DNA of 64,000 bases from Chara braunii (GCA_003427395.1 BFEA01000019.1:3340865-3404864), one strand, 5' to 3'; positions 1 to 64,000 are shown, counted from the stretch's first letter. Numbers and translations: made by a program. The notes: a model not told the origin generated them from the letters alone.

Positions 1-72
1 TTAATTAAAATACTCAGTACCTTTGTTAAATGACCATTCAATAAAAGTCCGGGTGAAACCTTAATGAAACAG

Positions 73-401
73 CGAAATCACCAGGGCTTAAGCCTTTTAG
101 GTTGAGTGTGGAGGGTGAGTTGAACTTGAGTCGTAGACCGACGAATCGGCAACCGACCTGTTATCAGTGATAACAGAAAGTGATCCTCAAGGGATCAAGC
201 TAAATCAAGCCCTGAACTTGGATCAAATGATCAAAAAGACCTGTAACACACATCAGACCAATCCCCAAACTAAGATCATAAGTGTATGGAGAATACAACT
301 CCATAATACATCTTCACTCAAAATCTCCCTAAGCCATGAATAGGGGAGATTCAACCCACCCTCCACACTCAACCTAAAAGGCTTTAGCCCTGGTGATTTC
401 G
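73..401. repeat. 52-bp inverted repeat pair (73-124 / 350-401), with an overlapping 15-bp pair (338-352 / 446-460)
   Basis: CGAAATCACCAGGGCTTAAGCCTTTTAGGTTGAGTGTGGAGGGTGAGTTGAA at 73-124; its reverse complement, with 2 mismatches, lies at 350-401. GAATAGGGGAGATTC at 338 pairs with GAATCTCCCCTATTC at 446. Confidence 0.85.
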
Positions 402-509
402 ATGCTCTCTAAGCCAGTGCTCAAGCCAAAGGTAGACCAACTGCAGAATCTCCCCTATTCTGGGTGGATCGCCTGAATCACCACCTGTCAAAATATAATC
501 TATCTTCTC

Positions 510-1075
510 TAAACTAAGAAAATTTCGGCAGCGCTTCCCGTAGGAAAGGTGTCTTTTCAGAATTTATATAAACCAAAATATGAGAGCAGAAATAATCTCT
601 AACTCATGGAAAGTCAAATTTTGTCTAACTCCCTGATTTCGTAAAAATTTGGGCAGCACTCCCTTTACAAAGGGAGACTTCCCAGATTTATACTAAGTCA
701 GATTTGAACTCACAAGACAACTTGAGTTCAATTTAGACAATATTTAACTAACTCATCAGTTTTGCAGAAATTTCGGCAGCACTCCCTCTAGAAAAGTGCT
801 TTCCCAAAATTTATACAAAGCGAGGTTCAGAATTTGAGAATAACTTTGACTTCTCAAAGTCCAATTTTGTCTAACTCCCTGAATTAGTAAAAATTTGGGC
901 AACACTCCCTTTAGAAAATGAGACTTTCCAGATTCCTACTAAACTAGATATATGGAAAAGACAAGTTGAACTCCGACAAGTCAAAAGTTGACTAACTCCT
1001 TGGATTTGTAGAAATTTCGGCAGCGCTTCCCGTAGGAAAAGTGGCTTGCCAAGATTTATACAAAGCCAAATATAA
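510..1075. repeat. ~123-bp tandem repeat, about 5 degenerate units
   Basis: AAATTT(C/G)GGCA(G/A)C(G/A)CT(T/C)CC recurs at ~520, 645, 768, 891 and 1012, each followed by similar ..ATTTATA.. and AACTCC segments. Confidence 0.8.
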
Positions 1076-1359
1076 GAAAATATCTCAGAAAATGCAGGAA
1101 TTGACCTCAGTGAAAAAAAGTTATTACAGAAAATGCAGAAATTGATACTAACTCCTATGGCTCTAGCACGTGGCGAGCAACTAAAGCAGCTACCTATAAT
1201 ACTGAAACCCAAACAAACTAACCATCCCATCCAGTCACATGCAAATCAAACCATGAATATAAGTACTCTCACCATCTCAAGTTCATTCCATATAGATAAT
1301 TCATTAATCCTTAAGTTCTTGAATCCTTATACCCATCTTACATAAGACATAAAGTTGAA

Positions 1360-2163
1360 CCATTCGCCATGGAAACAATGTCCAGCTTGTCTTTATGATA
1401 TACACGAACAGGTTGCACAACTACTTCTCTCTTCTTTTGGGCGGATGACCACGCCATTCGCCATGGAAACAATGCCTAGTCGCGCTGAGCTGTTTAATAT
1501 CCAAAATTTTAATATTTCTCTGACTTCGTTTTCAAAAGAAAAGACAAATATGGGCAAGGGACTGAACCATTCACAGTAGAAACAATGTTCAGCTTGCCCA
1601 GACTATTTCCATTTATACTTTGTATTTTTCATTTTCTCTTCTTAATGATATGGATTAACGTTGGACCATTCACATTACAAACAATGCCCAGCTGCCAGTT
1701 CACATGCAAATATATATAAAGTACTTTCCTTTATACTCAGTTTAATCATGTGCGTGGTTTTCAGGCTAAACCATTCACCATGGAAACAATGCTTAACCTT
1801 AGACCAAAAATCCTCCCTCGAAATAAACAAAAATTTAAACCCCTTCAATCAGACAAACCCTCAGAGTTAAGTAGAGTAAACAGGTCATTCACAGTGGAAA
1901 CAATGCCNNNNNNNNNNNNNNNNNNNNNNNNNNNNNNNNNNNNNNNNNNNNNNNNNNNNNNNNNNNNNNNNNNNNNNNNNNNNNNNNNNNNNNNNNNNNN
2001 NNNNNNNNNNNNNNNNNNNNNNNNNNNNNNNNNNNNNNNNNNNNNNNNNNNNNNNNNNNNNNNNNNNNNNNNNNNNNNNNNNNNNNNNNNNNNNNNNNNN
2101 NNNNNNNNNNNNNNNNNNNNNNNNNNNNNNNNNNNNNNNNNNNNNNNNNNNNNAGAAACAATG
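1360..2163. repeat. Array of 21-bp conserved repeats separated by unrelated 73-93 bp spacers
   Basis: A CCATTCRCCATGGAAACAATG-like unit at 1360, 1454, 1567, 1666, 1771 and 1885, plus a partial copy (AGAAACAATG) at 2154 after the N gap. Confidence 0.8.
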
Positions 2164-2829
2164 CTCAGGCTTTGGTTGACCCTTCCAAACGCATGCAAAA
2201 CTGCCTTCCTCCCACCTTCCCCCAGTTTATCCCTTTGTCTGCTTTCAGTCAGAATAAAGAAGGAACTTGAACTTCACTCTCACACATTCTTTCCTTTTAG
2301 TCTGATTATGTCTTGAAGAGAAAGTAAAAAGCATAGGGACAACACATGCATACCACAATCATACTCCAGTGAGATAGACAAACATGGGTAGTAGTGGGTA
2401 ATACAGATAAAGATGATTTACTTGAAGGTTCCCTGCATCCAGAACTCCTCCTGAGTTTCGACAGAGCTCCCGCCATCGGTGGGTGGACTCCCCACAGAGT
2501 CTTGACGCGGGCCTACGGGTTGCAATCCCGCCTGCCGCCTTCCTCTTAGAACCGATAGACTAGACTTAGAAGAAGAAGGACAGATGAAGATGGTTATGAG
2601 ACTCTAAGATCCAAGAAAGGTGCGCTCAGACTCGCGTGAGAGGGCCTCGTTACCTTCACTCACCTGAGGGCCCCGCAATGGCGGCCAACTGATAGCTTGA
2701 TCAACGAAGTCAAACTGACGAAGTAACCCCTCCTGACGACCTCCCAATTCGCAACACTAACCCGCCCTATTAGTTCAGTCTGATCTCCTCCTCGTCTCAA
2801 CACCTCCTCCTCAATTTTTAACCCCAACC

Positions 2830-3470
2830 ACCCAGCAGCTGGTAACAACCCCTTAATGGCTCGCAGCAATATGCAGTACCCCGCAACAGCAGCCCGTGGG
2901 CAGCAGCAGTGCACAACGGCACGCCGTAAATCGCCTGTGCACCGCTCGTAGCAGCCAACGACAATAGCAGTTGTACACAGCGGCGGTCAACAGAAATAGA
3001 AGTAGTCTACAGTAGCCATCGTTCGCACACAGTCCACTGGCGCAGCAGTAGTACCCGACGGAAGTCAAGTAGTAATAGTAGCGGCTCCTCCTAGCTGCAG
3101 TTTTTAGTTGCCGTGGTCTTCAGTGGTTGCTCGCAGCTACGGTAACATATGCTAGCAGTAGCCAAATAGTTCACAACGGTCAAACAACAGCATGCAGCAG
3201 AAGCGGTCAGTAGAAACAGCAGCAGTCTGTGCCCAGCCTTCAGCAGCAGCACACAATAGTAGCTTACACACTATCAACCAACAACCGCAGAATGTGTGCA
3301 GTAGGCAGCTGCAATCTGAGCCCTGCCAACAGGTCCTCCAAGCAGCAGTTCATACCACGGTACATCACGGAAGTCTGGCCGTTGTTGTCCATCAGTGCAC
3401 AATAAGCCCCCAATTTGGCAACTGAGATACAGCAGCAGCCGCACTGCATGGGCTATGCCCGACTCTGCTG
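2830..3470. repeat. CAG/GCA-rich low-complexity tract
   Basis: Dense CAGCAGC and GCAGTAG triplets; the ORFs here show only compositional bias. Confidence 0.5.
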
Positions 3471-5338
3471 CATGCTCCAAGCGGGTGAGCCGCCCGGGTG
3501 GCTCACGATTAGGCCGTCACGACTCGAAACTCCTTCGGAAAAGTTGAGGCCCCTCGGGTGACACACCCGCAGACAACCCCACCACTATCTTTGGCGGTGA
3601 ACGGCATGCCCCCGCTCACCTTTTGCCGCAGACTACCCGCTCCCTCTCTCTCTCTCTTGCTCCCGTATCTACCACTCCACTTCCTGAAGCCCAGTCCTGA
3701 GCTCGAGGCCCCCGGTCAATACTACGGCCAAGCGCATCCAGATCACGTCAAGCAGGGTCATGCGCGTGCGCCCGAAGATGCCAGCTTACCGCTTTAATGA
3801 GAGAACTAACTGCGCCAATCTCCCCTGCGTCTCCTTCGTTACCCGGTAAGTGCCTTCCCATCACGACTTCTTTCCCCCTTGGCCTTCAATCGACACCTGG
3901 TCCCACTTCGCGCCCGATTCCTATCCGTTGCCAAAGTTATCGTGACACGGACGACACTCCTCAGAAGCGGCCCTGATTACAAGTTAATCACGACGAGGGG
4001 AAAGACAAGCACGAGCCAGGAGATGAATCTGCGAGCTGCACGTCACCAAAACTGGATCAAAGTATACGGCCACGGCCCCGCTCCACTACTCCCGAAACGT
4101 GCGAGGTGATAGCGAATCCCTCTCCGGAACGTGGGGGGATACACCGCCCCTTCATTCACACGCACGGACTCAGATAGCTAGCTGGTAGCTTCCTCCGTCG
4201 GTATGGTAAGAAACGTACCGGCCCAGTAGGTAAGTCTCCAGCTCTGCAGCTGGCCTCTGTCACTTCCCTCTCTCTCGTACACCCTCGCACCTACCTCAAT
4301 GTCATGTCCGTTCAGAAAAAATGCAAAACCTGAGCGTGAACCTTCCGCCAAAAACTGGGAAGATTCATCGTTATTTCCATAGTCGCTTTCACCTCGCGCC
4401 TGGCCCGTTCTGCACAGCGCATCCCCTACCACTAAGCCTGGCCAGCCCAGTGCTCGAATGCAAGATCTGATGTTACTATCAGACTCGCCATACCTCCAAA
4501 CCCCGAATTTGAATCTTCGTTCGCCCGTTTTCACTAAGAAACGGGCGAAATATGATTTACTTCCTCACCATTTCTACCACTCTCCCGTCACTCTTCTCCA
4601 TACCCTGCATATCAACCTTTCCTTCTCCTCATATTCTACCAATCTACCACTAAAACTAACATCACTAACGCATTCGCCCTACTCTAAAACCCCCGAATCG
4701 AATTCTCCCTCGCTCGTTTTCACTCAGAAGCGAGCAAGATACTCGTCTTTCCTCGTTTTCCTTTTTCACTCCTCGGCATAGCCCGCGCGCTCATTTTCTG
4801 TCCTATCTCCCATTCCACTAATCCCTTGCCAAATCTAGCTCCACCACTACTCTCGCCCGATACCAAACCCCCAACTCCAAGTGTTCTCCTACCTAGTTCC
4901 GCGAAGGAACGGGAGAACAAGCTCTTCCTCCCCCTCGCTCCTTCATTGCTCCGCCATGCCCGATTCCCTTCTCACTGCGCATGTACTTGGCGCAAATTTG
5001 TGTCTAGGTCCATCCCCCCCTTCTTCGTCACTCCTTTCGGTCTGTAATAAGGATAGCGCATCAGCCCGCGGAGCATACATGCAGGCAAACCAATGAAGTC
5101 GAGCAACAAAAAAGGGAAAAGACTGTCGGGGAGGAGTTTTTGCTCACACTCTATACGTGCCATTTTTGCGCAGAGCCGCGCCGATCCCCTCGGCATCATC
5201 CCAGCCTCAACAGATGTCCCGAGGGACCCAAGCCTTGGCAGCGCCGCCCCCCCCGACTTCTCATGATCTGTCCGACCACAGTGCCGCCTTGTCTTAGTGC
5301 ACGCACCTGGCCTTCGTTCTGGGACTTATGGGCACCAG

Positions 5339-5403
5339 CCTTGCGCAGGGGCCATGCTAATCTTCTTTGTATCGTTCCAATTTTAACGGATGTCCCGAAG
5401 GAC
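5339..5403 (-). pseudogene. U6: U6 snRNA 5' fragment (~65 nt)
   Basis: The minus strand reads GTCCTTCGGGACATCCGTTAAAATTGGAACGATACAAAGAAGATTAGCATGGCCCCTGCGCAAGG, the plant-type U6 5' two-thirds. The ACAGAGA box is mutated to ACAAAGA and the 3' end is missing. Confidence 0.92.
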
Positions 5404-5439
5404 TTTGCACCCTCCAGCGCCCGCCCGACAGCCAGCCGA

Positions 5440-5551
5440 CCTGAGGGCCCTTCGGATGGAACCAGGTACTAGAAGGTTCGATTAGTCTTTGCCCCTATAC
5501 CCAAAGTCCGACGAATGATTTGCACGTCAGTATCGCTGCGAGCCTCCACCA
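5440..5551 (-). pseudogene. Cytoplasmic large-subunit (25S/28S) rRNA fragment (~110 nt)
   Basis: The minus strand reads TGGTGGAGGCTCGCAGCGATACTGACGTGCAAATCATTCGTCGGACTTTGGGTATAGGGGCAAAGACTAATCGAACCTTCTAGTACCTGGTTCCATCCGAAGGGCCCTCAGG, matching the conserved LSU stretch ..GACGTGCAAATCG..GGGTATAGGGGCGAAAGACTAATCGAACC..TAGTAGCTGGTTCC... It is an isolated fragment, not an rDNA unit. Confidence 0.9.
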
Positions 5552-5640
5552 AAATGCCCCGAGGCCCTAGCCGGGGCAATGCCCCGTAGCTCTACCAACG
5601 GGCGTTCACCCTTTTTTTTCTTCGGCATCCCGTACACGTA

Positions 5641-5716
5641 CCCGGCCCGGATTCGTACCGGATTCGCCTTGGTCTGCGCTTCAGCGGTTCAGGGGCGTAC
5701 TCACTAAGCTAGGCTC
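5641..5716 (-). pseudogene. Degenerate tRNA-like segment
   Basis: A-box-like TAGCTTAGTG and T-arm/B-box-like CCGGTACGAATCCGG at tRNA-like spacing on the minus strand; no full cloverleaf. Confidence 0.35.
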
Positions 5717-6067
5717 TTGGGTGCCTTCTATACCCACAGCACCGCGCTTAAGCAAAACAACGTCGGGCGCGGCTCCAGCGTAGTTTCAAAACCAGTTTGC
5801 AATTGCACTTCAGGCGCCCCGCAAATACAACACACTCCACCCGACCCTACTGCTGTCTCACGTCCCCGAACAGGATGCGATAAAGAGAAACCGACAAGGG
5901 AAAAATAAGATAAAAATAAACCTAGTATTACCGGGGGACAGCGGGGCTGTTGGCACGTCATCGGTGCCGCAGGTCGGACCCATTGCCGCGCTTACCAAAA
6001 AAAAAAACAGAGGGGGATAGCCCTCGACCCCTCGGCTTCCTTCGCGTCACTCCGCTTCTTCCGCGTT

Positions 6068-6140
6068 GATGCCCGCCGGCCTCGATCCCCGTACCGTCGC
6101 AGTGTCAGTCCAATGTCGTAACCCATAGGGCTAAGCCCAA
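6068..6140 (-). pseudogene. Degenerate tRNA-like segment (Val-like loop CTGACAC)
   Basis: The minus strand has a D-loop-like TAGCCCTATGGGTTACGACA, a 7-nt loop CTGACAC and a T-arm-like CGGGGATCGAGGCCGG; stems are poorly paired. Confidence 0.3.
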
Positions 6141-6660
6141 GCCTGGCACCAACAGGCACATACCTCCTAATAAAGAGGTAGTCCCTGGCTCTTAGGGCCA
6201 AGGAACCGCCCTGGGCCGCTTCTCGGCCTGCGCCTGTACGCATGGCCGCCGAAAGAAAACTCGCGCCGGCCCACCGGCCGTGCCGCGGCTACCCCTATTT
6301 GGCCGTATCCATCACTGTCGATGCCGTCGCCCTCGCACACGCGCTCACCTCGGTCAGACATACCAATCAACAGAAAATATCTCAAATCCCTCCTTGATCA
6401 AAAATAAAAATAAATATTAATAATATTATTAACCAACGACCGATGTCCGCGCCAACTTTATGATAAAAAACAAAACAAAATCACGAGCACCCTAAACCTG
6501 CGCGCCCACGCACTCTTTACTCTAGTCGACCAACCAGTCAACGTGAAAATTACAGACGCGGCTGCGCCTAGCGCAGTATACTTAAACTTTAAACCAAAAC
6601 TATTTTTTACCATTTGCATAAAACAGGGCGGATACCCTTGTAAGGGTATTCGCGCTGACA

Positions 6661-7491
6661 CCGGCGACCCCTCGAATCACATATAAACCCCAGAATCTTA
6701 ATTATCGACACGGCCCACCGGCTCTTCGTCCCGCTAACCGTCAGGTTAGCTTCATCTAACTGTTCCAAGACAGCGTAAATGTCTGTCAGGTGTTGCTCTA
6801 CGAACCTCCTGACGACAGGAGCGACTTCCGTTTCGTCTTTCAGTACCGGTCCTTTTATCGGAAAGTCGTCCAAGAAAACCTCAACTTTATCAGGGATAAA
6901 GTCCTTCAGAACAACTATTATGGCTATCTGAAAGACCGCTACCCCGTTGGTCCATCCCATAGGTACGACCATCATCTGCACTAATCCGAGTGACGTGTGC
7001 ATGGCGGTAAGATGCCTATCTCTCAGGTTTAGGGGTATCTCATCGTACCCTGAAAATAAATCGCAGACAGAATAAATAGATCTGCTTGCCGTCCCTTCCG
7101 CCAATAAATCCGCGTGCGGTATGAAGCCTACATCTCGAATCGTCACCGCATTGACCTTCTGGAGGTCTTGAATCCACTGAATCCTTCCATTAGGCTTCCT
7201 TAAGAAGAACCACCTATTCGCGTACGCACTATCAGATGGCTCTGCCACGTGTGACGCCATCTTCTCCTTGAGAAAGGAAATGACTTCCTCCTTCTCTTTC
7301 TGAGCAAACTTCCACCCAACGTCATTCCAGGGCGTATGCGGAATCGTGTAGATCCTAGCAGGCTTAGCATACCTAGGATCAATTCTTCCTCTTTTTGCGT
7401 CACTGAAGGCTATAGCTTTGTCACAGGTCTTAAGAACTTCCAGCACGCATGCCTTCTCTTGTTCAGTCAAGTTTCCATCTCCTATGTCCAT
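6661..7491 (-). pseudogene. pol: Ty3/Gypsy reverse transcriptase, truncated by the insertion at 6660
   Basis: Motifs PHTPW, EPSDSAYANRWFFLRKPNG, QDLQKVN, CDLFSGYDEI, VPMGWTNG, VFLDDF and ILGF. No RNase H or integrase remains to the left. Confidence 0.92.
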
Positions 7492-7787
7492 CTCCGCTAT
7501 CCTCTTTTCTGTCAGCCTTTGCGGCTCCTTTTTCTTCTTCTCTTTAATCTCGCTAGCGATATCTTCCTCTGATACACCATCTAGTGCGGACCGCTCTCGA
7601 GCTACAGCTGCCGGCTTGACTTTCTGAGCTACTGTCTTGTGTCTTTTTGGTCGCCCCCCGTAAGGGGCTGTGCCTTTAAAAAAGACACAGATATCATTCC
7701 TCCGAATTCCTTATCTTCCGCCTTAGGGTAAGAGCTTCCTCCGACACGGACACGGCTGCCTAAGTCTTCAATCTCTACTATAAGACC

Positions 7788-8462
7788 TTATTCCTCTGTA
7801 AGTAGTGACCCATATTTCTTTTTGCGAAAGCTCAAGGTGCGACCCGCAAGGGTGACCAATTTTTCCGCTGCTAGAATTTCTCTATTCCTCGGATCACGAG
7901 GCTCTACCGTCTCCATCATAATTCGCCCACCATCTGAACGCTTGATGGAAAGTATCTGGCTTCCATCCGGGCGCTCGATAGTGACAGCATGAACATGGCT
8001 CAACCATGTCCGTCCCAGTAGCAGCTCTGAGCTGCAGTCCCGGACTGCAAAAACAGGCATCATGACCCTCAACCCTTCGACCTCGATTGCTGCCTTGTGA
8101 CAAACTCCGGCGACCTTCTGCTTCCTTCCATCAACGGTCTTTATCTCGAATTGGTATGATTTATCAAGGTCTAACCCCAATCGCACGACCAGGTCCTCAT
8201 CTATAATGACAGCCTCGCTGCCATTATCGATTACAGCATGAAGGACTACCTCGTCATTGAGAGTAGTCTGTACTGTCCCACTGCCTAGGATATAGAACTT
8301 GTCAGGAGGCACACCCTCCATCCCATCTAAAAACACCGTTGCTGCGCAGTCCGCCTTAGCGACCACGCTCGATACCGCTACAGAAGGTAGTACCTTCTGT
8401 TTGGTAGCCATCTGGACTTCATCGCTCAGGGGAATGCGCGTCTTGCACGTGATCATCTGCAA
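7788..8462 (-). pseudogene. Retrotransposon aspartic protease
   Basis: AVIDNGSEAVII (D-x-G catalytic motif) and ELLLGRTWL; lies between gag and RT, with frameshifts on both sides. Confidence 0.85.
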
Positions 8463-8468
8463 CTCATC

Positions 8469-9842
8469 TCACGCAGGTCTTGAGGCTGCCAAATACTCTA
8501 GTATCGTACATTGCATCGGTTGCCTAAGCGCGCGTCTGAGAGGCTCGACTGTATCTATATCATCCAAAGTGTTCTTCATCGTAAACTTTTTGGCTCCGCG
8601 TTTACGTGGTGAGAGTCTAACTTCTTCACCTTCAACCCTTTGGACTGCGCGGATACTGGTCGGATCTGTCTCCTTGACTATAGGAGTTTCCTCCTCGATA
8701 CCCGTCACGCCGGCGGTCTCTGTCTATATCATCATCCCTGCGCCACCGGTCATCCTCCTCCCTACGTCTCTGATCCTCTTCATCTCTACGTCTCTGATCC
8801 TCTTCATCCCTACGTCTCCAATCCTCTTCATCTCTTCGTCTTCTATCATCTTCCTCTCTCTCCCTCGCATGATAATCAGCCAATGTGCGAGGGTTCCGAT
8901 CCTCGACGCTTCTCCACGGGTCGGTGTTCCGACGATCCCACTGCAGAGAATAGGGAGACCCGGGTTTATCCCGGTACGTAGTTGAGACCTTCGTTTCGAA
9001 ATTTGCCATTTGTCTGGCCATTCCCTTCATCATGTCTCTCATCTCCTCTATTACTGCGTCATTATCCCCTGACCGTTGGGGTTTGTCTCTGTCCATCAAA
9101 TAACGTCGTTCTGCCCAAGGTTTATCGTTGAAATCTGGGCACCTATCAGTTTCGTACACTTGACGTCTTCTAACTTAAAAAACTCATAAAGATTGGCTTT
9201 GTACGTTGCCCACCTCTTATCCTTTGGTCGGGCTTCCTTTATAACTCGACTCAGACTCGGGTCTGTGTTGAATAAGAAGTTGTCCATAATTTCTCCCTCA
9301 GTCCACTGACTTCGGTAGGCATGCAACTCCCACTTCTCCAGATATTCAGTAATACTGCATCCCAGGACGGGAGGCCTGGTATCTAATTCTGAAGGTTGAT
9401 GCGAGATGATGAACCCATCTCTCGTCTCGTATGGCAAGGGATGTGATTCCCCCGTCTCAGGGTCAAAAATCCGTCTGGCCATGACAGATCGTTCCCTATC
9501 TCTCCAAAGTTGGTCTCTAATAAACTGGTCTCTCCAGTCTTCTCCTGGACCTGTTCTATCATCTCTGCGCTCATACATAGATGGGCGCTGAATAACTGAT
9601 TCACGCCGAAAACTCTGAGGTTCGGTCTGAATCTTCGGTCGTTCTACTGGAGCAGCCCTGTTGAGCTCGGTAACGACAGGAGGCGCCTTCACCTCCAGCT
9701 CGCCGTCGTCCGGCTGCTCTACGGACCTCAAAGGGGCGTTCTGTCGGAGACGCTCTTTGAGATCTCGTAGAGCGCGGTCTGGTGATGCTTGATATACAGC
9801 TTGCTACTCGTCCGGATGCGGTCCCATCGTGTCAGATTCCAT
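8469..9842 (-). pseudogene. gag: Gag-like protein, disrupted by stops and frameshifts
   Basis: The ATG at 9842 is in frame with ORF 9096-9731, with a TAG at 9804-9806. The segment ITEYLEKWE..WATYKANLYEFFKLED resembles a retrotransposon capsid. It continues through 8632-9159 (24-bp RRRDEED repeats at ~8750-8850) into the protease. Confidence 0.7.
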
Positions 9843-9900
9843 ATACTTGTTTTCTCTCCTGGTTGAATTTGTAAGCAGCTCAGGCCTGATTGTTTAACCA

Positions 9901-9992
9901 GCAGCCTGGACTTGATGTCAGAACTAGCATCCCGGACCTAATGTCAGAACTGGCAGCCCGAACCTAATGTCAGAACTGGCAGCCCGGACCTA
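9901..9992. repeat. 26-bp tandem repeat (~3.5 copies) just upstream of gag
   Basis: GCAGCCCGGACCTAATGTCAGAACTG repeated. Confidence 0.85.
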
Positions 9993-10005
9993 TGAAAGAA
10001 CTCAA

Positions 10006-10705
10006 TCACTCGTCTGCGACCGCTCTCAAAATCGTAATAAGTCTCTCAGCCTCGTCTCGTATTTCGTGCTCACCCTCGATGCCTAAGATTCCCGAATCAA
10101 AATAAAGTTCCCCTTCTTGCCCTTCTATCCAACGAACTCCTCTCCTTATCTCTAGCACTCCTGTCTCTAGTATCCTTACCCTCCTACAAATTCCAGTCGC
10201 GAACCCTCTCAACTCCTCTCGAGTGCAAGATCTCAAGTACTCCCGTATATCCACCAACGCTCTTTGCGCTAGACCTCTCAACCCTTGATGCACAATGCGA
10301 GCTCCTGCCTGCGGGTAATCACCCCCTATGGCCATCAAACTTAAAGTATCGAAGCGCTAGACCAACCACTGCCTCATTGCTCCTCCCCTGAATCACCTGA
10401 CATGGTACAGGAGGGTTGGGCAACCCCTGAAAGAGCGTTATCTGGGTATCCCAGATTACTTCCTTACCTAGTGCTTGGAACTTATCCCGCTCACTCTCAA
10501 CCACTTCTACCGCACGCTCCCAGCACCGACGGTATATCAAATTGCTCTCTCGCTCCACTGGGAGGTAAATCCTAACATCATACACCTCAATGGGGACGAA
10601 CCGGACTGTGATAATGTACAGGCGTATCTTCTCCCAACCGCTGTCCACTAACTCATATGTCACTACTTCGTACGAAATCACTTCTCTTCGCCCCAAGGAA
10701 CTCAA
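10006..10705 (-). pseudogene. Unknown accessory ORF(s) of the Gypsy element (probably one frameshifted gene)
   Basis: Overlapping ORFs 10319-10705 and 10006-10338 have globular-looking composition and are co-oriented with gag. Confidence 0.4.
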
Positions 10706-10855
10706 TCGCTTGCAGACTCCCGCTAGCTCCTTGTCCGAAGGTCTGTCGCTCGCAAGAAACCTCTCTCCTAGCCTCTAGCTCTCGCTCAGAGACAACCCTT
10801 CCTTCTCTCATTCCTATGGCCTACCTTGAGCACTCCATGCCCACCAAGGCTAAGG

Positions 10856-11714
10856 CTACCAAAATCCTCTCCGCGGACTCCTCCAAGTACTGTAAAATGC
10901 CGGAAAATCGTTTATGTCCCCAAAATCTTCAATCTCTGCCAGAGTCCAAAGGAACTCACTCCGGTACTGGTCGTGTGCTTTGAGGATTCTTATAACCGAA
11001 CTTTCTACTATGACCTTTGCAAAGTCCCCTGAAAACTTCCGCCTCACTCTTTAGAAGCCTCTCTGCTCTTCTCGAAGTCTCGCGCCACGTTCTACTCAAG
11101 GTCACTTCATTGTAGGGGGACAAGTGCAACGAATAATAGATCAGTCGCGCACTCCCCTCCCCTACCCAGAGTCCGGTCACTCGCGCCTTTTAAACTGCTT
11201 CTCTAGTGCTCTCCACTTCCTCGATCACGGTGAGCCTCTCTAGTTGCTCCAACTGTATTATAACACAAGCGGTTGACCCTTCCAACTTTCCTATAACTCG
11301 CATAGAACATCTTTCACAGCTCATTCTCCCTTTTCATTCTTCGTCACCCCCTGCGACATCCTTCTTCTCTCTTGACGTTGCAGTCTCTATCAACTCCTTT
11401 TTCCTTCCTGTCGACTCAAGTGATCCTTCGTCCCCTTGACCTCTCCTCTTGACACTCTCTAGAAATTCTAGCCTCCATCTCCTAAAGAAATCTTTGTCCT
11501 TTATAAAAAGCCTTCTCAGGGTTTTCGTCGCACCTTCTATTTTGCGCAGCTCACTCTTTCTCTTGTTGGGCCCGCAGTCCTGAATCTTGAGGGTGAGTTC
11601 CTTAACCCGTTCTGCCACTGGTTTAATAATACACTCTTCTACTTTTTTTTTTCTTCCTTCTAGATTTTTCATCTTCTGCGATCCATTTCTCTTCTTACCC
11701 TGAACTTCTATCAT
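10856..11714 (-). pseudogene. Unknown accessory ORF fragments, K/E-rich and coiled-coil-like
   Basis: ORFs 11334-11714, 10956-11180 and 10856-11047 run in series on the same strand. Confidence 0.3.
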
Positions 11715-12151
11715 ATATTGCTTCGAGCCTCCGCGGGTGTCTCGTCCCGAATTATCTCCAAGCGCACTCTTCCTTTAACGCATACGATCACCTCATATAC
11801 TACCCAGCTCTGTATCGTCCCACCGGAGTGAGTATGAAGCTCGAGGTCTATACCTATACAGCTGTTGCTCGTGCTCTGTTATGACAGGGTAATCATATCC
11901 TACTCCTAGCTTCTGCTACCGTCTCATCGAAGAACAACTCAACGCGTAGGTACCCTGGTGACCACACCATTACCTCATACGATATCTTGGTCTGAAAGGT
12001 TACGCATTCGAGGACTCTTGGTCTGTATTCTTGAATAAATTCCCTGGCTTGTAGAATACTCTCCTGCTCAGTCAGGCTGTGCTCTATGCGCGCTCTACAG
12101 TAACCGTGAAACCCTCATTCACAAATTGTCTGCTCACATTAATCCCTGCGG

Positions 12152-12949
12152 TCATACGTCCTGGCATCCCTCCTGCTCGCTATGCACAAACAAGTATCTC
12201 AGGTCCTCCAGCCCGACGTACTTGTCTTCTGCGCGCCTTCGACAATAGTTAATTAGATCTGCAGGTCTCAACCAATCCACCCAACAGGTAGCGTCGATCA
12301 AGTCTCTCCGCGTCTCCTTATCCGGAAGTCCCCACCTTACGCAGACTGCGTAGTATGCTTCTCGGAATCGAGGCTCTAGTCCCAGCAGAAGCGCGGGCAG
12401 AGTGTGGTCGACTGCTTCCCTTAAGCAGTCCATACTCCCGTAAGTTTGTTCTATAACAAACCTAGGTAAGACCATCCGCCAGCTCCCTATCGGATGGTAA
12501 ATCTGTGGGGGAGGCCCGACCACGATCCGCGTGGTAAAAAACCTACCTTTAGCAGTGCACGCCAGTCGTTGTCTCACTATCGCCTCTGCTAAGACCTCAT
12601 ATTTCCACCAGGTTCTGCTAGCGCCAGCAAGCGTCAGCCCTATTTCTATATCTCGCGCCTCATCAAACACAAGATGCCGTATTCCCTTCACTCGTCGGGG
12701 GAATCCTTGGTCCTCTGTAATCACCGTCCACATGAAAACCCCTCTCGCCGGCCAAGTTCCGTAATGTCGAATTGACACCCAAGCTCCTTCCTCTAAACGC
12801 ATCGGAAGTGGCACATCATATCTCAACGCCGTATCTCTTAGTCCTATCAAATCTCTCACTCTAAGGGACTCTGTTCCTCGTGTGAACACATACGTCAACC
12901 ACACGTTCGATTCGCTCCTCATCACCACACGCCTCCCATTCCGCGCCAC
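12152..12949 (-). CDS. Unknown 265-aa accessory ORF, distant paralogue of the two upstream ORFs
   Basis: Long open frame containing WRMVLPRFVIEQTYG, which resembles LRVVLPSFVVDSVFG and LRVRLPLFIVEELWG. Confidence 0.5.
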   Translation of the reverse strand: MARNGRRVVMRSESNVWLTYVFTRGTESLRVRDLIGLRDTALRYDVPLPMRLEEGAWVSIRHYGTWPARGVFMWTVITEDQGFPRRVKGIRHLVFDEARDIEIGLTLAGASRTWWKYEVLAEAIVRQRLACTAKGRFFTTRIVVGPPPQIYHPIGSWRMVLPRFVIEQTYGSMDCLREAVDHTLPALLLGLEPRFREAYYAVCVRWGLPDKETRRDLIDATCWVDWLRPADLINYCRRRAEDKYVGLEDLRYLFVHSEQEGCQDV

Positions 12950-13341
12950 TCTAATCCTTTTCGACGCACTCTATCTTACGAAGTCACTACCTTCTCAGAA
13001 AACTCTACCACTCAGGCTCAAAATAGTCGAGTAAGTGTTGCGCACTCTGCCGTCAGCTGCATGGAAGTAGATGGTATACTCGACATATCTCTGACCTCTC
13101 CGTATCTCCAGGGCATGCTCGGTTATGAGTCTGATCCGGCGCCCAACGTCGTTCATCGCCTCTTCTTCCCAACCCCCTGTCCTATCTCGTTGCAAGGAAA
13201 GGGTCACTCTCAGTGTGTCTTTATCTGCCATCTCTACCGGCGCGCCATACAATACTCGTCTGTCTAGAACTATCCCTCTGAGTCTACCAACTGTCTCCTC
13301 ACCGATCTCGTCTCTAAACTACGCCCGGATACGCCCTGCCT

Positions 13342-14465
13342 CTAATCGTCTCTCACATCCGGCATATCCTCATCTCCGTCCTCGCCTCCGTCTGCATCCA
13401 CACGTCGGCCCCAGGGGATGTCCTCCTGGCCCTCGGCCTGAAGGAGATGTCCCCATCCGTCCTCTAATTGCGCTACTCCTCTTGCCGGCTCCTGGCGATC
13501 CCCTATGACCAGGTCTCCCCAGCTCTGGTCCTGTTCACCCCAAGGCTCTATATCGTCTGCGACCTCCCACTCTCTGTCCTCAGCGTACCACCCAAGGTCC
13601 TCTCTCTCTGGGTACATCCGTTGATAATGCTCCTCTATCTCCCAGGACGAGATAAGCGAGCTGGCCTGTCCTCGGGTGTCTCACTCAGGAGCGCCCCTAG
13701 ACCCTCTAGATAGTCGACCGGTCTCTGGGTCTCTCTCTCCAAGGCTAGCCAGAACTCTAGGGGCTGATACGGGTAGGAGGAGTCTTGCCCTTCTGAGGGC
13801 GCTAGGGCCCGTATGAACTCTACGAGTTGAAGCCCTCTCTCCCCTGTAAACGGTCCCCCGATGAACTGGGCGTACGCAATCCAATCACGATCAGTTAGCC
13901 CTCTCCTCAGTCCGTCTATCTCAAGACTAGCAGAGTAGGTCTCAACAATGTGAGTCAGTCCCCAGAGCTCCTCCACTATGAACAAGGGAAGCCTCACCCG
14001 CAGTCGTACCGAGGGGAACGCAAAAGTCCCTCCGATCCGGAGGGTCGTCCTCGTCTCCCTAATCGGGCCGTGCAACCCCTCACTACCCGCATGGACACTA
14101 TCTACCAGTCCAGATAGAATCCCTCTAGCCTTCTGCTCACAACGCCAAAACTCGTGCACCAAACCCTCAAAATAGGTTGCGGACCTCACCGAGCGCGAAT
14201 AATAAATGTGCCCTATAGCCTCAATACTCGTCGTTCCTGGCGCCCGCCAGCGCTGAGCATCCAGCTGATATGTCTCCACCGCATATGCCCATAGGTGCAC
14301 GTCTAATCCCAACCGCGTCGATCTCCAAGCGGAATGGAGCCCACGCTCAGCCACGCTCCTGGCTAGCAGATCGAACTCTAGCACGTCGGGCTCCACTGTC
14401 TCAGGAGGTCTGGGCCATCTGGCACTGCCGATCACGAGCCCCTCTCTACCAGCCTGCTCTACCAT
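13342..14465 (-). pseudogene. Unknown accessory gene, paralogue 2 (276-aa ORF plus frameshifted acidic Trp-rich tail)
   Basis: Aligns by eye to 14563-15165 over ~115 aa (LRVxLPxFxV, IVExY, GG, QLxExIRxL, WxxLxRE). The tail at 13342-13617 parallels the acidic C-terminus of paralogue 1. Confidence 0.6.
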
Positions 14466-14562
14466 CGAATCGCCTATAGCTACCGGTCGACGCTAATCAC
14501 TGCTCCTTCTCAATCACCACGCCTACCACGCCTCGTCAGCACTCCGTGCCCTAAGGCTACCC

Positions 14563-15560
14563 CTATCTTGGGGAAGTGGGCGTCCGTGATGTCAACCCTA
14601 AGTCCTCCAAGTCAGTGTACTCGCTCTCGGAGTCGACCCAATCGGGCTCCCAAGCCCCCTCGTCATCGTCGTTCTCCCACCCCTCGTAGTCGTACTCGTC
14701 CTCCACACGATACGAACGAAGTCCGAGCGTCTGGTAGTAACGACTCAACTGATACTCACGTATCAGGGGTCCACCAGGGGCCTCGCTCCACATACTCTCC
14801 CAATCCTCCCAAAAGAGTCTCCCGACACAGGTGATGTACTCCGGCCCTGTCCGGGGCTCGCGATCCAACCAACTCCAAACGTACGAGGGTGGCGGCGCTC
14901 CTCTCTCGCAATCGTCCCCTAACGAGCGGATCAGCTCTATCAGCTGAACCCTCTCGTCTCCCCAACGGAGTCCTCCTTTCGCGAGGGAGTAGTGTATATA
15001 GAACACATCTAAACTGCACTTGACAAACGTCTCGAGCTCCCTATAGGCGAGGTACGACTCCACTATAACTCCTATACCTCCGAAGACCGAGTCCACCACA
15101 AAGGAGGGGAGGACAACTCTTAGGCAGGTACCAGAGTAAGGGAAGAACGAATCTCGCGCTATCAAAAGCTCGCCCGCAACATCGAAAGGGGCCGATCGTG
15201 GAACAAGGTCGACGGGTCCTGTGCGTCATCCACGCGGAGCTCGTCGATCTTCTGCTGCAGAAAATCTTGGGCCCTGTCGATAATCGAGCTAGTACCCCAA
15301 GTCACCAGACTCAAAGCAGCCCCCTTGGCTGCTTCCTCTCCTAAGTAAAGATAGGCCCGCACTACGCCATGCGTCTGAACCCCGTACTCCTCCGTCAGAT
15401 GCTGCCTATATATCCACAGCCAAGCGTCAGGGGTCAGGAAGACAGACCTCCACTAGAACTCCCTATCGTGCCACTCAGTAGGCTGCCCGGAAAGTGTAAG
15501 CTCTACCAGGCCACCCTCTATAAGCTCCGGGGCCTCTATCTCCCACGCGCGACTAACCTC
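14563..15560 (-). pseudogene. Unknown accessory gene, paralogue 1 (frameshifted; acidic C-terminal tail; 5' limit approximate)
   Basis: ORFs 15162-15362 and 14563-15165 join by a frameshift and end EDEYDYEGWENDDDEGAWEPDWVDSESEY. Confidence 0.55.
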
Positions 15561-16866
15561 GTAAACCTCGATAGGCGCTAGCGGACACATCCGACTGAAT
15601 ACCCAAAAGATTGTGAAGGGAGGCAGCTAGAGAGTGTGAAAGGAAATATAGATGCCGCAAAATCCTAAAAAATTTTCGGCAGCGCTTTGCCTCCCTTCGT
15701 TGGGAGCCCCGATAAAACGCTACCGATCTGGTCCTAATCTAACCCTAGAGTGTCCTAAAGTGCTATGGCACCGAAAACCAGTCCCGAACAGCCCAAAAAG
15801 GCTCTGAATCAGAGTTCCCTCGAATACAAAGCGTGTGCTCTATTCGAGGGAACCCTATCTGTTGCACCCCTGGTCGTCCCTCCGGGGTACAAATATCGCC
15901 TCCTAGTTAAGAACCAAGTTTGCGAGCTCTACACCCTCTTTGTACTATTTTCTAGGCCATTATCGTATTTTTAGGGGATTTTAATAAATTTAAATTCTCT
16001 AAATTTACTTTTACCCTAGAGAAACACACTGGCTCACCCCCAGCGTCTAGGAGTACGCTAGGTTATCCCTAGAGGGTGGGGCGGCGAGTTTGTTTCTCTC
16101 CCCTGCACTCTCTTGCTATTTATTCTGATTTATATCAAGTAAATGCCAAGTAAATAATTTTAATTACGAAAAAATACCCGTGACGGTACCTAACCCTCAA
16201 GAAGAGGTCGGGAAACGAACTGGTCCCTTCGTCACTCCAATTTTTCTTTCCTTACCCTAGCTAGGGAATTTTCCCATATTTTTCTATATTTAATTCAAAA
16301 AAAATATATTCGGCCAAGATATATTTCCTTCCTTATTTTACATATATTAATATCCTCTATATGAGTCTCCGTGCAAAATCTGACGATTTACTAAGAACCA
16401 CATGAATTGTTATAAATTTCCAAAATTTTGGCAGCACTTCGCCTCCCCCCGTTGGGATGGGGTTCGGCCGAAGGCCTAAAAAGAACGTCGATGATGAGAA
16501 AAATATAAGGAATATTCCAAAAATAATTTCCAGATTTTTACTGGACCTTTAAAGATTTTTTTTTACAATTAATTCGAGATAATTCAAGAAAAAGTAAAAA
16601 AATATATATACATATGAAAAATTTTCGGCAGCAGTTTCCCTCCCCCCGTAGGGATGGGGTTCGGGACAATTGTCCCTAAATCCGCTGTCCGAAAGAGTTG
16701 CGAAAACAATTTTTAAACAATTTAAATTGAAAAATTTCTATTTTCATTAATTTTTACTAATTTTTTATCAAAAAAAAAAAAAAAAAAGGAAAAAATACAA
16801 GGTTCTAAGTTTCCGCACGTATATACTTTCACTATAATTTTTGGGTTTGTAACCGACCCCAAATCC

Positions 16867-16962
16867 CCTAATTAGGGTTCCGCCTAACTAGGGTTCCGCC
16901 TAACTAGGGTTTCCCCTAATTAGGGTTTCCCCTAATTAGGGTTTCTCTAATTAGGGTTTTAG
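16867..16962. repeat. 17-bp tandem repeat with telobox-like TAGGGTT core (~6 copies)
   Basis: CCTAA(T/C)TAGGGTT(T/C)C(G/C) repeated; the minus strand reads AAACCCTA(A/G). Confidence 0.85.
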
Positions 16963-17601
16963 GTTCTTGCGCGCGCTCGCGAGCTCACCACAACCCCCCG
17001 ACTATCTTAGAAATTTTTTTTTTGAGTTCTATTCAGATGAAAAAGAAAACCTATCGGATTACTTTCTTTTTATTTCTTTTCTTTTAATTTTAGTTGAAAT
17101 TTACAAAAGAAAATCAAAAATTTTCTTATTTATATTTTCCTTTTCTATCTGTTCGTTCCCGTTGTTCATTCAAAAAATGTCCGTTTTTCCCGACCAGCGT
17201 CTCAAAATGTCGGGAAAAATGAACTGAACAACTTTTGTCGAAAGGGTTCACTTCAAATTCCAAACCTATTTTCCGCAATTATCAAAAACAAAATTCAGAG
17301 AATTATTAATTAATAATTATAAAAATGAGAATTTTTTTTTTCGAAAAATCCAGCCATCAGATTTTGTTGAAAACGGTCTCAAAATGTTCGCCTCGTCGAG
17401 AGGTCGAACTTTACCCGTGGCGAAGTTCGCACGGAAACATGTGGATTTGGAGATATTAAAAAAACCCTGTATTTGAAATTAAATTAAAAAATAAAAAATA
17501 TCACCTAATCAATCTTGATTATAAGTAATTAGCTCCTGGCTAATTAGCCTGGGCACCACCGTTGATTGGGGAAGGCCGTGGCCTTGGGGTTGTTGTTCCC
17601 C

Positions 17602-17619
17602 TCCCCGACAATGGCGCCA
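17602..17619 (-). promoter_or_regulatory. Primer-binding site, tRNA-Asp type
   Basis: The minus strand reads ...CACAACA-T-TGGCGCCATTGTCGGGGA, a 16/18 match to the Athila-type PBS TGGCGCCGTTGCCGGGGA, 1 nt after an LTR ..CA end. Confidence 0.85.
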
Positions 17620-19179
17620 ATGTTGTGAGGAAACCCGGGGAGGGGCGCCTACTGATCGCTGAGGCCAGGGGCAACAGCGTCTGTCACTCGCTGCGCCCGC
17701 ATCAGAGGTCCTCAGAGATCGGCAGGGATAATTTGTTTTGTACTGCCTGTCCCACTCCCTATTCACGGGAAGTCTTTACACCGTCGTCAGGCCAAGGTAA
17801 CGTAATGAATTATTTCACTCAGTTGAGCTCCTCCCCTTTTCTTTTGCAAGCTCGAAATACTGATCCAAATTGATTATGTGCACTTTGCCTTTCGTTCTCG
17901 TGTTTAACACTCAGAGCAAATTAATAGCCAATCGATCAATGGAGCAACTCAGGGGGGTTCAAGTAGTCCAGCCTCGACGGTGGCTTAGCAAATGGATGGC
18001 CCTGTTCTTCTTCACTGTTGCAGTGAGCCAATCAAGTGGCTCGAGATAGAATGCATCTTATCACAATTATCGAATTTGATCTGTGGAAATAGTCCAGGAT
18101 CTTATTAGCGGACCCGATTGAAGTATATCACTATGCAATTAGGAGCCGAGATTCCTCGGACCTTTTCCGCGAGTCAATCTGAAACTCAGTTTGAAGCATG
18201 TCACTTGCCGTTTGATGGACTCGGCTACCCTCTCTCTAAAACACAAGGACACTCACATTAGCTGCGGTTACTTCCAGTTAACTTGGCTGAGCATCAGCGC
18301 CAATGGCGCAGTTTCCTTTCAATGGGCTGCCTTGAGAATCCGCGCCTTTTCGGCGCACTCATACAATTAATAAAATAAATAAAGAGATTTAGAGAAAACT
18401 AAATTAGAGGTGGAACACTGGGTTTCACAACCCCTCCTTTCTCACCTCTCCTCAGACCGGGCTCTCTCTCTCTTACTCCCTCACTCCCTCTCAACCCACA
18501 GATACTCCGCTGAGCGCTGACCGCCCTCAGATCTCCCGTTGACTGGATCCCTTTTTCATAAGCAGCAATGTTGCATAAAAGAGAAATATACTTAATTAGC
18601 GTTTGATTAATTACAAAAAAAAGACTCCTCTCACGCTGCCGTGTACCCTCTCACGACCTTCAAAGGGGCTCTCCAAGGGCTGGCTCCCCCGTAATCACTT
18701 TGTGTGTTGTCCTAATTCGAACAGGTTCACACGTACCTGTTCATTGCTGAGGGAGGAGCTCGTCGTTACCCCCCCGCTTCTCCGGGTCGGCGGAATGATT
18801 TTTCTCGTCTTCTACAGAAATATGACACCCGTCAGCAAAGCATCCGATCTCATCAGCTGAAGGAGACTGTTGCTCTCGCTCGTGTCACTCACCGATTTTC
18901 CCCCAGCAGCGGAACAACTTGACTGTCCCGGGGATGTTTGATGGGATGTTCTCCGAAGTACCCGATCCCATCAACAGCGGGATCGCTTGTTTACCTTGTC
19001 AGCAAAAGTGACAGGTCTCACCAATCAGCGGGAAGCTAGAGCACCTGATCATCGAGAGGCTCGATTACCTCTTCGGTGAATTCGTAGCCTATTTGCATAT
19101 CAAAGGACCTGGCTGCTGCCACCTGCAACGGGAAAGCAAGCAGTGCTCAATCGTCGGGTTGATGTCTCTCGCCGCTTCG

Positions 19180-19480
19180 CTCCCGTCTGCTGTGGGGATA
19201 CTTGGAACTCTTGAATACCAAATCTGTGACGCTGGTTGTTCCTGGCTATCCACTGGTGTACTTTGGAGTGCTTAATTACAGATTCAGCGAAACTCGCTGT
19301 TCGCGCTAGCAGCGGGTACAGTTGGAATGCTCGATTACCGATTCAGAGATACTGGCTGCTCCCGCTACCAGCGGGCGTACTTGGAATGCTCCATTACAGA
19401 ATCAGAGAAGTTGGTTGTTCCCCCTATCAGCGGATACACTTGGAAATGCTCGATCGCCAACTCAGCGATACTGGCTGGTT
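19180..19480. repeat. ~61-bp degenerate tandem repeat (~5 copies) in the putative LTR
   Basis: GCGG(G/A)TAC..TTGGAATGCTC..TTAC.GA.TCAG.GA..CTGGCTG.TC recurs. Confidence 0.75.
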
Positions 19481-22400
19481 GAAACCCTCTCCCAATCTCA
19501 CCTGTTTCGCGCGTTAGCAGCGGCTATTCCCGCCCACTTGATCTACCGTGGACAGACGCCCTGCGAGCTGACTCTAGCAAAGGCGGACTTCGCCTGACAC
19601 GCGTCTTCGTCTAGCCTTACTCTGCATCCCCCCCCTTGCTTGGTATGGAGTACTTGATTGCTGATCGCAGATTCCTGTGCCCATCGGGAATAGTGCAATT
19701 ACTGCATACCCCGTACCCTCCTGCGAATTCCAGTTTGAACTGGGATCTCCTAATTCATTCCGAGTCTCCTCCTTCCGTTGTTCTCCCCTGCAACCTTTAC
19801 TCTTGTACCAAGGCTCGCCTCCACACATCGGGAGACCAAAGCCCTGACAAAGATGCTCTCTTACTACGCTCACAGTGCACCCCCTTCCCCGACGTGCTCT
19901 CGAACTAGCGTGCTCTAGCCACACTTTGTCGTGGGCTGGGTACGCCTCGCACTCCAGTTTCCTCCCACAACCTGCCAGCCTGGCGCACTCTTTCTCCTTG
20001 TTGAATCGGGTTGTACTGTGGGCGGCGTACACCAGGCGCGCTCGTCCCTCTCATCAGTCCGAATTCCCCATGTTCATGCTTTCCTGGTCAGAGCCCCCAA
20101 CCGGGTTGTTCGATCCCTACTCAATCCCTACTCGAAGCGCTGGCATGGACTGAGTACGCCAGGCATGCTCAGTGATCTTCCTCCCCGACTGAATGACCCA
20201 AGTTTTTCCGCTGACTTCCGTTTAGCCTCCCTGTACCAGAGAATGTGACCCCCCACCGGGAGTCCCAGGGCAGGCCGCGTTTGCCAAGCAAGCCCGGTAC
20301 CGGATCAGTGAGGGCTGCATCGGGGAAAAATCAGCCAAGCTCCAAAACGAACCAGCCCTACTGGTACAACATGCCCGATACCGGGAACTGGACTGCAGCA
20401 ATTTGTCTGGGCTGCGCCAAAGGTCAGCGAAAATGATCAGGCTCAAGCCGCAACTTCTTTTAGTACTTGTAACAGATATCGGCCTTGTAGAACGCTGCTC
20501 GAACCAAAGATATCAGCCCTGACACACCTGACCGAGGCAGCTGTCGCCTGTGCTGTCATCATCACAATCCAATGCAGAATACTATACCTTCGCGCAACGT
20601 GTCGTGATCGTGGCGAATCCTGAAGTACTTATTCAGAGACGTATGTGTCGTACCAATACCGCATCTGAAATAATCATTTGGAGCTGCTGTAACTCGCACC
20701 GATGCCGATCATTTGGAGTTGCTGTAACTCATACTGGTACCGATGTCGAGCACCGTACATTGCAACAATGTTGTGATAGTACCGAACCTGTCCCGGACCT
20801 GAAAATAATGCAGCTGCGTGTACCATGCCGATGCTGAACCAATATCGCACGTGGAATATGTCAAGTGTCGAGTCGATGCCGGCCCTGAAATAAGTTGTAG
20901 TCGTAGAATGCCGCAACCCTGTAATAGTACCGAACCAATGTAAACACCACGTACCGTGTCGATGCCACGCTCAGACCGAATCTGTCCAGATATGTCGTGC
21001 CCGAACCGGAGTAGCGACCATACCGATGCAATGAAGCGGAGCGGAACAATCAAAGTAACATGGCAATAACACCACGCAGTTCGTCCACCCCACACTCATA
21101 GCACACAGGTGGCGGTAAAGCCAAAAATCAAGGAAATCAGGTAAATCAAGCATGTAATCTCAATTATCGAAAAATTGAGAAAATCTTTAGAATCAAGGAA
21201 AATGAACAATCCGAAACTAAATCACATTGCAAATAAATCACATAAAATTTAGCCAAATATCAGATAATCATCCGTTCTTTTCCCTTTTACCCTTTTTAAT
21301 TATTTTCCTTATTTCTTAATCCCATTATCAAAAATAATGAAAATAAAAGAATCTCACTAAAAATAAATCTCGGCGGAATTCAATTAAATATCAAAATTCC
21401 TTGTTTTCCTTTTCTTTTATTGGTTTTCGACTCCTTTCCCTATTTCTAATTCGATTACCAAAAATTCCCCAAATATTGAGGGCGGTTCCATTAAAATTTA
21501 AATATCAAGGAATTTTTATAAATTAAGGAATATTCGCTTTTCTCCTCTCTTCTTTTGTCCTTAATTCTTTTCCCCATTTTTAATTCTAATATTAAAATTA
21601 ATGAAATGTGAGGCTTCATTCCTACGTCCTTTGGACAGCGTAAAAGGGTCTCGCCAAAGCCTACTCTCAAATTTTCGTCTTGCGGCCAGTCGTTTCGGGA
21701 ACAGGCTCAAAGTGGGCAGAAATGAGGTAGACAATAAAGTAGCCATCAGGGCAGCTAAGCGGTATTCCTTCTCGCCAATTTTGAGGGCTAGTCTTGATGG
21801 TTGACGCACGCAAAATTAGGGGTGGTTTAGCTACCCCTAATTTTTTTCGACCGATCGGACAAAAGTCCCAACCGATCCTTTCTCAGATAACTCTTCTAAG
21901 GGTCAATTCCCGGGTATTAGGGCGACCGACTGGCCTTCGGTTGCCCGACAACGCGAGAGTCGATATGCTCGATAACGCATAAATAATCCCGCAAGCCGCC
22001 AAGACAGCGAGGTGGCATTGTCCCATCGCCACTCTAGCCGGATGCGCCAGCCTTACTTCTCGCGGTCCCCTACGACAAGATAAGTTCGAGCAGGGCACAA
22101 CTTACCTTTCCCGAAAGGACTGTCACCACCCTTAGGGACGTATCACTACCGAGCTACTGACCCACGTGCAAAAGCTTTTAAATACAATTGCAGAGGTACT
22201 TTAGCTGTGGGCGTTTACTCACTCGATGTAGTATAGGTACACGTGGTTAAAACGCCTATTAAACTTGGACGTCGTTCGTCCCTTAAGGCGTTCATTTCCT
22301 ACGTACGAAGCGTACGTCGGTCGATTAGGGAGGTCTTAGCCAAGCGTAAGACCCAGAAGTATCCTAATCGCTTAAACGTTGAATTCGGAGAGACGAAATT

Positions 22401-24369
22401 ACAATAATCAAATATAACTACACCAAAAAAGATTGACTATTGGTTGATAGGAAACACATCCGAATTCAATCATGAGTTGAAACAACAACAAAAATAATCC
22501 GAGCATCACAGGGTGGAACCAATAAACCAAGATTGAAGTAAAAAAAAAACGGTCACCTGAGGTCAAACTCAACAAAAAACTATATTGAACAACCAACAAA
22601 AAATTGGGTTCGACAATAAACTTAATGCAAGCCAACAAGATAGACGGATTGCCTCAATTTTAACTTGATGAGACACGCTGCCAAAGTTATCCATTCCACT
22701 CTACCACCGACCTAAGATTAGGCACGCCTACGTCTGTCTCCAGACGTTTAATTTTTTTTTTATGATAGACTGTTTTGCGAATGATTCTTAATCAGATGCA
22801 TTACTTGAAGTGTTGCATATCCTACCCTTTAGGAAGTGGTCCGAGATACTTTTCCTCCTCGTCCGAACACAAAGCTCGGATCTTAGAAGTCGGGCCGTCT
22901 CCATCGAATCGCCAGAGTACCCCCATGTAGAATGGTCCACTCTTGGTCGATAACATGGTCGACTCTGAAAGCAACGAACCCCCAGCCCAAATGCTTTCTA
23001 GAGAGAGAAAACATATTCATCGTGAGTACATTTTAATTGTTCTCATTTTTCCTTAGCTCATGATAAGTTAGACGAAAAAGTCAGAGGAGATAGAGAATGA
23101 GAACAATTTGGATAGGTACAAATAGATGAGGTAATTCTGGATAGAACGGGTGGACCTCGGGGAAAAACTAAGTTGATTTAATTTTACATTTTGTATTTGA
23201 TCAAAATATTTTTACGACGTCCACTAAATTAACAATTTTCAAAACATAAGTTTTTTTGACAAGCAGGCAAGTCAAAGGTAGAAGGAAGACAATCTTTTTC
23301 ACCATTCCTAAGTAGGCACAATCAATTCTCTTTGCAAGCATCCTTCTACCATCACACTAAAAAACAACCAACAAGTCAAGAAAATTCAGTGACCCATAAC
23401 CCTGGAAAATTCAGCAACCCATAACCCCGCCAGATCCCACTTGTTCAAATGCATTATCACTCATGCTTTACTCAATCCTTCCCTTTTGAATATTCAGAAC
23501 AAACACGACCAAGCAAGGTGTGGTTCACACAGGTGTGAAAAGGAATCCGAGTCAATCAACTGACCTTGAGTGAAGTGGTACCGAATGCGTCGTAACCCAC
23601 CCAAAAAAACAAAGAAAAATATATACGTCGCCAAAGAAAATCGCAGTCTCGAGGTAAGTCTCGGACCGACCGCTAATCCCAATCCATTCTCAACTTGCAC
23701 GTTCCGCACGCGACAAACCCAAGAGTGAAGACAGCGAGTCACACACATCCCAAAAAAAATCCACCGGTCCCATGTCAATTCGAGTTGGTCCCAGATGGTC
23801 CCAAGCGGTCCAACGTTACCACCCTCAGCACAACATCAACAGAAAAATTTCCCAGAATTAAATATTCATTCTACGGTAAAATTACATTCTAAATTTTAAA
23901 TTTTTATTCCATCTTAAAAAATGTCATTCCAATTTTAAAATTTTCCGTCTTACTTGAGAACTTTCCTTCCAAGAATGAGGTATCCCTTCTTATTTGAACT
24001 GCATGCTAGAGATGGAACGAAAGTTTGGATGAGTTCATGAATTATTTTAATTGGACTGTCATTTTAAGTAAGGATTTTCAGTCATAAATAGGTTAATCCA
24101 ATCTAAATTAGAAGATATTTGTTGTAGTAGAATGAAAGTTTAATTAAAACATTTCATAAACTCGTCCAGACTTTCATTCCAACTTGAACAAATAAATGTA
24201 GTTGGAAGGGAAAACTCATATTTAGACGGGAACTTATCAAATAAAACTGGAAATTTTATGATTGGACAAACATTGGAATGATAATTTATTAATATGAAGG
24301 ATTTTTTTTTTATGGAATGTTTTTTCAACTTTCATTTCTCGCGGGAATTTTTCTGTTGATGGCTACAGT

Positions 24370-24742
24370 CTATGTATCCCCGTAGGCTGCGGTCACCGCT
24401 GCCATGATCGCGGCCCATGTGGTCGACCGCAGGCCCGCAGTCATGACCGCCGTGGTCGTGGTTGAAAAAGGCTCGCCGCAGGCGAGGGGGAGGGGGTACT
24501 GGAGGTCGGGGTCGGGATTCCGGGGGCGCACCCCAAGCCCCATGCCCCCGCATTGAAAAAAAAAAAAAAAAAAAAAAAACCGGGGGGGCACATATTAGGG
24601 AGGGGGAGAAAAATAATGGACCCCCTATGGTTGTTTTCTTTTTGTTTTTTCTTTTTTTCGTTCTATTGTACCATTGCTTAGTTTTTTATTGTTTTTTATT
24701 TTTATTTTTATTGATTGATTGATTAGTTCGTTGATTGATTGG

Positions 24743-24820
<78 letters not shown>

Positions 24821-24893
24821 AATTGGTTGATTGATTGATAAATTGGTTTGATTGTTTTTTTTTGGGGGGGCGATTGCTTGATTGGTTGATTGG

Positions 24894-24936
<43 letters not shown>

Positions 24937-25247
24937 GTTGGTTNNNNNNNNNNNNNNNNNNNNNNNNNNNNNNNNNNNNNNNNNNNNNNNNNNNNNNNNN
25001 NNNNNNNNNNNNNNNNNNNNNNNNNNNNNNNNNNNNNNNNNNNNNNNNNNNNNNNNNNNNNNNNNNNNNNNNNNNNNNNNNNNNNNNNNNNNNNNNNNNN
25101 NNNNNNNNNNNNNNNNNNNNNNNNNNNNNNNNNNNNNNNNNNNNNNNNNNNNNNNNNNNNNNNNNNNNNNNNNNNNNNNNNNNNNNNNNNNNNNNNNNNN
25201 NNNNNNNNNNNNNNNNNNNNNNNNNNNNNNNNNNNNNNNNNNNNNNN

Positions 25248-25286
<39 letters not shown>

Positions 25287-25332
25287 AACACACACACACA
25301 CACGCATTTTTTTTTTTCCTTTTTTTGTTTTG

Positions 25333-25383
<51 letters not shown>

Positions 25384-25733
25384 GGGGAAGGGGTCGCCCT
25401 TCCCCACCAATCAAGCACACACACACACACACACACGAAAAATTAAAATTTCCTTTTTTTATTACGTTTTTTTAATTGAAATACGTAATTTTTTGTTTTC
25501 TATTTTTTTTTTAAATAAGAAAACACTTGTAAAAAAAAAACAAAAATCACCGCGTTGTAGATCTCTTCAAACCCTACAACCCCGTTTTTTTTTTTTTTTT
25601 TTGGTCCATTATTTTTTTCTTAAACATGTTTGAAATTCTCGACCGCATTAACCTCAGAAGCCGACCTCAGCGGTCGGGATCCCGACCGCTGGCCGAGATT
25701 GACCCCGCGGTCATGACCGCGGGGGATACATAG
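24370..25733. mobile_element. Non-autonomous TIR DNA transposon with 8-bp TSD (hAT-like)
   Basis: Perfect 12-bp TIRs CTATGTATCCCC / GGGGATACATAG. TSD GCTACAGT at 24362-24369 and 25734-25741. Repeated subterminal GACCGC/GCGGTC motifs; the interior is (GATT)n, (CA)n and a gap. Confidence 0.88.
24710..25436. repeat. (GATT)n and (CA)n microsatellites around an N gap
   Basis: Read directly from the sequence. Confidence 0.95.
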
Positions 25734-27956
25734 GCTACAGTGATAAAAACTGCTCACTCCATGTATTCCCAAAAAATGTAAAGGTGGTTCGGAATATTGA
25801 AACCATAAGTGTCGTGAGTCCTAATGGTCATTACGTCACCTGCACGCGTTCCAACTGGTCCTTCTGGCCCGCACACTGCGTCACGTGGTCCCCTAAAAAA
25901 TAAATAGCGTGACATATGGGTCCCAACAAATTCACGAGTGTCACAGAGCACAGTCCACCACATGCACCATCAAGCACGATCCAAGGCTGTCGACCGCACC
26001 CTGCCTCACTCGTTAAAAAAATAATGTCGTGCAATGTAGTCGAACGACACTCTTTGAACCAAGTCAAAAGTGTGCACTACTGCTGGTACCACCTCTGCAT
26101 CACTCTGTTGCACTTCACTCCACACAGCCGTGTAAGTACCGTTCCCAAAACAATAACGGAAGTGTTGCCGCATGCTACGTCGTCTTCAATCGGTCCCAAA
26201 AATGGTACCGACATTAGAAGCAGTCCCTATGCCCATGTGATGTCATGCCACCACCGTCAATGTCGCAGTGCCCTACCACCCACTGCAGTTACCGTAGGCA
26301 TATCACTTCTAAAAAATAACGATGGGGTTATTGCTCACTGCGTCGTCTGAAACCAGCCCCATGAAATCCGACAGTACCACCATTTGAACATACAAAAGAG
26401 AAGTCCACTACGAGAAAAAACAATCGGCAACATCTCCTCTCAAATTACTCCCACCAGACGCATCGCAAAGTGGGAAGCATTTCCTTTTGAAAAATATCGT
26501 TGTTGTCGGACAACACCTCCCCTCAGTTCAGTGCCACTGGATGTGCCGCAAAGTGGGCAACATTTCCCCCCTGAAAAATGTCGTTATCTTTGGACAACAC
26601 CTCCCTTTAGTTTAGTGTCGCTGGACGCATCGCAAATCCCGCAACATAGTGCTGCAAAAAAAAAAATACTGCCGGCATCGTAAAAATTCGGTAGCATAAC
26701 CCCGTTAAATGAGGTACATCATGCTACATAACCAGTCCACCAACTCCTCCACACACGTCGCCTTGAAAAAAAAACCTGCCACCGGTGAAGCCTCACACAA
26801 AATTAATAAAACCTTAGACTTGGGTGAAAATCCAGGTCCAAAACAACACTCCTCCAATCCGGCAACATAATCCTGGTCCAACAGGGTTGACCTAGGAGCT
26901 GTCCTAGAGGACCAACACTCGCCTGAGGCTGAGGCAGAGTGCTTCCTGCCTCAAGCTATGATTTCTCTGCTCCTCTTCACTGTAGACCTCTACTTCTTCG
27001 ACTCTCCTCTAGCAGCTCCTCTACTAATCCCTCTGTCTTTAGAGTGTGTGACAACACTCAAGCAACACGACTACTTTGTGTGGCAGCTAGGGACAACTGC
27101 CTCTTTTATACTAGCTGGATGAGTGTTGTTTATCACTCAGCCCCCAGCCAAAATCGCGGGGGTCATAGTAGACCCTTGATCTAGAGCAAGATCAAGGGCT
27201 AACTGTGGTCGCACGACAACCACATACTTCGTGGGGCAATTCCCTTAACTATCCTACTTTTTTTTTTTTTTTCTGTATTTAGGCTATATCAGATTTTCAC
27301 GAAATAACTGAATTTATGGGATTTTCAAAACAGTTTTTCTTTTATTTTTTGTGATAAGGAGCTGAAAAGATACAACCCCTTTCAATTTCATGTATCAGGT
27401 TCTTTTTTCCTAGGCAGATACGTACTGAAAAAAGTTGTACTTAGCCTTTTCCTCCATGTGACCTTTAATTTTTAAGCTCCCTCTAAAAACAGGAGTCTGT
27501 CAGCTGCCCCTGGCAGTTTCTGCTAGAGGCTGCACCTTGTGAGGACAAGTGTCCTCACGAGAATGCAACAAAAAAAAAGAAAAACATAAAAAATAAATAA
27601 ATCTAACCCCTTAAACTGCACCGTCCCTGACCTCGATTCAGATCTGGTCCAGGATCGTGCTGTTGAAACCAACAGCATCCTCTCAATTTCCTCTGCCCTC
27701 CCCTTGAAAACGGGGAAGGCAGTTGTGAGGCTGAGAGAGTTAGGAAAACAACTCGTGACAACTCACGAGTTCAAATCTCGACAGGCTCAAAGCGAGGTGC
27801 AAAAAACACTCAATTGTGGCAATTTTTAAATAAAAACACGCCAGATAAAAAAATCTGATTTGTTTTTTACGTGCATGGCGTAGGTGCCCAGCTACTCACA
27901 AAAGCCAATTGAAGGCCGATAAAAATCATTTATGCCAGCAAAATAATATTGGCGCC

Positions 27957-28305
27957 TGCGTAGCACGGCGAACGTGTTCGCGCCCATTCATGTTCGCGTG
28001 AACGTGTTCACACGAACATGTCCGGGCGAACATATTTTTTCTCGAAAAAATAAAATAAAATAAATTATTTATTTTTTTGGTTTTTGATTTTTAACTCATG
28101 ATTAGCTACGAATTTGAACACAGCTCCAAGGCAAAAGTTATTTGCACTATTATTTTACATAACATATAGTTTTTTCAGAGTTTTCGGAAACCTTGTTTTT
28201 TTTTTTTTTTTTGTAATGTTCGTGTTCGGAGGGTTTTGGGTGCTTGTTTGCGCTCGGGCGAAGATGTTCGCGTTCTCCTCTGAACGCGAACACGGTGCTA
28301 CGTAG
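27957..28305. mobile_element. Small MITE-like element (~350 bp)
   Basis: Ends T(G)CGTAGCAC / GTGCTACG(T)A are inverted, GCGAAC/GTTCGC motifs cluster near both ends, and the core is AT-rich. No clear TSD. Confidence 0.5.
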
Positions 28306-28649
28306 ATAATTTTGCGCAAACCGCAAAATACAAATTTTCACAAAATCTTGATCTCGTTTTCTCGTTTTTGTTTCTTCTCTTTTTCTTTCCTTTTTGTTTT
28401 TTTCTTCCCCCACTGAAAACGGGCAGGTACCTGGCAGGTCGGGAGGAGTAGGTCCCCACCTCTCTTATCCTCTCCCATTTCTCTCTCTCTCTCTCAACCT
28501 TTTCAACTCCCTCTCTCTCACAAGCGCATGTTGTGAGCCACGAGATTTGGATATTCGTGCCAAATGGAGGTGGGAACCCATTGTGGTTGTTCCAACCACG
28601 AGGCAGGTAGTCTCGTTTTTTTTTTTTCTTTCTTTTTTGGTATAACCAT

Positions 28650-29617
28650 TGGTATAAGCCAACGGCCGTCGCCTCTAATGTCATTACCCGATTCAAGCCC
28701 TTACCATTAACCTGTTCCGAGTTCGATTCCCGAAGGAATCGAAAAAAAAAATTAAAAAAAATTGGATCATTTTTCGATTTATGTGTGTTATCCTTGCCTA
28801 GGGGCCATGTTAATCTCGCGCGGCCGATTTCGGTGGCCGCGTGATCTCGATGATCCTACGGTCGAAATTGACCCTGCCACATGCCTCTTGGCCAGGCCGC
28901 TCCCAAAAGGAGCTAGCCCAGGTAGCGGGACGTCGGGCTTGAACCTTATACTGCAAGGCAAGAGTCTGGCATATCAACGTCGTCAACCTATTGGGTTAGT
29001 TCCTATTTCACACCGAATAGGAGTAGATCTTCCTTATGAAGAGCCGAAACCCATCGTAGGTGACCGGCCCACAGTCCGACAGACTCCTACCTGCCCCTAC
29101 TACTCAATCGACTGATCGCCGACCCCCGGAGCAAAAGACAGTCTATCCTAACGAGGTAAGATATAGGCGCCCCCAATTCACTGGCGTCGGTTCGAGTCCT
29201 GGCTGGGGAATTCCTTAAATAAAACGAGTTTGAATACCCACGCTCTTGCGTCTCGATCGTCAACGCCACTTGGCTATTTTTTTTGTCTTTTTTCTTTTAA
29301 CCGTGAATCATGCGGCGGTTAAGCCACGCGTCACAATTGTAAATAAAATAAGTTTATACTTAGTACTGCGGCCTCGCCAAACGTGGAGCCGGTTGGTCAT
29401 ACCACCAATCCTTGTCCACACCCTCGTAGGCCGCAATCTTCCCAACTTTAGATAAAACATTTCAGTCCTTTGGTTGCCTGTCAGGTATGAATAGACTATG
29501 GCAAATACCTCATTCTCATCAAGTCAACTCATTCAAATAAAATCATACCGACAGTCGGACAGTGCCCGACATTGAAAATCCCGAGCAGATACCCTTGTGA
29601 GGGTTTGTGCTCTGACA
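28650..29617. mobile_element. Second LTR-like segment, related to the one ending at 6660 (left boundary unknown)
   Basis: Ends GATACCCTTGTGAGGGTTTGTGCTCTGACA, 25/30 identical to 6631-6660. It interrupts a Gypsy pol frame right after EIPPMRG and contains a U6 fragment. Confidence 0.55.
28754..28816 (-). pseudogene. U6: U6 snRNA 3' fragment (~60 nt, including the T-run)
   Basis: The minus strand reads AGATTAACATGGCCCCTAGGCAAGGATAACACACATAAATCGAAAAATGATCCAATTTTTTTT, against plant U6 AGATTAGCATGGCCCCTGCGCAAGGATGACACGCA(C/T)AAATCGAGAAATGGTCCAAATTTT. Most differences are G>A. Confidence 0.85.
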
Positions 29618-32600
29618 CCACGCATTGGAGGGATCTCGTTGTATGAGAAATACGGAGGAAAGACGTTGTGGTACTCTAGAATCAGGTCACGAACGACGAG
29701 TTCTAAGTCGGTCGTAAACCTCGTGAGGTCCTCAGCGCCTGCATCAACATAAGACGTAAGTGTGGACTCGCCAGTGGATGGCGGAGGAACCGGGAATGTC
29801 GAAGGGATATCCGCGGGCTGAGGGGTGGATGTAGAGATGGGAGCCACAAAAATGGAGGAAGGTTCGGGGGGATCAGGCTCCAAGGAGATCTGCTCAATGT
29901 TTGTACAGAGGGGATCGTACTGAAGAAGATCCATGATATTCACCGAGTACAGAGTGACGTACTCCTAACCCAGGAAGTGAGCAAACTAGTGAGGGGAGGT
30001 GAAAGCAATGTCTGGGTAGGACCTGGAAGAACGAGGGTCCTGGGGAGGTAGGTCATGAGGGGTATCGGCTGTGGTGCCAATGAAGGGGACTCGATAAGTC
30101 TGACCACACTTCGTTTTGAGAACAAGTGTCCCGGTCACCCATTTGGCCTCTTTGTCATGGAACTTGCGAGACCAAGGAGTGTCAAGGATAAATTCGTACT
30201 CAGTCTCCAACACGTCGAAGCATGCAGGGGAATGGTAGCGCGGAGGCATCTTGGTACTATTTGATGGTTGAAGAGTCAGGAAAAAGTGGAGGTCGGGGAC
30301 CGTCTGATCGAAGTAGTGTTGCGTCTTGAGATAGGAGAGCGAGACAAGCTTCCTCAACCACACGAGGGTGAACGACATATCCCTGTGAGCCGGAGTCCCA
30401 TAAAGTGCGGTACACCCTCATAAATATTCCAAGGCGAATAAAAATTATGAGGAAGCGATCAAGGTCCGAGAGCAGGGTGTGAAGACGACGTAAGATGTTT
30501 ACGTGTCTCGTGAGTCGCTCCTGACGAGGCTGAAGAATGCTCAAATCTAGGACAGATGACACAGCGTCATTGTGAGTCGCTAGCTGAGCGCTATAACGAG
30601 CTGTGCGGATGGCGCGACATGCCGGAAGTCTCGGCGGGGAAGGACTAGATGTGGCGGTCTGTCGTGGGGTAGACGGTACCTCGCCAGACAACTGGGCAGA
30701 GAGAACTGCGTCTATCGTGTTCTGAGGATCCTCTGGTGTCGTAGGCAAAGGGGCAAACCACGACTCGATACTCGGGAAACCGGTTACAAGCGAGGTCTCA
30801 ATTGTACAGTGCACCGTGGCAAGCTGGATGGGACTGGCCGGACGGGGCGGGGGGGGACTGAAATCGGCGCTAACGAGAAATGTCAGCATAGTGTCGATCA
30901 AAGGTGGCATGTCATAGAAACCGTGAGGAGGTGTGTCCGTCCTGGCAGCAATGAAGGCAACCGCAATGGACCTCGAGGGCAACATGCTCCTTAGGGGATA
31001 GAGCTCCGCGAGGAGGGACGAAACTCTGCGGGAGGTCTACCTTAGGAACAACGAACGTGTGGGCGCCAGCCTGTGCACGACGATTGCGAGCACGACCCAT
31101 GATGGTCATTGCCATCTACAACCAGTCGGCCATTGGAACAGTCTCGTCATCCAAGTGGTATTGGATGACATCCAAAAGCTGGAGGTCCTTGGGGGCGTCC
31201 CCATGGGTAGGGTCGACCTTTGCCGTAGAGTCGATGTTGAACTCGAGGGAAATGTAGCACTGAGAGAATGACGTTCCAGAATGAGTTGAGCGGTGAAAGC
31301 TGCCGGAGAAAGAGAAACGGTCTCGAGTGGTGCGACGTGACTGGGAGGTGGCAAAGTGTCGCGAAGAGGACGGGGCATTGGATAAGCGACTCCGCATCCT
31401 CTGATACTATCGAGCAGCCTCGTACGCCTGCTCGGTGGACGCAGATGTTTGTCTCCAAAGCTCTATGCGGTAATCAGGGGACTGACTGATGAAAAACCTA
31501 TTGGTCATAAGAACCTCCGATAGGAGCGTTGCATCACAAATAAGGCGGGCGTCTCGAAACACCCGGATGTGACACTTTAGGGCTGCCGGTGCGGAGGACC
31601 CGACCCATCGCGTCTAGGTGACCCTATCTAAGGCGCCGGTCACGTTGTGCCGAGCGCCTTAGCAGTCATGAAGGAAGACAATGAAGTCAACGAAAGTGAG
31701 AGTCACCTATGCCGCTATGCGAGTACGATAGGTATAATAACTGGTTGTGAGCCACAGCCGCTGGTAAAAGGTCCAGCAAAGGTGGAGGCAACGACCACAG
31801 ACACCTGTGACGGAGTGGCGAGGTGGGAGGGTAGAGGCAGAAAAGCAGATCGAGGGAAACGAGTTTGCACTGCCGAAGTAGGGGTAGTGAGGGAAGATGA
31901 AGGGTGAGCAGCATGTGAAGGGTGAGGTTGGTGAGTATCTCTGCCTATATCTGTACCATGGTGGCCTGCAAGGTAGCCACTTGCTGGGTGCGCGAGGTCG
32001 GAAGTGGGGGAGTCAGAGAGGGCACCTTAGCGGGGGGAGGAGTAACGAGCTGTAGGGAACCTTGAGGTAGGAGTGAGGGTATAGGAGGAGGAGGGAGGGT
32101 TCCGGGCCGTAATGCCGCGACCAGTGCAGGAAGCTTGGAAGCAACACTGAGACGGGTAGATGAAACTGCTTGGTCAGATGTCGATATCGGGGTGGCAACA
32201 CCTACGGCGGTGGCCGAAGCGGCAGAGGACGATGAATGTGTCGCAACAGATAGTATGGTCTGAGGGGCAGCGACACTCACCATTGCGGAAGGGGAATTTT
32301 GGGCTTGTCCCCGAAGGGAGGAGGAACCACCATGTCTTTGTGTCTGAAGTTATGGGGAACCTGACTGGGAACCGGTAGGGGATGGGGTGTGGGAGTGGTG
32401 GGGAGAGCGATGAGGAGAACCCTTGATGCGGTGGACTTCAAGAGCGAGCGCATTGAGTTGCTCTTGCATGGATGCGAGCGCATCAAGTCATGCTTGCATG
32501 GGTGTGAGCACGTCAAGTCGCGCTCACATGGGTGCGAGCAGGGCTGCGAGGATGGTCTCAAGGTCCCTAGGTGCTGAACCCTGTGTTACCACCGGAGCGG

Positions 32601-32700
32601 GCGTCTGAGAGGTGGATAGCACCACATCGATTTCCTCGGGTATGCTCCCATCCATGCAGGGTGGAGGAAGGGGGTAGACATGGCGATAGGTGGAAAGAGA
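29618..32700 (-). pseudogene. Decayed Ty3/Gypsy gag-protease and start of RT
   Basis: LWDSGSQGY (aspartic protease) at ~30400, frameshifting to FDVLETEYEFILDTPW, then EYHNVFP..EIPPMRG, typical of the pre-RT PPxR motif. Upstream fragments are Pro/Ser/Thr-rich. Confidence 0.7.
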
Positions 32701-33809
32701 GATGCGAAAGGAGATGGGTTGCGGTGTGGAGAAAGAGACCCACCGTTGAGAGGGGGGGGATCGCGTGAGCGGAATGGGTAGTCGTAAGTCATCTCGCCTC
32801 GGAGTCGGCGGACCACGTGTGAGATGGTAGCATGAACCTGGCCGAGGGGAAAGGATCCATTGGGGTCCAGGTTGCCCGACGTGAGGAGCCGGGAAAGAAG
32901 GGGATCAGAAGAACCTTAAACCTTAAGAAAACCCTAACCGGCGTTTGGGGAGTTAGGGTATCGTAGCGGTGACCTAATTGAGAAAAGAAAATAACAACCA
33001 TAGAGGAGAGGAGAGGGGAAAAAATAGTAAAATTTTGAGATTAAAAAAAATATAATAATAATAAAAATAAAAATAAAAAGAAATAAGCAAAAGCTGAGGA
33101 GAACAATAATATTTTTATGAAATTTTCGGTAACATTTTTGCGCCAAGAGAAAGGAGAGACCAAAAAAAAAAAACTATGTTTCAAACTGCCACAAATTAAA
33201 ATTTAGAGAAAAATAAATAAAAACATAAAGAAATTGAGAGGTGGCGGACAGTGAAGAGAAAACTAAGTTTTGAATTCAAAACAAAAATCGACAACATTTT
33301 GTTACCCCCATGGGTCGAAGTGTTCTGTCAAAAAGAATGACTAAGTAAAAAATGGAAAATTTTGCCAACATTTCACTACCCCCAAGGGATTAAAATGTGC
33401 TGGAAGGAGTGAGTAGGGAGAGATGATAAAATTTTGGCAGCACTTCGTTACACCCCACGGGGTAAAAATGTGCGCCGGTAGCAAAGATAGCTAAGTCCTA
33501 ACAAGATATAGAGGTGCTATAAAAAAAATCAAAATTTAAGAATAAATAAAAAATAATAATAAAATCAATCAAAAAATGAAAAAAAAAGTAGTGAATGAGA
33601 TAATTTGAATTTCTGGGGAAAAAGAGGAAATTTAAATCAAAGAGAGAGACAAAAGAAGAAAAACAAAAAACTTCAAGGTTGTGGGGAGGGAAATGAAAAA
33701 AGTGATGAAGAAATAGAGAAATAAGTGAGGATGAGAAAAAAAACTGAAGTGGGAGGTGAAAGAGATGATGGGGTTATAGTTGGAGGAGGAAAGGGAGAGA
33801 GGAGGGTGA

Positions 33810-34330
33810 AAAAATGAGAGAGAAAGGGATGAGAAAGGAGGAGGGGAAAAAGAAAAATTAGTGGAAGAGGGTTTGTAAGGAGGAGAGGGGAGAAAAGATG
33901 GTGGAAGGTGAGTGAAGAGGTAGGGATATGAGAGAACAACGGGAAGCAGAGGAGAGAAGTAGGGAAAAAAAAAAGAGTAAGGTTGGATGAGGAAGTAGTG
34001 GTAGAGTTGGAAAAAATGATTAGACGGTGAAGGAGAGAGAGAGAGGGTGGGAGAGTAGGTTAGTGAGAGAGAAAATGAGAGAGAAAGGGATGAGAAAGGA
34101 GGAGGGGAGAAGGAAAGATTAGTGGAAGAGGGTTTGTAAGGAGGAGAGGGGAGAAAAAATGGTGGAAGGTGAGTGAAGAGGTAGGGATATAAGAGAACAA
34201 CGGGAAGCAGAGGAGAAAAGTTGGAAAAAAAAGAAGAGTAAGGTTGGATGAGGGAGTAGTGGTAGAGTTGGAAAAAATAATTAGACGGTGGAGGAGAGAG
34301 AGAGAGAGGGTGGGAGAGTAGGTTAGTGAG
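33810..34330. repeat. Purine-rich ~260-bp tandem duplication in the element leader
   Basis: AAAATGAGAGAGAAAGGGATGAGAAAGGAGG.. starts at ~33811 and ~34072, and both copies end GAGTAGGTTAGTGAGA. Confidence 0.85.
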
Positions 34331-34880
34331 ACAGAGGTGATACCAAACTCTTGGTTGGCCGAGAGCGAATAAGACCACCAAGATCTTGTGGATCTTGGCC
34401 TTCAAGGTGCTGGAAGCTTGCTGCTACAACAGAAAAATAATAATAAAAATAATATAGGGTTGACTGATATTTTGATCAACCACCCTAATTGCATAATCGT
34501 GCAGCCCCCTAGCCAGAGAGGTCTTCACTTCTGCCAAACTGCCGCTGCAACAATAAGAAAATAAAAATCATCATCATCTGGGTGTGCTGAAATTTTGATC
34601 AGCCACCCAGATTCCATTTATGTGCAGCCCCCTAGCCAGAGGGGTCTTTAAGATCTTCAACAAGCTGCCACGTGGCACTGCAGATGACCACGTGTGCAGG
34701 CAACAACAACCACAGCCGGGGGGGGGGGGGGGGGGGGGGGGGGGGAGGGGAGGAATAGCAGCCCACCCGCTGTTGTCGTGTTGGTCGCTGCTCGCCGCTC
34801 GCCGATAGAACGGGGTAATTAGTTGGTGTAGCACTTTGCAACACCGTGTCACACTACCGGAACATGTATAGTGTTTGGTC

Positions 34881-34952
34881 AGTGTGTTAAGCCACTGGCT
34901 AACGCACACGTATGGTTGGCAGTTGCCCAAGGTTCAAACCCTGGCAACAGCA
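34881..34952 (+). pseudogene. tRNA-derived or SINE-head-like fragment
   Basis: The 3' part CCCAAGGTTCAAACCCTGGCAACAGCA resembles the tRNA-Asp 3' end CCCGGGTTCGATCCCCGGCAACGGCG; the A box is weak. Confidence 0.35.
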
Positions 34953-35266
34953 TGCATCTCAAATCTTCATATATATATAATCTGGGGCAGCGGGGCAGCG
35001 AAGGCGCGTGTGGCGACGGGGCGGAGCGAGGCAGTGGGGCAGCATGGGCACGTGGTGAGCGTGCGTACAGCGAACTTGGCTTTGGCTCTTGTGCACACGT
35101 GTGGTGATGACGCTCTTCTTTTTCACCACGTATCTCTCCCGGCGCTGCACCGTTTTCCACTGTTTTCCCCTCTGTTTACTCTGAAAATGACATGAAATCC
35201 CGCTATCGACATTACAACATTTTTTCGCACTTGCTGGTAAGGTGGGTGGGAGCGGGGACCGTTCCT

Positions 35267-35278
35267 GCTCTGATACCA
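35267..35278 (-). promoter_or_regulatory. Primer-binding site, initiator tRNA-Met
   Basis: The minus strand reads ...GTCACA-C-TGGTATCAGAGC(AGG), a perfect canonical PBS next to an LTR end at 35280 (TGTGAC). It is co-oriented with the gag/protease relic at 29618-32700. Confidence 0.85.
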
Positions 35279-35778
35279 GTGTGACAGGACCGCTGAGATG
35301 GTTGTCTGTCAGGATCAAGATGAAGGGATGAGGATGGGGGAGATGGAGATGGAGCTGGAAGGGACAGCGCAATTCCAACGCAGACTCAAAACGCACATAC
35401 TCCAAACTGTGCAAATGAAGAATGGGCCTGAAAACAGAGTGCAGTTGGTGTATACCCCCAGCGGACTAACTGCACTAGCTTGGTACTTGTAGTGGGCATG
35501 ACTGGATTGCACTGAATGAGCACACGGTCTGTGGTGTTAGGCCACGGTCTGGTTCTACAGGCCGAACATGCAAAATAGCTAGATCGCCTTGGCTCTAGGC
35601 CAGATCATCTAGAGGCACAGTGCAGCCTAGGTATTTCTTAATTTAATATTTTATTTTAAATTTAGTAAATTCTTTTGATGTGACCTTGTGACAAAAGTTG
35701 ATCCGTTTATTTTTTTGCATAACATAGTTTTTTTTTTTGTTTTTTTTTAGGGGGGGCCGGGGCGAAGGGGGAGGGACC

Positions 35779-36535
35779 TTCCTTAGTCCTTGCACGGTCG
35801 TGCTGCTCAGGAAACAAGGTGACCAGGGCGGCCCGACTGGTAGCCTAGAAAAAACATATATGGATCAATCAGTGGATCAATCAATTGATCAATCAAATAA
35901 ATAAATAATATTAAAAAAACTTGTTGAACACGCAGGTGTATGTGTGTTCGCATGTTTGTGTGAGTGTGTGTACGTATGTGAATGTGCGTGTGTATGTGTG
36001 TGTGTGTGTATGTATCTGTGTGCGTGCGCGGGGCCCACCAATCAATCAATCAATCAATCAATCGATCAATAAGTCAAATATATAAAAAAGTTAAAAAATA
36101 AAAAACAGTGTATCGAACGTGCACGGGTGAGTGTGTGTGGGGGGGGGGGTGAGGGGAGGGGCAGACCGCCCTACAACCAATCAATCATCTACTTTGATTT
36201 ATTGATTCATAATGTTAAATAGTCTAAAAAAAAAATAAAAAAAAATTGAAAAGCAAAAAAAAAGGGACATTTTTCTGTTCATTCGACTCCTCAATTTTTA
36301 ACGATATATATACATTTTGTTTTCCTGAATGAAATGATATAAAAATTGGAAGGTAGGATCTTTACTCGATGGACTATCAGTGAAAAAACAAGATTAAAAT
36401 ATTATTTAGGCCTCCAAACAGGGTTACGAACCCCAGCGGGAATGGACCCCGAATGGTGGCTCGAACGCCTAAACGTTTGGGGGTTGGCCCGGAGGCCTTT
36501 GAACGTTTCCTCTGGTAACCCTATGTACATATATA

Positions 36536-36567
<32 letters not shown>

Positions 36568-39500
36568 CAGGGTTGTCAGGCCAAACATACGGAGGCCCCT
36601 AAGCTGACCCCCGAACGTTCGGGCGTTCGGGTCCTCGTACGGGGCCCGAACCTGAAGGGGTTCAAACCTCACAAACCAATATTTTGACACCTAAATATAT
36701 ATATATACAGGGTCACCAGCCCGTACGTACGGAGATCCCCGGGCAGACCTCCGTACGTACGGGTGTTCGGGGTCCCGTACGGAGTCCGAACCCGACAGCG
36801 TTCGGCCCCCGCCAAAAATTATTTCGGGTCATAAAAATAATTATTGTTTTCTGAATGTTTTTTTATGCGTTTTCTATAACGTGAGGTACATGCTTGCAAA
36901 TTTTCAAGTTATTTTGCCAAGCCAAATAAGAATTAAAAATCGCCAAAGATGGCGGTGTCAAAACGTGCTCGCCCACGTATTTCTTCAGTTCTTACTTTTT
37001 GTTTTCACTTTAGTTCGGGGTCTAAATACTTTTATTACTTTTTGAAACTTTTTTAGTGGGTTTTGTATTATGTGAAGTACACATCTGTAAATTCTCAGGG
37101 CATTTAGCTATGCCAAAAAAAAATGAAAAATCGTCAAAGATGGCGGAGTCGAAAACATGCTCGCGCACTCACTAAATTTAATTCTCTTTTTATTTTTATT
37201 TATTTTTATTATTAGTATTTATTTTCCGGATTTCATTTTTAATTCAAATTTGGTAAGGAATTAGGATGTAATGCTCAGGCAAATCTTGTTTAATTTAATT
37301 TTCTCCATAACATATCTTTTTTTTCAGATTTTTTTGATGAACTTTATTTTATTTTTTATTTTTTTTTTGGGTCCGCGTCCGGCCGAACGGCCGAACGCAT
37401 CCCCAAGGGGTCCCATACGTTCGGGCGTTCGGTTTCAGGCGTTCGGCCCATCTTGAACGCTGGTTACCCTGTATATATATATATATATTTTTTATTTTTT
37501 TTTTGGGTCCGCGTCCGGCCGAACGGCCGAACGCATCCCCAAGGGGTCCCATACGTTCGGGCGTTCGGTTTCAGGCGTTCGGCCCATCTTGAACGCTGGT
37601 TACCCTGTATATATATATATATATTTTTTATTTTTTTTTTGCGAGTTCTTTGTGATGTAAGGTACGCCCCTTTTAATTTGGAAGCTATTCTGTTTAGCCA
37701 AAAAAATTGAAAAATCGGCGGGGATGGTGGTGTCAAAACTTGCTTGCCCACTCACTTAGTTGTTTTTTTTTTTTTTTCACTTTTTGTTTTTCCTTTATTT
37801 CGGGGCATGAAAAAAATTATGATTTTTTTAAACTTTACTTGCAGATTCTCAATAACGGAAGATACACATACATAAAATTTCAAGGCATTTTACACAGTAA
37901 AACAAAAATGAAAAATCGCCAAAGATGGTGGTGTAAAAAACGTGCTTTCCCACACAATAATTTCATTCTCGTTTTTTTTTTTTTTTTTTTTTTTNTTATT
38001 ATTTAGTTTAGTACTTGATTTTTATTTCAAATTTGGTAACGAATTTGGATGTAACGTTAAGGCAAATGTTGTTTAGTTTATTCTTCTACAGAACATATAT
38101 TTGTTTTAGACTTTTTGGATTTTTTTTTTTTGTTTGTTTTTTTGTTTTTGGTCCACGTTCGGCCGAACAACCGAACGCGTCAAGAGGGGGTGCCAAATGT
38201 TTGGGCATTCGGGTTCGGACGTTCGGCCTATCCCGAACACCGGTTATATATATATCCGGCGTTAAGGACGGGCCGACTGCCCGAACGTATGGGACCCCTT
38301 GGGGATGCGTTCGGCGGTTCGGGCCGAACCCAGACCCAAAAAAAAAAACAAAAAACAAAAAACAAAACCATCAAACAAATCTGAAAAAAAGATATGTTAT
38401 GGATAAAAATAAATTAAACAAGATTTGCCTTAGCATTACATCCGAATTCCTTACCAAATTTGAAATAAAAATAAAATACGGAAAATAAATACTAATAATA
38501 AAAATAAATAAAAATAAAAAAGAGAATTAAATTTAGTGAGTGCTCGAGCACGTTTTCGACCCCGCCATCTTGGGCGATTTTCCATTTTTTTTTGGCATAG
38601 CAAAATGCCCTTAAAATTTACAAATGTGTAGTTCACATAATACAAAACCCACTAAAAAAGTTTCAAAAAATAATAAAATTGTTTAGAACCCGAACTAAAG
38701 TGAAAACAAAAAGTAAAAAATGAAAAAATATGTGGGCGAGCACGTTTTGACACCGCCATCTTTGGCGATTTTTAATTCTTATTTGGCTTAGCCAAATGAC
38801 TTGAAAATTTACAGGCATGGACCTCACGTTATAGAACTAAAAAAAAAAACTTCAGAAAAAAATAATTATTTTTAGGCCCCGAAATAAGTTTTGGCGGGGG
38901 CCGAACGTCGTCGGGTTTGGACCCCGACCGTACGTACGTAGGTCTGCCTAGGGACCTCCGTACGTACGGGCTAGTGACCCTGTATATATATATAGAGAGA
39001 GAGAGGGTAACCAGCGTTCGGGACGGGCCGAGCGTCCGAACCCAAACGCCCAAACGTATGGGACCCCTTGGGGATGCGTTCGGCCGTTCGGGCTGAACGC
39101 GGACAATAAAAAAAAAATAAATAAAAAAAAAAAATCTGGAACAAAGATATGTTATGGAGAAAAATAAATTAAACAAGATTTGCCCGACCTTACATCCGAA
39201 TTCCTTACCAAATTTGAAATAAAAATAAAATACGAAAAATAAATACTCGTAATAAAAATAAATAAAAATAAAAAGAGAACTAAATTTAGTGAGTGAGCGA
39301 GCGTGTTTTCGACATCGGCATCTTTGGTGATTTTTGATTTCTTTTTGGCATTGACAAATGCCCTAAAAATTTACAGATATGTAGCTTACATAATCAATAA
39401 CTCATTAAAACATTTTCAAAAAATAATAAAATTTTTTAGGCCCCGAAATAAAGTGAAAACAAAAAGTTAAAAGTGAAAGAAAACAAAATAGTGAGTGGGC

Positions 39501-39782
39501 GAGCACATTTTGACACCCCCATCTTTGACGATTTTTAACGTTTTTTTGGCTTAGCGAAATGACTTCAAAATTTATAGGCGTGTAGTTTACATCATAGAAA
39601 ACTCAAAACAAAAAAATCAAAAAAAAAACTTATTTTTAAGCCCCAAAAGTTTTTTTGGCGGGGGCGGAACCTGGAGGTGTTCGGCCCCCGAACGGGACCC
39701 CGAACACCCGAACGTTCGGGGGCCAGCCCGGGCGCCCCCGAACGTTCGGTCAGGTAACCCTGTATATATATATATGTATATA

Positions 39783-39828
<46 letters not shown>

Positions 39829-40611
39829 CATATATATATATATGTATATATATATATGTATATATATATATATAGGGTCACCAGCCCGTACGTACGGAGG
39901 TCCTCGGGCAGACCTCCGTACGTACGGGCGTTCGGGGTCCGTACGGGGTCCGAACCCGACAGCAAACGGGCCCCGCCAAAAATGATTTCGGGGCCTAAAA
40001 GTAATCATGTTTTGCTGAATGTTTTTTTGTGAGTTCTCTATGACGTGAGGTACATGCCTGCAAATTTTCAAGTCATTTGGCGAAGCCAAATAAGAATAAA
40101 AAATCACCAAAGATGGCGGTGTCAAAACGTGCTCGCCCACGTATTGTTTCACTTTTTACTTTTTGTTTTCACTTTAGTTCGGGGTCTAAACAATTTTATT
40201 ATTGTTTGAAACTTTTTTAGTGGGTTTTGTATTATGTGAAGTACACATCGGTAAGGGCATTTAACGATGCGAAAACAAAATGAAAAATCACCAAAGATGG
40301 CGGTGTCGAAAACATGCTCGCGCATTCACTAAATTTAATTCTCTTTTTATTTTTATTATTAGTATTTGTTTTCCGTATTTTATTTTTACTTCAAATTTGG
40401 TAAGGAATTCGGATGTAATGTTCGGGCAAATCTTGTTTAATTTATTTTTCTCGATAAAATTGTTTTGATTTTTTATTTTTTTTTATTTTTTTTATTTTTT
40501 TTTTAATCCGCTTTCGGCCCGAACGGCCGAACGCATCCCCAAGGGGTCCCATACGTTCGGGCGTTCGGGTTCGGGCGTTCGGCCTGTCCCGAACGCCGGT
40601 TACCTTGTATA

Positions 40612-40645
<34 letters not shown>

Positions 40646-41960
40646 NNNNNNNNNNNNNNNNNNNNNNNNNNNNNNNNNNNNNNNNNNNNNNNNNNNNNNN
40701 NNNNNNNNNNNNNNNNNNNNNNNNNNNNNNNNNNNNNNNNNNNNNNNNNNNNNNNNNNNNNNNNNNNNNNNNNNNNNNNNNNNNNNNNNNNNNNNNNNNN
40801 NNNNNNNNNNNNNNNNNNNNNNNNNNNNNNNNNNNNNNNNNNNNNNNNNNNNNNNNNNNNNNNNNNNNNNNNNNNNNNNNNNNNNNNNNNNNNNNNNNNN
40901 NNNNNNNNNNNNNNNNNNNNNNNNNNNNNNNNNNNNNNNNNNNNNNNNNNNNNNNNNNNNNNNNNNNNNNNNNNNNNNNNNNNNNNNNNNNNNNNNNNNN
41001 NNNNNNNNNNNNNNNNNNNNNNNNNNNNNNNNNNNNNNNNNNNNNNNNNNNNNNNNNNNNNNNNNNNNNNNNNNNNNNNNNNNNNCAAAAAATAATTAAA
41101 AATCGGCAAAGATGGCGGTGTCGAAAAGGTGCTGGCACACTCACTCATTTTAATTCTCTTTTTATTTTTTCTTATTTTTATGAAGTTTTATCATATTGTT
41201 TATTTTCTGTATTTGATTTTTAATTCAAATTAGGTAAAGAATTTGGATGTAGTGCCCAGACAAATGTTGTTTAGCTTATTTGTCTCCATAACGTTGTTTT
41301 TTTACGGAAGTTTTTGAAAACGTTTTTTTTTTTGTTTTTTTTTTTTTTTTTTTTTTCCGCGTTCGGCCCGAACGATCGAACGCCTTCCGAAGGGGTCCCG
41401 TACGTTCGGGCGTTCGGCCCGTCCCAAACACCGGTAACCCTGTATATATATATATATCGTCACAAACATATATATAGACAAACAAACAGTCTCATACAAA
41501 TAAACATTTATACTAACACATGTAATATACAAAGTTACAAACGTGTGTTAATACACGCATGCACTCCTTATCCAAATATACATATGTAGATATGAGGGGA
41601 AGAGAGAGGGGGGAAAAAAAAGTAGGAAATGAAACAGTTAAGACTAGGGGGTAGGATAATATATTGTTTATCAAATGATAGATTGACTTTATATTATCTC
41701 CTTCATTAAATATCAACCCACACCATGCATTAACCTTTTTATCTTTCTCATAAAATATCAACCCACACCTATTTATAACCACCTCTCTTTACAAAATGAA
41801 CCTATATCTATCAATTAACCTTTCTTTTTCTCTTTTCTCTTTTTCACCGCAACCTCAATAAAATAATAACATGAATTACTGCTTTACCTAGGCTACAATA
41901 CGGGCCGCCCGGGTCACCTTTTTTTCCCGCATCGCCCGACCGTGTAAGGACCAGGGAAGC
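35779..41960. mobile_element. Element bounded by ~70-bp imperfect inverted repeats, enclosing the MITE array
   Basis: TTCCTTAGTCCTTGCACGGTCG..AAGGTGACCAGGGCGGCCCG..GTAGCCTAG (35779-35848) matches the reverse complement of 41889-41959. No TSD identified. Confidence 0.5.
36419..41442. mobile_element. Array of ~750-bp MITE copies separated by (TA)n tracts
   Basis: TIR CAGGGT(C/T/A)ACC..GGT(T/A/G)ACCCTG. Copies at 36708-37471 (+), ~37640-38245 (+, partial), ~38257-38982 (-), 39004-39762 (-), 39873-40607 (+) and ~41086-41442 (+, after gap). Subterminal CCGAAC/GTTCGG motifs. Confidence 0.88.
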
Positions 41961-43284
41961 TTCTAGTAAAAAAAAAGAAAAAAATCAAAACAATCCGAAA
42001 AACAAACTATGTTATGAAAAAAAATAAATTGAACAACATTTGCCTCAGAGTCACATCGAGATTTTTTACCAAATTTAAAATAAAAAATAAAGTAAAAAAA
42101 AATATATCTATTTTTTAATTTTTTATTTCTTTACTTTTTTTTTGCCTGGCCGAGCAAGTGGCCCCAGACCACTCTGGTAGCCTAGATTTTTACTTATTTT
42201 TCATTCTCTATAAAAAAAAAAATAGGTTCATTCTCTACATAGTTATATATTACATAATCATATATAACCTTAAGGTATGTTTTTTTGTTTCCATTGTCGT
42301 TCATGTCTCCAAATATGTACAGATGGTACAGATAGAGATTGCATGGATTCCAGAATGAAAAAAACAAAATGCGAACAAATTGTAATTTTCAATAAAATCA
42401 CACGGTATACATAGAGTAGTGTACAAGTACAAAATCACGTTCATCGCCGGTGGGTAAGGCACCCCGACCGGTTTCGACCGCCGCCACGCGGTCTCCTTAG
42501 GGGGAATCCACCCAACTTCACCCGTATGCATATCCTGCCTGCCACAGTCCCGCTTCCGCCACGTCTACTCCGACCATCTCCGGAGATGGTGGAGTTCGTC
42601 AACGTCAGACGCAAAAAAAAACATTGACTACGCTGTTCTTGTACTTATCCTCGTCCCGTCGTAGCCTAGTGTCGTATGCTGTCGTAGCGTTGCCCCGGTA
42701 CCTGAAAGACATTAAAAAACACAAAAAATGAAAAAACTCAATCAGGCCACCTGTTCTAAGCCTGTGGTACCCAATCACACTCACTAATCCTACTCCGAAA
42801 GCCAAACTGCCCGTTCAGGTCGCCTGTTCGAGACTTGATACTAAGTCGCCTCCCGAAATCGAACTATCGGTTCCGGTTGACTGTTTGAAACCATACCTTA
42901 GCCTCTGCTAAAAATGCTACCGGTTCAGGTCATCGGTTCGATCCTTGATACCGAAATTTTTACCGACAGAACTCTACGAGACATCCCTGTCCCTACATAC
43001 ATCCCATAGCTCTCTCAGGTTCAGTATGGAGTGCCCCACAAATATTCCCTATCCCTGACTGCATGTCCTACACGCCAGTGAAATCATCATCACTCCATCA
43101 GGCTAGCATTGTTGTAATAAAGGATGACAAACCACACCACGCCAAACCACACAAAACGACCTTGATCTACAACTAATTATACAAGTTAACTAACTGACCA
43201 TACTTCTTATTCCTCGCCGCAAATCCTTTGTTGCGTAACTCCATTAGGCTAACATTGTTGTAATCAAGGGTGACAAACCACACC

Positions 43285-43410
43285 CTGTCTCTTATACACA
43301 TCTAGATGTGTATAAGAGACAGGGTTAAGACCACACCACACCAAACCACACCAAACAACCTTGATATACAACTAATTATACAAGCACATCTAGATGTGTA
43401 TAAGAGACAG
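43285..43410. other. Nextera mate-pair junction adapter (Tn5 mosaic ends): assembly artefact
   Basis: Exact CTGTCTCTTATACACATCT-AGATGTGTATAAGAGACAG at 43285-43322 and a second partial copy at 43385-43410, amid locally duplicated sequence. Confidence 0.97.
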
Positions 43411-43599
43411 CTATTATACAGTCTACAACTCTCACACCACACCACACCACACCACACCACACCACACCAAACCACACCACACCAAACCACACCAAACAAC
43501 CTTGATATACAACTAATTATACAAGTTAACTAACTGACCACACTTCTCATTCCTCGCCGTAAATCCACTGCCGCGTAACTTCCCAAATCTTCCCTCTCC

Positions 43600-45700
43600 C
43601 TCTGCTGAATCTTTCCAACGTCTTGTTGACAAATTTGTTTGGGAAATCCTTCATCTTCAGTTATTGGCTGAGAGTGAACAGTCTCTATGGGATCTCAGTT
43701 CGGATCGAAGTGTTCGCATCGATCCTGTGTAGGTGACTCGCAATCACCTCACTCTTTTGTTGTTTCGCCCCCCAAGACAGATAACTTTGTCCGTTCTTGA
43801 ACTCGAGATCCCTCTGCTCCCATACAACTTTTTCGTTCTTGGACATTTGGATGCAACCCAAGTACGGGTAGCTGTTCTGCGACTTCATTTCCAAACCCAG
43901 GAACTCCCACTTGCCTGATCCGTCGTCGGTATGCTTCAGCTTCAGGTTTGCGGGGTAGCAGCTCTCAAAAGCTTGAATGAGATCGTCCACACCCGCACCC
44001 TTCTTCCTCCTTTCAATGATGATGCTGACGTCGTCCATCAGCCTTAATCCGTGCACTTGGTTCCTCCTCCTACCCAAAGAGTTCAAAAATTTATATTCTG
44101 AATATGCGCACATGATACAGGCTAACGGTGGACTAGTGCTTTTTCCCATCGGAATACCGATGGTCTGTCTCAGCAGTACCCCCGTAGCACTGACATATGT
44201 GTGTTTCAGATCCACCTCCACGAAACTTCGGATATCCTCCAACCTTAACTCCCGCCAGTGGTCCATTCCCGTAGTCTTGCCAAATGAGCATCCCCTTCCT
44301 CTTGTGTTCACTCGTATTGAATGTCTCCCTTTCCCAACATAGTAGTCTATAATCAAATCAACAGACGCCATGATGTCGTTGTGCGGCAACTTGCTGAACA
44401 TGTCCTTAATATTGTAGGACATGACTGCAAGGTGTACCTCCCTACTCACCCTCCGATCGATACCTCCATTGATCTTCTCGATCGTGGTTGCGACTTCGCT
44501 AACCGTTCGGATGTTAAAGTGTCACGTCCTCGGTAGACCGAAAAACATGTGGTTCAATGCTTTCGCGACACTTTTTCCAGTCTTCGTAGTCGGATCCGAG
44601 TAAGATGGGCAGATTGGTCTGTACGATCCATGTCCTTGTGTTTCGGCTGCACGTAGGCTGCTCTGAATGATCCCTTATTATCGACCTTGGCAAACTTCGT
44701 AATACCTTTGTCCTTGAATGTTGTCTGAAGGTCCTGCTTCACGTTCACTTCCTTGCTTGTGATAACTTCGTAACCAGGGTTGGTGACAAATGCCTCCATC
44801 ATGGCTTCAGAGTACAATACGGACACATCACCAGTGTCTCTCCGGGATTCCGGTCCATCGGCATCCGAACCAAACCTTCTAACCTGCCCCGTAACTCCTT
44901 CACGTCCATGATGTCCAGACACTTGCTGTTCACGATCTCGTTGCCCACTATACATCTCCTGACTTCCTTCTGTGATACCACCACTTCGTTCGCGTTGCGA
45001 TTCTTCCATGTGTTGAAAGAGTCTTCAATCTCCCTACATAGTAGCTTTAGGCGGTCCGGATGCTGTGCTCTGGGAATGTTCCCTGCGTTCAACAGCATAG
45101 GATGCTTGCCAGCCAATTCGTGCAGGCGAAATCGTATGTGCTCCCCAGTCCTCGGATAAGGGAGACCTGCACATGTGCAGGTTGACACAACCACCCTCGC
45201 ATAGTTGCGTTGGTTGTGTATAAGGTCAACGACAGTGGGGTTCTTGACCCAGACTGTCCTGATCTTACTTCTCGCACATTTAGCCATACACGTCGGAAAG
45301 TCGAGACTCTCGATCTTGTCGTTAACAACCTTCCCTACCTCTGCTAAGCTCACTCGGTCGTCGAACTTGACGCGAACGATTAAATCCGCTCCCATCTCCC
45401 AACCATACTTTTCCTTGATCACGCGTGATATGATCCTCCTCAGGTAAGATCCTGTTGACTTCCTCTGAAAGTCTTTAGCCAACTTGTACAGTCTGAACCT
45501 TTCTTCTTCCTCCAGATCTCTAATCGCTTCCATCCTCCTCGGGTTGCGCAGCAGCTTCGTGAGCAGTATCTTGTTCGGTCCAATCCTTGGGCCCCATTTA
45601 CGTAGATGTTTGACTTATAATTCTTCGCCTTTCTCGATTGCGCTTTTGCATTTTGCGAGCGTTGTAGATACTCCATAGACCACAACTGCCGATCTGCCGA
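43600..45700 (-). pseudogene. Penelope-like reverse transcriptase (frameshifted; limits approximate)
   Basis: SYNIKDMFSKLPH, LLRQTIGIPMGKSTSPPLA, RLMDDV and WEFLGLEM; upstream CTC..GEH, PMDRNPGE and YVQPKHKD motifs are typical of PLE RT N-termini. Confidence 0.85.
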
Positions 45701-45949
45701 AAGCGCTCTTCACCTTCTTCCAGCTGTCGGCCCAACAGTTCCCTTCTGTCCATTGTAACGAAAAGCTTCGAGTGCCCTTCCTTTCCTGATTGTTCAATTC
45801 GTTAAGGATGCCCGCACGCCAACCGTCCGACTGCTTAGTCCGAATGCGTACGATCTGGACCGCCGCCCCATCGTAGCACTCGACTTGCTTACTCCCCTTT
45901 GTTCTTTCGTTCTTCCCTTTCCGTACGTTATTCTTTTTTTCCGGACTTC

Positions 45950-46300
45950 CTCAACCTCCCACTGGTGTTCAGAATGAGCGACCACTTCTTAATGTACACT
46001 TGTTCCAAGTGGACCAGCTCATGCTTCTCGCCTTCGTCGACGGGCAACATCACATAGGATTCAAATCAAAAGATGCGCCACCACCTGTACAGGTGAGTAT
46101 TTTTCGCCTTCCCTTTGCATGCTGAGAGATGCTCCCTCCATCTGGTGTTAGCATCTCTTCCCGTTTGCCCTATATACTGGGTTTTACATCTCGGAGAAGC
46201 TAAGACATATACACCTGTGTGCTTCTTGACGAAGTCGATGTCGTGTCTCTTGAACAAGTTTCCCCAAGCCGTGGTATACTTCCTCAACCAATTGATTCAT
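45950..46300 (-). pseudogene. GIY-YIG endonuclease domain
   Basis: TGVYVLASPRCKTQYIGQTGRDANTRWREHL fits GIY-x10-YIGxT..R..EH. Confidence 0.88.
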
Positions 46301-46419
46301 CCTTCTAAGCTAAGTAGAATGACCGTAGTACGATACAAAGTCTCCAAATCGCTGACAAATCTCTTTTGCTGCTTCCGTTGGTGTATGATCCAACTGCACA
46401 ACGCCCATAGCACCGGGCC

Positions 46420-47730
46420 TTCTGAAGGTAGTCAGCTTGTTGGTTCCTCTTCGTTGGACACTTCCTCGTCAGTTTCTTGTACAATACAGATGCGGCTGTA
46501 ACTTCAGTTTTTTCTTTAACTTCGGATCCCTCTGGTGCTCCATAAGCTTCGACTGCTCACTTTTCTGCAATGTTGATCGCCGCTATAACTTTATTGTCGT
46601 ATTCGACTTCCTCCCGCTTACACAGTCGCTTCAGGTCGTTCGCGTTGCATTCCGCTAACTCGCGCACGTTGTCAGCAACGTATTTTGCGCGTCCAGGTGG
46701 TTCCGATCTTTGCTGGAATCTTCACTTTTGGCGTGCCTCTCTTGGGTGTGTACCTTATCGGTGTCGTCTGTTTCCGGTCGTCATCTTGCTTCCCATGACC
46801 CTTTGCACCCTTGGTCGTAGTTACTTGCAGCTTCGCAACTAGCTTTACTAGTCATCTTGCACCCTTATCGGTATCTTCCTTGGTGTACGCTTTGTGGGAG
46901 TAGTCATCGGAGGACTGTTGTCAATTCTTCGATCTGGGCTTCTCTTCCGTTTCTCTGACAGCTTGAGACGTCCCGTCTTCGCGCTGATCTCCTCGATTTC
47001 GCTGCCTCCCCACCCACTCGAATAGGATGTTTCCAATCCCGTAGGTGAGGCCACTGGTTGCTTGCCCTTAATCGCGGTCTTCAATTCCGCTATTCTTCAA
47101 TGGAGATCCTCTTGCATTTCCTCACGCATTCCTCCTATGCACATGGCCATCTGGATGCGTAATGACTTCGTAAATTCCAAGCGCTCCTCAACTTCTTGCT
47201 TCTTCTTTTCGCGTTTACGTGCTGCTCGTTCCTCCCTTGCTTTCCTGTCTTCCTCTTCTCGTCTCCTCTCTTTTTCCTCCCTCCTCATCTGTTCCTCCTC
47301 CCTCCTCGCGTTCTCTTCCCTCTCCTGTTTCCTCCTTGCCTTCTCCTCTTTCTTTTTGTTTTCCTGCTCGATAAATTCCCTGAAAGTTGCGACCGTTTGT
47401 CCCAACGTTTCGATTTGCTTCTTCGTCGCCTCGTCCACGGGGGCGGTGAAACCTCGTCCACCCGATGTACTAGAGCCGCCTCTCTTCCAACACTGATTTC
47501 TGTAATATCCTGGTTCCCCACATTCGAAACAAGTCGGCGGCCCACGTCGGCTATACTCGTTCGGCCCGCTCGCCCGTTCACTCCTATCCTTTCAATAGTA
47601 GTCATCACGGCTTCTACCTCGGTGTCGATGTTTTGGGTCTTTGCGCCTTCCGTCTCGACCTCTATAAGTCATGTCTCTGCCAAGATCGCGATGCTCGTCC
47701 CCATGACGCCTATCCGCCATCCTCGCTAAT
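46420..47730 (-). pseudogene. N-terminal accessory region of the Penelope-like element: zinc knuckle, coiled coil, SAP-like helix pair
   Basis: CFECGEPGYYRNQC at ~47490-47532 (CCHC knuckle with H>Y), E/R/K coiled coil at 47097-47438, and ELAECNANDLKRLCKREEVEY..K at ~46590-46665; several stops. Confidence 0.6.
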
Positions 47731-48837
47731 TCGCCTCCCTTGTTAAGATAAGTCCACGAAAATGTCGATACCTCCTGATATTCGTGACTCAAGTTTGATA
47801 GGTAACAGTGAGTCTTACATGCTCACACACGCCCAATGATCGTCTCCAGGCAGGTTCACATGCACCTTCTGCTAGTACAGATAGAGATTGCATGGATTAT
47901 AGAATGAAAAGAACGAAATGCGAACAAATTGTAATTTTCAATGAAATCACACGGTACACAAGTACAAAATCACATTCGTCTCCAAATGGGAACAAACCCT
48001 GACACTATTTTTTATATTTATTTTTTAAGCAAGGAGCAAAATGAAGCCCTCAAACATTACCTCACCCTTTTCCTCATTTATTTCTCGCTCGCCCCTTATA
48101 CCTCTATGACTAACTTCGTAGGCTTACATATGAACCAAAAGTATAAAGATAAAATGTACATTATCGGTTTCAATCGACTCTCAAGATAAAACATACAAAT
48201 ATGTTCCTCGTTGGATACTGCAAATCAATAAGCTATTGACAACAACAAATTCTCAATGTTAAAAGAGTCACATACACACATGTATGAACTTAGGGTTACT
48301 GACGTTTGAGTTTGGCCGACAATGCCAACACAAACGACTAAACACCCGGCCCGGCTCCGCCCGACATGGAATTTAGCCGAATGCCGATGTGTTTTGTGTT
48401 TTTTTTTTTGAAGTTCTTGCAATTTTTATTTTCAGTTTATGGCAGGGGGGTCCCCTCCCTACTTTTCAATATACGGCAAGGGGGCCAAATTGTCTGCTGA
48501 CCCCTCAAATATGAGTGTGTATGTGGGTCTGTGTGTGTATAAGTATGTGTGACGTGCTTCTGGTTGCCCGTCTGTGTGCCCCCTCCCATACGTGCATGTT
48601 GGTGGTTGCGTGTGTATGTGTCTCTTGTCATGTTTGTTATATATACCTTCAAAAAAAAAAAAACATAATTGTGCTATAATGTTAAGTTAGACTTTCACTG
48701 ACTCAATAGGAGGTTGAACCCCAACAATCTTTCCAATATGCATTTACTTGATAAATAAGGAATCATCATGTAGCTTAGTGTGTGTATGTGTGTGAGTTGC
48801 TGTGTATGTAGGGGCGGAAGGGGGGGCTGATGTAGTG

Positions 48838-48885
48838 TTGATTGACTGATTGCTTGATTGATTGCTTGATTGATTGCTTGATTGC

Positions 48886-48928
<43 letters not shown>

Positions 48929-49020
48929 GTTGGTTGGTTGGTTGATCGATTGATTGATTAATTGACTAGTTGATTGATTAAATAACTCGTTGATGGATTG
49001 AATAATTGATTGATTGCTTG
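48838..49020. repeat. (GATT)n/(GGTT)n microsatellite
   Basis: Read directly from the sequence. Confidence 0.9.
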
Positions 49021-49455
49021 ATCAATTGGCTATTTGAATGAGCAAAAAAGAAAGATGAATAAATATAAAAGAATCTTGACCTTTTGGCTAAGATCTAGTG
49101 TTCTATCTACTCCTATCAATCCACTATATGATCCTCGGTTCATTGAGGCAAAGAAAAGAGAAAAAAAAAACAAAGACCAAGCAATACTTTTGTCCCCTAA
49201 CTTCAATATTTTATTTATTTACTTTATTACGTGAATGATATTGAAATTTTGTTGTGGGTAACTTACGCATATTGGAAAATATGGGTACAAGAAACTAAAA
49301 CTATTGAGCCCTAAATTATATTATGGCGGGAGTCAAAGTTACCGGACTTCAGCCCCTTGACCAAATGTTTGGGGTCCCCGAACGTTCCGTGGGGCAACGC
49401 TGGTGCGCATGTCAAAGCGCACATGTGAATACTCTTGCACATATGTATCTGTGGG

Positions 49456-49457
<2 letters not shown>

Positions 49458-49521
<64 letters not shown>

Positions 49522-49836
49522 AAAAAGGTGAAAAAGGGGAAAAGAAAGCACGACAAATAAACATACGCACAAAAGTACAACATTCATGAACACACTCACA
49601 ATGCCATGTGATCCTCAGACATAAATGGGATAGAGAACAGGGGCGCATGATCTCTTTTGTTTTCTGAGTGTTTTTTTTTTCCTGGCCCCCCTCTTGGTTG
49701 GATTGAGACATAAGCATGCAAGATCAAAGACAAGCGGGACAGGAAATAGGGCTGGGGTGTTTCATTTTTGTTTTGGATGTTTTTTGTTTTTTCCATCTCC
49801 ACAAAGAAGTCTCTCTTCACGCTCACACTTTAATAC

Positions 49837-49876
<40 letters not shown>

Positions 49877-50411
49877 NNNNNNNNNNNNNNNNNNNNNNNN
49901 NNNNNNNNNNNNNNNNNNNNNNNNNNNNNNNNNNNNNNNNNNNNNNNNNNNNNNNNNNNNNNNNNNNNNNNNNNNNNNNNNNNNNNNNNNNNNNNNNNNN
50001 NNNNNNNNNNNNNNNNNNNNNNNNNNNNNNNNNNNNNNNNNNNNNNNNNNNNNNNNNNNNNNNNNNNNNNNNNNNNNNNNNNNNNNNNNNNNNNNNNNNN
50101 NNNNNNNNNNNNNNNNNNNNNNNNNNNNNNNNNNNNNNNNNNNNNNNNNNNNNNNNNNNNNNNNNNNNNNNNNNNNNNNNNNNNNNNNNNNNNNNNNNNN
50201 NNNNNNNNNNNNNNNNNNNNNNNNNNNNNNNNNNNNNNNNNNNNNNNNNNNNNNNNNNNNNNNNNNNNNNNNNNNNNNNNNNNNNNNNNNNNNNNNNNNN
50301 NNNNNNNNNNNNNNNNNNNNNNNNNNNNNNNNNNNNNNNNNNNNNNNNNNNNNNNNNNNNNNNNNNNNNNNNNNNNNNNNNNNNNNNNNNNNNNNNNNNN
50401 NNNNNNNNNNN

Positions 50412-50477
<66 letters not shown>
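49458..50477. repeat. (GA)n microsatellites (49458-49520; 49840-50477 across a gap)
   Basis: Read directly from the sequence. Confidence 0.95.
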
Positions 50478-50479
<2 letters not shown>

Positions 50480-50874
50480 CCCACACAAACTCAAGCATAG
50501 ACTCAAAACACTCGGAAACACATTCAGACGCAAGACTTGGGCACATGTGTTACATCACTAAACTTGGTTATAATAAGACCTCCTTACTGTAAACCACTCA
50601 AAGCTGAAAGCTGAAGGCTTTCCATAGCCGTTCGTTCCCCCACAGTCTCCTATCTGGCGTGCTGTTCTTTTCATTGTTTTTTCCCGTTTCTTTAGTTCGG
50701 TAAGTTCGGTTTTCCTTCTTTTTTCTCTCTTTTTTTTTTTTTTTTTTTGTCTCTTCCATTCATTTTCTTCCCCGGTCGTTTGGTCGCGACCGGGCAGTCT
50801 TCTCCCGTCCTCCCCGTGGTTTAGGGTGGGGACTATTTTTTCAAGCGGGGAAAGGTACTGGTGGTTTAATAAAA

Positions 50875-51745
50875 GGGAAAATTTGTCTGGCGCCCCTGTA
50901 ATTTGCGTTATTTTGCATCGCACCCCTCCAACGGCCGATTTACCCTGTCGCGCCCCTCTGAGCAGGGTTTAAATTTTCCATAAGACCCCGGTGTCGTTTG
51001 GGCCTCAAATCTTTTTGTTACGCCCCTACCGGTACCGGTCCCTAATATGCAGGATGCCCTACCGGTCCCTAATTTGCGGGATGCCCCTACCGGATGGCCG
51101 TTAAAAGCCAGCAGGAAAATTTTCGAGATGCCCCTACCGGTACCATTTGCTGCCAAGCCATTTGCTGCTATGTCATCTGCTGCCACGTCATCTTCTGCTA
51201 CGTCATCTGCTGGCAGTCCATTTGCTACCAAGCCATTTGCTACTATATTTGCTGCTACGTCATCTGCTGCCACGTCATCTTATGCCACGCCATCTGCTGC
51301 CAATCCATTTGCTACCAAGCCATTTGCTGCTATGTCATCGTCTGCTGCCTCATCAGCTGCTGTCACGGCATCTGCTGCCAAGAGGGCGTCTGCTGCCAAG
51401 AAGGCGTCTGCTGCCAAGAGGGCATCTGCTGCCAAGTCGTCCACAACTGCCACATCTTCTACTGCTTTCCCGGATGCAGGGGCGGCTCCCTCTTCCGACA
51501 AACGAAAGGATGTTAGTGGTGGACAGTCTGAGTCAACGACGAGGGCAACGGCGACCTCGATGAATGCAAAGGCGGGAAAGAAGAAGTCTGGGACGAAAAT
51601 CAGGGNGCGGGCGTTGGCTCTTGCAAGTCAGTATCTCGTCTCATCCGAAGGTTACGATCTATGGAAGAAGATGATGAAGGAGGAGAGGGTTGATGTGATG
51701 GCGGTGCGCGCCTATGGCTGGTTGGTGGACTGTACAATGTTCCAG

Positions 51746-51813
<68 letters not shown>

Positions 51814-52981
51814 NNNNNNNNNNNNNNNNNNNNNNNNNNNNNNNNNNNNNNNNNNNNNNNNNNNNNNNNNNNNNNNNNNNNNNNNNNNNNNNNNNNNNNN
51901 NNNNNNNNNNNNNNNNNNNNNNNNNNNNNNNNNNNNNNNNNNNNNNNNNNNNNNNNNNNNNNNNNNNNNNNNNNNNNNNNNNNNNNNNNNNNNNNNNNNN
52001 NNNNNNNNNNNNNNNNNNNNNNNNNNNNNNNNNNNNNNNNNNNNNNNNNNNNNNNNNNNNNNNNNNNNNNNNNNNNNNNNNNNNNNNNNNNNNNNNNNNN
52101 NNNNNNNNNNNNNNNNNNNNNNNNNNNNNNNNNNNNNNNNNNNNNNNNNNNNNNNNNNNNNNNNNNNNNNNNNNNNNNNNNNNNNNNNNNNNNNNNNNNN
52201 NNNNNNNNNNNNNNNNNNNNNNNNNNNNNNNNNNNNNNNNNNNNNNNNNNNNNNNNNNNNNNNNNNNNNNNNNNNNNNNNNNNNNNNNNNNNNNNNNNNN
52301 NNNNNNNNNNNNNNNNNNNNNNNNNNNNNNNNNNNNNNNNNNNNNNNNNNNNNNNNNNNNNNNNNNNNNNNNNNNNNNNNNNNNNNNNNNNNNNNNNNNN
52401 NNNNNNNNNNNNNNNNNNNNNNNNNNNNNNNNNNNNNNNNNNNNNNNNNNNNNNNNNNNNNNNNNNNNNNNNNNNNNNNNNNNNNNNNNNNNNNNNNNNN
52501 NNNNNNNNNNNNNNNNNNNNNNNNNNNNNNNNNNNNNNNNNNNNNNNNNNNNNNNNNNNNNNNNNNNNNNNNNNNNNNNNNNNNNNNNNNNNNNNNNNNN
52601 NNNNNNNNNNNNNNNNNNNNNNNNNNNNNNNNNNNNNNNNNNNNNNNNNNNNNNNNNNNNNNNNNNNNNNNNNNNNNNNNNNNNNNNNNNNNNNNNNNNN
52701 NNNNNNNNNNNNNNNNNNNNNNNNNNNNNNNNNNNNNNNNNNNNNNNNNNNNNNNNNNNNNNNNNNNNNNNNNNNNNNNNNNNNTGGCTGCCCGTCATGA
52801 GGGCATATGGCACAGGGCCCGACCGTCAGTCCAAGGAGGGCGTCCTGGAAAGTTGTGGTCACTACCGACAAGGGCCTGCAGAAAATATTTTTTGGCCGAG
52901 GGGCGCGACAAGGTAAATCGGCCGTCGGAGGGGCGCGACAGGAAATAATGCAAATTACAGGGGCGCCAGCCAAATTTTCCC
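50875..52981. mobile_element. Mutator-like (MULE) non-autonomous element
   Basis: ~85-bp TIRs starting GGGAAAATTTG(T/G)CTGGCGCCCCTGTAATTTGC; 9-bp TSD TTAATAAAA at 50866-50874 and 52982-52990; no transposase visible. Confidence 0.9.
51047..51747 (+). other. Ala/Ser/Lys-rich repetitive ORF inside the MULE (possible captured fragment)
   Basis: 15/18-bp repeats encode AATSS, ATKPF and AAKRAS, followed by a non-repetitive tail; the frame runs into (CT)n and a gap. Confidence 0.4.
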
Positions 52982-54663
52982 TTAATAAAATGTTAGCAAA
53001 AAAAAAAGAAAAAAAGAATCCTCTCTTTACACTTGTAATGTTCATGCAATGCTTTTCCCGCCCAAATGCTCAGCTCAGGATCCTTGTTTCTAACCTAGGA
53101 AGCAGTACGCTAGAAACGAGGACCCCATCTTTTTATTCCTTTTGTTGACAATGGACGTCGAGGCACGGCACACGAAACGAAAAACGAAACGAGTGCATCT
53201 TCCCACAGAAAATGGCCACGCTCATCCCTTTGCTAACGAGTGTATGTTGCCACCTACCGTGGGCAGATGCACTCGTTTCTTTTTCGTTTAGCTTAGGTGC
53301 AGGCCTTGGGACACTGTAGTCTAGTAGCAGAATGGCCAAAACTTGACCCCTGCCCTGACACATCCCAACCCTGGGAAAAAACAAAAAAAAAGAAATAAAA
53401 GCGCCTTCACTGCCCTTCAGGGCCTCCAAAGCCGAACACAAGCCAAATTCCTTACCTTCGCTCTATAGCAGATCTTTTTAGGCAGCCCACAAATCTAATC
53501 GCCTTTTTTGGGGGGGGGGGTGGCCTGGCTGTCGCACGAATCAAAAACTAAACTACACCCCTGCCAGTGTGGGACTTGGCCCCGGGTGTAAAAACTGAGC
53601 TAGGCTCATTGGTTCTGGGTATATTCTGGCTGGGCCAGTTTAGGCATTTCGAGACCGGAGCGGGCTATTTTTGTACTCGTACCTTTTCTAATTACAAAGA
53701 TGGGGGTTAGTCCCTTTTTCTGTTTTCCGTCTTTTTCGCTTTTGGTTAACCATCTTTTGGTGGTGAATACTAAGGATGAGCTGATTACATTGCGGACTTG
53801 GAGAGGGTGTATGAGTAGACCCGCGCACAGGGTCACGTTGAACTACCTTTTTTTTTTTTTTTTGGGACGCTGGACTTTTTCAGAATTGCCCCTTGGGCAA
53901 CTCTTGTGATGTTTGTTTGTTTGTTTGTTTGTTTGTTTGTTTGTTTGTTTTAAGAAAAAAAAAAACGCAAACCCAGTCTCACTGGTGGGCAGTGTCACTG
54001 GCTGCAGAATGGGTCCAGCGCCCCCAACCCTTTACATTCGGAAACAATAAAAGTAGGCCTGTCAGAATGCACCTGGTCATGCATAGTGCAAGTACATGAT
54101 CTGCAGCTGAAAGTCCACATGCCCCGTACGTATCCTGGCACAGCAACCAGTAGCTGTGTCTTTTCGGAACATGGCAGGCTATATATATATATATATCGTC
54201 ACAAATAGAACTGCCCGGTAAACCGTAGGCAGAGATATATATATATATATTGGGGTGATCACAACTGTCTATATTCTTCTCTCAACTTCTGTTTTTGTTT
54301 ACCTTCTACTATCTACTCCTAAGACTATCTAGAGGGGACCCCTGCAAGCATAGTTTTCCTCTCTTTGTGAAGGGGGGATTTCATGTTGCCCCTTGCCCCT
54401 GATGGTTAGGGTATAGGGTTGGGGCCGCCAGTGGGGGTCTGTCTAACACAAGGACCGAGACCTGCCAGTAGCTATGCCTCCCTTTCTCATCGTCCCCCAC
54501 CCTTCATCGAGTAGCAGCAGAGGCTATGGCCAACACTCTCCCACACACCACACACAACCCACTCGCGCTCACACTCACACCCGTGTTGGTCATAGACCCC
54601 GCTAATACCGATCAGGGGTATCCAGAGGACTATCACAGTCCGTTGGCACTAAGTGCGCCGCAG

Positions 54664-54724
54664 GCAGCCATGGGGCTTGAACCCACAACCTCCTGAATGC
54701 CACTTGCATGCCTAACCAACTGCC
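54664..54724 (-). pseudogene. tRNA-derived SINE-head-like fragment
   Basis: The minus strand reads GGGCAGTTGGTTAGGCA...GGTTGTGGGTTCAAGCCCCATGGCTGC, with A-box-like and B-box/T-arm motifs at tRNA spacing. Confidence 0.45.
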
Positions 54725-56650
54725 CTTCGCCTGTGAGCTATTTATGTCCTTTCTCTTTTTTTCATTTTTTTTTTTCAAAAGCCCAGGAGCGAGATCCCAC
54801 TACCCATGTATGTGGAGTGTATGTGAACTAGTGACTGTCAGGCATCGTGGATTTGGCAAATCAGCGGTAGCCTGTTTTTGTGAATTAAGCCTGGGAAAAG
54901 GATTTTTTTTTTCGCTCTCCCATTGGTAGGTTTTTCTTTCGTATTTGCTGTGGGGGTCCTGTGGCGGTCCCAAAAGTGCATGAAATCGAGACCAATTTTT
55001 TTGGTTCATGAAATCACGTACGTTTCATTCACGGCGAAGGCATAGACGAATGGCTTCATCGCTGGAAATTGATTGTGGTCTGGGAGGTGTTTAGGAGGGT
55101 TCTATCCCCTCACCTACAGCAACTGGTGTATGGAGATACTCTTGCCCTCCTTTGCCAAAGAGAATTTCTAACAACCGAAAAGCGTGCACTGCGGCCGATT
55201 TCATGGAAGCCTCAGACTATTGTCAATGAATCTGTTCCACGTGCCCGCTCACATGCAGTCATCTTGACTGCCACAGCCATGGTCAGTGAATCATACCCTG
55301 ACATCTGACACCCCGCCTGGAGCAGACACCATCTGTGAGAAGAGCACTTTCTTTTCTTTTTTAGCAGTTTTTTGAACTTTTTTCTTCATTTGTTTGGTCA
55401 TGAAATGTTTTTTTTTTTGCGTTTATTTTCCCTATTTCACGCTGCCACCCACCTGTCCCCCACCCGTCCCACACCCCTCACACTAATCCACATACATGGC
55501 TAGTGGGATCTCGCTCCAGGTTGTTGCAGTCTTAGAGGTTATGTCCGTTCTCATGGACAGTTTTGCCCTTTTCCTTTTTTCCTCTGAAAACGGTTTTGTC
55601 ATTTTTGGACATGGTGGCTATTTATAACCTTTGCCTGTAAACTGGGACCCAAATGGAAGTCAGGTCTTCCCAAAAAAAAGATAAGAAAGGGAAGTCAGGG
55701 GAACTTTATCCTTTCTCTCCTCTGGTTTTGCTCTCCAGGCACCTTCTTCACCCAACTAGAATGCCCGGTCATCATCCCCGTCCCTAATTGCCCTAACTAC
55801 AGCTATAATGACCATGCTTTCTATTCCAGTGAAGATGGTAGTACTTGTTGATCTATGAACACTGAACAGAAATTCAAGTCTTTGGAGGAAAAAGGGAGTC
55901 AACTAATAAAAATAAAACCCATGGGAGGGACCTCTTGAAAGGTACTCCCCCCCTACCCCCACCCCCACCCACCACCCACCCACCCACCCAAAAGAAAAAA
56001 AAGAAAAAAAAGAAAAAAAAAGGGCATTGTGATACTCCACACCTGTTCACTCACTCTTGTGGTTATTCACCGCCGCATCTGCAGGTCCATTTGGGGTCAG
56101 AGCCCATGCATGATCCATCAATCAAGAATATTTTCGTGCTTTACGACTTCCTTACCGATTTTGCAACCATTACAGACCTCCGTACCCTGTCGTTGCCAAA
56201 ATCAAGTTCAGTGCTCTGGTACTCGTTCACACGAGGTCAGTGGACTACCTCCAAATCCTCCTTTTTTTATGGTTTCGGATGAACCTAGCAAAGTCTTGAG
56301 TTCTGTTCATTGAGTCAGACACATGCCTCATTCGTAACCCTTGATTGCGTAGATGATCAAAGGCCACAGATGAGAGGAGCATTCCCCTTTTTCTTTTTTC
56401 TTTTTCTTTTTTTGGGGGGGGACAAAATGCTCCAATCTATTCGTGGGGAGCAGCACGTGCTGGGAACGGGGCCCAGCGTCCCGTAAAAAATACACAAGTA
56501 TTAAAGCACCGGGGCCATTGCCCGGCTTCGGCTGAGAAAACTCTGAGAAGAACTTGCACCAAGTACTAATGAAACAGCCTCGAAGGGGCTAATGGAAGAA
56601 AACAGACATCTATGCAATACTAAATTCAAAGGGTCTACCTGAAAGCGACT

Positions 56651-59600
56651 ATGGGGGAAGAGACCATATGTATAGCTAGCATCTATGGTCCGAATGACAC
56701 CGCTGCCAGACTTCAATTTTTGCAGAATCTGACAGAAGTCCTGCCAAAAGACTGTCCCCTGATCATAGCCGGGGACTTCAATGTCACCCTTGACCCAGCT
56801 TTGGACAAACAATCTTCCTCCCAACAGCCGAATGTAGGGGACATTCAGCCAGATGTCATCATGCTTAATCAGATTATGGCGGACTTGCAACTTGAATTGT
56901 GTGATATATACAGATTGTTCCATTCCACCAGGAGGGCCTACACCTGCTTGAGATCAAGAGGAGAAGCGGGACTGTCCAATTCTCGGATAAACCTCTTCCT
57001 CATCCCGCAAGCCATCACCGGCCTGGTGACCGTCGCAGAGATACAAATGATCAGCCCCTGTCGGTCATTTGACCACAGGGGAATAGCGATGGGATTATCG
57101 TTTCATCAACACCTAGCCCGCGGCCCCGGTTTTGACAAGTTCAACACACGTCTGCTCAAACTGCAAGCATTGCACTAGCTCGTGGACGAATTCTGGACCT
57201 ACTGGTCATCACCGAAAGACAAGCACGCATCCCTGGTTGACTGTTCAACGCAGAAGTGACCAACCTCATAGAGCGGGTTAAAAAATTCTCAATCAAACAA
57301 GCGAGGGACCGTAAAGCCACCTCGGACAATCTGCTGCACACACTCGAATAGTGGGACCAGCAGCTACTGGAACAACCGCTGGACCCACTAAATTAAATCT
57401 TCTCTCAGCTCCAAGAGGCCAGAGATCACCTTCAAGCCCATCTTGACCGCCAAACAGAAACATGGAGAATCCAGACCCGAATAAAGAAAACAGACACAGA
57501 AGGGACGATGGCCAGAGCCTTCTTCGATAAAGCCAAGACCAGAGCAAGACAAAGCATGGTACCAACGCTTCACCATCCGTTCGACCGCACCAGCCGGACG
57601 CAACGAATGCCTATGCGATAGTGGACTACGCAACGAAGTATTACCAGAAACTCTTCACCTCTGAAAAAACACAATGGGGGGACGATGCACTGACCCAAGC
57701 TAGATCTACTATGCTACATAACTCATCGGCCCAACTCTCCCAACAACAGAAAGAGGCTCTGGAAGCGCCTCTTTCACCGCAAAAGTTACGCAGCATTAAA
57801 AGCTATTGAGGACGAAAAGACCCCGGGTTTGGATAACTTCCCTAAGGAATTCTGGCTGCACTTTTGGGACCGTCTCAGCCCGGATCTCATGGCATACATA
57901 CATGCGGCCCAACAAGAAGGCCGCTTTGGGGACCTTATGGGACAAGGGGTCACCACATTGCTTTACAAGAAAGGGGACCGAGCAGAAATTAGAAATTATC
58001 GCTCGATTACTCTCTTCCCCCTCCCCTACAAAATGGTGGCAAAGGCATTATGTAATAGACTCCTTCCTCGTATGCGCCACCTCATCCACATGGACTAGAT
58101 AGGCTTCATGCCCCACCGAAACAATCAAGACAATGTCCTGCTGGTCAATGAAACGATCAAATACGCTAGACAGATAAAAGTGCAGGCGACAATCTTATTC
58201 ATTGACTTTGAAAAAACATACGACCATGTCGATTGATGATTTTTAAACCAATGCTTGGACAAGATGAACTTTGGTCTTACATTCAGGCGTTGGGTCCACA
58301 CACTCCACCACTCAGCAGCAACGAACATCATGCTAATTGGTCACCTATCTCCACCTTTCCACTGGAAAAGTGAGTGAGACAAGGGGACCTGATTGCCCCG
58401 CCCCTCTTCATCATTGTAATGGAGTCCTTGGCAGCACTCGTACGAGTCAACCCGCTATCGAAAGGATCTCCATTCCGGAGCTCCCTACACACAGAATACC
58501 GGTCACTTAATTATTTGCGGATGGCCTCACCGTTTTCGTTAAAGCCTCGATCCCCAGTATGCAAATCTTGACACACACGATACACATTTTCGCCACAGCA
58601 GCTGACATGAAGGTCAACTGGGGCGCTAAAACGGAGGGCTGGTGGCTCCACAATGCAAACCTGTCTTCACCTGAGGAACCTCCTGTCAACTGGCAGGCGA
58701 AGGAGGAGGTCATCCGCATCCTGGGAATCAGACTCATAGCCGTGGGCCCCCCCAAGGACCACGGGGACCATCTGATCCAAATAGTTGGCAGAGCCCTTGC
58801 AATCAATAATGCAATCCTGTTAACCATCTGGTACAAGATAGCATTTTGGACCTTGCTTCCGTGACAACTGACTCACCTAAAGACAACGATAGCAGCATAC
58901 CTATGGAGAAATGATTACGAGTTAACATCCTGCATCAAATGAGTGGCCTGGGCCCAAATGGCCCAACCGAGGGCTTAAAGTGGCCTGGGAATTATAGATC
59001 CAGAAGACCAGATCAAATCCTTGGTTTTCAAAGTCATAGTCAGGTTGCTGATGTCCGACGACATCCCATGGGCTCCTCTGACCTATATCCAACTGGCCTG
59101 TTTAGCACCGACATCAATGTATGATAAGCCAGTCCACCCACTGACCTGGCTCACAAACCCAGCCTGGTCAATACCTGCACCCCCGAGGGCAGAGGCAGGG
59201 GACAGCCACGACATGGCAGCCAAAGCTGATCTGGCCAACGATCCCATGTGGGCCTCCCTGGTGGCGCTATGGAGGGACATTGGACCTGCAAAGTCTCTGC
59301 CTCCACCAAGGTGGCATGAGGTCTGAGGCAACCGTGGTTCGGGAACCCCCACATTGTGGATTCCCAAGGAAGGCTTTTCTCCGTTATGCAAGGGTCGCAT
59401 TGGCTGTCCTGGGTGAAGAAAGGGATATTTTTCCTGGGTGACCTATGGGATATACCTGCAGGCAAGTGGAAGAATGCTTCCCACCTCCGGTCAACGCTGA
59501 GAAGCATTAAAAATCTGGAGGGCAAACTCAACACCCTTCAGGAAGTTGTTCCGATGGCCTGGCTCCGGGCCCTCAAACATGGCCTGCGGATCATGAAAGA

Positions 59601-60700
59601 AGACTGGGTCGTCCTTGTGACAACCCTCCCTCTCCCGATGGTCATGTATAAGGTGGACAAGTGCACAACGGATCGGGCAGAACTAGAGGCCAATGAACCA
59701 GAACTCCCGAGGGCTCGCCTAACCCTTCTAACAAGGCATGTGGACCTAGATACCCAACAACCCTAGACCGGTCTTATCAGGGTGAGGGTACTGGGAGATG
59801 ACAAAGACGGCTGGTATGGGTACGAATCATCAATTCCCCTCTCCCAACTTCCCTTTGACCCGGCGGAATGGCACTGGGAGGGTGACAAGCCACTCCCCCT
59901 ATGAAAATTTACAGTTAAGGATTGCTACAGGAAAACACATAGGATGACGCACACCACAAACATAGTAAAACAGCGATGAAAAATGGACTCTACTCTCATG
60001 GACCAGGAAATCGAACAGATCTCCTGCTCCCGATACACACGACTGATGCCCACATCCCACAGGGCGCACCATGGCAGATCTTATACAAATGCCTGCCAAC
60101 GTCGGACTGGGTGGTGTCCCGCTCACAATTAGAGCAAAAAGGTATGTTGTCACCCATTTGTACCTACTGCGCACGTAACTGTGGTAAATCAACACCGAAG
60201 CAAATCGCGGATCTGGAACACTGCCTCCTGTTCTACCCGGTGGCAAAGCGGATATGGGAGTTGTGGAGTGATGCATGGTTCTACCTTACAGGGCCGGACT
60301 TCCCATGGGAACCGACGGTTATACTACTGGGCCAGTTGCCCGAAAAGGCACGAGCAAGGAGACCATTCCAGGCGAACCTCTTCTCACTCACCAAGCTGGA
60401 AATATTGATGACAACCTGGCGAGCCAGATGTTCTCACGAACGGAAAGAGCATCTGTTTGGGTACCAGCAAGCCAGATCACACATAATTGACACTATCCGG
60501 GCTGCCATCCACAGCGCCTGGACTCAACTAAAAGACAGCCTAGCTCACACGAAGGACCAACTTCAGAAAACAGAACAAATAGCCCTCTTCGAGCAACTAT
60601 GGCTGGATCCGGAGAAGAAATTGGGGGAACTTGACACATTGCATCGCATGCTGTGGAAGCCCCGGTGGCAGGATGAACGCCAGCGGCAGTGGAAACCGCT
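56651..60700 (+). mobile_element. Decayed L1-clade LINE ORF2 (AP endonuclease, RT, zinc-binding domain)
   Basis: Endonuclease motifs SIYGPN, IAGDFNV, SRINLFL, DHRGI; RT motifs PGLDNFPKEFW, NYRSITL, IDFEKTYDHVD, RQGDLIAPPLF, LFADG; C-terminal CTYC...LEHCLL. Many stops and frameshifts. Confidence 0.92.
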
Positions 60701-63700
60701 CTCGGTCGCCCATTGCGCGGTACCGGGCCACCCACTGCAGCCCATTCTCAGCCCCACACAACAGTCCCCTCCACGCCTCCACACATATGTGTATCAACCT
60801 ATCCTGTCTCCTACAGTATCTCCAATACCTCCAGTGGGGACTACCCTTCCACAATCTCCCCCACCCCCTCCCCCNNNNNNNNNNNNNNNNNNNNNNNNNN
60901 NNNNNNNNNNNNNNNNNNNNNNNNNNNNNNNNNNNNNNNNNNNNNNNNNNNNNNNNNNNNNNNNNNNNNNNNNNNNNNNNNNNNNNNNNNNNNNNNNNNN
61001 NNNNNNNNNNNNNNNNNNNNNNNNNNNNNNNNNNNNNNNNNNNNNNNNNNNNNNNNNNNNNNNNNNNNNNNNNNNNNNNNNNNNNNNNNNNNNNNNNNNN
61101 NNNNNNNNNNNNNNNNNNNNNNNNNNNNNNNNNNNNNNNNNNNNNNNNNNNNNNNNNNNNNNNNNNNNNNNNNNNNNNNNNNNNNNNNNNNNNNNNNNNN
61201 NNNNNNNNNNNNNNNNNNNNNNNNNNNNNNNNNNNNNNNNNNNNNNNNNNNNNNNNNNNNNNNNNNNNNNNNNNNNNNNNNNNNNNNNNNNNNNNNNNNN
61301 NNNNNNCATATTTCCGCCACACACTTCTACACCTCCCCTCCACCTCCCCTCCACCTCCCCCCGCGTTCCTCCGACTTCCCTCTCCGACTGTAATAGCAAA
61401 TTCAGAAGTCCTGGGCCCCTGGCCAGGCAGTTTGCTGATGTCAGCTGGAGAGCAACTGCAACCACCAGGGGGTATTTCTGATGACAACAACCGCTGGCCC
61501 GCTGGGGATGGTCCAGGATTCAAGACTGCGCAAGACTGCTCCAGGGACAATGAGACTCTGCGCCTGAAAGGAAAGGTGACGGGGCACAACCCAAGATGGA
61601 CTTCAGAATCAACGACAGTTAAACTAAGATATAAAAGGATCCTACAGAATACTGCACACAGTGAGATAGAGTCAACCACACGCAACCCACAACAGTACTA
61701 GAATAGAAGCACAAACACATGATTGAATGGTCTCAATGTACAGTAGGATACAAGACAGGATAAAATGGCCCAATGTACACTAAACTGCAGCCGTGTATAC
61801 AGCAACACTGCATCAGACTGAGACAACATCATTGGCCCCGTCCATGACCTGCAATCATGACAGCAATAAAGAGATGGCTCGATCCAAGATAAACTGTAGG
61901 TGTAACGGCCCCCACGTAAGGACAAAGCCACACATTAAACAGCAGAATAGAGTGAGCCACAGAACAGCTAGCAAGGTTAGCATGACCGAACGCACAAAAG
62001 ACAGGATAGAATGCACAAATAACATGATGGAAGGGCACAATATGCAATAACTTGCAACACAAGACTGACGAGCACAATGCATAGTAAAACTGCAACCTTG
62101 TAAGACTATCTAAGCACACCAGATTGGGACCACGAAGGGGCCTCTGGCTGTGATCATCAACAATCGCACACTTGGCATCCAAATCGTGCACTCTTCCTGG
62201 GGCGCTGGACCCGTTTTCCAGCAGGTGATGTTCCCCACCAATAGAGGGAGCCTTCCCCACAGGCCCACTTAACGAGGATGCTCTTATCACCTCGTTATAG
62301 AGGCAACCTGTAACGAAGTTTCGAAAAAAAAAAAGAAAAAAAAAAAAAAAAAGAGAAAAGAAAAAAAAGAGCCCTTTTGTTTTTCGAACCTTGGCTCGAA
62401 GGAGAATTCAGACCGCAAGAACCACCTACCTTGGTGCCTTTCAGCGGCCCAACCCTACCTGCCTCAACCCTGTACCCTGATGCCCAATCTCTACCAAGCC
62501 TCACGCCCCCAACTGCTAGATTACAGAGTGGCATGACCCAACCCAAAACCCCCCAACCTGCTAGGCCACAGGGCAACACGACCCGTCCCGGCTCCGACCA
62601 GCGTCGACTAGGCACCAGCTCACCAAAACACACTAGAGTGCCTTCCACCCTCGACAACTCCCCAGATCTCTCTACCAGGTCTCATGCCGTCGTACAGCTT
62701 GAGTTACAGGGCAGCGCAACCAAGCCCCAGCTCCGACCAGCGTCATTCTGGCCTCGTCTATTCGCAAACCCCTAGGACTCAGGACTACGGCAGATACCAG
62801 TCAAGCCACCAATCAGCGCCATAGCTGCAGATCCGATCATCCATCCTTCAGGCACTAGTTGCAGATATCGCACAAAAAAAACTTCTCAGCTCTACTCCGG
62901 CAAGTCTTACCGCAATGGAGCCACCATCTCCACCGCTGTTATGCCCTATTTCAACCCTGCAGGCTAGCCCCTTTGCCGCAGAGTGCGTCATCTCCCACCA
63001 TCACAGCCACCACAACCCCCTGCCACCAGCTCCAGCGTCTATTGAAGTCTCAGTTACATATAGAGGGGTCACAAGAGCGAAAGGGATTATTCCTCTCCTC
63101 AAAAGGACAACCCCCTGTCTGTTTACTGCCTCCGCGGGAATGCGCCCCCTCACCTCCCCACCCCAGTTCAGAACAGCCCCCAAAATAGCACTCCTGCTCC
63201 CTCAGATGCATACAATACCCCCTAAACCCGCAGAGCAGAAGATCCCCCTTCCCTCCTTCCCCACCCCCTCCAAGCCGAACAGCCCTCTCTACTCTCACCT
63301 TGCTGACATCAGCAACCCATGTCCTCTCTCCCCAACCGCCATAGTTGATCCGACCCAATTTGAAAGATCAGCGTGGCCCAGAAAAGGACGAACCCTCAGT
63401 ACCGCCTCTACCCTCTCAAAGATCACACCACCCACCTTGTGCAACCCTCGCAGCAAGGGGCTCCAACCCTAAAGGAAATATTCCATTCGACACCTATGAC
63501 CCCAAACCCACAACAGCACGAACTGAGGCTCAATTACTAGGAACTAAAAAAAGACCAATTACTTTGGAATTCCGTCTACGGAAGAGAAAGAGCTCGGAGA
63601 AACCGCTCTACATGGAATAGAAAAGCTTGAGACTTCAAAAAACGTTGTGCCCCTTGGTACCCTCTTCCCCCCAATGCAAGGTATGGTCCTTATAGCTGCA

Positions 63701-63883
63701 CCAGGCAAAAAAGTTGCCGTAAATACAGCTATAGAATCATCCCTCATCTTTGGGGAGAATAGCAGCCCAATGGTACACAGGCGGCTGTTGATTCTCAAGT
63801 CATAGTTTCAAAGCACGCCAAGGATGGACCCACTTGCTGCAATGGAAAACAGGATAACAAATACAGATACATGGATCCTCTTT

Positions 63884-63938
63884 TGTTGTGCATGTGCATG
63901 TGTGTGTCTGCGTGTGTTTGTTTGTTTGTTTGTTTGTT

Positions 63939-64000
<62 letters not shown>
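63884..64000. repeat. (GTTT)n/(GT)n microsatellite
   Basis: Read directly from the sequence. Confidence 0.95.

Follow-up and report, generated by a model that had tools for sequence, protein, structure and literature searches.

U6, 25S rRNA and tRNA-like pieces in a likely LTR of Chara braunii, with possible repeated capture of host RNAs in antisense orientation

Among the closest described systems, Cassandra, Helenus and Ajax each have one captured Pol III gene. The term snRNA does not occur in the main text of the Helenus paper (Kojima 2024, PMC10886601). Inverted snRNA pieces are described among LINE-made chimeras (PMC4476161, PMC5322556), and PMC4476161 cites a small number of old snRNA copies in human that are linked to LTR elements. 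Retroviral particles have been described to package U6, transcripts of the rRNA locus and pre-tRNAs (PMC4931115). In Ty3, plus-strand synthesis copies into the primer tRNA, and the U3 pairs with tRNA arms (PMC5371799), and primer-binding sites (PBS) that are not of the tRNA type are known in chromoviruses of the Tcn1/Tf1 type (PMC6317226). In the literature within reach, Repbase and most subscription papers lying outside it, we found neither an LTR in which U6, LSU rRNA and tRNA pieces occur together nor studies of Chara repeats.

Here we describe an LTR-like segment, LTR A, and its diverged relative, LTR B, in a 64,000-nt stretch of Chara braunii DNA (the window; Table 1). The reading that we prefer, to which we assign a probability of about one half, is that LTR A is the 3' LTR of a Chara-type retrotransposon of high copy number, that U6, 25S and tRNA-type RNAs were repeatedly absorbed into its U3-like part during reverse transcription, and that they are held there in antisense orientation. 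The original prediction was of an LTR-like unit of a repeated family, with recurring pieces of host RNAs that all lie on one strand. A high-copy right end, tRNA-like modules in many read contigs and the second LTR agree with such a family; the same-strand rule fails for the second LTR. The feature is real and unusual at the family level for the tRNA-type modules and, for U6, in two diverged copies; the 25S piece rests on one copy.

Table 1. Features of LTR A, its surroundings and LTR B (positions counted from the first letter of the window)
Feature	Position	Strand	Basis
Polypurine-tract-like run directly 5' of the TG of LTR A	5106..5123	+	16/18 purines
LTR A, likely 3' LTR of a plus-strand element	5124..6660	+	1537 bp, TGTC...GACA; read loose ends at 6660
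Second U6 5' part, old and decayed, with drift to G+C	5163..5227	-	Identity to the fresh copy
U6 relic, near-intact 5' 65 nt (5339-5403) and possibly decayed 3' part (5301-5338)	5301..5403	-	Rfam
25S (LSU) rRNA fragment, model positions ~866-990	5428..5551	-	Rfam
Decayed member of a tRNA-derived, SINE-head-like repeat	5641..5722	-	Depth peak; box-B motif in sister copies
T11 run, possible Pol III terminator 3' of the conserved module	5997..6007	-	Sequence
Conserved tRNA-like module with box A/box B spacing	6068..6143	-	Profile E 0.025; read depth; joints to LTR end
Third proposed tRNA-like piece, a hairpin unsupported as tRNA-derived	6180..6236	-	z -1.41
Conserved R-U5-like right end, terminal hairpin about 6624-6657	6475..6660	+	Depth 17-430 thousand
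Interrupted host element, Ty3/Gypsy-type protease and RT	6661..8468	-	Pfam RVT_1 and Asp_protease; cut at RT end
LTR B, diverged relative with the same terminal hairpin and end; uncertain left boundary	28438..29617	+	blastn to end of LTR A
3' part of U6 in LTR B (model 46-105), including the U tail	28756..28817	-	Rfam 38.9 bits, E 6.5e-08
tRNA-like module of LTR B, similar to 6068-6143	28925..29010	-	51/78 identity
tRNA-like piece of LTR B, opposite strand	29144..29206	+	Profile E 0.079; box A/B scan

On its right side, LTR A adjoins a host element of which the pol gene is interrupted. The best four protein matches of this pol are 83-86% identical and come, like all of the 13 matches obtained (13/13), from Chara braunii; these relatives run on into RNase H, and the alignments end at 6658-6661. 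Because the alignments stop there and do not resume in the window, where no continuation of the pol was found elsewhere, the right end of LTR A can be taken as an insertion junction. The same end emerges from DNA reads, in which 106 and 111 contigs of two runs depart from the reference at 6660 into mixed sequence, and the termini of the segment (TGTC at 5124, GACA at 6660) form short inverted ends of the TG...CA type. A Helitron end is ruled out by the read-defined terminus, ...CA at 6660, and a solo LTR by the absence of a target-site duplication (TSD) and by the failure of the host pol to resume on the left. Within the 64-kb window, we found no 5' LTR, TSD or coding region of the element to which LTR A belongs.

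Read mapping covered positions 5560-7360 in two DNA runs of one sample at 80% likeness, with about 6000 contigs per run. In the last bin of the LTR, the summed depth reaches 390-430 thousand, as against 8-20 for single listed contigs; the right end of LTR A is clearly very highly repeated, although summed depth is no copy number. In the read contigs, the right ~190 bp of LTR A are conserved and the left part is variable. The terminal hairpin folds with a z-score of -4.73, which none of 200 shuffles equalled, and recurs in LTR B, with 1 of its 11 pairs altered on both sides; between these two sequences, covariation showed no excess over shuffles. The terminal motif occurs at two places in the window, in LTR A and LTR B only, and had no match in JGI metagenomes or GTDB genomes.

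The 5' fragment of U6 predicted at 5339-5403 on the minus strand is borne out by Rfam (68 bits, E 4.6e-16 over 5301-5403), being near-perfect, with the remainder of the match decayed. This remainder, 5301-5338, is identical to the U6 3' half of LTR B at 19/36 positions, a weak similarity given that 46/2000 shuffles were as good. What had been noticed as a second U6 stub at 5213-5227 is not only real but the start of a decayed copy of 65 nt, 5163-5227, which is identical to the fresh copy at 44 of 64 positions (0/2000 shuffles as good) and for which Rfam gives 20 bits over 5128-5227. Changes in the old copy are biased towards G+C (AT>GC 15/33 vs GC>AT 5/31, p 0.015), and no match to the U6 3' half follows on its 3' side (1305/2000 shuffles as good). 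The fragment of 25S rRNA is likewise confirmed by Rfam as eukaryotic LSU rRNA (58.5 bits; 70.1 bits on a narrower scan), and a further, weak LSU similarity lies at 5575-5617. The distance of 36 bp to U6 that had been claimed for this fragment does not hold: because the LSU match reaches about 5428-5551, the gap is at most 24 nt, and even for these 24 nt there is a low-confidence alignment to the LSU model. A search of viral contigs yielded no eukaryotic LSU reference. 25S rRNA is a product of Pol I, and no internal promoter is known in it.

For the tRNA-like pieces, of which three had been proposed in LTR A, the outcome differed from piece to piece. A match to tRNAs that were themselves retrieved with motifs of a piece is partly circular; as an independent test, we used a profile built from 113 unrelated tRNA genes, out of 255 in 123 viral loci fetched with a generic motif. 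This profile has eight matches at E up to 10 in the 64-kb window, among them 6087-6136 on the minus strand (E 0.025 for the window), which gives the module at 6068-6143 direct support. The T-arm motif of the module, in its read consensus, lies inside tRNA genes (5 Ala, 1 Val) in 6 of the 8 viral loci with this motif, and its D-loop motif inside tRNA-Gln genes in 4 of 14, so that the module looks like a Gln/Ala patchwork, with a Gln-like D loop and anticodon 5' side and an Ala-like T arm. Folding of the module did not yield a tRNA fold. ARAGORN and Rfam called no tRNA in LTR A or LTR B and gave no match to 5S, another snRNA or a ribozyme in either.

The module stands out in the reads, with a depth of 62-89 thousand in bin 6109-6169 vs 200-700 in most flanking bins. 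From position 6107, 94-95 contigs run on into a variant of the T-arm half, and four joints (6092>6625, 6141>6601, 6145>6608 and 6140>6258; four among the 15 listed of 68), each seen in one contig in both DNA runs, connect the module with more rightward parts of the LTR, in three cases with its end. The depth peak, the T-arm variants and the joints to the LTR end together indicate that many diverged LTRs retain the module as a conserved island.

Neither of the other two proposed pieces, 5641-5716 and 6180-6236, matches the 113-gene profile or any of 13 isotype profiles. The former is supported only via its sister copies in reads, as 5641-5722. These copies, in RNA reads, have a sharp edge at 5722/5723 with mixed flanks (loose-end agreement 0.41-0.70) and continue on the other side into a T-loop/box-B motif; over the piece, the depth rises to 6.8-8.6 thousand. 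A sharp tRNA-like 5' end with varied flanks is the mark of a dispersed SINE, and the piece, which has this character of a SINE head, may be an insertion of the ordinary kind. It is shared by sister LTRs, given that 21-30 contigs join it to the LTR flank at 5727 and 5731. At 6180-6236, a hairpin exists, but 19/200 shuffles fold equally well and no profile matches, and we reject it as a tRNA relic.

LTR B, which was picked out by its end and not by U6, is barely alignable to LTR A beyond that end, sharing a few short local blocks. All three Rfam matches to U6 in the window fall in LTRs A and B, which make up 4.5% of the sequenced bases. LTR A retains the U6 5' part fresh and LTR B the 3' part, and the sequence before the U6 core of LTR B does not match the U6 5' part (1768/2000 shuffles as good). 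By a hand count of the alignment, the U6 copy of LTR B has five G-to-A changes and no A-to-G change, unlike the old copy in LTR A. Separate captures of U6 in the two LTRs would fit better than one ancestral capture. The similarity of the LTR B module to 6068-6143 was reached by 4/2000 shuffles, compared with 31/2000 for an unrelated tRNA-like head, and the tRNA profile has two matches in LTR B (E 0.079 and 1.1). The tRNA-like pieces of LTR B lie on both strands, contrary to the claim that all pieces share one strand.

The use of both strands in LTR B is one of the observations in favour of a different origin of the pieces, namely that LINE-made insertions, such as a SINE and 3'-truncated, tailless retrocopies of U6 and rRNA, landed singly and later multiplied along with the element, so that the LTR would be a graveyard and not a device for capture. 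For 5641-5722, with its sharp 5' end, its mixed flanks in RNA reads and the A run after it, this origin is likelier than for the other pieces. The window contains another SINE-like head (54670-54722; tRNA profile E 0.00018) and the remnant of a LINE-like endonuclease, and in mammals, L1 is described as the source of 3'-truncated retrocopies of snRNA and 28S (PMC4476161, PMC5322556). As an account of the whole assemblage, we consider it rather unlikely: it leaves the conserved module unexplained, and it sits poorly with the confinement of the three U6 matches to LTRs A and B and with the single strand of all supported pieces in LTR A. Moreover, none of the 7 pieces tested is flanked by direct repeats of at least 7 nt (the longest are 0-6 nt, within chance), as against TSDs in 70-100% of the truncated snRNA copies of mammals described in PMC4476161; around old pieces, absent TSDs are weak evidence, as age could have erased them.

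The pieces had also been taken to be sense-strand, which is unsupported by the signals at the two ends of LTR A. The purine run before 5124 on the plus strand ties for the top among 195 TG sites compared (range 2200-6660), and the sequence most often found past 6660 in other copies is neither rich in purines nor a PBS of the TGG type. We read the segment as very probably the 3' LTR of an element that runs on the plus strand; its variable left part would be U3-like, and the conserved ~190 bp on the right would be R-U5-like. With the element most likely on the plus strand, the RNA pieces would most likely sit in U3, antisense to its predicted transcript. A complement of the common post-LTR sequence, as expected for self-priming, was not found on the plus strand of LTR A. 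Template switching normally captures RNAs in sense orientation, and ordinary minus-strand template switching would not yield antisense pieces. This is an argument for the opposite orientation, in which LTR A would be the 5' LTR of a minus-strand element, with sense captures made by template switching (LINE examples are given in PMC4476161) and tRNA-like modules driving the element's own transcription, in the manner of Helenus. Both the host element and every supported piece of LTR A do lie on the minus strand, and LTR B has no purine tract at its apparent left end. Such an element would, however, have no tRNA-type PBS left of 5124, where none was found; the common sequence beside 6660 would have to be its polypurine tract, yet is not purine-rich; the purine tract before 5124 is a plus-strand feature; and Pol III would be stopped by the minus-strand T11 run that follows the main module after 60 nt. 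We therefore regard the minus-strand orientation as improbable.

No listed contig spans the whole of 5560-7360, and at 5841, 6042 and 6229, three of the 40 places listed, all contigs of the two DNA runs have a letter other than that of the window, so that this exact copy is not shown by those runs. It is very improbable that the U6 and 25S pieces arose by chimeric assembly or by an accident at a single locus, within an otherwise ordinary LTR, in spite of the gaps in the scaffold, the presence of only 34-43% of sampled 31-mers in four DNA runs of one sample and a mapped stretch that starts beyond both pieces and has no spanning contig, for these pieces carry substitutions and indels relative to the functional RNAs, a decayed second U6 adjoins, U6 recurs in LTR B, and 30/30 bins of 5560-7360 are covered by many contigs. 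RNA reads on the same stretch number 46 and 540, of which 0/46 and 6/540 are 99% alike; 90-100% of them run on unlike the reference, with both strands about equally represented. Since few are 99% alike and most diverge from the reference, these reads derive from other copies, and in the two oligo-dT runs (6% and 12% searched) there was no sign of a transcript from the LTR A locus. Oligo-dT libraries would miss non-polyadenylated Pol III RNA. No RNA run was listed as containing the LTR, a result that has no bearing on expression.

Repeated antisense capture, the preferred reading, would proceed as follows. Abundant host RNAs would be co-packaged in the particle and anneal to the RNA of the element, initially through microhomology and subsequently at older antisense relics. 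The annealed RNA would join the minus strand and be copied into the plus strand, much as the primer tRNA is at PBS regeneration, and a strand jump back to LTR sequence would fix the antisense piece. This scheme predicts that the pieces are antisense, that fresh patches adjoin decayed relics of one and the same RNA and that target-site duplications are absent; old antisense relics that draw in the same RNA again would explain the two adjacent copies of U6. Against the capture step, copied primer sequence is described as not inherited in Ty1 and Ty3 (PMC5371799).

Most pieces would be passengers that drift, whereas the module at 6068-6143 is probably under selection, to judge from its conservation in the reads. 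Its most likely role would be that of a type-2 Pol III promoter for an antisense RNA of ~140 nt; such a short antisense unit is suggested by the box A/B spacing together with the T11 run, 60 nt downstream on the strand of the module, at which the RNA would end. The proposal that the pieces serve as Pol III promoters is thus plausible for one module only. Alternatively, the module could be a docking site for tRNA in U3, by analogy with the U3 site of Ty3. A bolder extension, which we consider unlikely, is that the U3 of the family is a self-renewing array of antisense handles, in which complements of U6, rRNA and tRNA bind these RNAs, draw them into the particle and are re-copied from them, the duplexes serving priming, dimerisation, packaging or shielding and so being kept and refreshed by positive feedback.

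If repeated capture is true, the LTR family would be a fossil record of the RNAs packaged by its particles, and it would illustrate a route by which LTR elements gain such RNA modules. In Chara-type genomes, matches to U6, rRNA and tRNA can be LTR cargo.

With U6-LINE and twin-priming chimeras and tailless retropseudogenes, LTR A shares U6 5' pieces and LSU fragments (28S in those cases) copied by a retroelement reverse transcriptase (PMC4476161, PMC5322556). Those are described as single insertions with TSDs made by target-primed reverse transcription, whereas here several RNAs are stacked in a multicopy LTR without evident TSDs. The bipartite primer-binding site of Ty3 is similar in that U3 sequence is complementary to the T and D arms of a tRNA; it consists, however, of short complements to one primer tRNA (PMC5371799), and the module described here is ~75 nt long and mixed Gln/Ala, with no tRNA-type PBS seen. 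The closest likeness is to Helenus, Cassandra and Ajax, which carry RNA-gene sequence in the LTR (PMC10886601, PMC10946416). Cassandra and Ajax resemble LTR A in having a host structural-RNA sequence fixed in an LTR family (PMC10886601, PMC10946416), but they are 5S-bearing TRIMs, and LTRs A and B have no 5S match, the rRNA piece being 25S. As in Helenus and TRIMp3, a tRNA-derived box A/B is kept in the LTR (PMC10886601), here at 6068-6143 and in the similar module of LTR B. In contrast, a whole Helenus TRIM is described as under 1000 bp with one RNA type (PMC10886601), and here a single LTR measures 1537 bp and combines U6, 25S and several tRNA-type pieces, probably antisense. The promoter of Helenus drives the template RNA of the element itself, whereas the module here would be antisense if the plus orientation holds, and has the T11 run 60 nt downstream. 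LTR A is not a member of Helenus, Cassandra or Ajax: it exceeds the size of a TRIM, has no 5S and carries a cargo of several RNA classes, probably in antisense orientation.

Three hairpin-bearing repeats lie upstream of LTR A (5124-6660, likely the 3' LTR of a plus-strand element). Sequence comparison showed the first two to be 75% alike, and the third was recognised by eye. These repeats probably belong to the 3' untranslated region of the LTR A element.

In other copies of the element, the sequence that commonly follows the LTR end at 6660 resembles, in the direct-repeat sense, two spots within 5637-5664, where the SINE-like piece (a decayed tRNA-derived repeat at 5641-5722, minus strand) has its 3' end, with 2 mismatches in 11 positions at each spot. 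This likeness could be due to chance, or the post-6660 sequence and the two spots could both pair with one small RNA.

Next to LTR B (28438-29617, plus strand), a diverged relative of LTR A, the minus strand of 29618-33000 looks by eye like a decayed gag-pol region, as beside LTR A; a Pfam search of this stretch yielded no match.

Elsewhere in the window, the tRNA-like head probably represents a SINE from a different family, and the endonuclease match is likely a LINE remnant. An apparent long inverted repeat (49877-50411 and 51814-52784) was rejected as artefactual, since N gaps and GA/CT tracts account for it.

Repeats and weak matches in the window
Feature	Position	Strand	Match
Hairpin-bearing repeats	4485-4552, 4674-4741, about 4860-4930		
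Direct and inverted repeat cluster with (TA)n tracts, MITE-like	36400-42500		
U2 snRNA, weak	49068-49190	+	25.8 bits, E 0.36; under family threshold
tRNA-like head	54670-54722	-	E 0.00018; top match of tRNA profile (113 viral tRNA genes) in window
Exo_endo_phos (endonuclease)	56624-57175	+	weak

Among the old relics in LTR A, both the decayed U6 5' copy (5163-5227; p 0.015) and the possible U6 3' part (5301-5338; p 0.053) have drifted from A/T to G/C. Mutation bias in element replication may underlie this drift, which runs opposite to ordinary methylation decay.
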